Assembly: GCA_965208325.1 (NCBI GenBank)
Contig: OZ242326.1
Location: 4,544,001-4,608,000, forward strand
Source of the DNA: Candidatus Poribacteria bacterium
GTDB lineage: Bacteria; Poribacteria; WGA-4E; PCPOR2b
Length of the DNA stretch: 64,000 nucleotides
Reading direction: 5' to 3'
In this document: piece by piece, positions 1 to 64,000 of the stretch
How the letters are laid out: each line of letters starts with the position of its first letter
Position numbering within the stretch: position 1 is the first letter of the stretch
The notes under the pieces: generated by a model
Database searches by the model: none
Told to the model about the DNA's origin: nothing
What the model saw: the letters and a program-made list of their open reading frames with translations, nothing else
Made by a program: the position numbers and the translations under genes

Positions 1-213
1 GAAGTCGAAATTTGACAAAACTTGACAAAATTTGACAGATTTTATTTTTTTCCTCAGCAATGCTATCATCCATCGCCATTGAGCGTAATTGTCTGAATCG
101 CGGATTGGCGCGGATTTAGCGGATAACACAGATAGAAGAAATTCACACTGTTTGGGTTGGTTTGGATTCGTTTCGCAGAATATGGGTTTTTCGGTGTAGA
201 CCAGCCGGCCAAC

Positions 214-1638
214 TTATGAATTTCCCGATAATTTGGTTTTAAGTTTTTCCACGGCATCTATCGCATCGGAAATTTCCTTTTTGACCAAAGGGACAATGTG
301 GGAATGGCTGAGCGGGTTAAGGATTATACTTCGGTACAGTTCGATGTCGTCAATGAGGGTTTGTTCTAAGAAGGGTGTACAATCGCTTGTACTTCCCTGT
401 TTTATTGGATCCCAGAAATCTTCACTTTGCAATTTTTTCGGATTGTCACTGTATGTTACTCGGAGTTTATTCGTTGCGCAGAATTTCTTGATAGCAGTTT
501 CAAAGGCGGTGCGCAGGTAGATTGCGCTGGCTTTGTAGTCGTTGTCGTCGAAATAGTCTTTCGCTTTCTCAAGATACGCTTTATCTTCTGCATAGACCGG
601 AATCTCGTATTCATCGGTTTTCGAGGTATAAAATTCGGCGTATTTCCATTTCGCATCGGGCGTCCGCTGTTTGGCAATCTCATACCACGTTTTATCATAG
701 GTCGTCAAAAAGATTTGGTGGTCTGGAAAATACTCGTTTAAGATATCAAGCACCGGCAGGCGGTTTGACGTATCCAAGCCGATTAACACATCGTCCAAGG
801 CGAGAATCTTCAGGCGGCTTTCCGGTTGAATCAGGATTGACGAGAAATAGATTGCGATAGCAATCGCCGATAACCTCGCCTCGTTGAGGAAGCGGTGATG
901 TTCGGGAATATTTTTATCAAAGAGCTCAATCGTTAACAGAATTTCCTGATTATCAAGCGTTTTGTTGTCACGGTTGTATTGAACGCCCGGAAAATCGAAG
1001 TTAAGGGCAACGTTGTGTCCAAACTTGCCAAGGATTTCAGATGCGATTGGCTGAAGTTCCGCTAATCTATTTGTTAATTCGGTATTGAAGGCTTCTGTCT
1101 GTTTTTCTAAATCTGAAATTTTGCCTGTAGCGTTTCGACGTGGATACGGCGGCTGAATTGCAGCCCAATCGTCGTCAAGGGTCCGATTCGTCAGGGTACT
1201 GACGGTGTTTGCCAAGAGCGTCTCAACCAGCAAATCGAACACATTAACTGTATCACTTTCACGATGGAGGTAGTGCGTGTCCAAAAGCGACTTATAATCG
1301 AGAAAACCCTTTGCCTTCGATGCCTCAATAATCAGTTCGTCGTCCGTTTCTCTAACGCTCTCCGACCATTCGTAGGTCTCCTGTTTTGACCAGCGATCAG
1401 CGCGGAGACACAGTTTTATATAGCCCGCATCCGTAGTAAAGATATTTTGATCGTTTTCAAATCTATGCGACGGATCATCGCCGGATTCCAAGAACAGTTT
1501 TAACGCAAAATACAGGGACGATTTTCCGCTCCCATTTTCACCGTAAACCAGCAAGTTCTTTCCTTTGTTGTGTAGGTTAATTCGGTATGTTCCGTAAAAG
1601 GCTTTGAAATTTTTGATTTCAATTTCGGTAATTCTCAC
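214..1638 (-). CDS. ABC/SMC-like ATPase with C-terminal PrrC/RloC-type HEPN (putative anticodon nuclease) domain
   Basis: Walker A GENGSGKSS; degenerate signature FLNEARL; Walker B/D-loop ILALDDVLIGLD; C-terminal RTAFE (RxxxE) and NPLSH (NxxSH) as in the PrrC/RloC HEPN domain. Start overlaps the upstream stop (ATGA, 1635-1638). Confidence 0.75.
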   Translation of the reverse strand: MRITEIEIKNFKAFYGTYRINLHNKGKNLLVYGENGSGKSSLYFALKLFLESGDDPSHRFENDQNIFTTDAGYIKLCLRADRWSKQETYEWSESVRETDDELIIEASKAKGFLDYKSLLDTHYLHRESDTVNVFDLLVETLLANTVSTLTNRTLDDDWAAIQPPYPRRNATGKISDLEKQTEAFNTELTNRLAELQPIASEILGKFGHNVALNFDFPGVQYNRDNKTLDNQEILLTIELFDKNIPEHHRFLNEARLSAIAIAIYFSSILIQPESRLKILALDDVLIGLDTSNRLPVLDILNEYFPDHQIFLTTYDKTWYEIAKQRTPDAKWKYAEFYTSKTDEYEIPVYAEDKAYLEKAKDYFDDNDYKASAIYLRTAFETAIKKFCATNKLRVTYSDNPKKLQSEDFWDPIKQGSTSDCTPFLEQTLIDDIELYRSIILNPLSHSHIVPLVKKEISDAIDAVEKLKTKLSGNS

Positions 1639-4600
1639 GCCTTATCCTCAATTATACGGATCGGTTCTACACTATCCAGAAAGAAAAGGTTGATCCGGAT
1701 CTGATGTGTTCTTTCATACAATCGCTCGAAGATTTCCTGTAACGATACCATTTTATCACCTCGAATTTCTTCAATCTCCGGCAACCCTTCGTCTAACAAT
1801 GGTTTGAAGAACTGTTTATCCCCGTGATGCAGTTCTTCACTCAGATAGGATTCATAAACCAGTCCGTCAACGATTCGTTCAAAATAGCCGAGCATTATGA
1901 AGTCGCGGGCGTGTGCCAAATCTTTGCCGCTCGTCGTCGGCTGTCCCTGAAGGTAAATGAGGTAATCGACAATTTTACCAATCAGTGATTTCTGCGTTGG
2001 TGTAAGATCGGGAACAGGGATTTCCTGCATATATCGGCTGCGCGCCCGAAGATAATCGCCAGTTAATTGATCTGACACTTGCGAATAGAACCACTCCACA
2101 ACACGGGAATTGAGGAGACCGCACAACCACGTCTCCTCAGTCGGGATAAGGTAGCATGTATCCCCGCAGAAAAGACCTTCCGTATCGACGGCGAAGGATT
2201 GACGGTCGTAGCTGTTTGGGCAAACCAACTTCGTTTGCGTAAAGCGTTCGGCGTCGCTTTTGGCGGCGGGTAATTCATACCATTTCTGTTTACCCGTTCT
2301 TTTGCTCAAGGGGGCTCTATATTTTTCCAAGTGTTTTCGGATGGCGGGATAACGGTCTATCTCTATGCGACGATAGGCAAAAATCAACCATGTATCCGGT
2401 TTTGCTACCCTCCAACGCCTGATATCCCGTCCGTGCAAAAACGGCTTCAAAACTTCAGTGGATGCAGGGTGCTCCGCAATGAGTCGATCTCGCGTCGCGC
2501 TATCTACGACAAAGGCTCCGCTGCTACCGGTCTTGATTCCGAAAGTAGGACGCGATTGGACGTATTGAGACAAAGGTGTGCCCGCGTTGCGTAGTTTCGC
2601 TAGGAGATTCAACACATCGGACGATTCAAGGGGCGTACCTTCGAAACTCGAGAATTTTTCCGTCTTTGGGAATCGACTCCGCCGCGGTTGCGACAGCATG
2701 TCAGCGATGTCCATCGGCAGATTCACACGATGTCTCTTCTCGAAGGCCTCAACGCTTTTGTAGTCGTTTTGGAATCCGGCGATGATATCCACACCGTTGT
2801 CTTTAGCAGTGTTCAAATCCTTGCGGGCATTTTCCCATTCTTTCAACCGTAACCACGCTTCACCGCGATTATAATAGGCGGCGACAAAAACCGGCTCCAA
2901 GTTTATCGCTTTGTTATAATTTTCAATGGCACGGTCAATCTCGCCTTTGCTATAGTAGGCTACTCCGCGATTGTTATAAACAATGGAAAGCCGCGGATTG
3001 AGTTCTATTACTTTGTTAAAGTCAACAATGGCACGGTCATGTTTGCCAATGGTGATATAGGCATTGCCCCGACCATTATAGGCTTCGACAAGATTCGGTT
3101 CGAGCTGTATCGCCTTGTCAAAGTCGGCGATGGCACGGACATAATCACCTTTGTTGCGGTATGCGGCACCGCGATTGCTATAAGGCTCGGCGTAATCGGG
3201 TTTGAGTTCTATCGCACGGTTACAGTCTACGATGGCAAGGTCAAAATCCCCCTTTCCCCGATAGACAGCACCGCGATTGTTGTAAGCTATGGCATAATCG
3301 GTTTTGAGTGCTATAGCCTGGTTAAAGTCTTTAAGGGCAAGGTTTACCTGATCTTTTTTGCCGTATGTGATACCACGACTGTTGTATGCCTCGGCAAAAT
3401 CTGGTTTCAGTTGTATTGCCACGTTAAAGTCTTCAACAGCACGGTTAAAATCACCCTGTTCGTCGTAGGCAATACCGCGATCGCTATATGCTATGGCAAA
3501 ATCGGGATTCAGCTCTATCGCTTTATTGAAGTCGTTGAGAGCAAATTGAACATTACCTTTGTTCTTAAAAGTAACGCCGCGATTGTAGTAGGCGTTCGCA
3601 TAACCGGGGTTGAGTTGAATTGCTTTATCAAAGTCTTTGATGGCACAATCGAAATCCTCTTTGTCATGGTAAGCCCCCCCACGATTATTATATAGCTCGG
3701 CGAGGTTTGGTTTCAATTGTATTGCCTTGTTAAAGTCTGTAATAGCACGATCATATTCCCCTTTTGCTTTATGAACATTACCACGACTATTGTAGGCGAT
3801 GGTACAATTAGGATTGAGTTCTATCGCCCTGTTAAAATCCTCAATAGCGTGGTCAATCGCACCTTTTTCATGAAAAGCATTTCCGCGATTGACATATTGA
3901 TCGGGAAACTTTGGACTCATTTTTATCGCTGTATCAAAATCTACGATAGCCCGGTCAAACTCGCGTTTCTTTTGGAAAGCAATACCGCGGTTGTTATAGA
4001 CATCAGCATGATTGCGTCCGCGTTGGATTGCCTTGTTAAAATCTGAGATGGCTCGGTTATAATCGCCTTTATTGTCGTAGGCAATGCCACGATTGTAAAA
4101 GGTTTCGGCATAATTGGGATTCACCTCTATTGCTCTGTTAAGGTCTTCGAGACCGCGGTCAAGTTCCCCTTTGTCAACGTAAGCAGCACCACGGTTGCTA
4201 TAGATAACCGCGTCATACGGGTTTATTGGTATCGCCGTGTTATAATCTTTAAAGGCGCGGTCAAAATTACCCAACTTTTGGTAAGCTACGCCGCGATTGT
4301 TGTAGGCATCGGTATCACGTGGATTGAGTTTAATTGCCTGTGAATAGGCTTCTATCGCCTTGTCTATTTCTCCGAACATCATGAAAACGTTGCCTTGTTG
4401 GAATGCCAATTCAGCAAGTAATTCATCGCCAAAAGCGCTGGAAGCTGAATCCGCGTGAGATAGCATTTTGTCGACGACTTTTCGGATACCCGTCACTACA
4501 TTTTGCCAACCTTTGCTCTGAGGCCTCCACTCGTTAATGGGCTTGACTTTGTGCGGCAGAACCTCAAACCGACTGAGTTGATGATGCTCCCAATCACAAG

Positions 4601-4892
4601 CCTCAAGGATGATAGAGATGACTCTTATGTTTGCGCGTAAGACGTCAGCTAATTCTTTATTACAGTTTTTCGACGCGAGACTCGCAGCGGAGGTAAGATA
4701 AAGTAAAATGTCCGATTCGGCAAGATTATCTGAAATATCTTTTTCCCACTCGTCGCCCGGAAGAATTTTGTTATCGTCCCACAACTCTATCTTGCCTTCA
4801 TCCGCCATTACAGCAAGGCGCGTTTGCAATTCGATGTTCTGCTGTAGGTCTTTATGTGAATATGTAATGAATACTTTTAGTGCGTTGTTCAT
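1635..4892 (-). CDS. TIR domain + about 16 TPR repeats + TaqI-like C-terminal target-recognition domain (chimeric protein)
   Basis: N-terminal TIR_2 motifs VFITYSHKD, WDDNKILPGDEW, CNKEL; 16 repeats of the A-Y-N-N-R-G type; C-terminal region aligns by eye with the methyltransferase TRD at about 7060-7730. Start placed at ATG 4892 because the ORF extension to 4952 runs through a repeat element. Confidence 0.85.
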   Translation of the reverse strand: MNNALKVFITYSHKDLQQNIELQTRLAVMADEGKIELWDDNKILPGDEWEKDISDNLAESDILLYLTSAASLASKNCNKELADVLRANIRVISIILEACDWEHHQLSRFEVLPHKVKPINEWRPQSKGWQNVVTGIRKVVDKMLSHADSASSAFGDELLAELAFQQGNVFMMFGEIDKAIEAYSQAIKLNPRDTDAYNNRGVAYQKLGNFDRAFKDYNTAIPINPYDAVIYSNRGAAYVDKGELDRGLEDLNRAIEVNPNYAETFYNRGIAYDNKGDYNRAISDFNKAIQRGRNHADVYNNRGIAFQKKREFDRAIVDFDTAIKMSPKFPDQYVNRGNAFHEKGAIDHAIEDFNRAIELNPNCTIAYNSRGNVHKAKGEYDRAITDFNKAIQLKPNLAELYNNRGGAYHDKEDFDCAIKDFDKAIQLNPGYANAYYNRGVTFKNKGNVQFALNDFNKAIELNPDFAIAYSDRGIAYDEQGDFNRAVEDFNVAIQLKPDFAEAYNSRGITYGKKDQVNLALKDFNQAIALKTDYAIAYNNRGAVYRGKGDFDLAIVDCNRAIELKPDYAEPYSNRGAAYRNKGDYVRAIADFDKAIQLEPNLVEAYNGRGNAYITIGKHDRAIVDFNKVIELNPRLSIVYNNRGVAYYSKGEIDRAIENYNKAINLEPVFVAAYYNRGEAWLRLKEWENARKDLNTAKDNGVDIIAGFQNDYKSVEAFEKRHRVNLPMDIADMLSQPRRSRFPKTEKFSSFEGTPLESSDVLNLLAKLRNAGTPLSQYVQSRPTFGIKTGSSGAFVVDSATRDRLIAEHPASTEVLKPFLHGRDIRRWRVAKPDTWLIFAYRRIEIDRYPAIRKHLEKYRAPLSKRTGKQKWYELPAAKSDAERFTQTKLVCPNSYDRQSFAVDTEGLFCGDTCYLIPTEETWLCGLLNSRVVEWFYSQVSDQLTGDYLRARSRYMQEIPVPDLTPTQKSLIGKIVDYLIYLQGQPTTSGKDLAHARDFIMLGYFERIVDGLVYESYLSEELHHGDKQFFKPLLDEGLPEIEEIRGDKMVSLQEIFERLYERTHQIRINLFFLDSVEPIRIIEDKA

Positions 4893-4902
4893 TTTCTTTT
4901 TT

Positions 4903-4977
4903 CTGTCTGAATCGCGGATTGAGGAAAAACACGGATTGAAGAATCCGCGCAATCCGTTTCATACGTGATTCAGACAG
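4903..4977. repeat. Palindromic element with terminal inverted repeat CTGTCTGAATCGCG...CGTGATTCAGACAG
   Basis: 13/14 terminal inverted-repeat match, with internal GGATT/AATCC repeats. Related copies at 6793-6893 and a half copy at 90-117. Confidence 0.85.
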
Positions 4978-5027
4978 TATTTTCCTCCTCAATCGCAATT
5001 ACCTCAGAGTCTGATGCCCGGCAAACT

Positions 5028-6752
5028 TTACACTCCCGGTGGCGAAAGCATTACGGCGATATCTTCCGGTAGTTCCACGTTATTCTTCTGCTCAAAATGC
5101 GCCACGCTTTCATAGTCTTTGCGAAACAAAGCGACAATATCCGCTCCCTTCTCTTTGCCAATTGACAGATCTTCTTTTGCGTTTTCAAATTCGCTCTGTT
5201 GTAACCAAAACACACCGCGACTGTAATACGCAGTAGTAAAGTTGAGTTCAATCGCCTTGTCATGATCTTTTATGGCTAAGTCATACCTTCCTGAATCTCC
5301 GTGAACTTTCGCGCGATAGTCGTAAGCTTCGGCAAGGTCCGGTTCAAGCCCTAACGCTCTGTCAAAGTCTTCAATGGCGTGATAATACTTGCCTTTTTTA
5401 GCATAAGCTATTCCTCGATTGTTGAAGGCATTAGCATAGTTGGGTTTCAGGTCTATCGCTTTAGTATAGTTCCCAATAGCACGATGTATCTTGCCTTTAC
5501 AAAGCCAAGCATTGCCACGATTGTTATAGGCCTCTGCATAATTTCCGTTCAGTTTTATCGCCGAATCATATTCTTGAATAGCCCGGCTATAATCACCTGT
5601 CGCGGCAAAAGAAACTCCGCGATTATTGAGGGCATTAGCATTATTAGGGTTAAGGTCTATTGCTTTGGTCAGGTCCTGGATAGCGCGGTCTATCCTGCCA
5701 TTGTGGAAGAACGCCTTGCCACGATTGATATAGGCGTCGGAATGGGATGGTTCAAGTCTTATCACGGAGTCATAGTCCCCTATAGCGGCGTCATAGTTGT
5801 TCTTACGACTATTTTCGCAGCCTCGATTGTAATAGGCATCAATATCTTTAGGATTCAGGTCTATTACTTTGGTATAGTCCTCAATAGCACGGTCAAAATC
5901 GCCTTCATCGCCGTAGGCACGTCCGCGATTGAAATAAGCGTCCGTAAAATCAGGTTTAACTCGGATTGCCTTTGTATAGTGTTCAATGGATTCGCCATAC
6001 TGACCTGAATGCTGACAGGCAACGCCTTTGAAAAACAGAGTGTATGCCCCTTCGTGTATTCCTTGATGGATAATATATCCATGTAGATCGTTGTAGATGG
6101 TTTCTTTGGAGATTCCGTGGTACCTTCGCAGATGCTGTAGGAGCGGATGTTTTAGTGTGGCCGGAATAAACACTATGTCCTTCTCATATGGATCAATAAA
6201 GCCCTTCGGTGGGCGAAGAAATACGCTTTTTTGGGCAATTACGCGGTGTCGTGGATTATTAGGATGTCTAATCATGTTTTTTATCGATTCGGTGTTTTGT
6301 ATGACAACTCGGCCCTCTTCCTGTGGAAATCCGTCGCATGCGAAGAAAAGAGCAATGAAATAGTCGGTTGTGAAGTCTATCAGGTTTGTGGCACCACCGT
6401 AATGTTGGATCTCCGTGAGAAGCTCAAAATTCGCGGCGTCTCTGGTAGATTCTTTGGACACATTCATAACTGCATTGAGATCTGATTGAATGTCCTGTGC
6501 TATATGCCCTAAATGCTTTTTGGCGCCATTCAGCATCTCGTTTTGGATTGCTTCTATATCGCAGTGTTTTGCCTCCTCGCGATACTTACGCCAGAGTGTT
6601 GAGGATACTTTTCCGTAGTAGGGATCGCCTTCATGCCGTTCAGGTTCTCCGCGGAATAAGTACGTACCGTCTACACATTTTTTCTCAATCACGTGGATAA
6701 CGTCCTGAACTGTTCGGAGTTTTTGATTTGCACCGTCGGATTGATTTGACAT
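5028..6752 (-). CDS. FRG domain + about 9 TPR repeats
   Basis: FRG motifs YLFRGE, QHYGGATNLIDFT, ALFFAC, RVIAQKSVF; 9 TPRs; GGAGG RBS upstream of the ATG. Confidence 0.88.
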   Translation of the reverse strand: MSNQSDGANQKLRTVQDVIHVIEKKCVDGTYLFRGEPERHEGDPYYGKVSSTLWRKYREEAKHCDIEAIQNEMLNGAKKHLGHIAQDIQSDLNAVMNVSKESTRDAANFELLTEIQHYGGATNLIDFTTDYFIALFFACDGFPQEEGRVVIQNTESIKNMIRHPNNPRHRVIAQKSVFLRPPKGFIDPYEKDIVFIPATLKHPLLQHLRRYHGISKETIYNDLHGYIIHQGIHEGAYTLFFKGVACQHSGQYGESIEHYTKAIRVKPDFTDAYFNRGRAYGDEGDFDRAIEDYTKVIDLNPKDIDAYYNRGCENSRKNNYDAAIGDYDSVIRLEPSHSDAYINRGKAFFHNGRIDRAIQDLTKAIDLNPNNANALNNRGVSFAATGDYSRAIQEYDSAIKLNGNYAEAYNNRGNAWLCKGKIHRAIGNYTKAIDLKPNYANAFNNRGIAYAKKGKYYHAIEDFDRALGLEPDLAEAYDYRAKVHGDSGRYDLAIKDHDKAIELNFTTAYYSRGVFWLQQSEFENAKEDLSIGKEKGADIVALFRKDYESVAHFEQKNNVELPEDIAVMLSPPGV

Positions 6753-6792
6753 TTTTTTTTATTCCTCCAGAATTATATATTGTTTGTTGGCA

Positions 6793-6893
6793 TCTGAATC
6801 GCGAATTGCCTACACCTCAAAGGATTTCAACAGATATAATCCGCGCCACGAAGTTGGACTATCTTCAATGTGCGTAATCCGTGATTCAGACAG
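6793..6893. repeat. Palindromic element TCTGAATCGCGAATT...AATCCGTGATTCAGA overlapping the methyltransferase stop codon
   Basis: 13/15 inverted-repeat match; same family as 4903-4977. Confidence 0.8.
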
Positions 6894-9800
6894 TATTTTT
6901 CTCCACGACCGCAATTTCTTCATCAGATAAATCGTACAATGAGTATACTATCTGATCAATCTCATTTTCAAGTTCGGATACATCGGCGTCCGGGTCAGCG
7001 CGTTTGGCAGCGAGGATTTGATTGACTATGTTGGTGATGGACGCTTTTTGCGCTGGTTTGATAGAGGGAATAGGAATCTGAGAAACATATTGAGCAATAA
7101 ATCTCACAAAGCCACCCCGAATCTGCGTGCTTGTCTTTGTATAGAACCAAAACACGGTTTTGCTATTGAGCAAACCTAGAAGCCACATTTCCTTAGTCGG
7201 TAGAAGGTACAACGTGTTACCCAAAAAATAACAGTCATCATCGAAGGCAAATTCGGCTCCTTGTGCGATATCAGGGTAGACAATTTTCGTTTTCTCAAAC
7301 TCTTTCCAATAAGCACACGCTCGCAACTCCCAGAAATACTTCCCCTGATCGTACCGCTCAATGAGTCGGTCTCGAAAGGTTTGTAGGCGGGCGTGGATTG
7401 CGGGATACGTATCGGCAAAAATCGCCTCCGCCTCTACGGCAGATTCCTCCGACCACGGATGCGTCCGATTTTCCGACGATTCAATTTTGATGAGGTACTG
7501 CTCGGCGAAATTCACACCCCAGCGTTTCACATCTCGTCCGCGCAATAACGGTTTTAACACTTCAGCCGATGATGGATGATCCGCAATGAGTTGATTCCGC
7601 GTCGCTAGGTCCACAACAAATGCTTCGTTCAAACCTGTTAGGACACCTCGATAAAACCTTCCTTTGACATATTCCCCTAACGGTTTACCCGTGTTTCGGA
7701 GTTTCTTCAGCAGGTCTAACATTATTGGGGTGGTGAGCCGCCAACCGTCAGCGGTCAAGGCGTTTTGCGGCATGGTGAACCCCCGTGTTCGAAACACCGT
7801 CCCGAATTCGTCAATAGAGGACCCCGGCTCCCAATTCAGGGCGCGGAGATGATTCCCTTGAGCGTGGGGTTTGGACGCTGTGATAATACTTGGATAAGCA
7901 ATTGACGTAAAAACGGGGGCATCACCAAAGTCGATGAGTTGAGATACAGTGGATTTACAGGCGAGGAAATCTCGAAGTTTCTTACCGTATGCAGCTCGGA
8001 AATACTTATTGGACGAGATGTAGGTCAGGACTCCATTATCCGGCAGTAATTGAAAACCGCGTTCATAAAAATAGACGTAGAGATCGGCTGTGCCGGTGTA
8101 ACAGTCGTACTGCGTTTTCAACGTCGGCTTGAGATCTTTAATTTTCTCTTGGCGAACATACGGCGGATTGCCAATCACCACATCAAACCCTTCGGCGATA
8201 CCAAACATCCATTCTGGGTCAAACCAATCTGCTTCTTTATTCTGATCGTAGGGCTTCCAACTTGCGATTTTGCTGGCGTCTTGAAAACTGGAATCAAATT
8301 GGTTCTTACGCGCCTTATACTTTTTTCGTTCCTCCTTTAGTAACTGTTGGCGATGTTCAGTTTTCGGAAGTTGTGCGACTTTTCGGTCTATTTCTCGTTT
8401 CTGACGCTCCATCCATGATGCTCTCCGGCTGTCCAGTTCTTCTTGCAACCGTTCGCGACTTTCGTCCTCCAGCTCTTCGAGGTGAAGCTTCTGTCGTCGA
8501 TTATTTGTTAGATAATACTTTTCACGAATTCCCTCTATTTCTTTTATTAATTGCCGTACAGCGTCCTCTTGGAGTAACAATCGGGTTTCGGCTAACTGCA
8601 AGCCAATCAGCGTATTCGCGGCAACGAAGCGAGTTTCTAGATTCGGCAGGGGCTTAATTCCGAAATTGGCAACGGTCTCATCTACGACCTGTTCAATAGC
8701 AAGCGAGACAAAGAATCGGAGTTTGGCGATCTGGCACGCCTCAGGTTGGATGTCGACGCCGAAGATGCTGTTTTGTATCAGATACAACTTCCGTCCAAAG
8801 TCTGAATCGCGGTAACGTTCAAACGTATCACTAATTTCCTTCAGTTCGTCATCGCGCGCCTGCTGGTTTGAGATTTTGAACGCCGCCTGCGCCCGACGCC
8901 CGGCGCGGTCGCGCTGTAACTGTTCCCAAAGCGTGTTATCCGGATCAAGCCGCCGCAGCGCAAGGGTCAATTTGTGCAGCACACCCATCGGAAACGCGCC
9001 GGAACCGACCGCAGGATCCAGTATCTTCAGATTTGAAATCGCCCGTACAAGCCCGTTTATCTCATCGTCATCAAACCATTCGCTCGCATCGTCGCAGACT
9101 TGGGCATAATCCAACAGATAGTGCAATCGTTCATTCCAGAGTTTCACATCATCGTCCGTTGGCGACACTTGTTCTCCCAGCGTTGCAATTAACGCTTCCT
9201 CTACCATGTAGTCTACAATAGGACGCGGGGTGTAGTAGGAACCAGTCTGTTTACGTTTAGTTTCCCCAGTTTCAGGATTGTATGCGGCAAGCAGGTTTTC
9301 GAACACCTTGCCGAGCAGTTCAGGATCCAGCGCAACCTCCTGCTCTATCGGCGTGCTTTCCTCAACGGTAAACTTGTAGTGCGTCAGCAAGGAAATCAGA
9401 CCATCGTCACCAAAGAACAGACGGTTGGGAAGGCTAAGTTTTCTGAAATGCTCATCGGAAAAACAGTCAATGCGGGAACCTCCCGCTCTCATGCCCTTGA
9501 AGTCGTCCAGACAATCGAACAACCCTCCGTTGATGAATGGTGTTTTGCCAAACAACGCTTCAAGCGAATCCGGGTCATTCATCTGATCTTTGTAGCGATA
9601 TACGGAGAAATTTCGATGGTCGGGTTTCCCTTTACTGAACCGACGCTCGTCAATCTCGGTGTTCAACGTGGCAAAGAACAAGTTCTGTAATACCGCACGG
9701 TAGTAGGAATCTCCATTGTCACGATTGTAGTCCTTTAGCAAGAGAGTAACTTCGCGTTCGTCGAATAGTTCCTCCGCAACCAACCCCTTCTCTTTAATAA

Positions 9801-10605
9801 ACCAGACGAAAAGCAGACGCGTGATTAAGCGGATGACGTGCTGCTCCGTTTTCAGATTTCGTTTTTCGTTCTCCGGGAATCTTGATTCACAAACTGCCAA
9901 TTTAAACCAATTGAACAGCTTAAGGTAGAACTCCCTGTTAAGTGCTTCGGTGTCCAACGTAATTTTCCACGCCTCATGGAGTTCTTCAAAATTCGAGAAC
10001 TGGCGTGTACGGTGTAGTTCCGAAATCGAGAGATCGAACAAGATGTTGATGTGGGCGCGGTGGGGTTTAGCGAAATCAATATCTTTAATGAGCGTCACTT
10101 TTTCAAGGACATCTTTGGATACGTTGCGCTTGTGCAACCGTCGGTCGATTACGGCGAGGGTGAGCGTTTCGCCGTACTGGAATAGGACCATTGCGGGTAT
10201 CATGAGCAGTCTGTTGATTTCGCGCACGATGTCCGATAGTTGGGTGCGGGTGTAGCCGCGATTTTGTAGTTTTAGGGCGAAAAAGAGGTAGGATTCATAG
10301 CGATTTTGGTCGAAAGCGTTGCGTTCGAATCCCAACGTGGTTTGAGCGCTCTGGACGATTTCCTCCTCCGTCAGTTGGAAGAGGAGGTCTATGGATTCCC
10401 ATTCATTCAACAACCCCCGCTCCCGGTTCAACGTGTTATGTGAATCGAAGTGATTAATGAATCCGTCGGCGGTGTTGGGTTCAAGGTCAATCCGTCGTTC
10501 GCTGTGATAACCGAGGACGGTGAGAAGGTTTCGGGCGTTGTCGTCGAGGTTACCGTCGGCGAAGTGTTGTAGGGCTGTTTTGATGTTTTCTTTGGATGTG
10601 GTCAT
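6886..10605 (-). CDS. Type IIG/Eco57I-like N6-adenine DNA methyltransferase with TaqI-like C-terminal TRD
   Basis: LGKVFE, GSYYTP, motif I ILDPAVGSGAF, GVDI, motif IV IGNPPY (gamma-class order); C-terminal TRD (KPLLRGRDVKRW, KIVYPDI, LLGLLNS). Confidence 0.92.
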   Translation of the reverse strand: MTTSKENIKTALQHFADGNLDDNARNLLTVLGYHSERRIDLEPNTADGFINHFDSHNTLNRERGLLNEWESIDLLFQLTEEEIVQSAQTTLGFERNAFDQNRYESYLFFALKLQNRGYTRTQLSDIVREINRLLMIPAMVLFQYGETLTLAVIDRRLHKRNVSKDVLEKVTLIKDIDFAKPHRAHINILFDLSISELHRTRQFSNFEELHEAWKITLDTEALNREFYLKLFNWFKLAVCESRFPENEKRNLKTEQHVIRLITRLLFVWFIKEKGLVAEELFDEREVTLLLKDYNRDNGDSYYRAVLQNLFFATLNTEIDERRFSKGKPDHRNFSVYRYKDQMNDPDSLEALFGKTPFINGGLFDCLDDFKGMRAGGSRIDCFSDEHFRKLSLPNRLFFGDDGLISLLTHYKFTVEESTPIEQEVALDPELLGKVFENLLAAYNPETGETKRKQTGSYYTPRPIVDYMVEEALIATLGEQVSPTDDDVKLWNERLHYLLDYAQVCDDASEWFDDDEINGLVRAISNLKILDPAVGSGAFPMGVLHKLTLALRRLDPDNTLWEQLQRDRAGRRAQAAFKISNQQARDDELKEISDTFERYRDSDFGRKLYLIQNSIFGVDIQPEACQIAKLRFFVSLAIEQVVDETVANFGIKPLPNLETRFVAANTLIGLQLAETRLLLQEDAVRQLIKEIEGIREKYYLTNNRRQKLHLEELEDESRERLQEELDSRRASWMERQKREIDRKVAQLPKTEHRQQLLKEERKKYKARKNQFDSSFQDASKIASWKPYDQNKEADWFDPEWMFGIAEGFDVVIGNPPYVRQEKIKDLKPTLKTQYDCYTGTADLYVYFYERGFQLLPDNGVLTYISSNKYFRAAYGKKLRDFLACKSTVSQLIDFGDAPVFTSIAYPSIITASKPHAQGNHLRALNWEPGSSIDEFGTVFRTRGFTMPQNALTADGWRLTTPIMLDLLKKLRNTGKPLGEYVKGRFYRGVLTGLNEAFVVDLATRNQLIADHPSSAEVLKPLLRGRDVKRWGVNFAEQYLIKIESSENRTHPWSEESAVEAEAIFADTYPAIHARLQTFRDRLIERYDQGKYFWELRACAYWKEFEKTKIVYPDIAQGAEFAFDDDCYFLGNTLYLLPTKEMWLLGLLNSKTVFWFYTKTSTQIRGGFVRFIAQYVSQIPIPSIKPAQKASITNIVNQILAAKRADPDADVSELENEIDQIVYSLYDLSDEEIAVVEKNTV

Positions 10606-10639
10606 TTTTTAGGTTCTCTGTAGGGAATTCATGAGTCAA

Positions 10640-11115
10640 AGGGCAGGCACAAGACCTGCTCCTACATTTTCACTTGGTCAATTTCTGCGGGGGCAACGCT
10701 TTTGTTTGTCTTGCTGATGTCGGGAATCGGAATTCCCTCCTACAGGGAGCATTTTGTAGGAGCGATTTCCGAATCGCGACCGGGCATGTTATATTCATTT
10801 AGGTTCATATTTACACAAGAGGATTGACTGATTGATAATCGAGGCTAGGAAGTCTCTCCCACAAACCAATGAGCAAATGTATGATTTTTCCCGTTCAGGA
10901 GAAACTGCGTGTTTATGAACCTCCACCTCCTTGGTAAGGAGGGGAATGATACGTTTTTTCGGTTCTCATTCAACCGTTCGGCTGTGCGTGTCTTGATAAT
11001 CCTCCCCTTTACTAAGGGGGAGCTAGAGGGGGTTGGTTGCGTATGGTCGGGAATTGGGAAGACTATCGCCTTCGCTATTCGCTCAGTTGATCCCTCCTTG
11101 CTAAGGAGGGGAATA
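10640..11115. repeat. Cluster of GTAG-type REP-like palindromes and CCTCCTT-NNTAAGGAGGGG hairpin repeats
   Basis: GGGCAGGCACAAGACCTGCTCCTACA (10641-10666); GGGAATCGGAATTCCCTCCTACA; TGTAGGAGCGATTTCCGAATCGCGAC; CCTCCTTGGTAAGGAGGGG; CCTCCTTGCTAAGGAGGGG; CCCCTTTACTAAGGGGG. Confidence 0.8.
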
Positions 11116-11192
11116 AGGCTTGTGTTCAGTTCTTATTCAACCTCCCATTTTGTTAGGAGTAGAATGGAATTGAGGTTAATTCGGTTGCATAA

Positions 11193-12473
11193 TCACCTCG
11201 TGTCGAGATGGGTGGTGTACCAGAGGCTGCCTGTTGGAATCCCTTCTGAAGAATGGTTGCTTACGGCGGGATGGTCGCTGGCGCGACGGATTGTGGAGTA
11301 GCCGTCCTCGCCCTTGTCTAGGATCCAGACCTCGTTCGGCTCCAACAGATCGACAAAATACGGCTGGTGCGTCGTGATGAAGACTTGCGATCCGCCTCTG
11401 CGCCCGGTGACGTATTCACGGAACTGTTTGGCGAGCGACTCCAAGAGTTTGTGGTACAAACCGTTTTCGGGTTCTTCGATACAGAGGAACGGGGGCGGCG
11501 CCGGGTCTTTTAGCAGCAGCAGGTATGCGAATAGTTTTAGTGTTCCGTCGGACATCTGCTGGGCGTAAAACGGCGCGCGAAAGCCTTTGTCGTTGAACCT
11601 GAGGAGCAGACGCCCGTCACTGGTTCTTTCCGTGTCGATCTGATCTACGCCCGGGATCTTGTCGGCGATCTCTTTGAGAATCGCGCCGAATCGGCGCGGA
11701 TGTTCGCGTTCCATGAATTGGACGACGTTGCCGAGGTTATCGCCGTGGATGTTGAGATGCTGCTGGGGACCGGCGCGCGGCAGGCTGCGCGCCGCGTCCG
11801 GCGTGAAGTAGCTGAGATACCAGCCTTCAATGAATTGCCGGAAAGCCGAGATTCGCGGGTGTTGTTTCAGGGCGCCGAGCGTGGCGATGCCGAGTTTGCT
11901 CCGATCTTCCAATTCGATGATTTCGGTCTGGCTGGATTCGTCCGCAATAATCAGCTTGATGAGTTCCGGGAAATCGAGTTGCTCCATCTTTTCGTCAATC
12001 TGATGACCCGCCTGTTTGCCCTTCCACGCCACGCCTTTGCCGCCGTTCAGGAACAAGAACGAGAATGGGCGGCCGTATTTCTGGCCTTTGCGCCTCTGTC
12101 TGAGGCGCTCTTTCAAGACAAACGGGCGTCCGGTCTCCTCTACGGCGATGGCGATTTCGTAAGTCATGGGCCGGGCGTTTCCGTGCTCTCTATAGTACAC
12201 CTCAAACTCGATGGGATCGGACTCGCCTTGTGTACGGATTTGCTCGAACCCGCCGCGTCCGCGCGTACCGCACGCCTCCTCAACGCCGGTCTTTAGGGCG
12301 TCAGCGAGGAAACCGAACGCATCGAAAAGCGCGCTTTTGCCGACGCCGTTCTTGCCGATGACTGCGGTCATGAGCGTGAGCGGTTGTATTTCCCGTTGGT
12401 TCCAAAGGCGCCCCAATGTCACATCTTTGAGTACCTTGAAGTTTTTTACTCTGAAGCCTTCGATTTTTGCCAT
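11193..12473 (-). CDS. AAA_21/AbiEii-like ABC-type ATPase
   Basis: Walker A GKNGVGKS, signature MSDGT, Walker B LCIEEPENGL, H-loop ITTH. Confidence 0.85.
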   Translation of the reverse strand: MAKIEGFRVKNFKVLKDVTLGRLWNQREIQPLTLMTAVIGKNGVGKSALFDAFGFLADALKTGVEEACGTRGRGGFEQIRTQGESDPIEFEVYYREHGNARPMTYEIAIAVEETGRPFVLKERLRQRRKGQKYGRPFSFLFLNGGKGVAWKGKQAGHQIDEKMEQLDFPELIKLIIADESSQTEIIELEDRSKLGIATLGALKQHPRISAFRQFIEGWYLSYFTPDAARSLPRAGPQQHLNIHGDNLGNVVQFMEREHPRRFGAILKEIADKIPGVDQIDTERTSDGRLLLRFNDKGFRAPFYAQQMSDGTLKLFAYLLLLKDPAPPPFLCIEEPENGLYHKLLESLAKQFREYVTGRRGGSQVFITTHQPYFVDLLEPNEVWILDKGEDGYSTIRRASDHPAVSNHSSEGIPTGSLWYTTHLDTR

Positions 12474-12520
12474 GATACTGTGTTGGTTGGCAGAACGCGA
12501 TCGGTTCCGCGGCTACAAAA

Positions 12521-13522
12521 CTACGCTGATGCCATCCGCGCCATTATCTTATCTGCTAATTCTTTGAAATCACGACGGGCGGCATTTGCCGCAACGGCAT
12601 GGCTTCCGATAGCTCCGTCAGCGGGAGTGAGGTGAAAGATGGGCTTTCGCGCTTCCTGCGCCATTGGCACCAAGCTCCGGTAGTGCTTAACAGTGGCGAG
12701 GGCATTTGCTTTATCCTGTTCCGGCGTCTGAGGGTAAGGTCCGTCGTTGTCATCGAGCAGATTTCGTGCATATTCCTCCGGCATGCGGTTGACCCATTTG
12801 TCATACGCCTTAACAGGCCGCCCCAAGCGGACGCTGTGCTGCTGTACCACATAGCCAATTGGTTGAATTAATCCGCTAGGTATAGGTAGGTCAGAGATAG
12901 GGTTGCGGTCGTATCTATCCAACCACCCATTGCGCCAATCGTGCAGCGTTGGACCGAGGTTCCGCAACCCTTGAAGCGAGAATAGATCTGCTCCAAGTGG
13001 AACGATAACGTAATCTGTCGCCACTAGCACTGCCCTATTCAAAGCGCCTAAATTAGGGCCGACATCTACTAAAACAATCTCGACCTGATTACTTTCCGCC
13101 GCGTTTTGCAAAATGCGCCATAGCGCCGAAATTACCCGGAAAGCACGAGGGCGCCTATCAAGGCACTCTGGCCATTGGCTGGAAAGTTCATCTTCTGTGG
13201 CTGATAAAGCGAGGTCCCCCACGATGAGACTCAATTGCGGCGTAAAAATCTCCAGATGAGGATTTTCAATGTCGCCAGTTCCGTCTAAAAGCGGTTCAAG
13301 TGCACTATAGATGGATTTTCGGGGCCCATTGTCGGGCCAGAGTATTTCTAGTTGGTCTTCATTGATAAACATGCTCGTTAGGTTTGCCTGCGGGTCGAGA
13401 TCACAGGCAAGGACGCGGTGACCGATGTCGGAAAGCATCCACGCTAGATGATAAACTAACGACGTTTTGCCAACACCGCCTTTGTTGTTAAAGAATGTTA
13501 AAACTGGAACCGGCATTGTCAT
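12521..13522 (-). CDS. ParA/Soj-family ATPase (AAA_31)
   Basis: Deviant Walker A NNKGGVGKTS, DLDPQANLT, VLVDVGPNLG. Start overlaps the upstream stop (ATGA). Confidence 0.9.
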   Translation of the reverse strand: MTMPVPVLTFFNNKGGVGKTSLVYHLAWMLSDIGHRVLACDLDPQANLTSMFINEDQLEILWPDNGPRKSIYSALEPLLDGTGDIENPHLEIFTPQLSLIVGDLALSATEDELSSQWPECLDRRPRAFRVISALWRILQNAAESNQVEIVLVDVGPNLGALNRAVLVATDYVIVPLGADLFSLQGLRNLGPTLHDWRNGWLDRYDRNPISDLPIPSGLIQPIGYVVQQHSVRLGRPVKAYDKWVNRMPEEYARNLLDDNDGPYPQTPEQDKANALATVKHYRSLVPMAQEARKPIFHLTPADGAIGSHAVAANAARRDFKELADKIMARMASA

Positions 13523-14742
13523 GTCCTCACAGGATTTCTGGCGATTTTAATTGTAGTTAGCACGTAACTGCCATTTACCTTAAATTCGGGTTCCGGGTGT
13601 CCGGCTGCTTTGAGCGACATTCTAGCAATCGGTATTCCCATGCCGTACCGCTGCACAAAACCGAGGTTTTTCATGGCTTCCGCTAAATTGGGGTTACGAT
13701 AGTCGGTAAGACCGGGGTGACCGAAATTCTCGGTGGTCACAGCCCCGAAGGCGCCGCCAGGGCTCAACACCTCAATGCGGTCATTGAACCACGACACACG
13801 AATCGGCGCATTGGTTGCTTCGTAGCTCCTATGCATCACCGCATTCCGAGTAATCTGTTGCACCGCCATCATGGGATAAAGCGATGTTCGTTGTTCGACG
13901 TTACTCGTCGTAATATCGACAGCGATGCGGTTGTGCGCGTTTAGTTTATCGTCGAGACGGCGAAGAAGGTCCGGAATTGCGCCGCGAATCTCCTCACTGT
14001 CAACTATATCGTCGGTTAGCTCGCCGCCATCAATTTTGAGGAACTGGACGTAAGCGCCGGGAAGAAAATCTTGTGTATTCTTACCAAGCACCAGGATTCC
14101 GAGCACTGTTGCGATTCGTCCATCGCCTGGAGCGATCATTTTAGTTGCAGCCAATCGTTCCTCAGGAGTGCGTTCATTGGCTTCCAATATTTCCGTAGGG
14201 ACAACCTGCGGCAGATATTCATTCTCGAACTGCGCAAGGTTTAGGTCAGAGATGCCGGCTGTGGGGATAGGATTTATGTCGAAGGGGATATCTCCATATC
14301 GCCGCTTTTCGTTGAGAATGCTTTCCTCCTGCGCTGTCGCGATGCCGCGGCGCGGACCAATACGGATATGGATAACACCCTTGTACCGAACCGGCGGCGA
14401 GTTAGATGGTTGCACCGTGACCAATGCAATTTGCCTTCCGCCCAGCACACACTTTTCAACGGTTAGTGAAGGCGGCGGTACGATATTCCCGTCGGTTTTC
14501 ATATCAGCCAATTGGCGGAGCAATTCGTTCGTGACAGTTAACCCCGCGATAGATTTGTCGTTCCGTACCCCGACGAAAACAAAGCCTGGTTTTTCGCGGC
14601 GCGGCAAATCGTTGGCAAATGCACAGATGGCTTCCCTGATTTCTTTCGGGGCACTGCCGGATAGTGCCTCTTTGAACTCAACTCGGTCGGCTTCATCGTC
14701 TTCTATAATTTGCAGCAGTTCCTTATCTGTAAGATTCGGCAT
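13519..14742 (-). CDS. Schlafen/AlbA_2 domain + RecG-C-like HATPase_c_4 domain protein
   Basis: N-terminal EADRVEFKE and ICAFAN..G..FVGV (AlbA_2); C-terminal NAVMHRSY, DRIEVLSPG, RNPNLA, G.V.RYG.GI. Start at ATG 14742 preferred over GTG 14754. Confidence 0.85.
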   Translation of the reverse strand: MPNLTDKELLQIIEDDEADRVEFKEALSGSAPKEIREAICAFANDLPRREKPGFVFVGVRNDKSIAGLTVTNELLRQLADMKTDGNIVPPPSLTVEKCVLGGRQIALVTVQPSNSPPVRYKGVIHIRIGPRRGIATAQEESILNEKRRYGDIPFDINPIPTAGISDLNLAQFENEYLPQVVPTEILEANERTPEERLAATKMIAPGDGRIATVLGILVLGKNTQDFLPGAYVQFLKIDGGELTDDIVDSEEIRGAIPDLLRRLDDKLNAHNRIAVDITTSNVEQRTSLYPMMAVQQITRNAVMHRSYEATNAPIRVSWFNDRIEVLSPGGAFGAVTTENFGHPGLTDYRNPNLAEAMKNLGFVQRYGMGIPIARMSLKAAGHPEPEFKVNGSYVLTTIKIARNPVRT

Positions 14743-14882
14743 ATCAATTCCCACTCATTCTAAATCAAGGTTACCGACTGTGCTTTCCACTACAACCCGG
14801 TATGTGATGCCATGAATATTTTCCTATTGATGACTTTTTTGGTTGATTATGCTCGAATTGACCGTTGAATCTTGGAAATTCG

Positions 14883-15242
14883 TCAAGTTCTTTCTTCCCG
14901 CCCCAAGAGTGTTTCGACTCTCTGCAGAACTGCGTCTACCGTCTTTGCGGGCAAAGGACAAATCAACTCGGCGTTGCGCGCCCGCCAATCCGCGCTCTTG
15001 ACCTGATCCGCCAGTATAACGCCCGACACATCCAGCCCCGCGGGGATGGCGACCTCAAAGGGATAACCTTTTTCACGATTGGTTATTGGACACAGAATCG
15101 CCAAGCTGACCTTGCCGTTATAAGCCTTCGGTGAAAGCACAACGGCGGGACGGCGTCCGCTCGGCTCGCTGCCGGCGCGGGGATTTGGGTCAAGCCATAC
15201 TGCATCGCCGCGCTGTGGGACGTACTCGAATCGGGCTACCAT
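14883..15242 (-). CDS. mazF: MazF/PemK endoribonuclease toxin
   Basis: YVPQRGD, P.AGSE..GRRPAVVLSP, CPIT, GYPFEV, ILADQVKS.DW.AR. Confidence 0.95.
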   Translation of the reverse strand: MVARFEYVPQRGDAVWLDPNPRAGSEPSGRRPAVVLSPKAYNGKVSLAILCPITNREKGYPFEVAIPAGLDVSGVILADQVKSADWRARNAELICPLPAKTVDAVLQRVETLLGREERT

Positions 15243-15478
15243 GTTTCGCTGCCTACCGTGCCGACAGTGTCTACTTCACCGTGCAGGTTGTGGTCCGTTA
15301 CCTGTGCCAAAAGGTCATCTAGCGCAAGACTGGCGGGTCTCACCGGAACGATGACCAGATTTGTCCCGCTAAGCGATAAGTCTACGGTTGAGTTGGGTTC
15401 GAGTCCAATTTGGTTTGCCAGCGGCTTGGGAATCCGCAGTGCAAGGCTATTGCCCCATTTCTGTACACGGGTTTCCAT
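15236..15478 (-). CDS. mazE: MazE/AbrB antitoxin
   Basis: QKWGNSLALRIP; C-terminal NLHGEVD...VGSETW; overlaps the mazF start; AGGAG RBS. Confidence 0.95.
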   Translation of the reverse strand: METRVQKWGNSLALRIPKPLANQIGLEPNSTVDLSLSGTNLVIVPVRPASLALDDLLAQVTDHNLHGEVDTVGTVGSETW

Positions 15479-15509
15479 TTTATTTCTCCTCTGTGGCGTA
15501 GATACAATG

Positions 15510-15538
15510 AGTATACATCATGAATTTGACAATGTCAA
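15510..15538 (-). promoter_or_regulatory. Sigma70-type promoter of mazEF with overlapping palindrome
   Basis: TTGACA-17 bp-TATACT on the minus strand; TTGACATTGTCAA palindrome over the -35 box. Confidence 0.75.
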
Positions 15539-15649
15539 GTCCGAATTAGGGCGCGGTGAGCGGACCGGGAGGTGCGTCAACGTCCCGATAGTCGGGGCTG
15601 GGAAGTCCCTCCTACAGGTATTGTCGAGATGTTGGGAATAGGTCTTTGT

Positions 15650-16111
15650 TCAAACGGTTTTAGAGGGGAGGGCGAGCAGTTCGCGCAGTTTTTCGGAGCG
15701 GTAGGCAAAGATTTTCGCTATGTCCGGGGCGACGAAGAGTTTTTGGATGAGCCATCCGCCGTAGACTGCGTATTCGACCTCATCTCTTACCAGTGTGCCG
15801 TCCGGGTTTGGGACGAAGGAGTGCTTGTGAATCCAGCGGCGGTAGGGGCCCCGGCGTTGCTCATCGACGAAGGAGTGCGGCGGATCCCACGCGGTAATCT
15901 CGCTTTGCCAACGGATGGGTACACCGCGAAGCTTCAGGCGGTAGTCGAGTAGCGTTCCGACCTTCATGTCAATGGGCGGGGGTGTCAATACGTTAAAATG
16001 CAGCCACGGGGGCGTGATTTTTGCAAGGTTGTGCGCATCTGAAAAGAAGCTGAATAGTTCGTCCTGCGGTTTGTCGATTTTCTGTTCGGTTTTTAGGTGG
16101 TAGGTTTTCAT
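15650..16111 (-). CDS. SRPBCC (START-like) ligand-binding protein
   Basis: F.FFSDA.NL.KITPPWL.F, FVDEQ.RGPYR.W.H.H.F, IFAYR motifs. Confidence 0.9.
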   Translation of the reverse strand: MKTYHLKTEQKIDKPQDELFSFFSDAHNLAKITPPWLHFNVLTPPPIDMKVGTLLDYRLKLRGVPIRWQSEITAWDPPHSFVDEQRRGPYRRWIHKHSFVPNPDGTLVRDEVEYAVYGGWLIQKLFVAPDIAKIFAYRSEKLRELLALPSKTV

Positions 16112-16174
16112 TGATTTTGAGTTTGGCGCGCGACGCGGAGTTTTGGGAATTCTTTTGAATGGGATTAGTACACT

Positions 16175-17197
16175 TCAGGCAGTGGTAATGCCCGCCGAGC
16201 GTAGGGATTTGAGAAGTTTGGAGACGGGTCTGTTTTTCTTTTTGATTGCGAGGGCTGCCTCGCACGCCGCGATTGCGCGTAGTCCCATGGCGTTATCCTG
16301 TGTGGTACGAAATGCGGAGGCGCAGATTTTTGCCGCGGCGGTGTGATACTCCACGGGATCGATACCGTCTGGGTACTCGCTGGACCGGGTCTGGGGAGAT
16401 TCGCCGAGGTGATTGGCGATACGGTCTAACACGGCTAACCCCGCCTCCCACGCTTCAGATTTCGCTTCGCAGACGACCCTTCGGTAAAGCGGCTTTAGGG
16501 CGGCGTTGTCCAACCAGTATGCCTGTTCGCAGCATTCTGCCGCTTCGCCGTAGACCTCATTGTCCTGGTGCAACTTCGCCAATTCGCTATAAAACACATG
16601 TAGTCCGCTACGCGTAATGGTGTACCTATTATGCGCCGTGTTCGCAAGCCCATCCCTGTCCTCCAGGAATTCTATGGCGGAGTTTTTGTCATCTTCGGTA
16701 ATGATGATGTCGGTCAATAAGTGCATGGCAACAGCGGCGTTTGGGTAGATTTTTGTGCGGCTATTCAGCAAGGGATAAGCGTGCGCCGGTTTGTCCATCT
16801 GGAGCAGTTTTAGTCCTGTAGCGATTCGGAATAGCGAGACAATCTGGTCACTGTTTTTTCGTTCCCGCTCCGCAATCATCACGTCCTGATTTTCCGCGAT
16901 GCGGCGATTGAGATTGTGGTATTCCGTCCGGATTTTCGCATCTGCGGGATTCAACTGAAGTGCACGTCCGAGAAACCGCTGGGCGGCAAACACTTCGTTC
17001 CAAGTTTCGTAGATTTTAGCAAGATGGAAGTTGGCTTGGGCGCGGATATCGGGTACAGCCTCGACGGACAAAATTGTCTCCCACAACTGGATGGCTTTCG
17101 GGATGCCGCCCTGTTTTTCCAAGGATAGGGCGTATTCAACATGTTTGTTTATGTCCGATTGAACCTGATTTTGGGTGGGTAAAGCGTAATTTTGCAT
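16175..17197 (-). CDS. Hypothetical TPR-like helical protein
   Basis: 340-aa ORF with TPR-like segments (AQANFHLAKIY...RALQLNP). Confidence 0.7.
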   Translation of the reverse strand: MQNYALPTQNQVQSDINKHVEYALSLEKQGGIPKAIQLWETILSVEAVPDIRAQANFHLAKIYETWNEVFAAQRFLGRALQLNPADAKIRTEYHNLNRRIAENQDVMIAERERKNSDQIVSLFRIATGLKLLQMDKPAHAYPLLNSRTKIYPNAAVAMHLLTDIIITEDDKNSAIEFLEDRDGLANTAHNRYTITRSGLHVFYSELAKLHQDNEVYGEAAECCEQAYWLDNAALKPLYRRVVCEAKSEAWEAGLAVLDRIANHLGESPQTRSSEYPDGIDPVEYHTAAAKICASAFRTTQDNAMGLRAIAACEAALAIKKKNRPVSKLLKSLRSAGITTA

Positions 17198-17286
17198 GGG
17201 GGTGAGGGGGTGATTAAATTATGTTTTGATTAATAATAGACATCTTTCCTAATTAACTCAATGTGGTTGACAAAACCGAAGCGTTA

Positions 17287-17754
17287 AGGGCAACCACAAG
17301 GGTTGCCCCTACAGCGTACTAGCCCAATTTGACGGTAGTCGTTTTTACCTGCCGCCCCGCTGGGGCTAGATGTTGATGTGTAACAATGATTTCTATATAC
17401 CTGTCGCCCCTCTGGGGCTATCGGGCGGTGGAATCATTTTGGAATGATGTCTAATGGCTTTTGCAAGCAAGAACTCCGCGTGTAAATCCGATTAAAAAAG
17501 GGTGTGAAACACCAAGGCTAGAGAAGACTATCGCCCTCGCAGTTCGCTCAATTGATCGTTGGATTGGCTCCACGTAAATTGCTAGCCGCGTCGTACAGAA
17601 ATCAGAACGAATCTAGACTCAGGACAGCTCATGGTATTACCCGCTTAACCTAACCTACAAGAACTAAACAAGTGAAGACTATCGCCTTCGCTATTCGCTC
17701 AGTTGATCCCTCCCTATTCAGTCGGTTGATCCTTCGCTATTCGCTCAGTTGATC
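17287..17754. repeat. REP-rich intergenic region
   Basis: GGGCAACCACAAGGGTTGCCCCTACA; two GCCCC(G/T)CTGGGGCT hairpins; three copies of the CTTCGCTATTCGCTCAGTTGATC motif; 17557-17754 is directly repeated at 18247-18419. Confidence 0.85.
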
Positions 17755-17815
17755 GGTCTGCCCTACCTACAGGGTACAAATCGGTCGGTCAATCTCTCTA
17801 CCATACCCGGAGTGA

Positions 17816-18025
17816 TTACGGGCTTCGGAATCCCTTTATTATCCATAGAACTGCTCTGAAGACGATGTGCCCGACGACGAATGTAACGGCAAAGCATACA
17901 GTTGCCACCCAGATGCCTTCGCTGAACTCTTCAAGAACAGTAAAAAAAGCCAAAATCAGAAGACCAAGGATAATAGAGAAAAACAACCAAAGGCGGTTGA
18001 ATCCCTTCTTCCAATTTACTGCCAA
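17816..18025 (-). CDS. Small two-TM membrane protein
   Basis: 69 aa, two hydrophobic helices, AAGGAGG RBS before a TTG start. Confidence 0.7.
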   Translation of the reverse strand: MAVNWKKGFNRLWLFFSIILGLLILAFFTVLEEFSEGIWVATVCFAVTFVVGHIVFRAVLWIIKGFRSP

Positions 18026-18087
18026 TTGAACGCCTCCTTTTATCGGGGAAGTGTCACCGACGACTCTGTGTTTATTCTAAGCTAGTG

Positions 18088-18349
18088 TGTAGGTTCGGTT
18101 GAGCGGTGTTAACGAGACAACGCCTGTATGCCGCGTGCATGTACGTGTTTTGATTACCCTCAACATGTCGGCTGATGAAGCGTAACCCAACGTTTTTTGT
18201 CGAATGCGAAGTGTATAGTTGAGCAGTGGTTTAAGAATTCGAAAAGCGTTGGGTTCGCTCCATGTGATTTGCTAGCCGCGTCGTATAGAAATCGGAACGA
18301 ATTTCGATTCAGGACAGCTCTTTGTATTACCCGCTTAACCCAACCTACA
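18088..18349. mobile_element. REP-doublet/MITE-like non-autonomous element
   Basis: Terminal inverted repeats TGTAGGTTCGGTTGAGCGG / CCGCTTAACCCAACCTACA (17/19) and an inner inverted pair AACCCAACG / CGTTGGGTT; no transposase. Confidence 0.65.
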
Positions 18350-18477
18350 AGAACTACAAGAGAAGACTATCGCCCTCCCTATTCGGTCGGTTGATCCTTC
18401 GCTAATCGCTCAGTTGATCCCTTGGCAAGGGCGAGAACGTACTTGGTAAGGGGGAGAATGTAAGGTGCTCCATATAC

Positions 18478-18690
18478 CTACGGGACTTCTTCAGAACTCC
18501 AATTTTCCGTCTCGGTTGCGAAGGTGTCGGCGAGGTCTTCGGCGATGGTGTCCTTAATGAGACTGATGAGGTCTTCGCGGAATTTCATCCAATCTTGTCC
18601 GCGCCTCGTGAAACGATGGGGACCGTCAATTTCGACAAACATGGTGTCATTAGGTTGAGACAGCGATTCAAAGTAGCGAGTGACCTTCAA
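18478..18690 (-). CDS. Small acidic hypothetical protein (70 aa)
   Basis: AGGAGG RBS precedes TTG at 18690 inside the 99-aa ORF; lies directly downstream of the HAD gene. Confidence 0.65.
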   Translation of the reverse strand: MKVTRYFESLSQPNDTMFVEIDGPHRFTRRGQDWMKFREDLISLIKDTIAEDLADTFATETENWSSEEVP

Positions 18691-18737
18691 TACGTTTTTC
18701 CTCCTGATAACAGTTTGCAGATTGTGAAACGGCGGAT

Positions 18738-19439
18738 TTATGGATCGGGATTTAGCGTCCAATTTTGGATTTCCCAACTAGACTCAAGCGCAATTCGCCG
18801 AAATTTCTTGCCGGGATTGACGGCAACGGGATGATTTACGCATTGCAGCATCGGCAGGTCTGCACTGCTATCGCCGTATGCGTAGCTTGCGGTGAGATCG
18901 ATGCCGTGATGTTCGGCGAATTCTGTGACGGCGCGAGCTTTTTCCTCTCCGCTTAGCGGCGGTGTAGTGAGTTCACCTGTGAATTTGCCGCCCTCCTCAT
19001 GGATCTGCACGGTCAAAGCATGGTCGCATTCGAGAAAATCGGCGAGCGGCTGGATGATGAAATTGAGAGAACCGCTCACGAGAACGACCAAATCGCCGCG
19101 GCTTCGGTGTTCACTTATGCGATCTAATGCGGCGGGGAAGATTTTCGGGCGGAGATGCGTATCGAAATTTTCGTATGAATGATGTTGAAGCGTCTCAACA
19201 TCCAGACCTTTGTAGTTTCGGTAGAACACACTATTAAATTTTGTGCGGCTGGCTTTATCGAGAATGAGGTAGTATATCACTTTAGGGGCGAATTGAACCA
19301 TCCAGAACGGACGCAGCGCGGGAGGAAGCAGCGGAACGCGAAGCCAAACGAAATAGTGGACGATGGTGCTCTTGACTATGGTGCCATCGACATCGAAGAA
19401 TGCAGCCGTTTTTCGTTCAGCCGGCTGAGTTTTTGACAT
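18738..19439 (-). CDS. HAD-IB family phosphatase (SerB-like)
   Basis: Motif I AFFDVDGT, LVSGS, GEEK, YGDS.AD.PML, VNP. Confidence 0.92.
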   Translation of the reverse strand: MSKTQPAERKTAAFFDVDGTIVKSTIVHYFVWLRVPLLPPALRPFWMVQFAPKVIYYLILDKASRTKFNSVFYRNYKGLDVETLQHHSYENFDTHLRPKIFPAALDRISEHRSRGDLVVLVSGSLNFIIQPLADFLECDHALTVQIHEEGGKFTGELTTPPLSGEEKARAVTEFAEHHGIDLTASYAYGDSSADLPMLQCVNHPVAVNPGKKFRRIALESSWEIQNWTLNPDP

Positions 19440-19543
19440 CGATTATGAACTCCAATTTGAAATGTCCTGTGCGACACACGGACTACTTATACCATTTCTA
19501 TATATTGGCGGTGCATTAATAGCGTCAAACAAGTCTTTCCGAA

Positions 19544-19566
19544 GCGGGGCAAGATGCCCCGCCTAC
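19544..19566. repeat. GTAG-type REP palindrome
   Basis: GCGGGGCAAGATGCCCCGCCTAC; identical copy at 41640-41662. Confidence 0.85.
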
Positions 19567-19659
19567 GGGGTTCGGCGGAAAGGGCAACAGTTAGTATGGG
19601 TCGCTTCATAGTAGTATAATTGAGAACACGATATGCACTATTATTCAAGCGAAATGGTA

Positions 19660-22600
19660 TTACACGTTACGTGCGCTTTCCCGCAACTGCTCGATTTTTT
19701 CTCGCACCTCATCAACAAAGGCTCTATAGACTTCATGATTGATTGCCGCGCCGTCCTCAGAAGCACGGAGGGTCATTGGCTCACCGAAAACCACCTTAAT
19801 TTGCTTCCTGCGCGGCAAGTTTTTGCCTTTGGGCAGCGCTTGGTATGCGCCGTCAATATATGTTGGGACAACCGGCGCCCCGGTTTCGTAGGCGAGCAAT
19901 CCCAGCCCGGCTTTGAATGGTTGGAGTTCGCCTGTGACTGATCGTGTACCTTCCGGATAGATGAGTAAGCAGCGGTTTTCAAGCATAATTTCGTGGGAAG
20001 TCCGTACATCCTGCAGAAACTGCGAAAAATTGTCTTTCCGTTCGAAAGGCAGAAACTTAAAAAGTTTGCCAAAGAACCATGCTTTGAAGCGGGTATTGAA
20101 GAAGTAGTCGCGTGCGGCTAGAATTTTGATGCCCCTCGCTGATTTACCGAGCGCAGTAACTACGGCGCCGGTATCAAGGTGACTTGTGTGGTTAGCGACA
20201 AAGATGCACGGTTGACCGTCCGGGATGTGCGATTTACCGTAAGTTTTGATGGAGAAATACCCGTGATAGGCGATTCGCATGCCGAGCCGCAAAAGGCGTG
20301 TTTTGATTGATAAGTGCGGCAGACCTATGTCAGCATAGGCCGGCGGTTCAGCGCGGGCAGAAATCGTCACGCTGCTCTCAACCTTGTGAATTGCAGGTTG
20401 GGCTTGCAGCGATTTGACGGATTGAATTACGTCGCCGACGGTGCGAATCTGCATGACCATCTCGTCAGGTATGGGATGTTGAATTTTGGCTTCCAGCAAT
20501 AGCAACAGTTCAACTCGCGCAAGCGAATCCAATCCGAGATCGGCGTCCAAGTGATCTTCCAAACGTATCTTTTCTAGCGGCATACGCGACAAACGGCTCA
20601 ATTCAGCAGCAATGGCACCCTCCCAACCGCCAGAAATCCAATCCGGTTGCGCTGAGGAAGTCGACTCATCAGAGGCGTCGTCGGCGCTCTCTCCCGTTGA
20701 AATATCGTCCTGTGTCACGCCAGACAGCCGATCCAATAGCATCTCTTTAACGCGCCGGCGGTGAATCTCAAAGGTTGGTAGTTTGGGCAGTTCCGATTCC
20801 CAAAAATGTAATTTGTGAAGATGTTGATAGCTGGGGAGATCGCGCGCGCAGTTTTGAAGATGTTGGCGAATTTTAGCTTCAACCTCCGCCGGATTGGGTT
20901 TACCCCTTCGATTGGGAACAATGACAGCGTGAACTTCTTCCCCGTGCGAATCGCCGATGTTCACACCGACAACACAGATTTCTGCGATGTCCGGGCTGTG
21001 TTGATACAGCTCTTCAAGTTCGACTGGATATATGTTTTTTCCCGCGCTCGATACGATGACATCCTTGAGACGTCCGGTGATATAGAGATAACCATCAGCA
21101 TCAATGTACCCGAGATCCCCTGTATGCAAGGTTCCACTCCGCATCATGTGTTCGGTCGCCCCCGGGTTCCGGTAGTAACCTGCCATTAGGCTAGGACCTT
21201 GCGCTACAATTTCGCCAATCCCGTCCGGGTTTGGATGATGGATTTGAATTTGTGTGCCTTGTACGGGAACGCCGACAGCCGCCCGCTTACTTTTGTGATG
21301 AGGATTCACGGTAAGCACGGGCGCGGTTTCGGTCAACCCGTAGCCCTGATAAATTGTTAACCCGAAACGCTGGTATGCGTCATAAATTTCGTTGGACAAC
21401 GCCGCACCGCCGCTCACTAGGACACGCATGTTACCACCTAACGCGGCGTGCAACGCTTCAATCGCCGATCGGTCAGGCGGAGCATCTTCCGCAGCGGCAG
21501 ATTTCAACACGTAGCGCATGATAGTGTCATAAATTAACTTAAACATTCGCGGCACGCCTATGACGACAGTTGTCTGTGTTGCCTGCATGGTTTCTAGAAC
21601 AACGGTCGGTTTGAGCGTGTTGGGATAAGTGACCGTGGCACCGCCGTAAATTGACATCAGAAAACAGCAGGTAAACTCCAGCGCGTGATGCAATGGCAAT
21701 ATCGACAAGAACTGGTCTGTATCGCGGGGCGGCAACGCTTGTGCAACAGCGTGGACGTTAGCAATGAAATTCTTGTGGGAGAGCATTACCCCTTTCGCCT
21801 CGACCGTGGTGCCCGCAGTGAAGATTATTGAGGCGATTGTGTCGGGTTGTATATCCACTTTGGGGAAGCCGTTGGTTGGATCGGACACATCACTCTCTTC
21901 GATTGAATCAGATTGGGATTCCAGCGTATGGCCGAACTCTAATGGTTCACAGAAACGATAGATGTTTAAGAGGTCTACCGTAAGTGTGCCGTCGTCGGAC
22001 TGAATTAGTGCACGGTGCAAATGCACAGCCAGCGAATCCGAGGTTAGAATGGCTTTCGCCTCGGTAAACTTGGCGAGTGCAAAGATTTCACGCTCCGAGG
22101 TTTGCCGGTCGACTGGAACAACTGTGATGCCGATGTGTATGGCACCCAAATAAGCGATAGCCCATTCCGGGCAGTTCTCAGCAAAGAGGATGAGGCGGTC
22201 GCCTGAGCGGTAGCCTCGATTCCAGAGGGAACAAGCGATTCGCCGGGAAATGTCATAGAGTTGGCTGTAGGAATACCGTACCCAATTGTCACCGGATTTC
22301 ATCTGAAGCGCCGTTTTATTCGGATGGGATTTGACACGTTCGGCAATCAGGTCTGGAATGGTACGATAAGGCAATTGTGAACTGCCGCCAGCTTCGTCAC
22401 CTCGGATGCTGTCCCCCTCTTCACTTTGTTCAGGTACGGGTTTTTGTCCTTTGCCGCTTTCGAGTTTGAGGATGTGACGCTTGATGCCGGGAATATGAAC
22501 CTCCTGGAGATAATGCCTCCAGTCAAAACGTAAGACATCAAAGTTGAACCGCCGTTGGTCGGACGGATCGAGAGAACGATACAACGCTTCAGTTTTGCCG

Positions 22601-24057
22601 GTTTCAAACTCAAAACTCAAGCGGGTGTATGTGCCGTATAGCCGAATATAATTCTGTAAGCCTTCAATCGCATTCTGAATCACGCCAATGCGGCGGTTGG
22701 CACCCGCCGCCGATTTCAGCGGCAACCGGCTGAGGATGGAACCGCCCAAACCTAGCATGAGATATTTAAGTCGAAGTTGACGTTGGAATTTCTCGAGGCT
22801 TGGATATTTCCACACAGGCACAGGAATCGGCTTCCCTTTGTCAAACATGGGGGATTGGACGAAGTAGTCGTGGGTTGCGGTTACGATACCGTGGAAGGAC
22901 AACGGGTTACGAGATCCAGTTGCGACATGATAGACCTCGATTCCGCGTTTGCAGTATGTCTGGAACGTTATTGCCAGGATAGCATTTACAACGAAGTCAA
23001 CTGGGATAATGTCGATGATGGCTTCCGGTTTTCCGGGAAAGTCCTGCAGCCGTCCTTTCGCAAACCCGATAATAATCGGGTCCGCCATACGGAAACCGTC
23101 AAGCCAACCGGGTTCCGGTTCCTCGAGGCTACTCTCGATTATTGAGGGGCGGACAATCGCGATGGGCAAATCGCCTTTTACAGTGGCAATCATTTGTTCG
23201 CCGAGTGATTTTGTGTAAGTGTACGTATCGTTCCATCCACGCGACTTTGCCCGATTCAAGCCCTCTTCCACCAAACGGGCTTCAATCCACCTATTCCGAA
23301 CCGTTTCGATCTGTGACTCGAGTTTCTGACTCGTCCTTTTCCCGCCCCCCAACTGGCGTTGGGCTTGTTTGCGGAATTGAACCGTCCGCGAGGAATGATG
23401 TGCTTCAGCGCGCACCTTCTCGCTCAAGTGCAAAATGTCCTCAATTTCCGCGTCGAGGTTGCTGGGCATGGTTTCACCGGTTTGTTCGCGATGTCCGTCT
23501 GCATAAGACTCATAGGGCTGATGGAGTGCTTCTGCAACTTTCCCGGGACGCATTCCACAGACGTAAGCCGTCGATACGTGAATTAGCACGGCGTCATTGC
23601 AACTCTTAGCGAACTCTACGGCATATTTTGCGCCGAGCGTGTTGCTTCGCAGGGAGGCATCAATGGCGGGATCGAATTTTACAAGGCCTCCGCTGTTGAT
23701 GAATACGCTCACTTCACTCGTCAGGCGTTCATAATCGCTATCCGATAGACCGAGCTGTTCTAACGAGAGGTCGCCGTCTACGGCGGAAACTTTTTCACGA
23801 ATCCATTCGTCAAAGCTTGAACCGTGAATACCCCTCAATTTGGAGAAGACGCTGGACGTGAATATTTCTTCCTGCAGGCGAGCTGCGGCTGAACAAACGT
23901 TGCCGTTGGGTTCTGCACGGGTGCGGATTAGCAGGTAAATCTTATGTATATCGGGAATGTCCGTAAGAATTTTTGCAACCAACGGTTTGCCGAGAAAACC
24001 TGTGGCGCCCGTGATCAGAATAACTTTACCGTGGAAAAATTCTGGAATTGTGTTCAT
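19660..24057 (-). CDS. ElbD-like multidomain enzyme: fatty acyl-CoA reductase + adenylation (AMP-binding) + ACP + PlsC-type acyltransferase
   Basis: ITGATGFLG, HVSTAYV, YTYTK, RPSII (male-sterility FAR); FTAGTT..KGV, GYGLTE, HTGDLG, GRLKD (AMP-binding); LGLDSL (ACP serine); NHTSHLD and PEGTRS (acyltransferase). Confidence 0.9.
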   Translation of the reverse strand: MNTIPEFFHGKVILITGATGFLGKPLVAKILTDIPDIHKIYLLIRTRAEPNGNVCSAAARLQEEIFTSSVFSKLRGIHGSSFDEWIREKVSAVDGDLSLEQLGLSDSDYERLTSEVSVFINSGGLVKFDPAIDASLRSNTLGAKYAVEFAKSCNDAVLIHVSTAYVCGMRPGKVAEALHQPYESYADGHREQTGETMPSNLDAEIEDILHLSEKVRAEAHHSSRTVQFRKQAQRQLGGGKRTSQKLESQIETVRNRWIEARLVEEGLNRAKSRGWNDTYTYTKSLGEQMIATVKGDLPIAIVRPSIIESSLEEPEPGWLDGFRMADPIIIGFAKGRLQDFPGKPEAIIDIIPVDFVVNAILAITFQTYCKRGIEVYHVATGSRNPLSFHGIVTATHDYFVQSPMFDKGKPIPVPVWKYPSLEKFQRQLRLKYLMLGLGGSILSRLPLKSAAGANRRIGVIQNAIEGLQNYIRLYGTYTRLSFEFETGKTEALYRSLDPSDQRRFNFDVLRFDWRHYLQEVHIPGIKRHILKLESGKGQKPVPEQSEEGDSIRGDEAGGSSQLPYRTIPDLIAERVKSHPNKTALQMKSGDNWVRYSYSQLYDISRRIACSLWNRGYRSGDRLILFAENCPEWAIAYLGAIHIGITVVPVDRQTSEREIFALAKFTEAKAILTSDSLAVHLHRALIQSDDGTLTVDLLNIYRFCEPLEFGHTLESQSDSIEESDVSDPTNGFPKVDIQPDTIASIIFTAGTTVEAKGVMLSHKNFIANVHAVAQALPPRDTDQFLSILPLHHALEFTCCFLMSIYGGATVTYPNTLKPTVVLETMQATQTTVVIGVPRMFKLIYDTIMRYVLKSAAAEDAPPDRSAIEALHAALGGNMRVLVSGGAALSNEIYDAYQRFGLTIYQGYGLTETAPVLTVNPHHKSKRAAVGVPVQGTQIQIHHPNPDGIGEIVAQGPSLMAGYYRNPGATEHMMRSGTLHTGDLGYIDADGYLYITGRLKDVIVSSAGKNIYPVELEELYQHSPDIAEICVVGVNIGDSHGEEVHAVIVPNRRGKPNPAEVEAKIRQHLQNCARDLPSYQHLHKLHFWESELPKLPTFEIHRRRVKEMLLDRLSGVTQDDISTGESADDASDESTSSAQPDWISGGWEGAIAAELSRLSRMPLEKIRLEDHLDADLGLDSLARVELLLLLEAKIQHPIPDEMVMQIRTVGDVIQSVKSLQAQPAIHKVESSVTISARAEPPAYADIGLPHLSIKTRLLRLGMRIAYHGYFSIKTYGKSHIPDGQPCIFVANHTSHLDTGAVVTALGKSARGIKILAARDYFFNTRFKAWFFGKLFKFLPFERKDNFSQFLQDVRTSHEIMLENRCLLIYPEGTRSVTGELQPFKAGLGLLAYETGAPVVPTYIDGAYQALPKGKNLPRRKQIKVVFGEPMTLRASEDGAAINHEVYRAFVDEVREKIEQLRESARNV

Positions 24058-24166
24058 TTCGCCTTGGTATTTTCAAAAAAGATAGTCCATCGACCAACGT
24101 CACGGAAAGGTGAGATGCGCGGCAGCATAAACGAGTGACGTTCGGTGAGTTGCACACGTTAGCTTT

Positions 24167-24196
24167 AGTATAAAGGAAAGAGTGGGTTTGTGTCAA
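24167..24196 (-). promoter_or_regulatory. Sigma70-type promoter upstream of the ElbD-like gene
   Basis: TTGACA-18 bp-TATACT on the minus strand. Confidence 0.6.
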
Positions 24197-24497
24197 TGCA
24201 AAACCCAATGCTCAGAGACGTGCTATGAAAATACGGAAAATCACAAGAAATGCGCAAGCGATTTGAGTCTCCACGGGTAGCATGAAACTTCTTACAATTC
24301 GCCGTTTCAAATTAAGGAAGAACCGTAATTTTTCCGGGGCGTTGCGGGATAGCGAAATGCGCACACTGCATCTGAAAATTATATCATAGAATTGCGCGAT
24401 TAACCTATGCTATAATAACAACCTTAATCGCCTAGAGGTTGTGGAAATAGCGAATGTTCTCTTGGAGATTGGAAAACCTTCCGCAAGTTCAGGAAAA

Positions 24498-24866
24498 ATG
24501 GATAGACTTATCATCAAGGGTGTTCGATTTCACGGATATCACGGGGTATCGGAATCAGAACGCCAGGTTGGCCAGGAGTATGAAATTGACGCGGATTTGA
24601 CGTGTGATTTGTCCCTGGCGGGAGCGGCCGACGAGCTTGCACACACAATTGACTATGGAGAAGTCGTAAGTGTGATTGTTGAAATTGGCACGCGGCAATC
24701 ATTTCAACTCATTGAGGCGTTCGCCGAAACCGTTGCGTCAGCGATTTTGGATGAGTTTCCAGTCGAGGAAGTGCGGATAACCGTTAAAAAGCTGTCGCCG
24801 CCGATTGAACATCGACTCAATTATGCAGGCGTTAGGATTCGGCGCAAGAGGAACTCTCACGCGTGA
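24498..24866 (+). CDS. folB: Dihydroneopterin aldolase
   Basis: MDRLIIKG..FHGYHGV...ER..GQ, TIDY, LIE, V.KL.PP. Start at ATG 24498. Confidence 0.93.
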   Translation: MDRLIIKGVRFHGYHGVSESERQVGQEYEIDADLTCDLSLAGAADELAHTIDYGEVVSVIVEIGTRQSFQLIEAFAETVASAILDEFPVEEVRITVKKLSPPIEHRLNYAGVRIRRKRNSHA

Positions 24867-24909
24867 AGGGGCGAAGGAGGTTTTTGTTACTCTACCCCCT
24901 CTCGCTCCC

Positions 24910-25182
24910 CTTTGTTAAGGGGGAGAATATTTGTGGCGCCTTGTTACGGGGAGGACGTCTGTGGCGCCTTGTTAAAGGGGGAGAACGTCTGTGACGACTT
25001 GTTAAAGAGGGAGGATATTTGCGGCGCCTTGTTAAAGAGGCAGAAATTTGTGGTGACTTGTTAAAGAGGAAGACACTTGCGGCGACTGTTTAAGGGGTTG
25101 GATAATCGGGAAAGTTTGCCAAGAGGGAAAACGTCGGTGGTGACTTCTCAAAGGGACGGACATATGCGGCGACTTGGTAAAT
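24910..25182. repeat. Degenerate tandem array of about 10 units of 28-30 bp
   Basis: Recurrent unit like CTTGTTAAAG(A/G)GG-N-(T/C)GTGGCG; the copies decay towards the 3' end. Confidence 0.85.
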
Positions 25183-25400
25183 GCCGGGTGGAGGTATCAG
25201 GTTGGCAAAAGGAAGACATTTTGAGAGCGATCAACAAAAACCGACGTTTGTACTGGTCTCATTATCTTCCGAACAGGGACAGCGGACGATCAAGGCTTCC
25301 ATGAAAATCTGCTTGAAAATTCAATACCGATCAAGTATTATTTTGGCGTTCTAAAAACATTGACGCACGCCGAAAAGGATTTGTTAGGAGAAATTTAGAT

Positions 25401-27401
25401 ATGATAGTTTTTCTGCGGGAAAAATTTATTGCACAGATATTTATGTGGATTATTGCGATTGTTTTTGTGATTGGTTCTTTTTTACTGTATACCACGATGT
25501 CGGGCAATTCGAGTGCTGGTCCCGGTGATGATGACGTTGTGCTCAAGATTAATGGCGCGAAGGTGCGGCGCGGTGAATTTGAACGGCTCGTTAGTAACCT
25601 CCTGCAGAGACAACAACAGCAGGGACAAGCTGGTTTAACAACTGAGCGAGATGAGATTGAACAGCAGGTGATTGAACAGATAATTCAGGAGCAAATTTAC
25701 TTGAACAACACCCAGATTAGCGATGCTGAGATTGAGGCGAGTATTCGCGGGGACTATTCTCACCTGTTGGCTGCATACAACGCATCTAACCCGCAAGAGA
25801 GAAACTACTTCCGCCAAATCGTCCGTTTGCAGATGAGTTTTGAAGCCTTGCGCAGCCAGTTTGAGGGGCTTGACTTAATCACGGATACAGAGATTGAAAA
25901 TGAGTATCGTATCCAGAATGACAAGGCGAAGTTGAAATACATTCAATTCCAACACACGTCATATACCAGCGCTGTAAATGTTGAAGACGCCGACACCGCC
26001 GCGTATTTTGAAGAACACAAAGAAGATTATAAAATTGACGATCGGATTAATTTACGGGTTATCAAGCTTGATCCAAGGGATTTTGTGACAGACGAATCGG
26101 TACGGGCGTACTATGATGAACGTAAAGGTGAGTTTACAACGCCTGAAGCGGTTAAGGCGCGCCATATTCTCTTAAAATTTCCGGATAGCGCATCGGATGA
26201 ACAGAAGGCTGAAGTCAAAGCCAGAGCGGAAGAACTCCTTGAAAAAGTGAAGACTGAAATCGACGCAGGAGCGGATTTTGCCGACCTCGCTAAAGAGCAT
26301 TCGGAAGACGCCGGCTCGGCTCCATCAGGAGGTGCGTTGAGGGGACGCCACCCGAAACTACCGCCGGGAGATTATTTTGCCCGGGGCGATATGGTTGCCC
26401 CCTTTGAAAAGGCATGTTTTGAGGAATTACAGCCGGGTGAGGTGAGTAGCCTTGTTGAGTCACGTTTCGGGTATCACATTATCAAATTGGAAGAGAGAAA
26501 ACCGGAGGAGATTCAGACGTTCGATGCTGCGGAGCGCGAGATTCGGGATAAGTTAATCCAAATTGATGGTGTCGATGAAGCGAAGACTGTCGCAGAATAT
26601 CTGCTTTTCGACGTGGAATATCAAGATTTTGAAGCGGCCGCCAAAGGGGAAAGATATAGTGACTTATCAGTTTTGGTTCAAGACACGGGTTGGTTTTCTG
26701 AAGATGCTACCAACATCCCGCAAGTTGGATCGAAATGGACGTACCGCAGTTTCATTGACCAGGTGTTCAACATGGAAGTGGGAGTAAGCGATATCATTGA
26801 AGCGAAGAAGGGGAACGGGGACATCGAGGCTTATTTTGTGGCGAGGGTGCTTGAGAAAAAAATTGGAGGCATCCCCGCGCTTGAGGACACCTGGACAGCG
26901 AGTCCGAAGCGTACGGTTAAAGAGCAGGTAGTTGAGGATATAAAAAAAGAGAGAGCGAAACAGATGGCGCGCGAAGACGCGCGGAGACTGTTGAGTCTTC
27001 GGAGCGGCGGCGAATCGCTCGAAGATTTACTAAAAAAGTATGAGTCGCCTGAGGGAGTTACCAAGAAAGAACAGTCGGTAAAAGAGAGTAGATTGTTTGC
27101 CATATCTCCAACCAGCGATTTTGTTTCAGGGCTAGGTTCGTCGCGCGAGGTTATGTTTGCCGCTTTTAATATGAACATTGATGCCGTTAGCGGGCCTTTT
27201 GCGGGAAATGACAGCGAATACCTAATTCAACTTGTTGAGCGTCAGGAACCGGATATGGAAAAATTTGAAAACGACCCCGCCGAGAAAACCAAGATTCGGC
27301 GATCATTGCTACAGTCGAAGAAGAACCAGGTATTCAACAGCTGGTACAATACGCTGAAAAAACAGGCGCAGATAACGGATAACCGTTCTGAATCGAGTTA
27401 A
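25401..27401 (+). CDS. PpiD/SurA-like parvulin peptidyl-prolyl isomerase with N-terminal TM anchor
   Basis: N-terminal TM helix, SurA_N-like region, ARHIL, FADLAKEHSED, MVAPFE, S.FGYHIIK. Confidence 0.9.
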   Translation: MIVFLREKFIAQIFMWIIAIVFVIGSFLLYTTMSGNSSAGPGDDDVVLKINGAKVRRGEFERLVSNLLQRQQQQGQAGLTTERDEIEQQVIEQIIQEQIYLNNTQISDAEIEASIRGDYSHLLAAYNASNPQERNYFRQIVRLQMSFEALRSQFEGLDLITDTEIENEYRIQNDKAKLKYIQFQHTSYTSAVNVEDADTAAYFEEHKEDYKIDDRINLRVIKLDPRDFVTDESVRAYYDERKGEFTTPEAVKARHILLKFPDSASDEQKAEVKARAEELLEKVKTEIDAGADFADLAKEHSEDAGSAPSGGALRGRHPKLPPGDYFARGDMVAPFEKACFEELQPGEVSSLVESRFGYHIIKLEERKPEEIQTFDAAEREIRDKLIQIDGVDEAKTVAEYLLFDVEYQDFEAAAKGERYSDLSVLVQDTGWFSEDATNIPQVGSKWTYRSFIDQVFNMEVGVSDIIEAKKGNGDIEAYFVARVLEKKIGGIPALEDTWTASPKRTVKEQVVEDIKKERAKQMAREDARRLLSLRSGGESLEDLLKKYESPEGVTKKEQSVKESRLFAISPTSDFVSGLGSSREVMFAAFNMNIDAVSGPFAGNDSEYLIQLVERQEPDMEKFENDPAEKTKIRRSLLQSKKNQVFNSWYNTLKKQAQITDNRSESS

Positions 27402-27460
27402 TTATCTAGTCGATAAAGGTTGATGACTTTCTGTCAGTTTGGAAGACTGAATACTTTAAA

Positions 27461-28318
27461 ATGCCAGCCGCTACCACGAGCGATAATCTCTTCATGAGCC
27501 GCCCCTTTACAGCCCCCGGTGGTTTCACTGCGGGCATTGAGGGGCCCGCCTGCGACGACGAAGGCAACCTGTATGCTGTCAACTATGCCCATCAAGGTAC
27601 AATCGGGAAAGTCACTCCCGATGGCGAGTGCAGCGTATTCCTCGAATTACCGAACGGCAGCATCGGCAACGGCATTCGTTTTAATCGCGCCGGCTTCATG
27701 TTTATCGCTGATTATATCAACCACAATGTCCTCAAAGTCGACATGGACACGCGAGAAGTCAGCGTTCACGCGCATTCGCTGGCGCTGAACCAACCGAATG
27801 ACCTTGCCATCGGTGCGAACGACATTATCTACGCCAGCGATCCGAACTGGGCGGACTCCACAGGACGGATTTGGCGGATTGGTTCGAATGGTGCGGTTTC
27901 TTGCCTTGAATCCAGAATGGGAACTACCAATGGAATTGAGGTCAGTGCCGATGAGCGGAAGCTATACGTCAATGAAAGCGACCAACGCAACATTTGGGAA
28001 TATGACCTCTCTTCAGACGGCGAAATTAGGAATAAACGCCCCCTTATCCAGTTCGCTGATTATGGAATGGACGGCATGCGCTGCGATGTTCGGGGCAATC
28101 TGTATGTAACGCGCTGGGGGAAAGGCACGGTTGCGAAAATTTCTCCACGGGGCGAATTGCTTATGGAAATCGAACTCGCCGGGAAAAATTGCACGAATCT
28201 GGCTTTCGGCGGCGCCGACGGATGTTTGTGTTACGTCACTGTCGCGGATCGGGGGAACGTCGAGTATTTCCGCACTGACGTTCCGGGGAGGAGTTGGCTC
28301 CTCAAGAGAAGGGGTTAG
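27461..28318 (+). CDS. SMP-30/gluconolactonase family protein
   Basis: EGP, GNG, PND, SDP, TNG, DGMRCD..GNLY, TNLAFGG. Confidence 0.9.
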   Translation: MPAATTSDNLFMSRPFTAPGGFTAGIEGPACDDEGNLYAVNYAHQGTIGKVTPDGECSVFLELPNGSIGNGIRFNRAGFMFIADYINHNVLKVDMDTREVSVHAHSLALNQPNDLAIGANDIIYASDPNWADSTGRIWRIGSNGAVSCLESRMGTTNGIEVSADERKLYVNESDQRNIWEYDLSSDGEIRNKRPLIQFADYGMDGMRCDVRGNLYVTRWGKGTVAKISPRGELLMEIELAGKNCTNLAFGGADGCLCYVTVADRGNVEYFRTDVPGRSWLLKRRG

Positions 28319-28347
28319 ACAGACGTCGTATTGGTTGACGCATAATA

Positions 28348-29577
28348 ATGCAAGCCATTCAATTCAGGAAAAGTGTGCCGCGCTATTTAATCGCGCGACT
28401 CTTGGGGAACCGTTGGAACTGGCTCTACACTTCATGGCTGTCGTGCGCTCGTTTGGTCGATATCGAAAGCCCCCATCTCCCGTCGCACGATTGGGTAAAA
28501 ATTAGAACGCGCCTGAGCGGTATTTGCGGCTCTGATCTCGCAACAATCACTGCCAAGGGGAGTCCATATTTTTCGCCGTTTACCTCGTGTCCGTTTGTGT
28601 TTGGCCACGAAGTTGCGGGAGAAATTGCGGAGATTGGACCGCAGGTTGAAGGGTATGATGTTGGCGACCGCGTCGTCATCGAACCGGTTTTGCCGTGCGA
28701 GATTAGGGGCATCGTACAAAAATGCCATCAATGCCAACGAGGTCATTATGCCGGTTGCGAAAATATTGCACGGGGTGAAATTTCTGCGGGCGTTCAAACC
28801 GGGTATTGCCGGGACACTGGCGGCGGGTGGAGTAAGTATTTTGTGGCTCACAAGAATCAGTTACATCGTGTGCCGGATGATGTCCCTGACGAAATCGCCG
28901 TGTTGATTGAACCGTTCGCATGTGCATTGCATGGGGTGCTGCAAGCTAACCTGAAAGACGCGGATGAAATTCTGATTCTGGGCGCGGGGACGATTGGACT
29001 GCTCACGCTCGCGGCGATTCGGAATCTCGGAAGGACGAACCGAATCTACGTGGTTGGGAAGCACCAGCATCAACAGAAACTCGCCCGTGAACTCGGCGCC
29101 GATGTGGTTTTTGCCCCTGGTAAAGCGATATACCGTGATTTTTGCCGATTGACTCAGGCAGAAAGTTTTCGACCGGAACTTGGCAAACCGGTTATTCTTG
29201 GCGGTGTAGATGTCACGTTCGACTGTGTGGCGTCCGCCGACACTATCGACGATGCACTCCGCATGACCCGTGCGGGCGGGCAAGTGATGCTAGTCGGTAT
29301 GCCCGCTATTCCAAAAAACATCGATTGGACGGCGCTCTGGCACAAGGCGCTGAATGTTCGGGGTGTGTATGCTTATGGCTTGGAAAGCTACGATGGCAAG
29401 CGGATTCGCACTTTTTCGTTAGGAATTCAACTTTTGCAACAGATGGGAAGCGAACTGTTACCGTTAGTCGGGGGGTTATTTTCTTTGGATAATTATCAGA
29501 AAGCCGTTCAAACCGCGCTGCACACCGGGAAATTCGGTTCCGTGAAAACCGTATTCGATCTGCGTTCATCGTACTGA
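28348..29577 (+). CDS. Zinc-binding (MDR) alcohol dehydrogenase
   Basis: GICGSD, GHE, structural-Zn cysteines C..C..C..C, EP.ACA.H, GAGTIG. Confidence 0.92.
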   Translation: MQAIQFRKSVPRYLIARLLGNRWNWLYTSWLSCARLVDIESPHLPSHDWVKIRTRLSGICGSDLATITAKGSPYFSPFTSCPFVFGHEVAGEIAEIGPQVEGYDVGDRVVIEPVLPCEIRGIVQKCHQCQRGHYAGCENIARGEISAGVQTGYCRDTGGGWSKYFVAHKNQLHRVPDDVPDEIAVLIEPFACALHGVLQANLKDADEILILGAGTIGLLTLAAIRNLGRTNRIYVVGKHQHQQKLARELGADVVFAPGKAIYRDFCRLTQAESFRPELGKPVILGGVDVTFDCVASADTIDDALRMTRAGGQVMLVGMPAIPKNIDWTALWHKALNVRGVYAYGLESYDGKRIRTFSLGIQLLQQMGSELLPLVGGLFSLDNYQKAVQTALHTGKFGSVKTVFDLRSSY

Positions 29578-29615
29578 GCAATTTCTAAGGAATTGGGGGC
29601 AAAAGGGAAAAATCT

Positions 29616-31214
29616 ATGGGAAACGACAGTGACAGAAGTGACCTTATCACACACGTAGAGGATCCCGAGCAAAAATATCTATTCCACTATGGGGATGGTT
29701 TCCTCTATGACCGCCTTCCGAAGGGGACTCGCGTAATCTATCCGCCGAAACCTCTCACGCCGATTGCTGATGACGCAACTGCAATTAAAAACGCTATTGA
29801 GAATCCCTTGGGTGCGTCGCCGCTGTCAGCCCAGCTTCGGGCCGGCATGAAGGTCACGATTGCGTTCGACGATCTTTCGCTGCCGCTGCCGCCGATGGAG
29901 ACGCCGGATGTGCGGCAACGCATCATTGAAATCGTCCTTGAGGAACTGGCTGGCGCCGGTATCGACGATATTCATCTGATAGCTGCACTGGGTCTTCACC
30001 GGCGAATGACGCCCGCTGAACTAAAGCGGTGCGTCGGCGCAAAGGTTTTTAATCAGTTCCATCCAGAGCGATTGTATAATCACGATGCTGAAGACAATGA
30101 TAACCTGTCTTACCTTGGAAAAACGGAGATTGGAGAAGAGGTCGAAATCAATCGCCGGATTGCGGAATCCGACCTCTTGATCTATGTAAATATCAACTTG
30201 GTTGCCATGGATGGCGGTTACAAATCGTTGCCGACCGGTATATGCAGTTATCGAAGCATTCGCCACCACCACAACACGCACACGTTGATGCATTCTCTGT
30301 CGTATATGCACCCTCCAAAATCTGCATTACACCACTCCTGCCAACGGATTTGGAAGGTGATAACGGAACATATCAATTTCTTTACGATTGAAACCACGCT
30401 TAACAGCGCTACCTTCCCGAAACTGTTCCCTTACTTAGAAAAGCGCGAGAAGAACTTCAATCTGTTCGATCGACTCAATTTCCATATTAATAAAACTAGC
30501 CTGGATATTATGCCGCGTGCTATGGCTCGCGCCGTGATGCAGAGCATGCGCGCGCCTTACGGGTTAACCGGGGTGCACGCGGGGCACACCGAACCGGTGC
30601 ATGAGAAGACGCTTGAAAATGTCTATAAACAGCAGTTGGTGCCTGTCAAAGGCCAGGCGGATATTTTGGTTACGGGCGTTCCATATATTGGCCCTTACAA
30701 CGTCGATTCAATCATGAATCCAATTCTGGTCATGTGCATGACGCTAGGATATGCCTTTAATTTTTACCACAACCTGCCTTTGGTACGCCAAGGGGGTGCG
30801 GCGATTTTCACTCACCCTGTCGATTACGATTTTCATAAAATCCATCACCCCTCATACATTGACTTTTTCGAAGAGGTGCTTACAGAGACAACTGAACCTG
30901 GCGAAATCGAAAAGAAGTACGAAGAGTCATTCGCCAATAACCCTAGGTACATTGACCTCTACCGAAATTCCTACGCCTATCACGGTGTACATCCCTTTTA
31001 CATGTGGTATTGGGGCTGTTATGCGCTAGGCTATTTGGGGAAGGTGATATTCGTCAAACCGAGGAGCGTTGAAGCGGTACGCCGTATGGGTTTTGACTAC
31101 GCGAAAAACCTCACGGAAGCGATCGAGATGGCACAGAGTTTCGTAGGGGGTTCAACGCCGGAAATTACCTACTATCACTACCCGCCAATTTTCATGTGCG
31201 ATGTATCAGCGTAG
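29616..31214 (+). CDS. Lactate racemase (LarA-like, DUF2088) domain protein
   Basis: ENPLGA.PL, IAFDD, ALGLHRRMT, NHD, GGYKS resemble the LarA N-terminal domain. Confidence 0.75.
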   Translation: MGNDSDRSDLITHVEDPEQKYLFHYGDGFLYDRLPKGTRVIYPPKPLTPIADDATAIKNAIENPLGASPLSAQLRAGMKVTIAFDDLSLPLPPMETPDVRQRIIEIVLEELAGAGIDDIHLIAALGLHRRMTPAELKRCVGAKVFNQFHPERLYNHDAEDNDNLSYLGKTEIGEEVEINRRIAESDLLIYVNINLVAMDGGYKSLPTGICSYRSIRHHHNTHTLMHSLSYMHPPKSALHHSCQRIWKVITEHINFFTIETTLNSATFPKLFPYLEKREKNFNLFDRLNFHINKTSLDIMPRAMARAVMQSMRAPYGLTGVHAGHTEPVHEKTLENVYKQQLVPVKGQADILVTGVPYIGPYNVDSIMNPILVMCMTLGYAFNFYHNLPLVRQGGAAIFTHPVDYDFHKIHHPSYIDFFEEVLTETTEPGEIEKKYEESFANNPRYIDLYRNSYAYHGVHPFYMWYWGCYALGYLGKVIFVKPRSVEAVRRMGFDYAKNLTEAIEMAQSFVGGSTPEITYYHYPPIFMCDVSA

Positions 31215-31230
31215 CGGAGAACACCCGGCT

Positions 31231-34200
31231 ATGGAGATTATAAAACCCGTCCAACAAGGAATGGCCGCTATAACTACGAGGAAAATATATCGCATTAGCA
31301 TTCAGATTTTCTTGGCGTGCGGGCTCTTTTCTTTACACGCGTTGACTTCGGCTGCGCAGTCGACGAGCCCTTCGGACGTTATTGAATCCGCGATACGCCA
31401 CCAAAACCTCGGACTTGCTTACCTGGAAGAGTCTCAACCGAGCAAAGCCATTTCGGAATTTGAGGCTTTAGTGGAGATAATTCCCCAAGAACCGATTGGT
31501 TACGGGAATCTTGCGGTTGCGTATCTTCGCCTGCAAAAAAGCGATGAAGCCGAAACGTGGGTGACACGCGGCCTCGAAGTTGCGCCGATGGACAGCCAGT
31601 TGCGTTTTATCCTCGCAGAGGTCTGTCAATGGCAGGGCAAGACGGAGGAGATGGTCGCGGAAATTCAGGAAGCTGTAAAACTCGCACCGGAAAACTTGGA
31701 GATGCGGTATAAGCTGGCGCGCCACTATTTGGGTCAACGGAACGACCCACAGGCGATTTTACAGGCGATTGACCACTTACGGATACTGCGGGAGGGCGCT
31801 CCAACAAATATCGTGGTGCTGCTTCAGTTGGCGCAAGCGCTTCTGCAGCAAGAGCAGATTGAAGAGGCGAAACGGATTTGTACGGAATTACATGCGCTGT
31901 TGTGGGATGTCGATGAAAAGTTCCTTAAGTTCCTAAAACAGGGATTGCTCCTGCTCGACCAAGGTGACATCAAGGGGGCATCTCGAAACGTTCGGATATT
32001 TAGCAACGTCCAGCGAAACACCCCACGCTACCAGCAAGGCATTGGCGAGCTTGTAACAGACATAATTGGGCACCCCATTGAGGAATTCAGCCCCGGTTTC
32101 AAATCTCGCGTTGTTGCTAAACTCAGTCCTACGGTTGATATGCGCTACGTCGATGTTACGCAGGAGCTCGGACTTAGCAATTTGTCAGGCAAAAGATCGA
32201 GGGTCATACTGTCAGATACGGACAGCGACGGCGATTTAGACCTGTTTACACTATTCGCGAGGAACGGCGAGGAATCAAGCGGCAGTTTCTTCCTGAACAA
32301 AGATGGGAAGTTTGAATCCCATCCACCCAGTGAATACGGCGATGCCGCCGCCTTCGTGGACATTGACAAGGACGGCGACCAAGATTTGTACGTGCTAGCG
32401 GAGAGACAGGAGCGGTTACTCCTGAATGCGGGCGACGCTTTTGAGTTTCAATCGCCGCCGAAAGTTGGGTCAGACGTACTTTATGTCGATTACGATCACG
32501 ACGGCGACCTCGACAGGATGACAGTCAGCGATACTGAAACCAGCATGCAGCGGAATAACGGTGACAGCTCATTCACCGATGTGACGCTTCAGACCTTTTT
32601 GTCCCCAGAGACGCAAGGCGGTCTTGATGCGGCTTTCGGCGACTTTGATGATGACGGCGATGTTGATATATTTGCCGTGAATGGTGCGAGCGGAACCACC
32701 CTATACACCAATCTGCGGCAGGGCAAGCTGCGGGCGGTGACCGATGGACTGGGAATTTCACAGGATGTGTTCTTTACGTCGGTTGCCGTGGGCGATTATG
32801 ACAATGACGGCGATCTTGATCTGTTTTTGGCAACTGACGGCAAAACGCCCCATCAGTTCTATCTCAACAGGGGGGACGCCACGTATGTTCACGATAACCG
32901 GTCGCTGGCGGGATTGTCCTCGACAATTGGTGCGCGCGGATGGGATGCGCATTTCTTGGATTATGACAACGATGGTTTTTTGGATCTTTGGGTTGTCGGC
33001 GAACGAGCGGGCGGAGATGGAATTTTGCTGTTTCGGAATGACGGCACCGCAAAATTTGACGATGTTTCAAGACTGCTGCCGGACGGTGCCGCTGGCGGAA
33101 TTGACGGAGCGGTCGGCGACTACGACAACGACGGCGATTTAGATTTGGTTTTGATTGACGGTGAGGGGCAACTGTTCGCGCTGCGTAATGACGGCGGCAA
33201 CAAGAACGGATGGCTTCAGGTGCGGTTAGAGGGAGTCACTGCGGGCAATAACAAGGTCAACATCGACGGTATCGCTTCGAGGGTTGAACTCAAGGCTGGC
33301 GACCTCTACCAGATGAGGAATGTCACCGAGCCGATTACGCATTTCGGGCTGGGAGCTGCCGAGCAAGGTGATGTGCTGCGTGTGGTCTGGACGAACGGCG
33401 TTCCCCAGAACCTTATACATCAGCAGGCGAATCAGCGCATTGTCGAGAAGCAGATTCTGAAAGGCTCTTGTCCGTTTTTGTACGTTTATGACGGGGAGAA
33501 ATATCAATTTGTGACAGATCTTTTGTGGCGCAGCCCGCTCGGGATGGCAACGCCGATGGGGTTCCTCGCGCCCGCCGAGACTGCAGATTACGTCAAAATA
33601 TCGGGCGACCTCATGAAGCCCAAATCCGGCGTCTATTCGATACAAGTCACAGAAGAACTCTGGGAGACTGCCTATGTTGATGAGGTCAGGCTAATCGTCG
33701 TGGACCACCCCGACGGAACGCAGATATTCGTCGATGAAAAATACAGCCCACCGCCGTTTCCGGACTTCAAAATCTATGCAACTCGAGATATTCATCGGCC
33801 TCGCGCTGCGTTCGATTCCCGTGGTAACGATGTCGCCGATGCACTGATGGAATCCGACTACCGTTATGCCGTCGAACATGAACCCGGTAAGTTTCAAGGC
33901 GTGGTTGAACCGCATTCTGTTATACTCGACCTCGGCGATGTTCCAAATGACCAGCTGTTAACTTTGTTTCTCTCCGGTTGGATATTTCCAACTGACACGA
34001 GTATCAACATTTCACTCTCGCAAAATCCGTCGCTCAGCCCGATATTCCCTTATCTCCAGGTGCTAAACAGTGATGGAAACTGGCAAACGGTGATAGACGT
34101 GATTGGGATACCGGCGGGGAAGAACAAAACAATCGCCGTAGATTTGACGGGAAAATTCCTTTCTGAAGATCGGCGCGTGAAGATTTCAACCGATATGCAG

Positions 34201-34734
34201 ATATACTGGGATTCGGCGTTTTTTTCAATTGGCGCACCGGTTGTGCCCATGCAGATTACGGAATTACCTCCCCATAGCGCGGATCTTCACTATCGCGGCT
34301 TCTCCGAGATGTATCGTCCGACAGCGCATGCGCCGCACCTGTTCAATTATGAGAGCGTCGTCAAGGAGGCGCAGTGGCGGGATCTTGCGGGAAATTATAC
34401 GCGTTATGGAGATGTTACGCCGCTGCTCCAGCGCATAGACGATATGTATGTGATTATGAACGCGGGCGACGAAATGACGGTTGAATTTGACGCGGCGAAG
34501 CTGCCGCCGTTGAAAGATGGGTGGGTGCGAGATTTTATTCTTTTCAGCGATGGCTGGGACAAGGATGGCGACATAAATACGCTCTTCTCTCAGACCGCCG
34601 GTCCGCTGCCATTTCACGGCATGTCCGCGTATCCATATCCTGAAGGCGAGAATTACCCCGACGATTTAGAACATGTGCGTTATCAACTGGAATACAACAC
34701 GCGGCGGGTAGGGCACAAGTTGCCCGATTTCTAG
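31231..34734 (+). CDS. Secreted TPR + FG-GAP/VCBS repeat + ASPIC/UnbV (CRTAC1-like) protein
   Basis: Signal-like N-terminus, TPRs, repeated DYDNDGDLDL loops, HFGLG..VWTNG ASPIC motif, GSCP. Start may be 31201 or 31231. Confidence 0.88.
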   Translation: MEIIKPVQQGMAAITTRKIYRISIQIFLACGLFSLHALTSAAQSTSPSDVIESAIRHQNLGLAYLEESQPSKAISEFEALVEIIPQEPIGYGNLAVAYLRLQKSDEAETWVTRGLEVAPMDSQLRFILAEVCQWQGKTEEMVAEIQEAVKLAPENLEMRYKLARHYLGQRNDPQAILQAIDHLRILREGAPTNIVVLLQLAQALLQQEQIEEAKRICTELHALLWDVDEKFLKFLKQGLLLLDQGDIKGASRNVRIFSNVQRNTPRYQQGIGELVTDIIGHPIEEFSPGFKSRVVAKLSPTVDMRYVDVTQELGLSNLSGKRSRVILSDTDSDGDLDLFTLFARNGEESSGSFFLNKDGKFESHPPSEYGDAAAFVDIDKDGDQDLYVLAERQERLLLNAGDAFEFQSPPKVGSDVLYVDYDHDGDLDRMTVSDTETSMQRNNGDSSFTDVTLQTFLSPETQGGLDAAFGDFDDDGDVDIFAVNGASGTTLYTNLRQGKLRAVTDGLGISQDVFFTSVAVGDYDNDGDLDLFLATDGKTPHQFYLNRGDATYVHDNRSLAGLSSTIGARGWDAHFLDYDNDGFLDLWVVGERAGGDGILLFRNDGTAKFDDVSRLLPDGAAGGIDGAVGDYDNDGDLDLVLIDGEGQLFALRNDGGNKNGWLQVRLEGVTAGNNKVNIDGIASRVELKAGDLYQMRNVTEPITHFGLGAAEQGDVLRVVWTNGVPQNLIHQQANQRIVEKQILKGSCPFLYVYDGEKYQFVTDLLWRSPLGMATPMGFLAPAETADYVKISGDLMKPKSGVYSIQVTEELWETAYVDEVRLIVVDHPDGTQIFVDEKYSPPPFPDFKIYATRDIHRPRAAFDSRGNDVADALMESDYRYAVEHEPGKFQGVVEPHSVILDLGDVPNDQLLTLFLSGWIFPTDTSINISLSQNPSLSPIFPYLQVLNSDGNWQTVIDVIGIPAGKNKTIAVDLTGKFLSEDRRVKISTDMQIYWDSAFFSIGAPVVPMQITELPPHSADLHYRGFSEMYRPTAHAPHLFNYESVVKEAQWRDLAGNYTRYGDVTPLLQRIDDMYVIMNAGDEMTVEFDAAKLPPLKDGWVRDFILFSDGWDKDGDINTLFSQTAGPLPFHGMSAYPYPEGENYPDDLEHVRYQLEYNTRRVGHKLPDF

Positions 34735-34887
34735 TCTGATGTGTAATAAGATTCAATTGGTACTTTTGGTCTGTTTCGTACGGTGAGTGAGCGGCTTTAG
34801 ATAATATGGAAAATTGCATTGGATGAATGATATAATAATCAAAATTATAAGGATTAAGAAATTAAAGCGACAAGGAGAAGGGAGCAA

Positions 34888-35940
34888 TTGACACCGAGAG
34901 TAACAGAGGATCGTTCAGCGTGGTGGGCGACAATAACGGCCGTAACGGTTATATTATTTTTGTTGGTTGGTGATGCAGGTATTGCCGCTACGAGCGATTC
35001 TACGGATGCCATGAAACCGAAAGAGTCCCAATCCCCGAAACAAGACGCTGATTCCATGGAAGATGCGGCTAACAACCCGATAGTTTCGCCGGATTCTAGC
35101 ATCGCTCTTCGAGATTTTGAAATCCTTCCGGGCGGACTACTGGAGTGGGCAAATAATCTGCGGATGGGCTATGGAGGCGTAGGTCCTGGTTTTCCTCCCA
35201 TCGGCGATTCAGTCCGCGCACAAAGGGGCGGCAACATTTTTCTTGAACCGCAGGGCGATTACATGCGGTGCGCCATTGACCTGCTCCCGACGTCGGGCAA
35301 GCTACCAGATTTGGACGCCACCACAGAGCTAACGATTCACCGAATTCACCCCAAGACGGTCGACGCGCGTACGGATGCGGAGATGATTAGCTACAGCGGG
35401 ATGGGCACAAAGAACGGCGTGTTCGGTATAATAGTCGAAGCTCACGGACGGGGGAGGCTGCGGCCGCTGGTGTTTATGACAGTGCAAGGAGGGTTGAATG
35501 AGGGAGAAGAAAACTTCGCGGCAGAAGCCATGCGTATGAATGAAGATGGCACCATCGCACTTGGGGTCAACCGAGTTGGCGGAAAACTGAAGCGTCCGCT
35601 GGACAGCCTCACTATCCACCAGCCCGATCCGGATAAAGTTGGCGCCTACGATTCCGATTACCTTAGGTGGATTGGAAAATCACACGACGGGGAGATGGCT
35701 CATCAGGTGAATTGGCGCATGAACGTCGATGTAAAAAACAAGAATGGTGATTCCAACCTTGTGGTCGAGAGCGGATTTGACGGCGCCAATTACAGAAAGC
35801 GGGTGGAGATTACCGACAGCGGCGATGTGGAGCTTTCATCCATTGGCAGCGGCGTAATCTTGCGTTCTCCCAATGGCAAGCGTTGGAAACTGACCGTCGA
35901 AAATAACGGCAAACTACGAACTGACCCAATGGGACGCTAA
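34888..35940 (+). CDS. Hypothetical exported protein
   Basis: TTG start with GGAG RBS, N-terminal hydrophobic signal, 350 aa. Confidence 0.7.
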   Translation: MTPRVTEDRSAWWATITAVTVILFLLVGDAGIAATSDSTDAMKPKESQSPKQDADSMEDAANNPIVSPDSSIALRDFEILPGGLLEWANNLRMGYGGVGPGFPPIGDSVRAQRGGNIFLEPQGDYMRCAIDLLPTSGKLPDLDATTELTIHRIHPKTVDARTDAEMISYSGMGTKNGVFGIIVEAHGRGRLRPLVFMTVQGGLNEGEENFAAEAMRMNEDGTIALGVNRVGGKLKRPLDSLTIHQPDPDKVGAYDSDYLRWIGKSHDGEMAHQVNWRMNVDVKNKNGDSNLVVESGFDGANYRKRVEITDSGDVELSSIGSGVILRSPNGKRWKLTVENNGKLRTDPMGR

Positions 35941-36074
35941 CCGCATTGGCCGGCTCACCAGTTCTTATTTGCGGGAATCAGAATTCCGTATTGAAGTCAG
36001 CGAATACCTGTGACACGATGCTATAATTCATACAAAAATTTTCAAACTAGATGAAATAACAGGAGACTAAAGAA

Positions 36075-37145
36075 ATGCCTGAAATACGAACAGCGATTGT
36101 CGGCGTGGGGAATTGCGCTTCCTCACTGATTCAAGGGATTGAATATTATCGGGATGCGAAAGAAGATGAATTCGTCCCCGGCCTCATGCATGTGAGGGTG
36201 GGCGACTACCATATCAGTGACATCAAAGTGGTGGCGGCCTTTGATGTTGATAGCAACAAGGTAGGATGCGATGTGGCTGACGCCATTTTCGTTGACCCCA
36301 ACAACACGATAAAATTCTCGGACGTGCCCGCGACGGGGGTAACTGTACAACGCGGACAGACGATGGACGGGTTCGCGAAATACTACCGCGAGACTGTGGA
36401 GGAATCTACCGCTCAAGCAGTGGATGTCGTTTCCGTGCTACGCGAAACGCAAACGGACATTCTTATCAATTATCTTCCTGTTGGCAGCGAAGAGGCGACA
36501 AAATGGTATGTGGCTCAAGCGCTGGACGCCGGGTGCGCTGTGGTGAATTGCATGCCCGTATTTATTGCAAGAAACGACCAGTGGCGGGCGAAGTTTGAAG
36601 CGGCGGGCTTGCCCATCGTTGGTGACGATATTAAGGCGCAGTTTGGGGCGACAATTGTACATAGGGCGCTAGCCAAACTGATGAGTGACCGCGGACTGAA
36701 AATGGATCGGACGTCTCAGTTGAACGTTGGCGGTAATATGGACTTCAAGAACATGTTGGAAAAGGAGCGTTTGGAATCCAAGCGCATTTCCAAGACGAAC
36801 GCGGTGGTTTCGCAATTGGACCATGACATTTCGCCGGACAACGTGCATATTGGACCCAGTGACTACATTCCTTGGTTAGCGGATCGGAAGTGGTGTTATC
36901 TATTCTTGGAAGGCACAGAATTTGGGGATATTCCGGTGCGGTGTGAAGTTAAATTAGAAGTCTGGGATTCGCCAAACTCCGCAGGCATCGCCATCGACGC
37001 GATTCGGTGCTGCAAAATTGCACAAGATCGCGGCATCGCTGGCGCGCTCTATGGTCCCAGCGCATACTTTATGAAGTCGCCGCCGGTTCAGTACGCCGAC
37101 ACCGAAGCACGCGAGATGTTGGAAGCGTTCATTGCGGGTCGATAG
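36075..37145 (+). CDS. ino1: myo-Inositol-1-phosphate synthase
   Basis: [44 protein letters not shown]. Confidence 0.95.
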
Positions 37146-37174
37146 ATTTAGAAAGAGTTATTCGGCGTTTAAAA

Positions 37175-37214
37175 GGGAAAGCAGGGATATCTTCTGCTTT
37201 CCCATTTTTATTTT
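37175..37214 (+). terminator. Rho-independent terminator after ino1
   Basis: 10-bp stem GGGAAAGCAG/CTGCTTTCCC followed by a T-rich tail. Confidence 0.75.
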
Positions 37215-37319
37215 ACCTTTTAAGCGGCATCATCCGCCGCGACACATCCGTCGTCCGCCGATCAGTTTTTTTGAATTCTAAACAAGGTCAAATTCTTTCT
37301 TTCAAGTAAGGAGTGAAAC

Positions 37320-37670
37320 ATGCCTCAATTCCGTGCAATTCATACCATTGAGTTAAAGCAGAATGTGGATTCCGAAGTCTTTGAAGATTTTATGTCACGC
37401 GAATATTTGCCGGCTACGCGTTCGCTACCGGGGTGCTTGCGGGTAGAATTCCTCAAAGGGTACAAAGGGGACTTTGTGGGGGTGGCGCCGTCAAAACATG
37501 ATTATGCTTGGGTAACACTTTGGGAGAGTGTGGAAGCGAACAACGCAATCTGGTCAAGGGCCGGGGCACATCACACGCCCGAGGATATATTGGAAGTCAA
37601 CGCCAAGCTATATCACTATGCCGCAAGCTATTCCTTAGTAGGTGGGTTTACTGTCGAAGCAGCGGTTTGA
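37320..37670 (+). CDS. Dimeric alpha-beta barrel (ABM-like) hypothetical protein
   Basis: AGGAG RBS; LPGC...LKG...Y.WVT.WES pattern. Confidence 0.65.
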   Translation: MPQFRAIHTIELKQNVDSEVFEDFMSREYLPATRSLPGCLRVEFLKGYKGDFVGVAPSKHDYAWVTLWESVEANNAIWSRAGAHHTPEDILEVNAKLYHYAASYSLVGGFTVEAAV

Positions 37671-37833
37671 TTACCAAAAACGCGCTCGTGCCCTCTAAAT
37701 GCTATTTCGCGCGAAAATTTTGCCAAAATCGGTTCGAGTTTTTTCAATAAGGCGTGGTAAACGATCTGTCATATAAAGATTTCAATATTGTGTCTACAAG
37801 GATGAATCCACGTCACTCCTAATCAGATTAATA

Positions 37834-38721
37834 TCACTGCGCGGCTTTTATTGTTGCCCATATGGTTAGCATACCTTCCTTTGGAGACACCGACAATTGC
37901 CTTGGCGACCACGCAGGTTTGCTGTCAGATGACGGGTTTTGCGTTAAGTTTGTCTGATTTCCACCGTCCGAATCCATGACATAAATCTCCGAGTTGCCAT
38001 CGCGGCTTGAGGCAAAGGCAATTTTTTTCCCATTCGGAGACCAACTCGGTTCGCCGTCCCACCCTGGCGATTGGGTAAGCCTGACGACGTTCCCGCCGTC
38101 CGCATCCATGATGCAGATTTCGTAATCGCGGTCGCGAACCGATCGAAAGGCGATGTGTTTTCCATCGGGCGACCAACTCGGATCCGCGTCCGACTCCGCG
38201 CTTCGGGTCAGTCGCACAACATTTCCGCCATCAGCGTCCATGACAAAAACCTCAAGATCTAGAGCGAAGAACGGGCCAGTGAAATTTCCGTCACGCCGTG
38301 ACGTAAAGGCAATCTTTAACCCGTCTGGAGACCATCTCGGATGGCCATCACTCTCGGCGGCTTTTGTGAGCTGGATGAGGTTTTTGCCGTCAACATCAAT
38401 GACATAAACTTCGGAATTGTCTTCGCTATGAGACTCGAAAGCAATTTTTGTCCCATCCGGTAACCAGCTTGGGTGTAAATCCCGAGAAGCTAGGTTTTTC
38501 GTGAGGTTACGAGGTTTAGATCCATCGCTCTTCATTATGAAGATGTCAGGATTCCCACCAGGGTTGTCGCGGTTTGAGGTGAAGGCAATCATTGAATCGA
38601 GCGAATGGGCTTGATTAATCGACATAAGTGCAAATGCCAGCATTACTGCGAATCGGCGTAAGTGCACGAGTCGGTTCTTCCGTATGAATTTCATGAGCTC
38701 GATCTCCCAGTTAGGATTCAT
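37834..38721 (-). CDS. TolB-like PD40 beta-propeller secreted protein
   Basis: Signal peptide; repeated PSWSPDG..IAF.S.RDG..EIYVMD units. Start may be 38694. Confidence 0.9.
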   Translation of the reverse strand: MNPNWEIELMKFIRKNRLVHLRRFAVMLAFALMSINQAHSLDSMIAFTSNRDNPGGNPDIFIMKSDGSKPRNLTKNLASRDLHPSWLPDGTKIAFESHSEDNSEVYVIDVDGKNLIQLTKAAESDGHPRWSPDGLKIAFTSRRDGNFTGPFFALDLEVFVMDADGGNVVRLTRSAESDADPSWSPDGKHIAFRSVRDRDYEICIMDADGGNVVRLTQSPGWDGEPSWSPNGKKIAFASSRDGNSEIYVMDSDGGNQTNLTQNPSSDSKPAWSPRQLSVSPKEGMLTIWATIKAAQ

Positions 38722-38953
38722 CCTGAGATTAGGTTAGTTGATTTGCTCAATCTGTTGTCATCTATGGCGGCGACTTCGAATTTAATGCCCGTTGCAAAAA
38801 GAGAAAGTTAGCTGAATAGATGATGGTAGTCCAATCTCATTCTGAAAGCTAATTTTGAACTAGCAGAGGAAATGTGTACAGTAGGCATTATTTATACAAT
38901 TCCAAAAATTCCTCAATAGTTGTAGTCATCAAGAACATCTTTGCGATTATATT

Positions 38954-38969
38954 AGCAAATTCTGTGCCA
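38954..38969 (-). promoter_or_regulatory. Sigma54 (-24/-12) promoter
   Basis: TGGCACAGAATTTGCT matches TGGCAC-N5-TTGC with exact GG/GC spacing, oriented toward the PD40 gene. Confidence 0.65.
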
Positions 38970-39471
38970 TTACTAATGAACAGCACTTTTTAGGCGGTTT
39001 AGGCGTAGCCCATTACGAGAGATCAAGATTCGGAATTGGCAATGCAGCGAAATGCTGACAGCACCGTGTCAATTACGCCACACCATTGTTCAGATATCGC
39101 AGGGTTTGCCGACTGCAAAATAAAACCGGAGAAAATTGAAAACGGCGCACTAGTGATGGTAACAGGGTGCCGTCAACTGCGGGAAATTTTTTTGAGCGAC
39201 GGTTGAGTATTGAGCAGCCTGAAACTGGCCAATGGAACGCTGTAGGCGTGAACCCTTGTCCGGATGGAAGCGGGCATAACGCAACCGACACTATTTCAGA
39301 ACTTGGCACGTGAGACAATTCTCGCCGAATGAAATCGAATTAAACTCTTCTAGTCGAATCCGCGGGGATGAGACACTCGAAGAAATAACGCGAGAATCAT
39401 AATGAGGAAAACGCAGTAGGCATAAGTTATAGAGGTGTTTCTATGCATCGCTATGGGATTTTGTAGGCACC

Positions 39472-40476
39472 TTACAATTCCGCGTCGATCAATGGGAGTT
39501 TTTTTATTGCCGCCCATAGCATCAATAATTGCTTCTTTGGAGAAACCGCCAATGGATTCGGCGGCCATGCAGGGCTGACATCGACCGCCGGATGTTGGGT
39601 GAGATTTGTCGGATTACCGCCGTCATCGTTCATAACATAAATCTCCCAGTTCCCATCACGCACTGACGAGAAGGCAATTTTCCGACCGTCCGGAGACCAG
39701 CAGGGCGCACTGTCTTTTGCAGGGTCTCTAGTGAGCCGGACAGGATTTTTTCCGTCAGCGTCCATGACATAAATCTCCCCGTTTCCATCGCGCTTTGACG
39801 AAAATGCAATTTTACGCCCGTTTGGCGACCAGCTAGGACTGACATCCCATCCGGGGGATTCCGTAAGTCGAACCACGTGCGGATTTCTGCCGTCAGCGTC
39901 CATAATAAAAATCTCGAGATCTCTGAATCCAGCGCGCCATGACGTGAAGGCGATTTTCCGTCCATCCGGAGACCAGCTAGGATCGCGGTCGAATCCACGG
40001 TTAAGCGGATACCGGAAGCGGTTCTTGCCGTCAGGGTCCATAAGGTATAATTCTAAACCTCCAACCCCTCCAACCCCATACTCAAAGGCGATTTTCCGTC
40101 CGTCTGGAGACCAACTTGGATCGACATCTAAAAATCGGTTTGACGTAAGCCGAACAGGGCTCTTGCCGTCAGCATTCATTACGTAGATTTCGGGATTGTT
40201 TCCGTCGCGTTCCGCCTGAAATGCGATTCTCGTCCTATCTGGCGACCAAGCAGGGGCCTGATCGTGTGACAATGGATTATTCGAAAGATTGCGTACCTGT
40301 GACCCATTCGGTTTCATTACAAAGATGTCACGATTTCCACCGGGGTTGTCACGGTCTGATGAAAAGGCAATCATTGAGTCTAGGGATTGGGCTTGATTGA
40401 CCGACATGAGGACAAAGCCCATTACCACAATTAGGCTGGGCAAAAACACGGTTCGGTTCATTTGGACCGTTTTCAT
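39472..40476 (-). CDS. TolB-like PD40 beta-propeller secreted protein (paralogue of 37834-38721)
   Basis: Shared N-terminus SLDSMIAF.S.RDNPGGN.DIF; PD40 repeats; AAGGAGG RBS. Confidence 0.9.
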   Translation of the reverse strand: MKTVQMNRTVFLPSLIVVMGFVLMSVNQAQSLDSMIAFSSDRDNPGGNRDIFVMKPNGSQVRNLSNNPLSHDQAPAWSPDRTRIAFQAERDGNNPEIYVMNADGKSPVRLTSNRFLDVDPSWSPDGRKIAFEYGVGGVGGLELYLMDPDGKNRFRYPLNRGFDRDPSWSPDGRKIAFTSWRAGFRDLEIFIMDADGRNPHVVRLTESPGWDVSPSWSPNGRKIAFSSKRDGNGEIYVMDADGKNPVRLTRDPAKDSAPCWSPDGRKIAFSSVRDGNWEIYVMNDDGGNPTNLTQHPAVDVSPAWPPNPLAVSPKKQLLMLWAAIKKLPLIDAEL

Positions 40477-40602
40477 TGAGAGATTCCTCCTTTACCATGA
40501 AAAGCAAAATGCCGCCGGTTGTTTTTTCACCCGATAGTTTGCTGAAATTCTGGTTTTGCGTTTGGTGCGAAAAGGGTTGCTGAATAACTTCGGATTAGAT
40601 AT

Positions 40603-40631
40603 ACTATATCACTCAAGCGAACTTAGGTCAA
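40603..40631 (-). promoter_or_regulatory. Sigma70-type promoter
   Basis: TTGACC-17 bp-TATAGT with an extended -10 TG. Confidence 0.55.
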
Positions 40632-40824
40632 CGTCCGACCGCTCGGCGGAAAATATGTGCAAGTCAGTTCGATACGCATGTAAAATCCGTGCCGGAACGA
40701 TTAATGCAACAATTCCCCAAGGGCATATCGGTAAACGCCAGGCATACCACAAGCGGCTTTCAGGACGGTCGTATGAACATTCCTAATTCTTTATCACGTC
40801 AATGGAACACGGAGAAGAACAGAG

Positions 40825-41466
40825 ATGGGTGGCGCTATACAGGTCCTCACGGGCAGCCTTTTGTTAAGTGTTGTTCACGCTTTAATTCCCAACCATTGGA
40901 TTCCGTTGGTTGCAATCGGGAAGACGGAGCAGTGGTCACGCCGCGAAACGCTGGGCATCACGGCAATTACCGGGATTGCCCATTCGTTGAGCACAATTCT
41001 CATCGGGATTGTTGTCGGATTTATCGGTTTCAAAATCTCCGAATCCTATGAGTTTTTTGCGCACATTGTGGCGCCGTTGATTTTGTTTTGTTTGGGTGTG
41101 ATTTATTTGGTGTTGGATTCAAAAGCCAACCACGCACATCACCACGTGAACAACGAAAAAATTTCGCGGAAATCGAAGTTCGCGATTGTTACCTCGTTAG
41201 CCGCTGCGATGTTCTTTTCTCCGTGTATTGAGATTGAGGTTTACTATTTCTCGGCAAGTGCATTGGGCTGGTTTGGTATTAGCGCGGTTTCAATTATCTA
41301 CTTGGTCGTGACTGTGCTTGGCATGTTACTGCTGGTCGATTTGGGTCGGAGAGGTGTTGAGCGGTTCCATTCTCATTTCTTAGAACATCATGAAAGGGGA
41401 ATTACCGGCGCGCTTCTGGTTATTTTGGGAATTTTCGCTTTTGTGTTTGAGCATTTTTCCCATTAG
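40825..41466 (+). CDS. Nickel/cobalt transporter-like membrane protein (RcnA/UreH/NiCoT-like)
   Basis: HALIPNHW motif in TM1, His-rich loop HAHHH, SPC motif, about 6 TM helices. Confidence 0.7.
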   Translation: MGGAIQVLTGSLLLSVVHALIPNHWIPLVAIGKTEQWSRRETLGITAITGIAHSLSTILIGIVVGFIGFKISESYEFFAHIVAPLILFCLGVIYLVLDSKANHAHHHVNNEKISRKSKFAIVTSLAAAMFFSPCIEIEVYYFSASALGWFGISAVSIIYLVVTVLGMLLLVDLGRRGVERFHSHFLEHHERGITGALLVILGIFAFVFEHFSH

Positions 41467-41569
41467 TGTTGTTGCTCTTAAGAGCCTGTTGAATAATAGG
41501 CGGCAAAGGAATTCTTGGGCGTTTGAAGCGCTAAATCTTAAAGAAATTCTATCGCATGAGATTTACGCT

Positions 41570-41680
41570 CGCCTTCGCTATTCGCTCGGATGATTCTATT
41601 CAGTCACTTGATCGCCGCCTACAAGGCGTGGTTGTGCACGCGGGGCAAGATGCCCCGCCTACAAGGCGTGGTTGTGCACT
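41570..41680. repeat. REP cluster with local direct duplication
   Basis: CCTTCGCTATTCGCTC motif, REP palindrome, and CCGCCTACAAGGCGTGGTTGTGCAC twice. Confidence 0.8.
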
Positions 41681-41769
41681 CCTAAATAATATTACAGGTC
41701 TATAGAAGACGGGAGAAAAATGAAGCACTGTGCAAAAGAATTTCTACGTTGTGCTTGCAATTACACGCA

Positions 41770-42951
41770 CTATCTAGCATCCCAACTTGCGATAAATTCT
41801 TCTATGCCAAAATCAGACGGCATTTCGTAGAAATTATAGCGCATCGGACCAGACTGAAAACCGGGCAGGTACTGCTCCGTATCCGACTGGAGTTTTGCGT
41901 CCAATGGCGCGAACCGATTCCAGAGCGTTTCAATCTGCGCCGGCGAAAAGCGGTTGCCAATGTCTTGAGACCTTGTAATATCCCCTCCGTATCCCGGAGG
42001 CCTAAATCGAATCTTAAACGCAAATTTGGATAACAGGGTGACACACACCATCCGTCCACTCTCGCCCGGATGGAGCGCGGCAATTCCCTCACGAAATGCG
42101 TCAGCATCTTTGTCAATCATTGCGTGAAACACCGATGCGATACGATTGCACTCGTCGTCGAGTAGGTTGCAATATCCTTCGAAGATCTCTCGTCCCCGGG
42201 GCGAAAGATACTCGCCAAAATCCAATCTCCAATACGGGTGAGCGACATACGGAAAGATTGGACCTCCGAATGCGCGGTAGCCGAGATGAATTGTTCGCCT
42301 GAGTTGGGGACTGTAGTCGCTGCCCCAATGAAAGATTGTATTGGTATAGGCAACGGCGTCCCCGGCTTTGAGTTCCACTGGAATGCCGTTCGGAAGCGGA
42401 ACGCGGCTGTTCTCAAGCAACTGGCGGTTCTCCTCGTCCGTATTGGATCGGCGGTGGCTGCCCGGTACAACCCACAGCACGTCATCATCATAAAGAGGTA
42501 TGTTCCATTGCACATAGCCGGGTGCATTTTCTAGCATGTCCGACTGTAAACCGCCCAACGGAGCTTGATCCATGGGGTGAATGTCGCGATGCCAGTGCGA
42601 CGGCCCATGGTCTCGCACGGGATTGCACATGAGCGCCATTAACGTCACGGTTGCTTCCTTCGACCGCATTAATTGGCAGCTAACACCTCGTGTATTTTCG
42701 TGCAAGCAAAACTCAATTGTGTCAGCGGTTGCTTTGTCTGCAACGTTGGAAAACATTACCCGCGGCTGTGGACTGGTCTCCCATTCACCGCCGGGCGGCG
42801 CATCGGGTTTGCGGTTTTGCGCCCAGATTGCCTTTTGCCGTTCAACCGTGATTTCAAAACTGTCGCGCAGCTGATTTAACCGTTCAGGGGGAATGGCACT
42901 GCGTAGAATGATGAAGCCGTCATCAAGTATCTGTTGGGGATTAACCTTCAT
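41770..42951 (-). CDS. Phytanoyl-CoA dioxygenase (PhyH)-family Fe/2OG oxygenase
   Basis: DDGFII, WHRD, VVPGSH, LKAGD, FHWG, RR. Start at ATG 42951 with AAGGAG RBS. Confidence 0.85.
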   Translation of the reverse strand: MKVNPQQILDDGFIILRSAIPPERLNQLRDSFEITVERQKAIWAQNRKPDAPPGGEWETSPQPRVMFSNVADKATADTIEFCLHENTRGVSCQLMRSKEATVTLMALMCNPVRDHGPSHWHRDIHPMDQAPLGGLQSDMLENAPGYVQWNIPLYDDDVLWVVPGSHRRSNTDEENRQLLENSRVPLPNGIPVELKAGDAVAYTNTIFHWGSDYSPQLRRTIHLGYRAFGGPIFPYVAHPYWRLDFGEYLSPRGREIFEGYCNLLDDECNRIASVFHAMIDKDADAFREGIAALHPGESGRMVCVTLLSKFAFKIRFRPPGYGGDITRSQDIGNRFSPAQIETLWNRFAPLDAKLQSDTEQYLPGFQSGPMRYNFYEMPSDFGIEEFIASWDAR

Positions 42952-43001
42952 TGTTGTTATCTCCTTGAACAAACTATCGCGGGATGTTCCTGTATTGCTA
43001 T

Positions 43002-43694
43002 TTATCGCTTGATGGTTTTTGCCTGCTCCAACGTCTGATGGCTGAGAATTCGCTGCCGGTCCACAGGCCGCAAATGAGGTTCTACCTGCCGCACAAATTC
43101 CTGTAACGTCTCCGAGGCTGAGGTGCTAGTTGTATCTATAGTGATTTTTGCATCAATTATTGAGTTAGTATAGACTTCTTGAAATCGATCTAACACGGTT
43201 TCGATATCCTGCGAATGTTTGAGGGGGCACCGGGGACGCGGTGCCTGCCGCATGCGATTGCGGATTACATCCGGTGACGCTTTCACGAGTACCAATACCA
43301 TATCCGGCGCCAAAACTTTTAGATCGGTTTCGATGAACCGCGCAAGGTATTGGCGGTCGTGTCCGCCGAGATTCGGATAATACAGCGGTACATATACAGC
43401 GTCGGCGTAGTACCAGTTTTCAATCAGGAAATCATCGCGATGGTAAAGCACAGGCTGCAGATGATAAACGAATTGGAATCGCTGAAACTGTTCGACAAAC
43501 GAAGGGACTTTCTCAAGGAGTTCCATAACGGTCTCTTCGATTTCGTCCGTAGCTTCTCCTTGACCCACATTTGGCAGCGTGAAGTGGTCGTGGCAGCCGG
43601 TATAGCTTCCCATGGTTTGCGCAATCCAATCGGTGATTCCGTTAACTAGCGTCGTTTTGCCAGCATACTCGCAGCCGATTATAAAAATTCGCAT
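43002..43694 (-). CDS. P-loop kinase-like protein (thymidylate/deoxynucleoside kinase fold)
   Basis: N-terminal Walker A GCEYAGKTT, LVKAS.DVI..R, IDTT. Confidence 0.7.
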   Translation of the reverse strand: MRIFIIGCEYAGKTTLVNGITDWIAQTMGSYTGCHDHFTLPNVGQGEATDEIEETVMELLEKVPSFVEQFQRFQFVYHLQPVLYHRDDFLIENWYYADAVYVPLYYPNLGGHDRQYLARFIETDLKVLAPDMVLVLVKASPDVIRNRMRQAPRPRCPLKHSQDIETVLDRFQEVYTNSIIDAKITIDTTSTSASETLQEFVRQVEPHLRPVDRQRILSHQTLEQAKTIKR

Positions 43695-43922
43695 CTATGT
43701 CCTCCCGAGTGAATACCAAGTTACGGCGGCGCCTCCCACCGTCGTGCGGCCAAGCGGAAAAGTCCCCAAGCCCTGGAAACTTACGAGCGTGAGTGCGTTG
43801 CATCGCCGCTCAATAATGCCGTAGGAAGAGTTGTAAAACTACACGGTTTAAATTCCGCCTATTATATCACACACCATAGACTAGGTAAACAGGATTACCG
43901 TTTCACGGGCATGGCTAAGGTG

Positions 43923-46421
43923 CTATTCCTTTGAATCTAAACGCGGAACTATCACTGCTCCGGCAATATAAATGCCAATTGCCGCCAGGATTACAGTACT
44001 AAACCCAAACGAAATTGCAAGGCAGGTTGCCAGAATTGCGCTCACCACTGAAGCATAACCGTTTATTGCCCATGCCCACGCGATCAGGTGTGGATTGCGA
44101 TTTCTCAGCAGGTCTATCCCGAGCGGAAACGGCATTCCCATAAAAAACGCCAGCGGGGCAATGAGTGAAATTGAGACTGTTATTTTTATCGGGTCCGGGC
44201 TTGCCAGGAAACGATGGAAGATTGGGTTAAACAAGAGGAGATAGAGCAGCGCAATTGCCGATAACACGCCGATTGCAACGGGAATGGGATACCGCAGCGG
44301 AAATTTTACTTTGAATTTTAGGATTGTGTCCCTGAATCGCAGCGAGAAAAAACTGCCTAACCCTGCAAAAACAAGAAATGCACTGAGCACGACCGCGACG
44401 GCATAAGTCGGGTGGGAGAGCAGGAGAAGGAATTTCTGAATGAACGCCATCTCAATAAACATGAAGGCGGCGCCCAAGCTGAAGAAATAGCCGAGTATAC
44501 TCCAATATTTGATTCTACGCGGTTGACCACTGGTTGGTGTTCGAGAAGTTGTATCCCTACCTTGTCGGGTAATACACACGGATTGGCGCTTTGAAAGGAT
44601 GAGCGGCACGAGGATTAGGATGAATCCCACTAAAACAGCTTGCAGCAGGGTTGCAATAAGAAGTAGATAACCCCACTCAATGAACGGGATGGAACTCCTG
44701 CCGGCTGCGCGAATCATTTGAAATAGCGAATCTAACCGAAGAAAACGAAAAAAATACGGGCGATCGTCGGTCGCGGGACGGGTGTAAAATAGATACTCGC
44801 TGTAGAACCGCTTTCGATTCTCGAACAGAATCGACTGTGCTGCGCGGAAATAGATTGGTTCGGTTAGTTGGTTATACCGGTTTGCCTCTGATTCACCCAT
44901 GTCGGGATAGTAGGCGGTGTCGAAAGAACGCTCGCCGCAAAAATTGCGAATTATCGCCCGTTCATGCGGATGGAAACGACTGTTTTTAATCAGGAGTGTA
45001 CCTGTTCGCCAGCCACGAATCATGACTAATTTTTCAGCGGGATTTTGCTCGCCGTTCCGCTCGAGTGCTTCGACCGCTGTACCAAACAGCTTAATCATAT
45101 CTCGCGGCGGCGTTTTCAACCAGCGCGTAATTGACACGATACCGTTGGGATTCAGATGTTGCAAGAGTTCCGTAATTGCTTCTACCGTGTAAAGATAGCT
45201 CTCACTCAGGGCGTGTGTGCCCGCGGCGGACGCATTCACAGAATCCAACAGTGCGATTTGGATGAGGTCGTATTTCCCCGCCATCGATCTCACAAATCCC
45301 CGCGCTTCAGCGTTGTAAACTCGAACCGGATAAGCCGAATTCGAGGCGTAAATATTCCCTGCGAAATCCCCGTGCACTTTCTCCACCAAATTGACGATTT
45401 GGGGATTCAATTCAACAGCGTCGACGGAACTTGCGCTGTGATATAAGGCGTTGAGAACGTCGCTCCCGCCGCCTGCGCCTAACACGAGTACACGCGGCCT
45501 CTTGAGCAGGTGGTACGCCAATGCCGAAGTTGTGTCGTCCAGATAAGCCAGTTTCGATAGGTCTCCATCGAAATTGGTGATTGCAGTCATTGCGTCTGCG
45601 TCAGTGAATACGCCCAACTGCGCCGGTATCGGGTGTTGTGATGTCAAGCTTAAGCCTGGCGCAGATCGAATGGACTCGCTCCGAACAACGTGCAAAGCGC
45701 CAAGTGGACTGTTTGCCTCGCTCAGAACTTCTGCATCAGGAAAGTTCAGTGTAGCCTCCAGACCCTTGTAAGGCGAAACTTTAATTGAGATTGGCTTGAG
45801 CAACAAGCAGCCGATAAATAGTGCGCCGCCGACTGTAATCAGACTAATCCCACGCCAATGGGTTCTTAGACTACCCAGATTAGAGATTAAGACTCCACAT
45901 ATCCCAATGGCTGAAATCACGATGAGAATGGCGGCGGGGGGAACCACGTACATGAAAAAAACAACGCCGAACGCACCGATTCCCGACCCGAGGAGATCGA
46001 AAAAATAGAGCCGATTTACGTGTCGGTTGAATCGCAGCAGCGCCGTGCCGATGCACGCTGCGCCGAAAAAAAATGGGACGGATAGTATGAGGTATTGCGC
46101 GAGAAGGGACAGCATTTGACCCGGTTGCCAAATTAGCATAAACGGGTTAAATGGCACATTCTGGTTCAAGGCAAAACAAACGGGGACACTGATTGAGAAT
46201 ATCATCCCGGAGATGCTGTAGGACAGTTCAAAACGCTTCATCAGCCAACCCTGCGCGAGGAAAATCACGCTCCCGCTTGCACCAAATCCGAGCAACGCAA
46301 GGCTGATAATCATGTAAGCGAAATGACCCCACTGGCCGATTGAGAAAAGGCGCATCAGGGTAATTTCGTACGCGATAATAGAACCGGATATCAGTGAAAT
46401 TGAAATGAAGTAACGAGTCAT
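43923..46421 (-). CDS. Membrane protein with central spermidine synthase-like SAM-binding domain
   Basis: N- and C-terminal TM bundles; VLVLGAGGG.D, AVELNP, EARGF, YDLI, LYTVE, DDRPYF. Confidence 0.85.
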   Translation of the reverse strand: MTRYFISISLISGSIIAYEITLMRLFSIGQWGHFAYMIISLALLGFGASGSVIFLAQGWLMKRFELSYSISGMIFSISVPVCFALNQNVPFNPFMLIWQPGQMLSLLAQYLILSVPFFFGAACIGTALLRFNRHVNRLYFFDLLGSGIGAFGVVFFMYVVPPAAILIVISAIGICGVLISNLGSLRTHWRGISLITVGGALFIGCLLLKPISIKVSPYKGLEATLNFPDAEVLSEANSPLGALHVVRSESIRSAPGLSLTSQHPIPAQLGVFTDADAMTAITNFDGDLSKLAYLDDTTSALAYHLLKRPRVLVLGAGGGSDVLNALYHSASSVDAVELNPQIVNLVEKVHGDFAGNIYASNSAYPVRVYNAEARGFVRSMAGKYDLIQIALLDSVNASAAGTHALSESYLYTVEAITELLQHLNPNGIVSITRWLKTPPRDMIKLFGTAVEALERNGEQNPAEKLVMIRGWRTGTLLIKNSRFHPHERAIIRNFCGERSFDTAYYPDMGESEANRYNQLTEPIYFRAAQSILFENRKRFYSEYLFYTRPATDDRPYFFRFLRLDSLFQMIRAAGRSSIPFIEWGYLLLIATLLQAVLVGFILILVPLILSKRQSVCITRQGRDTTSRTPTSGQPRRIKYWSILGYFFSLGAAFMFIEMAFIQKFLLLLSHPTYAVAVVLSAFLVFAGLGSFFSLRFRDTILKFKVKFPLRYPIPVAIGVLSAIALLYLLLFNPIFHRFLASPDPIKITVSISLIAPLAFFMGMPFPLGIDLLRNRNPHLIAWAWAINGYASVVSAILATCLAISFGFSTVILAAIGIYIAGAVIVPRLDSKE

Positions 46422-46954
46422 TGGGGTAGATGCTTATTTGCCGCGCAGTTAGTTTGGTTGCCAGATTGGGTCGAGGTAAACCTATCACCCACAGTTGCGA
46501 TTTCAATCAATGCAGTGCCAGATTCGGTATTAATGATTTGGACTGTAGGAGGTTCCGAGTGTCGCGACGCTCGTAACTGCAAAGTGCCGCGTATTGTGGG
46601 CGATACATTACACCTGTGACTTTAATGGTATCGTCTTGGTTTAGCCGCTCAAACTGCACTGGTCACAGGCTTCTTCTTTTGCGAACAATCGCGACGAAGA
46701 TTACTTTTTATCAAAGTCTAGTAGAAATTCCGCTCACCGTCAACGACAATTCGTTGTTCTTTCGACTCCGCATGCATCTCGCAAAGGGCCGAAGTTACTT
46801 CCTCGTGACAATACGACAGATATTTTGCTTTTTTCTCGCTGTTGTGCTATAATTTCAAACCATCTTGAGGTCAGAAATCGCTATGGTGTTTATTGGCCTC
46901 CTTAGTCCCTCTCAGCTAAATGCCACAGAAATTCACACGTGAGGTAATCAAGCG

Positions 46955-47875
46955 ATGCAATACAATAAAGCGAATCGAACATTTGATTGCGAACCCACCC
47001 TCACCGACACACAAATTCTAGACTTTTGTAAGAATGGTTACATCATCTTGGAAGGTGTTGTCGATGAAGAAACGAACCAACGAACATGTGATTACTTGGA
47101 AGGAAGGCTGCCTGCTAACCCCAGTTACATTCCGAAAGGACTTACAACTGCAGATTTAGAACGGATTCGTAACTCTCACGAACCCAGCACAATTTTTCTT
47201 GAGGATTGGTTCGTTGAAAACACGCTTCTCAACCGTGAAGTCTGCGGCGCCCTCCGATCATTGCTCGGTAAAAACGTCGGGCTTCCGGTATTGGTTAGTC
47301 ATCACCGCGCTCAATGCCCCTCGCCTCCACAAGGGTGGCATCATGATGCCGACCATGTGTTTGGACCAGAACTAAATTTTGTTGAAGTGTTCTATTATCC
47401 TCAGGACACCCCAGAAGAATTAGGACCAACTGAAATTGTGCCTGGATCGCACATTCAACCCACGCATAGAGGGCCTGAAGACAGAGGGGTTCTATCCTCT
47501 GGTCCTGCTGGTTCACTTATCATCCACCATCAATGTATTCTTCACCGTAAAGGCCCGTCCACCGCTACAGGAACGCGCCACATGCTAAAATACAACTGTT
47601 GGCGCACCGCTGCACCAGATAGGGATTGGATTGTTGAACCCGAATTTGACTTACACACTACCTATTACGGCGGACACACTACGGCTAGATATGTTGCCCA
47701 TATGTTCTACTGGTTGTGCGGCAAGGGAGATGAATTTCGGGTAATCGGCGGACAAGGGTGGCCGTGGTCAACGAATAACCAAATCGGCCCGTCCTATGGA
47801 TATGGGAAGTCGGAAGGTTATATTCCGAACTGGCGTTACAATAACGGTGACGGCTACGCGGACGCCCCAAACTAG
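46955..47875 (+). CDS. PhyH-family dioxygenase
   Basis: F.KNGY, WHHD, PGSH, ILHR. Confidence 0.88.
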   Translation: MQYNKANRTFDCEPTLTDTQILDFCKNGYIILEGVVDEETNQRTCDYLEGRLPANPSYIPKGLTTADLERIRNSHEPSTIFLEDWFVENTLLNREVCGALRSLLGKNVGLPVLVSHHRAQCPSPPQGWHHDADHVFGPELNFVEVFYYPQDTPEELGPTEIVPGSHIQPTHRGPEDRGVLSSGPAGSLIIHHQCILHRKGPSTATGTRHMLKYNCWRTAAPDRDWIVEPEFDLHTTYYGGHTTARYVAHMFYWLCGKGDEFRVIGGQGWPWSTNNQIGPSYGYGKSEGYIPNWRYNNGDGYADAPN

Positions 47876-47968
47876 GAAACGCGCAGACTGGTCGGACTAG
47901 TCATGGTATGGCCTTTGTATTGGTGCCAGAAGCACGGCGAGCAAGGCTAACCTAGCGAGAATTGTCAA

Positions 47969-48835
47969 GTGCACCGAGTATTCATCGGTGTCGATGCAAA
48001 TGACTATAAGGGAAAAATTCTGAGGCTCGCTGAACACATAAAAAGAGTTTTAATCTACACGGCGCTGTTGACCGTTTCGACGTGGGCTTTTTCTCTTGGA
48101 TCTGCGGCGTTAATTGACCGCGACGCCCTTGTAGTTGCGCTGCCATTTGACGAAGGTGTGGGCGATGAGGCTAAAGACGTTTCGCCGCATGGGAACCACG
48201 CGGTCCTAGTGGAAGGCGCTAGATGGGGTAACGGGAAGTTCGGAAAGTGCCTGAAGGTGAAAGAACCCGCTCGCGCAGAGGTCGCGAACAGTGAAAGCTT
48301 CCACTTGCATGGCACTGACTTTACGTTGGCAATGTGGATGAATTTTTCCAACGAACCCGGCGTGTTTGGTTTAATCGGACACGATGATGGCGGTGCAGCG
48401 CAGTCGAAGAAGGCAGTCTGGGAATTTTTAGGCGGTACGCTCGTGTTCCACATCAATCGAGCGGACAATAATGTCGACTGGCTGCGTTCTGAGTTTATTG
48501 GGACTCCTGAGCTTAACCGGTGGTACCACGCCGCACTTGTCAGGAAGGGAAAACAGTACACACATTATCTCGACGGTGAAGTGTTTGGTGAACAGACGGC
48601 AAAGGAGGAAATTCCCGAGGGAATCAACAACCCACTCACCATCGGCATGACAGAGCACTACCTGTTTTTCAACGGACTTATCGATGAAGCGGTCGTTGCG
48701 CACCAGGCGTGGACTCACCCGGACGTGCTGAAGCATTACAATGGAGGCATTCAGGGCGTTCTGTCAGTTGAACCTGGCGCGAAGTTGGCGGTAGCGTGGG
48801 GCGGCCTAAAGGCAAACCGTTCGTTCCGTAATTGA
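47969..48835 (+). CDS. LamG-like jellyroll (ConA/pentraxin) secreted protein
   Basis: LPFDEG.G..AKD.S..GN, GKFGK.L, FT...W, WYHAALV, YLDG, F.GLIDE. True start uncertain. Confidence 0.85.
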   Translation: MHRVFIGVDANDYKGKILRLAEHIKRVLIYTALLTVSTWAFSLGSAALIDRDALVVALPFDEGVGDEAKDVSPHGNHAVLVEGARWGNGKFGKCLKVKEPARAEVANSESFHLHGTDFTLAMWMNFSNEPGVFGLIGHDDGGAAQSKKAVWEFLGGTLVFHINRADNNVDWLRSEFIGTPELNRWYHAALVRKGKQYTHYLDGEVFGEQTAKEEIPEGINNPLTIGMTEHYLFFNGLIDEAVVAHQAWTHPDVLKHYNGGIQGVLSVEPGAKLAVAWGGLKANRSFRN

Positions 48836-49278
48836 GTTAATCCTTGCCTCATATGGTGATTTTTTCCAATCGTCCATTTCGCTGAATTTCCAAATACCAC
48901 CAAATCCTTTCACGTGGTTTTACCTTGAAACACCTATCCGCCAATTCCTTGTAATATAAGGACTAACGGGATAAATTGCGCATTCCGCATAGTGATGAGT
49001 CCAGGATGTAGATGATTGGTACGAAACTTAACCGTGCGACTGGAAAGCCCAAACCTGTCTAAATTAGTAATTATCCAGCGCAATGATCAATCTATCCTGA
49101 ATTTCGATGCTGCCGGGCGTCCGAATCCCGTCTACGGCCTGAATACGTGAGATGCCATTCTTCTTTTGGGTCATGGCGGCATGCGGAATGCTGCCATTCC
49201 ATGCGTCCATTTTCAATTTCTTATTACATTATCAACCTGTTTTACCCGTCGCAGGCGGGAAACATAAGATGGTGTTAG

Positions 49279-50013
49279 ATGCTCGATCATGTAGTATTAG
49301 AGAATCTACTCGTAATAGACGTTGAGACGGCTCCGGTTGAACCAGAATTGGAATCTTTGCCGAAGGCAATGCAGGTTGCATGGGAGTCGAAGGCGAGTAA
49401 ACACCGCAAGGATGATGTGGCGCCGCAAGATTATTTCTTTGAACGGGCAGCCATATTTGCGGAATTTGGGAGAATTGTGTGCATTTCAGTCGGTTATTTC
49501 TTAAAGGACAACGAAAGTACTGATAAGTTAAACTTTCGTATTAAATCGTTCTCAGGCCGCGAAGAAAGACCGATATTGGATGGGTTCATGGAGCTACTTA
49601 ACCATCCGCACTTTAATAAACCGGAAATCGGTTTGGCTGGCCATAACATCAAAGAGTTTGATGTTCCTTATATCTGCCGCAGGGCTTTGGTAAATGGATT
49701 AACGCTTCCCCAGATTTTGGATATTTCAGGCCGGAAGCCCTGGGAGACCAATTTTGTAGACACGATGAACCTGTGGAAGTTCGGGGACTACAAGAACTAC
49801 ACTTCTTTAGCCTTGCTCACTTCACTGTTTGGTCTACCCACCCCTAAAGATGATATTGATGGGAGCGAGGTAGGAGCGGTCTTTTGGCACGAAGATGATG
49901 TGGATCGAATCACCCGGTACTGCCAGAAGGACGTGCTTGCGGTTGCGCAGCTCTTGCTTCGTTTCAAAGGCATGCCAGTACTAGATAACGAGGATGTCAC
50001 GATTGGGGATTAA
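49279..50013 (+). CDS. PolB-like 3'-5' exonuclease (DEDDy)
   Basis: IDVET, GHNIKEFD.P, YC.KDV. Confidence 0.88.
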   Translation: MLDHVVLENLLVIDVETAPVEPELESLPKAMQVAWESKASKHRKDDVAPQDYFFERAAIFAEFGRIVCISVGYFLKDNESTDKLNFRIKSFSGREERPILDGFMELLNHPHFNKPEIGLAGHNIKEFDVPYICRRALVNGLTLPQILDISGRKPWETNFVDTMNLWKFGDYKNYTSLALLTSLFGLPTPKDDIDGSEVGAVFWHEDDVDRITRYCQKDVLAVAQLLLRFKGMPVLDNEDVTIGD

Positions 50014-50229
50014 TGAATCACATCAAGTATTACCCCCATCAAGCAGATGGAAAGGTTTTCCAATTTCTGTTCAAACTATTGGCGAGGAGCCTGATAAAAA
50101 GTTTTATTGAGTGATAGCGCGTCGGCTGAAAGTTTGGGAAATGATAGGATTGCCAGATGCCTACCTTAATACAACAAATTATTGAAAGACCACCGCACAT
50201 GTATGTGAGAAAGATGGAGGGCCTCCACG

Positions 50230-51153
50230 ATGGAATACGATAAAACCAATAGGACATTTGACTGCGAACCCACCCTTAACGACACGCAAGTTTTGGAATT
50301 TTGCAAAAATGGGTTTTTAATTTTGGAGGGTGTTGTCCAAGATGACATAAATCAGCGTACATGCGATTACCTGGACGGAAAAATTCCGGCTCAACCCAGT
50401 TATATTCCCGAAGGACTCACGCATGAAGATTTAGAGCGAATTCGTAATTCGCATGAACCCAGCACAATCTTCCTTGAAGACTGGTTTGTCGAGCATGTTG
50501 TGCTCAATCCTCAGGTCGCGGGGGTAGTGCGGTCGCTTCTCGGAAGGAACGTCGGGTTGCCCGTGCTAATGAGTCTTCATCGTGCTGAATGTCCAGGCCC
50601 TGCGCAGGGGTGGCATCATGATGCAGACCACGTATTTGGGCCTGAGGTTCGTTTTATTCAGGCATTTTACTACCCGCAGGACACGCCATTGGAGATGGGC
50701 CCAACGGAGATTGTGCCAGGATCGCACATTCGCCCTACCCACCGTGAGGCGGGAGAGAAAGGCCTTTCAACTAGCGCCCCCGCCGGTTCGTTTGTCATCC
50801 ACTTTTTTCAGATCCTTCATCGCCGCGGCGAAGCCACTGGCGAAGGGGTTCGGCATATGCTGAAATATAACTATTGGCGTACAGTGCCGCCGCAAAGAGA
50901 TTGGATTGTTGAACCGGGCTTCAACTTTCATACTGCCGACTATGGGAGCCATGGTATTGCCAGATACATTGCGCACATGTTCTATTGGCTTTGCGGAAAA
51001 GCTGATGAATTTCGGATAATCGGAGGTCAGGCGTGGCCGTATTCAGGTTCAAGCATGAACCAGATTGGGAAAACCTATGGATTCGGAGAGCCGGAAGGTT
51101 TTATTCCAAACTGGCGGCACAATAACGCCGACAATTACTCAACACCATCATGA
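50230..51153 (+). CDS. PhyH-family dioxygenase (close paralogue of 46955-47875)
   Basis: Colinear with shared blocks such as DLERIRNSHEPSTIFLEDWFVE, GWHHDADHVFGPE, AHMFYWLCGK. Confidence 0.88.
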   Translation: MEYDKTNRTFDCEPTLNDTQVLEFCKNGFLILEGVVQDDINQRTCDYLDGKIPAQPSYIPEGLTHEDLERIRNSHEPSTIFLEDWFVEHVVLNPQVAGVVRSLLGRNVGLPVLMSLHRAECPGPAQGWHHDADHVFGPEVRFIQAFYYPQDTPLEMGPTEIVPGSHIRPTHREAGEKGLSTSAPAGSFVIHFFQILHRRGEATGEGVRHMLKYNYWRTVPPQRDWIVEPGFNFHTADYGSHGIARYIAHMFYWLCGKADEFRIIGGQAWPYSGSSMNQIGKTYGFGEPEGFIPNWRHNNADNYSTPS

Positions 51154-51166
51154 AAGGTTGGGGTCA

Positions 51167-53269
51167 ATGCAGGAATTGAGCAATAAGGAGTTCCACGTCG
51201 CTGTGGATGGCGATGATACTAATCCGGGTACGCGTGAAAAGCCTTTTGCGACACTGCACCGCGCGCGTGATGCGGTGCGTGAGTTCAAACAGGATTGCGG
51301 CTTGACCACGGCTGTCACTGTGGTGGTGCGCGGAGGCAAGTATTATCTGGGCAGCCCATTGGTTTTAACCGAACAGGACAGCGGCAGTCGAGAGTTTCCG
51401 GTTATCTACACCAGCCATTCGGGCGAAGAGGCCGTTATTAGCGGAGGCGTGAATCTCACCGGCTGGGAAAAACATCAGGATAGTATTTTTAAGGCGAAGC
51501 TCCCGCCCGGCAGTTGGAGCGTGAGTAAAAGCCGGCAGTTAACGTATAATGGTGAATTGCAGGTCCGAGCGCGTTGGCCCAATTTCGACGCGAATACAAA
51601 CCCAGTCATTGGTGCATATTTGAACATAGAGGATGCAGCAGAACCGGGCAGCGACACTTCTTTCAGATTTGCGCAAGGCGCGCTTCCCCGTGGATGGAAG
51701 AAACCTCAACTGGCGGAAGCGCTTGTTACGGTTGCGGGCGGATGGAGTACGAACGTTGTACCTGTTGAATCGGTTGACCGTGAAAATAGCATCATACGAT
51801 TGCAACGGCGGACATGGCATAGCGAGAACGACAATTTCGTGCGTTACCGTCACATGCCGTTTCGAAATCGAGGAGAAGGTGACGCGCCGTTCGTGATGGA
51901 GAATATCTTGGAGGAGTTAGATACTCCTGGCGAATGGTGCCTCGATACTGAAGAAAGCGTTGTCTATTTCTGGCCGCCTACACCGTTGTCGCCGGAGAGT
52001 GATGTTGTGCTGCCACGCCTTGACAATTTAATCGATATTCAGGGTGCTTCGTACGTTTCGTTATCCGGCTTTACATTTACCGAGACCACCAGCGGCGACA
52101 ATTATCATCGATCGGGCCTCGACGGTTACGGAGCCATGTTTCCCGTCAAAGGTTGGGACTACTGTGGTGAGGCGATTCATCTGAAGGACGCATCGTATTG
52201 TGTTTTTGAAGACTGCCGTTTTTATGCCTTGGGCGGCAACGCGGTTTACTTAGAAGGTGACAACTTAAAGAACCGGATTGAACACAACGAATTCAACTAT
52301 ATCGGAGCCAATGGTGTAGCTCTTTTAGGAACTGCCGAGGCGCATCCCATGTCCAACAAGGTGGTCAATAACCACTTCGACCGAACGGGATGTATACTAC
52401 ATTACACAGCCGCCGTTTTTGCGGGGTTAAGCAATGGAAATTGGATTGCCCATAATGAAATACATGACGTTCCGCATCACGGAGTAAATCTTGCCACGAA
52501 TGGCCAAGGCCGCAATCTGTTAGAATACAACGACATTCGCCGCACATGCTTAGTCCTGTACGACACTGGCGCTGTCAATATGTGGATGGATCCCTATGAA
52601 ATCGGCGACGATGGACGAGTTTATGTGCTCAACAGGACCGATCGCGCAGGGCACATTCTACGGTTCAATTACATCACGGATACGGTGCAGGGGTTTTACC
52701 TGGATGACTGGGCGAGCAACTGCCTGGTGTACGGAAACATTTTTGCCCACGTGTGGAATGGCGTGACCATCCATGGCGGGAAAAACAATCTGATAGAGAA
52801 TAATATCTTTTATGATAGTGCGTGCATGGTTTACATAGCCAATGATTTGACTCATCGTCCTGAAGAAAGCGCAAAAGATATGTGGGGCTTCTGTGTAGGA
52901 AATCGCGCACGGAACAACGTATATCACTCGGGCAAAGGAAATTTGTGGTGGCTGTATACCGACGACAAAGAGTTCGGTCTACTCGACGATAAACGTATCG
53001 CCGAGTCAGAGGGAAATGTGTACTACATGACGCATGAGAATTACCAGATCGGGGAAACTTGGATGGAAAGACCCATGGTAGTGTACACTTTCGATGAATG
53101 GCAAAAAATGGGTTACGACACGACTTCAGTGATTGCCGATCCGATGCTGATAGACCCTGAAGACGAAAATTTCAACTTACATCCGGATTCACCGGCATTG
53201 AAACTCGGATTCCAACCTATCGACGCAAGCAGAATCGGCATTCAGTCCAAGGCCAAATCGGATCGATAA
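51167..53269 (+). CDS. Right-handed parallel beta-helix protein (pectin lyase fold, GH141-like)
   Basis: HVAVDGDD.NPGT..KPFAT, VRGG.Y, RARWPN, ELD.PGEW, D.GA, G.YLDD, SPALKLGF. Start at ATG 51167. Confidence 0.85.
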   Translation: MQELSNKEFHVAVDGDDTNPGTREKPFATLHRARDAVREFKQDCGLTTAVTVVVRGGKYYLGSPLVLTEQDSGSREFPVIYTSHSGEEAVISGGVNLTGWEKHQDSIFKAKLPPGSWSVSKSRQLTYNGELQVRARWPNFDANTNPVIGAYLNIEDAAEPGSDTSFRFAQGALPRGWKKPQLAEALVTVAGGWSTNVVPVESVDRENSIIRLQRRTWHSENDNFVRYRHMPFRNRGEGDAPFVMENILEELDTPGEWCLDTEESVVYFWPPTPLSPESDVVLPRLDNLIDIQGASYVSLSGFTFTETTSGDNYHRSGLDGYGAMFPVKGWDYCGEAIHLKDASYCVFEDCRFYALGGNAVYLEGDNLKNRIEHNEFNYIGANGVALLGTAEAHPMSNKVVNNHFDRTGCILHYTAAVFAGLSNGNWIAHNEIHDVPHHGVNLATNGQGRNLLEYNDIRRTCLVLYDTGAVNMWMDPYEIGDDGRVYVLNRTDRAGHILRFNYITDTVQGFYLDDWASNCLVYGNIFAHVWNGVTIHGGKNNLIENNIFYDSACMVYIANDLTHRPEESAKDMWGFCVGNRARNNVYHSGKGNLWWLYTDDKEFGLLDDKRIAESEGNVYYMTHENYQIGETWMERPMVVYTFDEWQKMGYDTTSVIADPMLIDPEDENFNLHPDSPALKLGFQPIDASRIGIQSKAKSDR

Positions 53270-53405
53270 TACTTTTGCAGGATAGGCCGCTATTTATAGG
53301 ATATTTTGTCTTGGTTCGCTCGGGACGCGATGTTACATTGGAGTTTGGTTAATGCGACTGCCACCCAAGCGGTCGTGCACAATGCTCCCGGATTGATGGT
53401 AAATC

Positions 53406-54677
53406 TTATGAGCCTGATAGCGTGTGCGCTGGCGCATGCGGCATCATCATGAGGGTCGCATAAATTTTCGCAACTGCAACGAGATCGGGGATACTCACCC
53501 GCTCATTGACCCCATGAGCACTTTCACCGTCAACGCCGTACCCTACACCTGGCAGACCGCCATCTACTACGAAATAGTGAAGATCTGTGAATCCGCTTGT
53601 AGCACTAAAGGTAGGGGTCCGTTTGCGAACGACTTGCACGGCTTCGCCGAAGGCTTGCACGAATGGGTGCCCCACGTCTACGATGCAAGGCGCAATAGAG
53701 AGTATTGTTTTGACATCCACCGCTAACTCAGAATCCGCACTACAAATTTCCTTAATGATTTCCCGGATTTCTTGTTCGACTTCTTCAAGGTTTTCCGAAG
53801 GAATGACGCGCCGGTCAATAGAGAAGGTAGCTTGCGCCGGAACCGTATTCACTTTATCCCCATCGGTGCCGTGAAAGACGCCACCGATACTAATCGTCGG
53901 ACGCCGATGCTGCCCCGATTCGGTTTCAAAAACGCGATTGGGCGGCGCTAAACGTGCTTTTTGGCGTTGAAGCGCCGAAACGAGTGATACCATTTTCTCG
54001 AACGCATTCAATCCCTTTTCCGGCTGAGACGCGTGTGCCGCCACACCGTGAACAGTCACGTTCATCCAAATGACGCCGTTGTGGCCGACACCCACATTCA
54101 AGAGTGAGCCCCCTTCGCAGTTGACGACATAATCCGCCTGAACCATCCGATTTTGAACCAAATAACCTGCGCCAAGTTCCCCTCCGATTTCCTCATCGCA
54201 GGTGAAGGAACATTCAATGTTGAAGACAGGTCGAAGGTTGTTCTCCCGAATGGACGAAATCGCAAATAACAAAGCAGCAATCGAATCCTTCATGTCGTCG
54301 GCACCTCTGCCATAGAGCCATTCATCTTCGATTTCAGGCGCGAACGGCGGAAACCGCCAATTCCCAGCAACTGGAACGACATCGTAGTGGGCGTTGAAAT
54401 GAATCGTTTTATTTGCGCCAACATCCCATCGGGCGATTAAGTTGAGACGCGGATAAGCGTCTGCATGGGGCACAACACTAAGCGTTTCTGATTCTGGTAC
54501 TGGAATAACCGTTGTGTGAAGACCTAGCGCTTCACACCGCTTTTCGAGCAGATTGACCATTTCCACATAATGTCTGCCCGGCGGATTAGTGGTGTCCACC
54601 GAAACTATCTCTTTCAGAAGATTGCATAACCTCCCACGACTATGTTCAATTGTCCGAAATACTTTTTCCACCGTCAT
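53406..54677 (-). CDS. M20 family metallo-hydrolase (ArgE/DapE-like)
   Basis: NAHYDVVP, YGRGADDMK, DEE, NCE, H..NE. Confidence 0.92.
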   Translation of the reverse strand: MTVEKVFRTIEHSRGRLCNLLKEIVSVDTTNPPGRHYVEMVNLLEKRCEALGLHTTVIPVPESETLSVVPHADAYPRLNLIARWDVGANKTIHFNAHYDVVPVAGNWRFPPFAPEIEDEWLYGRGADDMKDSIAALLFAISSIRENNLRPVFNIECSFTCDEEIGGELGAGYLVQNRMVQADYVVNCEGGSLLNVGVGHNGVIWMNVTVHGVAAHASQPEKGLNAFEKMVSLVSALQRQKARLAPPNRVFETESGQHRRPTISIGGVFHGTDGDKVNTVPAQATFSIDRRVIPSENLEEVEQEIREIIKEICSADSELAVDVKTILSIAPCIVDVGHPFVQAFGEAVQVVRKRTPTFSATSGFTDLHYFVVDGGLPGVGYGVDGESAHGVNERVSIPDLVAVAKIYATLMMMPHAPAHTLSGS

Positions 54678-54730
54678 TTCATCCTTTAATTGGGTGGAGT
54701 GCGCGTTTAGTATTCATTCGAAAGGGTCCC

Positions 54731-55483
54731 ATGCCCTATTCCAAAGATTTCTTTGCGTTTCAACTATCATGTGCACATGCGCTAGCTAAGAGATTTCGGC
54801 GAAATGTGGGTGATATTCTATACGATTACACCACATTTTCCAGGAGTATTGCTTTGACACCTGATAGGCCATTCGATCAGTGGAATCCTGTTTGGCAAAG
54901 CTATATCAATGGACTAGGTAAGGCAGTAAACGAGGCCGAATGGACGCACGACTTTTACTTGAACCATTGCGCTGACGACCCGTTATCCACGGACGAGGAG
55001 TTCAATGGTAACATGTTGTTCGGTTCTTTCTATTTCGTCCTTCGTGACAATCATATCATCAGGCCGCACTTCATAAAGTTGGGTGATGATACATCTCCGC
55101 ATAGCGTTATTGGTAAAGAGAGAATGGTGGAAAGCCTCGGAAATTTGAAGAATATGTTCCAATATGTCAAGGACAATGTCGGCGGGGCAAAAACGGTTAT
55201 GGGCAACACATGGCTATACAATTTAGAAGCTTACAGAAGGCTTTATCCGCCAGAGTACACGGCACAGATGGTAGAGAATGATTCGCATGCATTCCAATTC
55301 TTGTCTTTGTGGGGCCAGTTTTTTGATAAAAATTGGCAGGTTAAAGGCTTGCTCGCAAACGAATTACTCAATCGGATTTCAGCATTGAACAGTTTGGAAA
55401 ACCTGAGGTTTTGCTTTCCGTACCAAGCGTTGATACCTCAATTCCATATTCAGGCCTTCTATGATTTCTATGGAATTGTTTGA
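54731..55483 (+). CDS. Hypothetical protein
   Basis: Long ORF, probable ATG at 54731; no family recognised. Confidence 0.65.
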   Translation: MPYSKDFFAFQLSCAHALAKRFRRNVGDILYDYTTFSRSIALTPDRPFDQWNPVWQSYINGLGKAVNEAEWTHDFYLNHCADDPLSTDEEFNGNMLFGSFYFVLRDNHIIRPHFIKLGDDTSPHSVIGKERMVESLGNLKNMFQYVKDNVGGAKTVMGNTWLYNLEAYRRLYPPEYTAQMVENDSHAFQFLSLWGQFFDKNWQVKGLLANELLNRISALNSLENLRFCFPYQALIPQFHIQAFYDFYGIV

Positions 55484-56172
55484 CACAAGCCAATTGGAAA
55501 CGCCGTGATGATGCCGTGCGGCGTAACCGAACTATTGACGATGACGCATTACGTTCGAGTTATCGCCGCGCCGTAGCCGACGCAAATTGTTGGCATGTAG
55601 TTTCCCGGTGGTGTAATCTCTGTTTCGGCAAAATTTTCGTCACGGCGTAAACCTTTGTCAACAGTTTTACGTAATAGGCAGTGGTTAAAATTGAAATTAA
55701 CTGCGGCAAAAATCTCTCATCTGCACAAAGGTTTCACCTACGATTGCTCGCTAGGTCCGATTTCTCCATTTCGCCACTTCTGATTCTACAGTATAGTGAG
55801 TTTGCGAAGAAAGTTCAAGCGCTTTCACTCAATTCGTAGAGTACTGTTTGAATATTCGGCGGCAAACGGATTCTTCGGCGTTTGAGTTGCTATAATAGTT
55901 GGAAATCCTATCGGACGGGATTAACTATCGTCTTCGCTAAACCCACATTTGATCTTAATCAGTCGCTTGATCTCGCCAAACGCTATACTCCAGCCCAGCA
56001 TTGTGCGGGGCAAGGAAGATCTCTATCGCACTCCCTATCCAGTCGTTTGATCCCCGACTACCGCGCGTGGTGGCGCACTGTATGAAATGAATTTTCAAAC
56101 AAGTTCTAAAAGTTGCTTTCTACCAAGTGTCTGGTCTAGATATGCTGTCGCTCTGTCAATTTTCAAAAACTC

Positions 56173-56201
56173 TTGACAAGCATTCGATCAGGTGCTATGC
56201 T
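56173..56201 (+). promoter_or_regulatory. Sigma70-type promoter upstream of nadC
   Basis: TTGACA-17 bp-TATGCT with an extended -10 TG. Confidence 0.65.
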
Positions 56202-56596
56202 TTGTTTCGCAAAATCCCGTGAAGTAGATTTTGATGTATTCTTGCCTAACTCCTTTCTCCCATTATGCCCTTAATTTTACCGCGTGTCCAGCTCAATGTT
56301 CTTGGGTTTGAGAATTAACGACTGATAATTGTGCATAGGCGGAAATGGAATCGGAGGGCAAGTATGAGGATTTATGCGTGTTGAAAGAGCGATTAACACA
56401 TAGTTGAATTGCGTTGTGCCAGGGTGCGTGCGGCACGCATGTGCGTAATTGGTCAAGGAGTACTTCCACCACCGGCCATGTGAATTGGATTTCTGATGTG
56501 GTGGTTATCACGGTTTGGCGAACATTTGGGCGGTTGGAGGGTATTCTTCTTTAACCGAGTGATACTAAGGTAATAGTCTTAAATCTAACAGCCAAA

Positions 56597-57436
56597 ATGC
56601 TAGATTTTCGTTCGATAGATTCGCTCATTGAACTTGCGCTCGCGGAGGACATTGGAACCGGCGACATAACCACCGAGGCCACAGTTTCCACAACGCAAAA
56701 TGGAATCGGGTTGATCATTGCCGAGGACGATGGTGTGATTGCTGGACTTCCGGTGGTTGAACGTGTTTTTCAAAAAATTGACCCGTCACTTGAATTTCGG
56801 AAGTTTGCCTCGGACAGCGATAGGGTAAAAAAGATGACTCCAATCGCTGAAGTAAAAGGCCGCGTGAAACCCATCCTCACAGGTGAACGCACTGCGCTCA
56901 ATTTTCTGCAGCGCTTATCGGGAATTGCAACGATGACCGCACAGTTCGTTGAGCTGGCCGAGAAATATGATGTACAAATTACAGATACACGTAAGTCAAC
57001 CGCTGGTTGGCGAGTCGTTCAGAAGTACGCCGTCTATACGGGCGGCGGTAAGAACCATCGATTTGGGCTTTTTGATGGAATTCTCATCAAAGATAATCAC
57101 ATCATAGCAGCCGGAAGTGTTGCCAAAGCTGTGAAGAAAGCTAAATTAAAGGCTCCACACACTATGAAGATTGAGGTTGAAGTCGAAACACCGGATCAAG
57201 TTGAAGAAGCCTTGAGTGAGGGAGCAGACATTCTTTTGCTGGATAACATGTCTGTGGAGCTTATGAGAACTACCGTCAAAAACGTCGCTGGTCGAGCCCT
57301 TATAGAAGCATCGGGCAATATAACGATAGACAAAGTTGACGCTGTTGCGGCAACGGGAGTAGATTTAATCTCTGTCGGTGCATTGACGCATTCGGCGATT
57401 CCGTTAGACATGAGTTTGGATTTAACGTTGAACTGA
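56597..57436 (+). CDS. nadC: Nicotinate-nucleotide pyrophosphorylase (quinolinate phosphoribosyltransferase)
   Basis: EDIG.GDITT, ERTALN.LQ.LSGIAT, DTRK, NHR.GL, IKDNH, EVE, LLDN, EASG. Confidence 0.97.
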   Translation: MLDFRSIDSLIELALAEDIGTGDITTEATVSTTQNGIGLIIAEDDGVIAGLPVVERVFQKIDPSLEFRKFASDSDRVKKMTPIAEVKGRVKPILTGERTALNFLQRLSGIATMTAQFVELAEKYDVQITDTRKSTAGWRVVQKYAVYTGGGKNHRFGLFDGILIKDNHIIAAGSVAKAVKKAKLKAPHTMKIEVEVETPDQVEEALSEGADILLLDNMSVELMRTTVKNVAGRALIEASGNITIDKVDAVAATGVDLISVGALTHSAIPLDMSLDLTLN

Positions 57437-57484
57437 AGTAATGGAATTAAAGCACGAGATAGCATGGCTTTGAATTAAAAACCG

Positions 57485-58531
57485 ATGCAAGAGTTCTTGA
57501 GCCAGTCACTGAACCGAAAGAATATTATTCGTGGATTTCTATTTTTTGTACTTTGTACACTAATTGGATTGTATGTCAGTTTTTTGTGGGGAGGCACGAA
57601 AAATTTTGGCAATGCACTGAGTTCGATACGCGGCAAGTTCTTAGTGATTGCAATGCTTTGCATGCTTTCAGATTGGGCATGCGGCGCCGCTCGCTTCTAC
57701 ATTTTTGTGCGAAAGATGGCTCCACAGGTCACCTTTTTTGATAGCATCCGCGCCACTCTAGCAACACTTTGCGTTGGCGGAATCACGCCGTTTCAGACTG
57801 GAGGAGTCGGATACATCTACATTTTCAACCGGAGCGGGGTACCACTATCGGGTTGTATGACGCTAGGCATCATTAGTTTTATCGGTACACTGATGTTTCT
57901 TATCTGTTCCGCGGGTTACACTGTATGGAAATCGCCCAGTTTTTTGCCCAAAGGGTTTGCCATTTTCGGCCAATATAGTTTAGTGATGTTTGCCCTTGTG
58001 CTCTTGTTCTTGTTCGTCATGGTCATCAAGCCCGGTGTTCTACTGTTTCCCTTGACGAAGATTCGGCTCATGAATCACCGCGGTTTTCGATTCCCGACCA
58101 AGGTGTTGAATCGTTTGGCGTTATCGCTTGAGAAATTAATTGGGGAGCACAAAGCGTTTACCCATATGTTCATCACACACCACAAGGGGGTCTTTGCTTT
58201 GAGTCTCCTCCTTTCGGGCGGCATATATATGAGCCGATTCGTGGCCGGATATGTTGTTGTGCAGGTGTTAGGCGGAAACACGCCGTTTTGGGACGTAATT
58301 GCAGCACAAGCAATACTACACTTTACAACACTGTTTGCACCAAGCCCGGGCGCAAGCGGAATCGCCGAATTTTTTACGGTTGTTCTAATGGAGGATTTGA
58401 TTAAACCCGACGTGGTTGCGCTGTACGCACTAATGACACGTTTCTTCACAACTTATTTTGCTGTCGCCGTTGGAGGAACCGTTTTGGTACCGCAATTAGC
58501 GAAGGACTTGAAGCAGGGAAAAGAAAAATAG
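57485..58531 (+). CDS. Lysylphosphatidylglycerol synthase TM (YbhN/flippase-like) membrane protein
   Basis: ITPFQTGG, PSPGASGIAE, RFFT.Y; multiple TM helices. Confidence 0.82.
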   Translation: MQEFLSQSLNRKNIIRGFLFFVLCTLIGLYVSFLWGGTKNFGNALSSIRGKFLVIAMLCMLSDWACGAARFYIFVRKMAPQVTFFDSIRATLATLCVGGITPFQTGGVGYIYIFNRSGVPLSGCMTLGIISFIGTLMFLICSAGYTVWKSPSFLPKGFAIFGQYSLVMFALVLLFLFVMVIKPGVLLFPLTKIRLMNHRGFRFPTKVLNRLALSLEKLIGEHKAFTHMFITHHKGVFALSLLLSGGIYMSRFVAGYVVVQVLGGNTPFWDVIAAQAILHFTTLFAPSPGASGIAEFFTVVLMEDLIKPDVVALYALMTRFFTTYFAVAVGGTVLVPQLAKDLKQGKEK

Positions 58532-58570
58532 TTCGTGTTCTGAACGTTGCATGCAATTCGGACTCTAAGT

Positions 58571-59569
58571 ATGAAGGCATTCGTCACTGGCAGCACGGGT
58601 TTCATTGGTAGCCACCTCGTCGAGTTTCTCGTTCGCCAAGGTTATCGCGTAACCTGCCTAGTCCGCAAAACGAGCGATGTACGCTGGCTCAATCAACAGC
58701 TGAATGCTGATACTGAACCCATTGAATTGGTTACTGCGGATATTGGCGATTATGATACTCTCGCCCAGTTGGTCAAAGATACAAACCTTGTTTTCCATCT
58801 TGCAGGATTAACGAAAGCGCCTGACGCTGCGACTTACGATCGAGTCAATGTACAGGGAACCAAGAACCTGATTAATGCCTGTTTACGAACAAATTCCGGT
58901 TTGGACCGGTTCGTATATTGCAGCAGCCTTGCGGCAATGGGGCCGTGCTCTACCGCAACACCAATGACTGAAGACGCTTCTCCGCAACCTTTGACAGACT
59001 ACGGTAGAAGCAAGCTAAAAGGCGAATTTGTAACCTACGAATGTGCCAATCGATTGCCGATTACCATCATTCGCCCGCCCGCTGTCTATGGTCCAAGGGA
59101 TACCGATGTTTTTCTCTATTTTCAGTTCGTTGAAAAAGGGTTGATGCCAACTCTTGGCGATGAAGATAGACTCTTGAGCTTGATACATGTCAGGGACTTG
59201 GTAGCTGGAATCTACGCCGCCGCTGTCTCCAACCTTGCTATCGGAGAAGCTTATTTCCTTACGGATGGTGCTCTGCATTCATGGAATGATGTCGGAAATA
59301 CGATTGCTTACGCGTTAAAAAAATGCCCGCTCAGACTTAAAGTGCCTTACGTAGTATTGGATATGATTGCCATGTGTACTGAAACTGCAGGCAGAATAAC
59401 ACGTCATGCCCCGACCTTAAATCGGCAAAAGATACGTGAACTCAAGCAGCGATTTTGGATTTGTGACAGTACAAAGGCGCAGCAACAGTTAGGTTTTGCC
59501 CCGGCGTATCCGCTTGAAAAGGGGATTCAGGAGACTGCAGAATGGTATCGAGAAAGCTGCTGGCTTTAA
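58571..59569 (+). CDS. NAD-dependent epimerase/dehydratase (extended SDR)
   Basis: VTGSTGFIG, HLAG, SSLAA, YGRSK, RPPAVYGP. Confidence 0.92.
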   Translation: MKAFVTGSTGFIGSHLVEFLVRQGYRVTCLVRKTSDVRWLNQQLNADTEPIELVTADIGDYDTLAQLVKDTNLVFHLAGLTKAPDAATYDRVNVQGTKNLINACLRTNSGLDRFVYCSSLAAMGPCSTATPMTEDASPQPLTDYGRSKLKGEFVTYECANRLPITIIRPPAVYGPRDTDVFLYFQFVEKGLMPTLGDEDRLLSLIHVRDLVAGIYAAAVSNLAIGEAYFLTDGALHSWNDVGNTIAYALKKCPLRLKVPYVVLDMIAMCTETAGRITRHAPTLNRQKIRELKQRFWICDSTKAQQQLGFAPAYPLEKGIQETAEWYRESCWL

Positions 59570-59686
59570 ATTCAGGAAGGAGAGAACATTATGAAATAGA
59601 GTACATAGGACAGGAAGATAAATTTTGCATAGGTGCATTAATTTAATTCGTACGATTATTTCTTTTTAAGAACATGGAGGGGATTA

Positions 59687-60595
59687 ATGGGAATAACAAT
59701 CAATCCAGAAAGGACAAAAATCGGCTGGGTTGGGACTGGCGTAATGGGACGCTGGATGTGCCAGCATATCATAAATCTCGGATATTCTGCAACTGTCTAC
59801 AGCCGAACAAAGGAAAAAGCACAACCATTACTCGATAGCGGGGCGATGTGGGCAGATGACCCGCGTAAAGTTGCGGAAGCGTCTGATGTAATCTTCACAA
59901 TCGTTGGTTTTCCACCGGATGTGCGGGAAGTGTATCTTGGCGATAACGGCATCTTAAAGGGCACCAAAACAGGTGACATCATCGTTGACATGACAACCAC
60001 TGAACCGTCACTTGCGCAAGAGATTTATGAACAGGCAAGGAGGCGGGGAGTTTCCTCAATTGATGCCCCCGTGTCAGGAGGCGATGTCGGCGCACGCGAA
60101 GCGCGCCTTTCCATTATGGTGGGTGGAGAATCCGAAGTTGTTGAAACCATCATGCCGCTTCTCGAAGCAATGGGAAAAAACATCGTGCATCAGGGAGCTG
60201 CGGGAGCTGGCCAGCACACCAAGATGTGCAATCAGATAACAATTGCCGGAACGATGATAGGTGTTTGTGAAGGGTTATTCTACGGATACAAGGCAGGTTT
60301 GGATTTGAAGACAATGCTCTCATCGATTAGCGGCGGTGCAGCAGCGTGTTGGGCCTTGAGTAATCTTGCCCCCCGAATTCTGGAGCGTGATTTCGATCCG
60401 GGCTTTTTCGTTGAACACTTCATTAAGGATATGGGTATCGCGCTTGATGAAGCCGAGAAAATGGACATGAGTCTTCCCGGACTAGCACTGGTACACCAGC
60501 TATATCTCGCTGTTAAAGCCCAAGGCCATGGGCGTCTTGGCACGCAAGCGCTTATGTTAGCTCTAGAGCAGATGTCGAATGCGAAAGTTGATTAG
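59687..60595 (+). CDS. Beta-hydroxyacid dehydrogenase (3-hydroxyisobutyrate/tartronate semialdehyde reductase family)
   Basis: [25 protein letters not shown]...H..KD. Confidence 0.92.
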
Positions 60596-60891
60596 AATTT
60601 GCTAACACTTCATATTCCCAACCTTCTCGAATGCTGCAATTTTAGCACGCCGTCTCCGATCCAAATGGAGTTTTGAAATCGCCCCAATCGGTATTGGAAT
60701 TGGTCAAATACATCCAATGCCCAAATGACCAATCGAACCACCGCGTCGCGTGAAGGAATGCTTGGTAGAAGCAGAATACAATCTTAACCGTAAATATCAG
60801 TCTTTTCCGGTATGCCGAGCGGTTTTTTCGCGCGAATTGATGCATAATTTGGAAACGGTTTATTTTTTTCTGCGTTTTGTACAACAAATAC

Positions 60892-60921
60892 TTGACGATG
60901 TATCACTAACTATTGTATAAT
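60892..60921 (+). promoter_or_regulatory. Sigma70-type promoter upstream of rho
   Basis: TTGACG-18 bp-TATAAT. Confidence 0.6.
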
Positions 60922-61479
60922 AGCACATTCATGACGGAAATTTCCCCCCAATAATCACCAATTATCCACCGCACAGATTTGCTTCGTCTGAGCCTGCTTT
61001 ACTACTTCAAAGTAACTTTGAAGCCTCTTCTATTGGACTTTTTCAGTGATGGCGGAATCTGCGCCGCAAATTTTGGAAGTTTATGTCAGTGATTTAAGTC
61101 TCAACCGCCCAAATACCCTGCATAGCGTAGTAAAACCTATCCAATCCTTGAGAATGTCGATTGAGCAATAATCGGTAAGTGTTTTGTGAAAGATTTCTGG
61201 TATTGGATGGAAAAACTCGCAAATTCTGCATGTTTCCGAAGCGGTTTATGCCTTTGATTTAAAATCCAACCTAAAATAATTATGTGTCTTCATGCCCGAT
61301 AATCCAACCTATTTTTTCATAAGTTTGTTCTTTTCTTTGAGTATATTTACAGTGGGGTCAGTGCAAATTTGCATGTTAGAAATGCGTCACGTTCATCTTT
61401 GAAAAGATGAATGCGTGCGTAGGCTATTTATGAACAACTTACAAAATGTGATGGTTGTTAATGAGGAGTAACTAACAAT

Positions 61480-62799
61480 ATGGAGAATGTGGACATTACT
61501 AAACTCCAAGAATCGACAATCTCCGAACTCAATACTATGGCTCGGAAACTTGGCTTGAGCGGTTATAGTGGTCTCCGAAAACAAGATTTGATAACTCGGA
61601 TTCTAGAGGCCAAAGCGGCGAGCAGCGGTTCGTTGTTTGGAGGAGGTATTCTTGAGATATTAACGGATCGAGATCAAGGGTATGGTTTCCTCCGTTCATC
61701 TCGATATAACTATTTGCAAAGCAATGATGATATTTATGTGTCTCCTTCTCAGATTCGTAAGTTTGGTCTGCGCACGGGACATGAAGTTCAGGGGCAAATC
61801 CGTCCGCCTAAGAAGGATGGCAACAAAGAAGAATATTACTTTGCGTTATTGAAAATTGAAGAAGTCAATGGTGAAAATCCTGAATTCGCAAAGGACAAAA
61901 TTCTCTTTGATAATTTGACGCCTGTGTACCCCTATGAACAGTTAAAACTTGAACACGATCCGCTCGAATTTTCAACTAGAATTGTCGATTTGATGTCGCC
62001 TATTGGTAAAGGGCAACGCGGTCTTATTATTGCACCACCTTACAGTGGTAAAACGACGCTTTTGAAAAATATTGCCAGCGGTATCACCGCGAATCATCCA
62101 GAGGTGATGTTGATTGTGCTATTGATTGATGAACGCCCTGAGGAAGTCACTGATGTTGCACGCTCCGTTAAAGGAGAGGTTATCAGCTCGACTTTCGACG
62201 AGCATCCCGAGCGCCATGTACAAGTAGCAGAAATTGTTATTGAAAAGGCGCAAAGGTGGGTGGAATATGGCAAAGATGTAGTGATTTTGTTGGATAGCAT
62301 GACTCGGCTGGCGCGTGCATATAATGTTGTAGCGCCCCACAGCGGCAAAACGTTAACGGGCGGATTGGATGCACTTGCTTTCATTAAACCTAGAAAACTT
62401 TTTGGTGCTGGGCGAAAGATTGAAGAGGGGGGTAGCTTAACCATTATGTCCACGGCACTGATTGATACGGAAAGCCGTGCTGACGAACACATTTATGAAG
62501 AATTCAAGGGTACGGCTAACATGGAAATACACTTAGAACGATCACTGTTAGATCGACGAATTTTTCCATCAATTAACATCAATAAATCGAAGACGCGACG
62601 AGAAGAGCTATTACTTAAACCAGAAGTACTTAGCAAAGTATGGCTTTTGCGAAAGTTCATGGGCCAGATGAGCACCGCTGAATCAATGGAACTCTTTGTG
62701 GAACAGCTAGGCAAAACAGACTCCAATGAGGCGTTTTTGGAGATGATGGTTGATAACAAGCCGAAAAACCCACCTTCGCGAGGGCGGTACCAATGGTAA
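61480..62799 (+). CDS. rho: Transcription termination factor Rho
   Basis: GYGFLR, DIYVSPSQIR, GKGQR, PP.SGKT, IDERPEEVTD, LDS.TRLARAYN, EEFKGT.NME. Confidence 0.99.
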   Translation: MENVDITKLQESTISELNTMARKLGLSGYSGLRKQDLITRILEAKAASSGSLFGGGILEILTDRDQGYGFLRSSRYNYLQSNDDIYVSPSQIRKFGLRTGHEVQGQIRPPKKDGNKEEYYFALLKIEEVNGENPEFAKDKILFDNLTPVYPYEQLKLEHDPLEFSTRIVDLMSPIGKGQRGLIIAPPYSGKTTLLKNIASGITANHPEVMLIVLLIDERPEEVTDVARSVKGEVISSTFDEHPERHVQVAEIVIEKAQRWVEYGKDVVILLDSMTRLARAYNVVAPHSGKTLTGGLDALAFIKPRKLFGAGRKIEEGGSLTIMSTALIDTESRADEHIYEEFKGTANMEIHLERSLLDRRIFPSININKSKTRREELLLKPEVLSKVWLLRKFMGQMSTAESMELFVEQLGKTDSNEAFLEMMVDNKPKNPPSRGRYQW

Positions 62800-62845
62800 T
62801 TTATTTTGTAGTCAATTTTCTAGTTTTATGGGGGAGGTTGTCAAC

Positions 62846-63064
62846 GTGAAAACCGGTATTCATCCGCAGACGATGGAGTGTGTCATCAATTGTGTTTGCG
62901 GTGCAACATATGAAACTACTTCGACCAAGCCTCAGATTCGGATTGAAGTTTGTGCGAAATGCCATCCCTATTACACCGGGCAGCAGACAATGATTGATAC
63001 GGCAGGCCGTGTGGAGAATTTCCGAAGAAAATATGGGATTTCCGCAGAAACCGAGGCTGACTAA
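62846..63064 (+). CDS. rpmE: 50S ribosomal protein L31 (zinc-binding type)
   Basis: GTG start after GGAGG; K.GIHP, C.C..C..CHP.YTG, GRVE.F. Confidence 0.96.
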   Translation: MKTGIHPQTMECVINCVCGATYETTSTKPQIRIEVCAKCHPYYTGQQTMIDTAGRVENFRRKYGISAETEAD

Positions 63065-63271
63065 AGCAGTTAATTTTTTAATTATAGTGAGCATGCAATT
63101 TAACACCGTGAATTTCCGGGGGCAAGCAGCCATCATAAAACGATGATGCATGCCCCCATTTGTTAGCGGTAATCTGTATTTCGTCATTGATAAAAGAGAA
63201 AATTATTGTGTTCGAAGGTATATTCAATACAGCCGTCTTGAAGTATTCACTCTCAAAATTGTATTTGCCAT

Positions 63272-64000
63272 ATGTTAGAAAAGCTAAAAGATTTTGAATC
63301 CAAATATCAAGACATTGAAAATGCGTTAGCTGATCCAGTACAAATAGCTAATCACCAAAGGTTGCAGCAGCTCAGCAAGGCGCACGCGGAGTTAGCGCCG
63401 ATAGTCTCCACCTATAAAGAATACCAAATAACAGAGAGAGATATTCAGAACACATTGTCGCTCATTGAGCAAGAAACCGAAGAAGAATTTATCGAGTTTG
63501 CCAAGAGTGAACTCGATTCTCTGAATAGTCAGAAAGAGCGTTTAGAAGCCCAACTCAGAATTCTAATGCTTCCCAAAGATCCAAACGATGAAAAAAATGT
63601 AATCATGGAGATTCGTGCGGGCACGGGCGGCGAGGAAGCGTGCTTGTTTGCAGCCGAACTCTTCAGAATGTATGCAAGATACGCTGAAAATCAGGGTTGT
63701 AAAATAGATTTGCTTAGTTCGCACAACACCGGATTGAAAGGATTTAAGGAGGTTATATTCACAGCACAAGGACGTGGTGCTTACAGTAAACTCAAATTTG
63801 AAGGAGGAATCCATCGAGTGCAACGTATCCCTGCGACGGAGGCGAGCGGCCGAATCCATACGTCGGCTGTTACTGTTGCGGTATTGCCAGAAGCTGAAGA
63901 TGTTGATTTGAGCATCAATTCGGAAGATTTGCAGATTGATGTGTACCGATCATCCGGGCCAGGCGGCCAGAGCGTAAATACAACCGATTCCGCGGTACGC
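63272..64000 (+). CDS. prfA: Peptide chain release factor 1 (truncated by window end; absent from the ORF track)
   Basis: ATG at 63272 gives MLEKLK...EIRAGTGGEEA...HRVQRIPATE (PxT, RF1-specific)...SSGPGGQSVN. Confidence 0.96.
   Translation, partial: MLEKLKDFESKYQDIENALADPVQIANHQRLQQLSKAHAELAPIVSTYKEYQITERDIQNTLSLIEQETEEEFIEFAKSELDSLNSQKERLEAQLRILMLPKDPNDEKNVIMEIRAGTGGEEACLFAAELFRMYARYAENQGCKIDLLSSHNTGLKGFKEVIFTAQGRGAYSKLKFEGGIHRVQRIPATEASGRIHTSAVTVAVLPEAEDVDLSINSEDLQIDVYRSSGPGGQSVNTTDSAVR

Follow-up and report, generated by a model that had tools for sequence, protein, structure and literature searches.

A conserved gene pair in a mix-and-match defence island of a sponge-symbiont bacterium joins a methylase-type recognition domain to an ABC ATPase-HEPN protein with a putative anti-phage role

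Do four neighbouring genes in a 64,000-nucleotide stretch of a Candidatus Poribacteria genome (contig OZ242326.1, positions 4,544,001 to 4,608,000; hereafter the window) form one defence system? A sequence-only reading had proposed that a type IIG methyltransferase, an FRG-TPR protein, a TIR-TPR protein with a DNA target-recognition domain (TRD) and a PrrC-like ATPase/HEPN protein act together. The coordinates of the open reading frames confirm that the four genes are co-oriented, all on the minus strand (10605..6886, 6752..5028, 4952..1635 and 1638..214 for genes 1 to 4), with lengths of 1239, 574, 1105 (from a TTG start) and 474 aa. Nearly all of the proposed domains were recovered as well, by Pfam and PADLOC and, for HEPN, by fold. 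The unity of the four genes did not survive: only genes 3 and 4 always occur together, as a pair with a putative anti-phage role, and beside the methylase they belong to a mix-and-match defence island of a sponge-symbiont bacterium, not to a fixed four-gene system. A MazEF pair, a Schlafen-like gene, an AAA_21 ATPase and a PLD-SNF2 helicase are found in the neighbourhood, the helicase gene lying 5 kb beyond gene 4. A scan of the locus for promoters and terminators gave counts no higher than the chance level, and a hairpin at 4950-4929 is only a hint at separate transcripts for genes 2 and 3.

Gene 1 (6886..10605, minus strand) encodes a type IIG-like gamma-class N6-adenine methylase, composed of a DUF4391-like N-domain, a helical spacer, an Eco57I methyltransferase and a TaqI_C TRD (Pfam, Eco57I 1e-42 and TaqI_C 8e-20; PADLOC, REase_MTase_IIG 2e-115). 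It possesses the FxGxG/NPPY motifs and the C-terminal TRD of this class, and DPAVGSGAF and GNPPY are visible in its translation. The N-terminus gives only sub-threshold matches (DUF4391, 20.9 against 29.9; MmeI_hel, 21.8 against 27), and in the ESM Atlas it falls among unnamed clusters, with DUF7814 in 14% of one of them (a lead only). A conserved D...ExK, as expected of a fused PD-(D/E)xK endonuclease, is absent among seven aligned N-termini. In two related loci (L020 and L014) the separate PLD-SNF2 helicase is likely the nuclease and motor.

Gene 2 (5028..6752, minus strand) is built of an FRG domain (Pfam, 8e-12), eight TPR repeats and a C-terminal cap. Thirteen PADLOC profiles of the PDC-S15 candidate match its residues 12-225 (best 5.7e-15; these profiles have no curated cut-off). 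FRG is presented as an ART-superfamily candidate NADase effector in PMC9503650. Just past the gene 2 stop lies an orphan stretch of 46 nt (4961..5006, minus strand) that is 85% identical to the end of gene 1 and comprises its final codons, the stop and 7 further nt. Gene 2 is a cassette that was inserted separately, next to this orphaned gene 1 end, and not the member of a common system that it had been taken for. The locus shows how defence islands of sponge symbionts are assembled, with cassettes added where a methylase gene ends.

The longest reading frame of gene 3 starts at TTG 4952, while the likely start is ATG 4892, which gives 1085 aa (1635..4892, minus strand) and matches the public annotation. 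Its product begins with a TIR head (4428..4892; TIR_2 1e-12 and the PADLOC ThsB profile 3e-22), with a CNKEL motif whose Glu (E80 of the 1085-aa product) is kept in at least 95% of the 33 heads compared. The head is followed by an array of about 15 TPR repeats with a cap in common with gene 2 (2673..4427), a TaqI_C-type TRD (1953..2672; 6e-15) and a tail of about 105 aa (1638..1952). The TRD is indeed a paralog of that of gene 1, as had been noticed from the letters (40% identity over 246 aa, E=1e-51), and it is 61-81% identical to its orthologs across loci. No STAND NTPase was detected between effector and TPR array in either gene 2 or gene 3 among the best 25 Pfam families per protein. Genes 3 and 4 are a translationally coupled pair; the start/stop overlap (1635..1638) reads GTGA, instead of the ATGA given previously, and gene 4 starts with GTG.

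Gene 4 opens with an ABC ATPase head of the SMC/Rad50 type (619..1638, minus strand; SMC_N/AAA_23 in Pfam, SMC_N 1.9e-12) that carries the Walker A motif GENGSGKS and the Walker B motif LDD. Residues G33, G36, G38 and K39 as well as D282 and D283 are invariant among relatives, as expected of an N-terminal ABC ATPase, and the predicted model (pLDDT 92.9) matches SMC/Rad50 heads in Foldseek at E of about 1e-12. As the search with the whole protein returned SMC/Rad50 heads only, the C-terminus (214..618 including the stop codon) was folded separately. Its best fold matches are HEPN proteins (VIA Z 13.4-9.9, although a Z near 13 is possible for helical bundles generally), and all top Foldseek matches are likewise HEPN (TM 0.5-0.63). 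Moreover, R376, E380 and H445 do not vary among 68 relatives. Together these observations support the earlier HEPN call and point to a HEPN-fold domain that is predicted to be an RNase, and hence to a protein of the PrrC/RloC type in which the ABC ATPase would regulate the C-terminal HEPN RNase. The motif is atypical, with the consensus R-x4-N-x3-H as opposed to Rx4-6H, and the loop around H445 is modelled poorly (pLDDT <50 at model residues 112-115). Gene 4 itself has no match to Pfam AAA_13, the PrrC/RloC family, at E<=0.01, whereas 36 of the 68 relatives match it weakly (best 1.5e-6); in the ESM Atlas the nearest clusters of the C-terminus are unnamed, with AAA_13 at rank 21 (score 0.83, again a lead only). 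The family is large, with 540 clusters at E<=1e-30.

In 15 of 15 loci, and again in 60 of 60 further loci from 50 genomes (75/75), a gene 4 homolog is immediately preceded by the tail, and in 74 of these 75 the tail itself follows a TRD of the gene 3 type; in the exception, L020, a full methylase carries the tail. An NTGA overlap joins the two genes in 13 of 14 and 59 of 60 loci. Accordingly, the conserved unit is genes 3 and 4, not all four genes. A tail HMM matches all six TaqI_C proteins encoded directly upstream of gene 4 homologs (L020 4e-59, Nostoc 5e-37, L127 4e-14, L129 4e-10, L028 2e-9 and L131 4e-8) and none of six non-adjacent gene-1-like methylases. It does not detect the tail in the upstream partners of four distant homologs (L130, L132, L027 and L133), which are unknown 240-aa proteins in L130 and L132 and GmrSD in L133.

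Several forms of the partner can be distinguished. Distant gene 4 homologs are found directly behind full-length Eco57I/TaqI_C methylases. In other phyla TRD and tail form the C-terminus of a full type IIG-like methylase; such fusions are known from Prevotella and from metagenomes. A Nostoc plasmid encodes TRD and tail alone, without TPR. In Poribacteria and Latescibacterota, TRD and tail are combined with a TPR array and a head, which among the 60 loci is TIR in 24, FRG in 14, neither in 20 (three of them HNH-like) and broken in two; one protein (P0312) is an FRG-TPR-TaqI_C fusion. Many copies of the pair are broken within the phylum. Since only one of seven matches on viral contigs is a full-length relative (30% identity, at a contig end), nothing suggests a phage-borne module. 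A complex prediction for the gene 3 TRD and tail with gene 4, run without alignments, returned a score of 0.00 and 'no answer', which is uninformative either way.

How does the methylase relate to this pair? A gene-1-like methylase is found near it in 23 of 74 loci (5/14 and 18/60). With about three matches per 5.6-Mb genome, such proximity would be expected by chance in about 1% of loci, so that the observed linkage greatly exceeds chance and yet is facultative. Few loci have a separate FRG gene. The search of related neighborhoods proposed along with the four-gene idea therefore upholds the constant company of genes 3 and 4 and leaves gene 1 and the separate FRG gene as optional. An obligate methylation-based system of four genes, in which gene 1 marks self DNA and the gene 3 TRD reads the same site when it is unmethylated and fires TIR, FRG and HEPN, seems improbable to us. 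The order methylase, FRG gene, TIR-TPR-TRD and ATPase does recur in L019, L092 and L094, the linkage of 18 in 60 speaks for it, and the TRD of gene 1 in the window is the top-scoring methylase TRD on the gene 3 TRD profile (209 bits). However, no gene-1-like methylase lies within 14 kb in 42 of 60 loci or within 10 kb in 9 of 15, several pairs sit among housekeeping genes, and three genomes (G083, G086 and G088) have gene 4 but no gene-1-like methylase genome-wide (E<=1e-40). The TRD of the adjacent methylase is only 28-46% identical to that of gene 3, compared with 61-81% among gene 3 TRDs, and does not co-vary with it; a shared DNA target is thus not indicated. Gene 2, moreover, is an insertion beside the orphan gene 1 end, and gene 1 is without the tail typical of gene 4 partners (tail HMM).

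We favor, with somewhat more confidence than doubt, the explanation that genes 3 and 4 are a working unit derived from a PrrC-like restriction-guard module, in which the guarded enzyme was reduced to TRD and tail and then armed with TPR repeats and NAD-targeting heads. It starts from what is shown above on domain architecture, folds, residue conservation and linkage, while the trigger and the activities are inferred. Distant homologs stand behind full methylases and the sponge-symbiont form keeps TRD and tail alone. The core of the earlier idea, a rewired guard of a restriction-modification (RM) enzyme, holds; the part with TPR and NAD-related heads on a DNA-recognition domain beside a PrrC-like RNase stands, and the part with a fixed set of four genes does not. 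In the proposed mechanism the tail would bind the ABC-HEPN protein and keep it latent until a phage cue, read via the TRD and/or the TPR array, frees cleavage of RNA (probably tRNA). The same cue would switch on NAD+ breakdown by the head, and infection would be aborted, protecting against the phage. The cue may be foreign DNA, or an anti-restriction protein directed at methylase TRDs. Gene 1, possibly with the PLD-SNF2 helicase, would be an often linked but separable RM-like first line. A more specific version, which we regard as doubtful though worth stating, is that TRD and tail, as an integrated decoy, imitate the specificity module of a type IIG-like methylase. Phage anti-restriction proteins or DNA mimics that attack such methylases would bind the decoy, and via the tail both abortive arms would be released together: the HEPN tRNase under ABC control and the exchangeable NADase head (TIR or FRG) mounted on the TPR array.

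Could the pair serve the stability of the island instead? As an addiction (toxin-antitoxin-like) pair, the TRD-tail protein would neutralize a HEPN toxin and no phage would be sensed. The tight two-gene architecture with its start/stop overlap fits, HEPN toxins are common in toxin-antitoxin systems and HEPN-MNT structures are among the fold matches, and the pair occurs on a conjugative plasmid. Nevertheless, an antitoxin would need neither enzymatic heads nor a TPR array of large and variable size, and the presence of a regulatory ABC ATPase domain speaks for control by a signal, as is described for PrrC and RloC in PMC3710099. We hold this explanation to be unlikely; addiction and defence roles of genes 3 and 4 are compatible with each other. 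Symbionts and pathogens can use TIR and TPR proteins against the signalling of their hosts, the relatives come from sponge-associated Poribacteria and Latescibacterota MAGs, and the genome contains dozens of TPR genes, so genes 2 and 3 might alternatively be 'eukaryote-like' proteins for manipulation of the sponge host, with their position in a defence island incidental. This is very improbable in our judgement: the N-terminus of gene 3 (MNNALKVFITY...) looks cytoplasmic by eye, and the TPR proteins carry a methylase-type TRD and tail in the same chain and are always coupled to an ABC-HEPN gene. The heads exchange among TIR, FRG and HNH-like domains, as in defence effectors, and forms without TPR (Nostoc plasmid) or fused to methylase (Prevotella and metagenomes) are also at odds with it, as are the MazEF, Schlafen-like, AAA_21 and PLD-SNF2 neighbors.

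PrrC is the textbook nuclease that guards a restriction system, and to our knowledge it is known almost exclusively with type I enzymes. The present survey defines a large ABC-HEPN family (the 540 clusters) whose constant partner is a TaqI_C-type recognition domain with a dedicated tail. The partners form a natural series, from the whole methylase to the bare TRD-tail and on to the TRD-tail armed with TPR and exchangeable TIR, FRG or HNH heads, which offers a direct route to how a guard senses restriction failure and to whether a fragment of a restriction enzyme can act as sensor or decoy. If the decoy version were true, the pair would be a bacterial counterpart of the integrated decoys of plant NLRs, made from a piece of a restriction enzyme. 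We found no description of the TRD-tail and ABC-HEPN pair in literature on TaqI_C/PF12950, ABC-3C/HEPN/PrrC, DUF4391 and FRG/TIR/TPR, while the supplements of PMC3710099 may list the family.

Among known systems, gene 1 resembles type IIG/MmeI-like and BREX PglX-like gamma-methylases in its Eco57I methyltransferase, NPPY motif, TaqI_C TRD and weak match to the MmeI helical spacer. No PD-ExK motif is conserved among the seven aligned N-termini, and on the PglX models gene 1 scores far under the cut-offs (69.9 vs 500). The N-terminus of gene 2 matches the profiles of PDC-S15, FRG-domain single-gene candidates, but the protein continues with a TPR array and with a cap that is a paralog of the one in gene 3, and 14 of 60 related loci have the FRG head as part of a TPR-TRD-tail fusion instead. 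Gene 3 resembles Thoeris ThsB and other TIR-TPR defence proteins, of which BcTir/Tpr (10.1101/2023.05.26.542521) is reportedly an example, in its ThsB profile match, its conserved Glu and its adjoining TPR array. The scanned neighbors include no ThsA-like gene (SIR2, SLOG or Macro), and unlike in Thoeris the TRD-tail anchor can carry other heads in place of TIR; compared with Avs/STAND-TPR sensors, genes 2 and 3 lack the central STAND NTPase domain among their best 25 Pfam families. Three further assignments were set aside. For MADS (PMC13662399), gene 4 has no NCBIfam MADS3 match, its PADLOC mad3 match (1.4e-11) covers the ATPase only, and a neighboring reading frame (11193-12473) reaches 98 bits against the MADS3 cut-off of 420. 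For DISARM, the PLD-SNF2 helicase reaches 148 of the 610 bits that the DrmD cut-off demands, and the DrmMI match of gene 1 (PADLOC, 3.8e-28) is well below its IIG models. MANTIS/Gao_RL is set apart by the DUF499 AAA+ ATPase, DUF3870 and alpha-class methylase of its description (10.64898/2026.09.23.753747).

The closest likeness is to PrrC/EcoprrI and RloC, ABC ATPase-HEPN anticodon nucleases of RM loci, with which gene 4 shares the Rad50/SMC-like head and the HEPN-fold C-terminus. Its R-x3-E...H pattern parallels Arg320, Glu324 and His356 of PrrC (PMC1950546) and the HEPN motif Ex3[KR] (PMC3710099). Like PrrC, gene 4 immediately follows the component that gives an RM-type methylase its specificity. 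No HsdM, HsdS or HsdR gene is present among the scanned neighbors and the partners are of the TaqI_C/Eco57I type, which separates the family from PrrC proper. The partner of gene 4 is a TaqI_C (type IIG/gamma-methylase) TRD with a dedicated tail and not a type Ic HsdMSR, and in this lineage it is without the methylase and has gained TPR repeats together with TIR, FRG or HNH heads.

The four co-oriented genes that the sequence-only reading proposed as one defence system (214..10605) are borne out as four minus-strand ORFs in a genome (G000) of 4.7 Mb in one contig, and the domains assigned to them are confirmed by Pfam and PADLOC. Gene 1 (10605..6886) matches Eco57I methylase (1e-42) and TaqI_C (8e-20) in Pfam and type IIG in PADLOC (2e-115), while gene 2 (6752..5028) contains FRG (8e-12) and TPR in Pfam and matches PDC-S15 in PADLOC (5.7e-15). 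In both databases together, gene 3 (4952..1635) shows TIR_2 (1e-12), ThsB (3e-22), about 15 TPR repeats and TaqI_C (6e-15), and gene 4 (1638..214) an SMC_N/AAA_23 ABC ATPase. The start of gene 3 is most likely ATG 4892, because public gene calls give 1085 aa. The TaqI_C-type target-recognition domain (TRD) of gene 3 is a paralogue of that of gene 1, as suggested (40% identity over 246 aa, E = 1e-51), and the TPR arrays and a C-terminal cap are common to genes 2 and 3. The expected overlap of genes 3 and 4 is also present, but its sequence is GTGA and not ATGA.

The conserved unit is the C-terminus of gene 3 together with gene 4. Among 15 loci that a gene 4 search gave in MAGs of Poribacteria and Latescibacterota, a homologue of the last ~105 aa of gene 3 (the tail) lies directly upstream of the ATPase gene in all 15, and a gene-3-type TRD is also present in 14; in the fifteenth (L020) the tail forms the end of a full 1230-aa Eco57I/TaqI_C methylase, itself located after a PLD-SNF2 helicase. 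The proposed check for the same neighbourhood in related genomes gave the same pairing in a second set of 60 further gene 4 matches from 50 genomes, for each of which 14.4 kb upstream was taken: TRD and tail are directly upstream of the gene 4 homologue in 60/60. The ATPase start lies in NTGA in 59/60 of these loci and in 13/14 of the first set. Within the phylum of the window, gene 4 occurs in 88/176 genomes (71/133 good genomes), with up to five copies per genome, some of them broken.

The front end of the TRD-bearing partner is exchangeable. The heads (N-terminal domains) of this ORF in the 60 loci are TIR in 24, FRG in 14 and neither in 20 (tblastn), with two ORFs broken, and differing numbers of TPR repeats give it lengths of 594-1743 aa. 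Three of the ORFs with neither head (L070, L072 and L115) have a distinct N-terminus in common, for which Pfam gives HNH_5 at 24 bits in L070 and L072, below the cut-off of 27.5; most of the others begin directly with TPR. Among the best 120 relatives of the gene 3 C-terminus in the protein database, most carry TIR_2, some are headless and one (P0312) combines FRG, TPR and TaqI_C. Locus L101 reverses the arrangement of the window: TIR is encoded by a gene of its own, and FRG is the head of the TPR-TRD-tail protein. At least 95% of 33 TIR heads retain the Glu of CNKEL, and signature motifs of FRG are conserved among 21. In L014 the gene 4 homologue is closely followed downstream by a 263-aa protein with TPR and PDDEXK_3 nuclease (11611-12402), which may be another type of effector-TPR cassette. 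A second TPR gene cluster of G000 (L010, G000:C1:2055001-2072000) contains arrays that reach 84% identity with the TPR region of gene 3.

Beyond Poribacteria and Latescibacterota, gene 4 homologues are paired with a methylase or with a TRD that stands alone. A 338-aa TaqI_C protein on a Nostoc conjugative plasmid overlaps the start of a 477-aa gene 4 homologue (48% identity), and in a Prevotella record and three metagenome contigs an Eco57I/TaqI_C methylase of 1172-1252 aa (that of L127 cut by the contig end) is directly upstream of homologues 26-35% identical to gene 4. The methylase of one such locus, L129, has a DUF4391-like N-terminus, as in gene 1. A profile of the tail matches the C-termini of 6/6 TaqI_C-bearing direct partners (from 4e-59 in L020 to 4e-8 in L131) and 0/6 gene-1-like methylases not directly upstream of the ATPase gene, including gene 1 of the window. 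The partners of four further distant homologues differ or are unrecognised: two are unknown proteins of 240 aa, a third matches the TRD weakly, and the fourth is GmrSD. In Prevotella sp. oral taxon 299 an HNH_5 protein (1.3e-10; L028:10874-11746) follows the methylase and ABC-HEPN pair, reminiscent of L070, L072 and L115, where an HNH-like head is joined to TPR-TRD-tail.

Gene-1-like methylases are common (427 matches in 134/176 genomes), and their linkage to the pair is real, since a co-oriented upstream copy is found in 18/60 second-set loci (18/50 genomes) against about 1% expected by chance, as estimated from ~3 methylase matches per 5.6-Mb genome; 5/14 TRD-type loci of the first set also have one. 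Four results nevertheless argue against an obligate partnership: the methylase is missing from 42/60 loci; genomes G083, G086 and G088 have gene 4 and no gene-1-like methylase at E<=1e-40; gene 1 is tail-less; and, judged by sequence identity, the TRD of the adjacent methylase does not track that of gene 3. The two TRDs are 28-30% identical in L012, L014 and L018, 46% in L011 and 40% in the window, while gene 3 TRDs are 61-81% identical between loci, so that a specificity shared by genes 1 and 3 is not supported. Several pairs are located among housekeeping genes. No conserved PD-ExK motif was found in the N-terminal 400 residues of gene 1 when seven homologues were aligned, and DUF4391 and MmeI-spacer matches there are sub-threshold only. 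A second gene-1-like methylase of G000 (G000:C1:440684-444123; L029:10684-14132), 72% identical over residues 1-724, has a frame break before its end, giving ORFs of 982 and 175 aa.

Gene 2 is an inserted cassette. An orphan copy of the gene 1 3' end (4961-5006; 46 nt, 85% identical), spanning the last codons, the stop and the seven following bases, lies ~20 nt past the gene 2 stop, and more such pieces lie left of the window: a TPR ORF of 283 aa, and an FRG ORF that overlaps another TPR ORF. The overlapping pair, at L009:11154-12702 (G000:C1:4541154-4542702), consists of a 257-aa FRG ORF and a 298-aa TPR ORF on the same strand; this split, seen also in L019 (11677-12378 and 12317-13255), could represent either two genuine genes or a frameshifted FRG-TPR gene that both genomes retain. 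Outside the window, 5 kb beyond gene 4 and on its strand, is a 1110-aa PLD-SNF2 helicase (L009:5550-8882; G000:C1:4535550-4538882), separated from gene 4 by genes for a ParE-like toxin and a carbonic anhydrase. It is homologous to the helicases that immediately precede the methylase in L020 and L014, and falls below the cut-offs of the DrmD and phospholipase-D antiphage models. Upstream of gene 1, further defence-type genes (11193-15478) encode an AAA_21 ATPase (MAD3-like at 98 bits, cut-off 420), a ParA-like ATPase, a Schlafen AlbA_2 and HATPase_c_4 protein and a MazE/MazF pair. Short dispersed repeats of 80-117 nt, 81-89% identical, look MITE-like; those at 84-165 and 10789-10889 flank the gene 4 3' end and the gene 1 upstream region, and other copies lie left of the window at about G000:C1 4532469-4532585, 4541020-4541109 and 4542706-4542823. 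Unrelated to these genes is a 1465-aa fusion of fatty-acyl reductase, AMP-binding enzyme, carrier protein and acyltransferase (19660-24057).

Gene 4 is an ABC-HEPN protein. Its relatives among 1.84 billion representatives (2608 at E<=0.001, 540 at E<=1e-30) mostly align end to end, and in an alignment of 68 of them the Walker A (G33, G36, G38, K39), the Walker B (D282, D283) and R376, E380 and H445 of the C-terminal domain are invariant. The full-length model (pLDDT 92.9) has a head resembling SMC/Rad50 heads. For the C-terminal 140 residues, modelled separately (pLDDT 72.9), HEPN proteins rank first in both Foldseek (2q00, 1wol, 4nqf, 1ufb and 1o3u; TM 0.5-0.63) and VIA-align (2hsb Z 13.4, 2jpu 12.1, 1ufb 12.0 and 4nqf 11.7, although for helical bundles a Z of about 13 is not conclusive), the latter followed by sacsin HEPN, SO_3166, Csm6, AbiV and LsoA. 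E380-x3-K384 agrees with the Ex3[KR] motif described for HEPN domains (PMC3710099), while the His motif of the family is R-x4-N-x3-H versus Rx4-6H, and its loop is modelled poorly.

PrrC is described as kept latent by EcoprrI (PMC3710099; 10.1101/2024.01.29.577857), and by analogy with this silencing the tail may tether and silence the ABC-HEPN protein. The TRD and/or the TPR array would read a cue, possibly DNA of foreign origin or an anti-restriction protein that targets the TRDs of methylases, upon which an ATP-dependent rearrangement would free the predicted HEPN RNase. The head, TIR or FRG, the latter presented as an ART-superfamily candidate NADase (PMC9503650), is predicted to degrade NAD+ or produce a signal. 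The idea of a rewired RM guard was largely right, but a four-gene system and a shared specificity are not supported.

No description of a TRD-tail partner of an ABC-HEPN gene was found in the literature, though key sources fell outside the search. Gene 4 falls outside the PrrC family in the strict sense, since it has neither the type I context nor a match to Pfam AAA_13, a model matched weakly by 36/68 of its relatives. Its R376-x3-E380...H445 parallels the putative catalytic residues Arg320/Glu324/His356 reported for PrrC (PMC1950546), and we file the gene 3/4 pair as a variant within the PrrC/RloC kind of ABC-HEPN guard.

Follow-up and report, generated by a model that had tools for sequence, protein, structure and literature searches.

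The anticodon nuclease PrrC of E. coli is described as a fusion of an ABC NTPase and a HEPN anticodon nuclease whose triad is Arg320-Glu324-His356, and which is kept latent by the restriction-modification (RM) enzyme EcoprrI and released by the T4 protein Stp (PMC1484252, PMC3710099). It is encoded inside or beside RM genes, and in the published model the RM protein holds the nuclease latent until a phage anti-restriction factor appears; the presence of ABC-HEPN genes in RM operons has been described in general terms (PMC3710099). In the PARIS system, the ABC ATPase AriA and the nuclease AriB are reported to form a second-line defence triggered by anti-restriction proteins such as Ocr (PMC12839542, bioRxiv 2024.01.29.577857), and a pairing of TIR and TPR (BcTir/Tpr) has been reported with anti-phage activity (bioRxiv 10.1101/2023.05.26.542521). 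Our full-text literature search found no paper on TIR, TPR and TaqI_C domains in one protein, or on an RM target-recognition domain (TRD) used as a decoy.

The window, which is the complete 64,000 nt stretch of a Candidatus Poribacteria contig analysed here, contains a gene for a protein of this composition, with the following features in and around it.

214..1638, minus strand: ABC-ATPase with a predicted HEPN-fold C-terminal domain, 474 aa (Pfam SMC_N, AAA_23, AAA_15)
217..627, minus strand: predicted HEPN-fold C-terminal domain of the ATPase, residues 338-474 (alignment of 79 sequences, AF2, fold searches)
1635..4892, minus strand: fusion gene, TIR-TPR-TRD-tail protein, 1085 aa (ORF list and translation, Pfam)
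1638..1955, minus strand: family-specific helical tail of the fusion protein, 106 aa, residues 980-1085 (alignment, tail HMM)
1956..2642, minus strand: TaqI_C-type TRD, residues 751-979 (BLASTP, Pfam, profile search)
2682..2792, minus strand: TPR end cap, residues ~701-737, ending ...NDYKSVEAFEKRHRVNLPMDIADMLSQP, common to the FRG-TPR neighbour (BLASTP)
2793..4415, minus strand: TPR array of ~16 repeats, residues ~160-700 (Pfam TPR_1)
4566..4874, minus strand: TIR domain, residues 7-109 (Pfam TIR_2, PADLOC ThsB1-type)
4929..4950, minus strand: terminator-like hairpin followed by Ts, in the gap that separates the FRG-TPR and TIR genes (consensus scan)
5028..6752, minus strand: FRG-TPR protein, 574 aa, ending at the TPR cap (Pfam FRG 8.1e-12 and TPRs; PADLOC PDC-S15)
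6886..10605, minus strand: Eco57I-family (Type IIG-like) methyltransferase, 1239 aa (Pfam Eco57I 1e-42, TaqI_C 8e-20; PADLOC REase_MTase_IIG 2.3e-115)

The fusion gene extends from an ATG start at 4890-4892 to a stop codon at 1635-1637. A longer ORF (1635..4952, minus strand) with a TTG start at 4952 was dropped because the relatives start at the equivalent of the ATG in the alignment, making the ATG at 4892 the likely start. The hairpin at 4929-4950 is a hint only, since the numbers of promoter and terminator sites found in the region are at chance level (20 versus 15.3 and 12 versus 13.4).

A first-pass annotation described the product as a TIR domain and 16 TPRs fused in frame to an RM target-recognition domain, and all three parts were recovered by Pfam. 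The TIR domain matches PF13676 (TIR_2) at residues 7-109 (E 1.3e-12, 48.7 bits versus a curated cut-off of 28), the TPRs match TPR_1 in 15 stretches between residues ~160 and 700 (E 3.4e-143), with an additional match to the sensor-type TPR-S family (33.5 bits versus 27.6), and TaqI_C covers residues 816-960 (E 6.7e-15, 55.8 bits versus 26.5). The glutamate of the CNKEL motif (S-x-N-C-N-K-E-L), which had been noted as retained, is Glu80; of 96 distinct TIR sequences of the window's type, 95 retain it. We take it to be the NADase catalytic position, from work on plant and bacterial TIR domains, and the TIR is a predicted NADase. The PADLOC ThsB1-type profile also matches the TIR (E 2.9e-22), and the likeness to Thoeris ThsB lies in the TIR and its glutamate.

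The TRD at residues 751-979 is homologous to those of Eco57I-family and Type IIG enzymes with TaqI_C domains, with profile matches to the solved methyltransferase TRDs of M.BseCI (7qw5, 8.9e-20) and CamA (7lni, 1.3e-15). It differs from them in its protein context: Eco57I, N6_Mtase and MmeI_Mtase have no match in the 1085 residues, Pfam detects neither a methyltransferase nor a nuclease domain in the protein, and a 106 aa tail (residues 980-1085) is added. The C-terminal part is therefore a TaqI_C-type TRD as proposed, but not a bare one. Pfam finds nothing meaningful for the tail alone, NCBIfam gives nothing but TPR look-alikes for the fusion protein, far below their cut-offs, and an AF2 model of TRD and tail built with 27 sequences has a mean pLDDT of 61.5, with residues 41-135 below 50. 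Pfam also finds no NTPase domain between TIR and TPRs, which separates this protein from TIR receptors of the STAND/NLR type with their central STAND NTPase in the same chain.

The parallel with the neighbouring methyltransferase that had been read from the translation was reproduced by BLASTP, including the strings originally quoted, with 40% identity between fusion residues 751-979 and methyltransferase residues 953-1198 (E 2e-51). The window's methyltransferase has its own complete TRD, at 6889-7755, and a short tail of ~40 aa versus 106 aa in the fusion protein. The FRG-TPR neighbour aligns with the fusion protein through the TPR cap to ...DIAVMLSPP and terminates after two more residues, just where the fusion protein runs on. 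For the neighbours, NCBIfam showed weak BREX PglX or RecF matches, far below cut-offs. Logan contigs from four runs, representing two samples of one study that is possibly the assembly's own source, cover 2343, 2355, 2422 or 2527 to 2991 without a single difference and therefore bridge the cap-to-TRD junction (~2612-2708), which is also present in independent assemblies. The sequencing runs listed as carrying this sequence included no RNA run. The fusion is a real in-frame join at a domain boundary and no assembly artefact.

The fusion is neither unique nor evolving neutrally. The same C-terminal module is carried by at least 119 other clusters at 90% identity, with 79-86% identity, and genomes throughout the order (likely Candidatus Poribacteria) have about one copy each, the fusion being retained across several families. 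It is under purifying selection, with dN/dS values of 0.12-0.30 for TRD and tail (about 0.17 for the TRD) and 0.20-0.39 for the TIR. The N-terminal heads vary: among the 120 clusters listed, including that of the window, a TIR of the window's type is found in 80, a second TIR type in 6 and an FRG domain in 1, and 33 have just a short leader or no head; loci L040 and L047 have HNH_5-like heads below the Pfam cut-off. The TPR-form proteins span 547-1650 aa, with 6 to over 25 TPRs. In a quick IQ-TREE tree (midpoint-rooted, with long branches flagged for L030 solo_short, L108 and L110) the 43 TPR-type modules all group in a single clade (SH-aLRT 99), which lies within the diversity of the methyltransferase-borne modules; according to this tree, the methyltransferase part was replaced once in Poribacteria by TPRs whose heads (TIR, FRG, HNH-like or none) are interchangeable.

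The conserved partner of the fusion gene is not the methyltransferase, but the downstream, translationally coupled ATPase gene, of which the GTG start overlaps the stop codon of the fusion gene as GTGA, with GAGGA upstream. The N-terminal part of its product is an ABC NTPase (Pfam SMC_N 1.9e-12, with AAA_23 and AAA_15 matches), in which the Walker A and B sequences GENGSGKS and LALDDV are invariant in the family alignment; a PDB sequence search with the ATPase profile returned weak matches to Rad50/SMC heads only (best E 1.1e-4). The C-terminal domain has the motif R-x3-E...N-x3-H, formed by R376, E380, N441 and H445 (R39, E43, N104 and H108 in domain numbering), all invariant in 79 ATPase sequences. 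Pfam on this domain alone gave DUF4145 (E 0.025) and HEPN (E 0.062), both under their cut-offs. The AF2 model of the domain (pLDDT 82.1) was compared with known structures: the best 10 Foldseek rows are all HEPN proteins or HEPN-containing Csm6 at E 0.02-0.2, that is, all above 0.001 (top row 1o3u, E 0.02, TMq 0.64), and 9 of the best 10 VIA-align matches are HEPN proteins with Z 12.7-9.7 (2hsb, Z 12.7, rmsd 3.0 over 118 residues), where Z values near 12 may occur by chance for helical bundles according to the tool's own note. Conserved residues and modelled fold together indicate that the C-terminal domain has a HEPN fold, and it is a predicted latent RNase. Assignment of the ATPase to Lamassu LmuB, MADS mad3, Gabija GajA or PARIS AriA was considered and rejected, as PADLOC gave weak matches that for the most part cover just the P-loop. 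The source records name these proteins merely 'AAA family ATPase', and the family may already be listed among published ABC-ATPase or ABC-HEPN families.

In 16 of 19 related loci the fusion gene is immediately followed by an ATPase orthologue. In the 41 genomes of the order that were checked whole, which are kin of each other and provide the only unbiased test of linkage, all 17 ATPase loci either overlap the end of a full-length TRD and tail match or start no more than 3 nt from it, and no ATPase was found elsewhere than behind TRD and tail, while none of 57 other TRD matches lacking the tail part was directly followed by the ATPase. Over the 79 ATPase-found and the 19 related loci, in which some genomes were fetched twice, the tail HMM matches the gene directly upstream of 73 of the 92 ATPase ORFs counted, a proportion biased towards linkage because loci L032-L110 were found via the ATPase. 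The family-specific tail is the feature that goes with the ATPase. Three genomes keep the fusion gene without any ATPase (G011, G013 and G017), so that the TIR-TPR-TRD protein may work alone, and four have a broken ATPase gene, which is split in G003 and G040, interrupted by TAA in G028 and fused in G035. The reverse, an ATPase without a TRD and tail gene, was never found in the 19 related loci and 41 genomes, and this asymmetry is the pattern expected if an unrestrained ATPase is harmful.

The ATPase-found loci come from Poribacteria, Latescibacterota, Cyanobacteriota, Bacteroidota, Thermodesulfobacteriota, Chloroflexota, Deinococcota and others. In the other phyla, the same TRD and tail end a full Eco57I-type methyltransferase (1130-1385 aa) and the ATPase gene follows, the two genes often overlapping, so that TRD and tail, ATPase and gene order are those of the Poribacteria locus, in which a TIR-TPR body replaces the rest of the methyltransferase. 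Pfam analysis of 27 tail-bearing proteins encoded upstream of the ATPase identified 21 Eco57I and TaqI_C methyltransferases, 2 stand-alone TRD and tail proteins, 3 TPR forms, and a Z1-domain protein which adjoins such an ATPase and matches the HMM of the tail part only.

These comparisons suggest, by analogy with PrrC, a guarded two-gene module in which TRD and tail dock to and regulate an ATPase-RNase and the TIR is an added effector, a reading to which we assign a probability of about 0.45. The fusion gene would form one half of this defence module and the coupled ABC-ATPase, with its predicted latent RNase of HEPN fold, the other. TRD and tail would derive from the widespread class of Eco57I-type methyltransferases that invariably have this ATPase behind them, the methyltransferase body having given way, once, to the TPR array with its exchangeable heads in the Poribacteria lineage. 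The tail together with the TRD would dock to the ATPase-RNase and restrain it, as EcoprrI, a Type Ic enzyme, restrains PrrC, and the surfaces of TRD and TPRs would register a phage factor, which would most likely be directed against RM enzymes. Disturbance of these surfaces would then release the RNase and switch on the TIR NADase, and the infection would be aborted.

The likeness to PrrC as described lies in the same two-part ATPase, an ABC NTPase with a C-terminal domain of predicted HEPN fold and conserved Arg, Glu and His, tied to an RM-derived protein. R376-x3-E380 and H445 are a candidate counterpart of the PrrC triad, compared by its published description, with the same composition but a spacing from Glu to His of 60 residues here versus 31 in PrrC. 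Furthermore, the ATPase is linked to an Eco57I-type TRD and tail gene rather than to Type Ic hsdMSR, and the Poribacteria partner is no longer an RM enzyme and carries its own TIR effector. With PARIS, as reported, it shares the pairing of an ABC ATPase with a nuclease; the PADLOC AriA match is however confined to the P-loop region (residues 3-64, E 1.2e-8), and the predicted effector is a fused HEPN fold, not Toprim, with a TRD and tail protein as partner. BcTir/Tpr, as reported, differs from the fusion protein in that TIR and TPRs are here in one chain with an RM-derived C-terminus, with a head that many relatives do without.

A decoy for anti-restriction proteins, also raised in the first-pass annotation, would fit such a PrrC-like context. 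In a more specific and rather speculative form of this idea, the TRD is an integrated decoy, likened to the decoy domains built into plant TIR-NLR receptors: a copy of an RM part targeted by anti-restriction proteins, for instance DNA mimics, would be connected with a scaffold of TPRs, a TIR NADase and a latent ABC-HEPN RNase, so that disarming restriction trips an abortive response. On this view, the wider module of methyltransferase and ATPase would guard Type IIG enzymes in a PrrC-like manner that has gone unrecognised, with the Poribacteria form as its dedicated, bait-only descendant.

The first-pass annotation had raised the idea of a sensor of DNA sequence or methylation state that could activate the TIR; a sensor with the specificity of the neighbouring methyltransferase is not supported by comparison of the two TRDs. 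Among eight genomes with both, identity is 78-91% for the fused TRD and 20-93% for the TRDs of the adjacent methyltransferases (r = 0.18), and the fused TRD is as distant from its own neighbour's TRD (32%) as from those of other genomes (33%); the strain variability of Type IIG specificity is therefore not seen in the fused TRD. Moreover, an intact or split methyltransferase is absent from the fetched upstream ~10-13 kb in 10 of the 19 related loci. This lack of co-variation makes a DNA sensor of matched specificity unlikely. DNA sensing may take another form, in which the TRD binds a fixed motif or DNA ends or structures and, with a Rad50/SMC-like ATPase, recognises invading DNA, while the TPRs oligomerise, the TIR or HEPN domain fires, and the tail just joins both proteins. 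Plain DNA binding by the fused TRD is conceivable, since this part is basic (pI 9.1, net +6) and keeps the G-x-x-T-G...F motif of DNA-binding TRDs, and homology to the TRDs of M.BseCI and CamA, the resemblance of the ATPase head to Rad50/SMC heads, and a degree of TRD conservation that would suit one fixed ligand all point in the same direction. However, a sequence-specific TRD that lacks a matching methylase would encounter its target in host DNA too, the TRDs of more distant clades are acidic to neutral (pI 5.4-6.1; L027, L028, L026 and L029), and the absence of co-variation and of the methyltransferase in many loci applies here as well. We consider DNA sensing a possible but doubtful explanation. 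The same lack of co-variation bears on the suggestion that the fusion protein assists the neighbouring RM enzyme, as an additional subunit for specificity or regulation that changes the place or time of action of the Eco57I-type methyltransferase. An enzyme of the same family is indeed located upstream in 9 of the 19 loci, and in the quick tree the clade that includes the TRD of the methyltransferase in the window is sister to the TPR-type modules, but this methyltransferase has a complete TRD of its own, and its absence from the other fetched flanks contrasts with a near constant linkage to the ATPase, which makes such a role very improbable.

A C-terminal module that stays constant while TPR number and heads vary is a typical outcome of the shuffling of sensors and effectors, and together with the TPR-S match this pattern would fit an NLR-like sensor split over two genes, with the TPRs recognising a phage protein, the ABC ATPase acting as nucleotide switch in trans, the head as effector, and the TRD as a structural adaptor without a ligand. 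Conservation of the whole TRD at ~83% identity and a dN/dS of ~0.17 go beyond the need of an inert adaptor, headless forms are common, and stand-alone TRD and tail proteins without TPRs adjoin the ATPase in three loci (L049, L061 and L063), and we regard this arrangement as unlikely. Finally, defence islands in these genomes rearrange often, as seen in the split methyltransferases of L017 and L025 and the broken ATPases, and the gene could in principle be a functionless remnant, arising from a chance fusion or as a decaying piece of a Type IIG gene. This scarcely credible reading is contradicted by the reading frame, which is intact over 1085 aa, by the number of clusters with the same module, by its single origin and retention across several families of the order, and by the selection on it.

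The fusion protein shows an RM TRD reused away from methyltransferases, as a conserved part of a protein of immunity, and the likely reason for this reuse is that the TRD comes with the tail that goes with a predicted PrrC-like ATPase-RNase. The comparison has also exposed a widespread and apparently unnamed two-gene module of a long-tailed Eco57I-type methyltransferase and an ABC-HEPN ATPase, found in at least 10 phyla, which could be the Type IIG counterpart of the second-line defence formed by PrrC and EcoprrI. The Poribacteria provide a natural series in which one module varies in its head (TIR, FRG, HNH-like or absent), in its number of TPRs (6 to over 25) and in the presence of the ATPase, and since this series separates the parts, the guard or decoy idea is directly testable in a laboratory host. 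For the biology of these sponge symbionts, the fusion adds a lineage-specific, vertically kept defence gene to their known wealth of TPR proteins and RM systems.

Four consecutive genes occupy the first 11 kb of the window, all on the minus strand:

6886..10605, minus strand, Eco57I-family methyltransferase with its own TaqI_C-type target-recognition domain (TRD), 1239 aa
5028..6752, minus strand, FRG-TPR protein, 574 aa
1635..4892, minus strand, fusion gene, 1085 aa counted from the ATG
214..1638, minus strand, ABC-type ATPase, 474 aa

Pfam searches of the 1085-aa fusion protein identified TIR_2 (residues 7–109, E 1.3e-12), 15 stretches of TPR_1 (~160 to ~700) and TaqI_C (residues 816–960, E 6.7e-15), with each part passing its family test and the C-terminus matching TaqI_C as had been proposed. 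Residues 751–979 aligned with residues 953–1198 of the methyltransferase (BLASTP, 40% identity, E 2e-51), an alignment which contains the strings quoted in the first-pass annotation as common to both proteins, while the FRG-TPR protein matched the fusion protein as far as the TPR cap, where it ends. These results therefore confirmed the original observation of a TIR-TPR protein in frame with a restriction-modification (RM) TRD. The TIR glutamate of the CNKEL motif, reported as retained, is Glu80 and was kept in 95/96 distinct sequences. Alignment with methyltransferase TRDs showed that in the C-terminal module a helical tail of 106 aa (residues 980–1085) is appended to the TRD, compared with a tail of only ~40 aa in the window methyltransferase. 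With no methyltransferase domain and a non-variable TRD, the fusion protein is not a Type IIG enzyme. Full-text literature searches retrieved no paper describing either a TIR-TPR-TaqI_C protein or an RM TRD that serves as bait. The 135-nt spacer upstream of the TIR gene (4893–5027) contains nested inverted repeats (outer ctgtctgaatc...gattcagacag around inner acggattg...caatccgt, with a T run after the inner repeat), and these could act as a terminator or represent a small repeat element.

Misassembly had been considered as a source of the fusion, but the cap-to-TRD junction was bridged by short-read contigs from four public runs with 0 differences, these representing two samples of one study which is perhaps the source of the assembly itself. 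The fusion is also not unique: residues 745–1085 as query retrieved 2364 proteins at E ≤ 1e-5, and the best 120 of these, including the window's own, all had TPRs and TaqI_C, with 79–86% identity in the query part and lengths of 601–1156 aa. The gene is single-copy in its own genome (one 4.71-Mb contig), and one full-length match was present in 19 of 41 genomes of the same order, with identities of ~80% within the window's family and 52–65% in two others. Small shares of its sampled words were detected in runs labelled as sponge metagenomes. Neutral evolution was not supported either, with dN/dS of 0.12–0.30 for the C-terminal module and 0.20–0.39 for the TIR. Synonymous divergence of the module (window 1638–2660) from loci L013–L023, in genomes placed in another genus, was 0.50–0.69, which seems low for genus-level separation, and the locus may thus move between sponge symbionts. 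One TPR-type locus (L056) carries a Latescibacterota label.

Among the best 120 of the 2364 matches, 80 had a TIR of the window type, 6 a second TIR type and 1 an FRG head, with the remaining 33 having only a short conserved leader or a TPR start. FRG heads were also found in L029 and L067, and HNH_5-like heads, below the Pfam cut-off, in L040 and L047. Protein lengths across the loci ranged from 547 to 1650 aa, and further TIR-TPR or FRG-TPR genes without the module were often located directly upstream in the 19 related loci. In this picture the C-terminal module stays constant while the TPR array varies in length and the heads are exchangeable, and we infer that heads are swapped via recombination among neighbouring TPR genes.

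The fusion gene's stop codon and the GTG start of the ATPase gene overlap in the sequence GTGA, and GAGGA lies upstream. An ATPase ortholog directly followed the fusion gene in 16/19 related loci (2 of these ATPases split, 1 cut short and 1 fused by deletion). The only unbiased linkage test here was a whole-genome search of the 41 genomes, which are kin: ATPase homologs occurred at 17 loci only, at each of which the start overlapped, or lay ≤3 nt from, the end of a full-length TRD-plus-tail match, and the 57 remaining TRD matches, in which the tail part is absent, had no ATPase beside them. In genome G035 (L031, 11813–14161) the two genes have been merged by a deletion: after its first 156 residues the TRD runs on into the ATPase at residue 236, all within a single frame of 782 aa (TIR-TPR-half TRD-half ATPase), which amounts to a natural double knockout.

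The ATPase, labelled only as 'AAA family ATPase' in public sources, has a Rad50/SMC-like ABC NTPase head with invariant GENGSGKS and LALDDV motifs, and R376, E380, N441 and H445 (window numbering) were invariant in 79 aligned C-terminal domains. The AF2 model of this domain was confident (pLDDT 82.1, pTM 0.78) and all-helical, and the ten best Foldseek rows were all HEPN proteins or HEPN-containing Csm6, none with E < 0.02. An aligner independent of Foldseek placed HEPN in 9 of the 10 top positions (2hsb, Z 12.7, rmsd 3.0 Å over 118 residues), with its own note that chance alone can give helical bundles scores of this size, and Pfam HEPN and DUF4145 matches to the domain were below threshold. 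Taken together, these results lead us to accept a HEPN fold for the domain.

Using the ATPase alignment as query, with one genome per species, we obtained 79 loci from Poribacteria, Latescibacterota, Cyanobacteriota, Thermodesulfobacteriota, Bacteroidota, Chloroflexota, Deinococcota, Acidobacteriota, Chlorobiota, Planctomycetota and others. When pooled with the 19 related loci, a gene ending in the tail was directly upstream of 73/92 ATPase ORFs with an intact N-terminus, a count that includes some genomes fetched twice, is biased towards linkage since the ATPase served as the search query, and is limited by contig ends and a Poribacteria-only HMM. Pfam analysis of 27 upstream proteins gave 21 full Eco57I plus TaqI_C methyltransferases (1128–1385 aa), 3 Poribacteria TPR forms, 2 stand-alone TRD-plus-tail proteins (Nostoc and Desulfonema, the latter with a separate short-tailed methyltransferase upstream, as in the window) and 1 Z1-domain protein matching in the tail only. 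Whatever its carrier, the tail is thus the part that accompanies the ATPase. The Z1-domain protein (L068, 3139–6993, Fluviicola MAG; 1284 aa, HMM match near the C-terminus at residues 1200–1278) precedes an ATPase from this family, which suggests that the tail is a portable coupling element. Locus L062 (Desulfobacterales HSG2) has two tandem TRD-plus-tail/ATPase modules, with upstream ORFs of 448 aa (running off the locus end) and 1226 aa (a methyltransferase), and both ATPases are ~595 aa with ~120 additional C-terminal residues.

In a quick maximum-likelihood tree (midpoint root) built from 76 distinct modules, 43/43 TPR-type modules fell into one clade (SH-aLRT 99), nested among methyltransferase-borne modules, and the TPR fusion therefore arose once. 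The sister group of this clade comprised a long-tailed Trueperaceae methyltransferase together with three that are short-tailed, one of them from the window. In the same quick tree, stand-alone modules have separate origins in cyanobacteria and Desulfobacterales.

Further genes in the window, the first three of defence-island type and upstream of the methyltransferase, are:

11193–12473, minus strand, AAA_21 ATPase
12521–13522, minus strand, ParA-like AAA_31 ATPase
13519–14754, minus strand, Schlafen AlbA_2 plus HATPase_c_4 protein
19660–24057, minus strand, 1465-aa multidomain protein with NAD_binding_4/Sterile (fatty-acyl reductase-like), AMP-binding, PP-binding carrier and acyltransferase domains

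L018 has orthologs of both the ParA-like and the Schlafen genes upstream of its methyltransferase, and L020 has one of the ParA-like gene alone; according to PMC12839542, Schlafen-kinase-wHTH genes commonly accompany BREX-like systems. The 1465-aa protein is probably an enzyme of a lipid or wax-ester type pathway, with no connection to the fusion gene.

The first-pass annotation had proposed a sensor of DNA sequence or methylation state, and a specificity matched to the neighbouring methylase was not supported by the eight genomes with both genes. Fused TRDs were 78–91% identical between genomes (mean 83) and methyltransferase TRDs 20–93% (mean 36), their distances did not correlate (r = 0.18), and a fused TRD was no closer to its own neighbour's TRD (32%) than to those of other genomes (33%). 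Together with the lack of an intact or split methyltransferase in the fetched upstream region of 10/19 loci, this argues against a matched-specificity sensor. L017 (6840–10641) and L025 (4238–7768) each carry the upstream Eco57I-type methyltransferase as two ORFs, with the break at a different point in each genome; frameshift, phase variation or decay could account for this. The window TRD is basic (pI 9.1), so it could still bind DNA as such, and a DNA-sensing complex of the TRD with the Rad50-like ATPase is an unlikely alternative. Somewhat less probable is a split sensor of NLR-like type, with the TRD as a simple adaptor; service as an accessory of the RM enzyme is very improbable, and a remnant without function even more so.

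We tentatively favour, at a probability of roughly 45%, a PrrC-like guarded module formed by the fusion protein and the ATPase. That RM operons can include ABC-HEPN genes is known in general terms (PMC3710099), and PrrC is described as an ABC NTPase plus HEPN nuclease within a Type Ic RM locus, which the RM enzyme holds latent until inhibition of that enzyme by phage T4 Stp sets PrrC free (PMC3710099, bioRxiv 2024.01.29.577857). The R/E/H pattern of the window ATPase recalls the Arg320-Glu324-His356 triad required by PrrC for anticodon cleavage (PMC1484252), although its RM partner is another and the spacing of conserved residues differs, and on present evidence we class it as PrrC-like in its putative working, rather than as a proven PrrC member. 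Three genomes have the fusion gene without the ATPase anywhere, whereas the ATPase without the fusion gene was not found in the 41 genomes, which supports restraint of a harmful partner. In such a guarded module, the TRD and tail would form a platform that binds and restrains the ATPase-RNase, the TRD and TPR surfaces would detect a phage factor, the most plausible being one that targets RM enzymes, and release would switch on the predicted HEPN RNase and the putative TIR activity.
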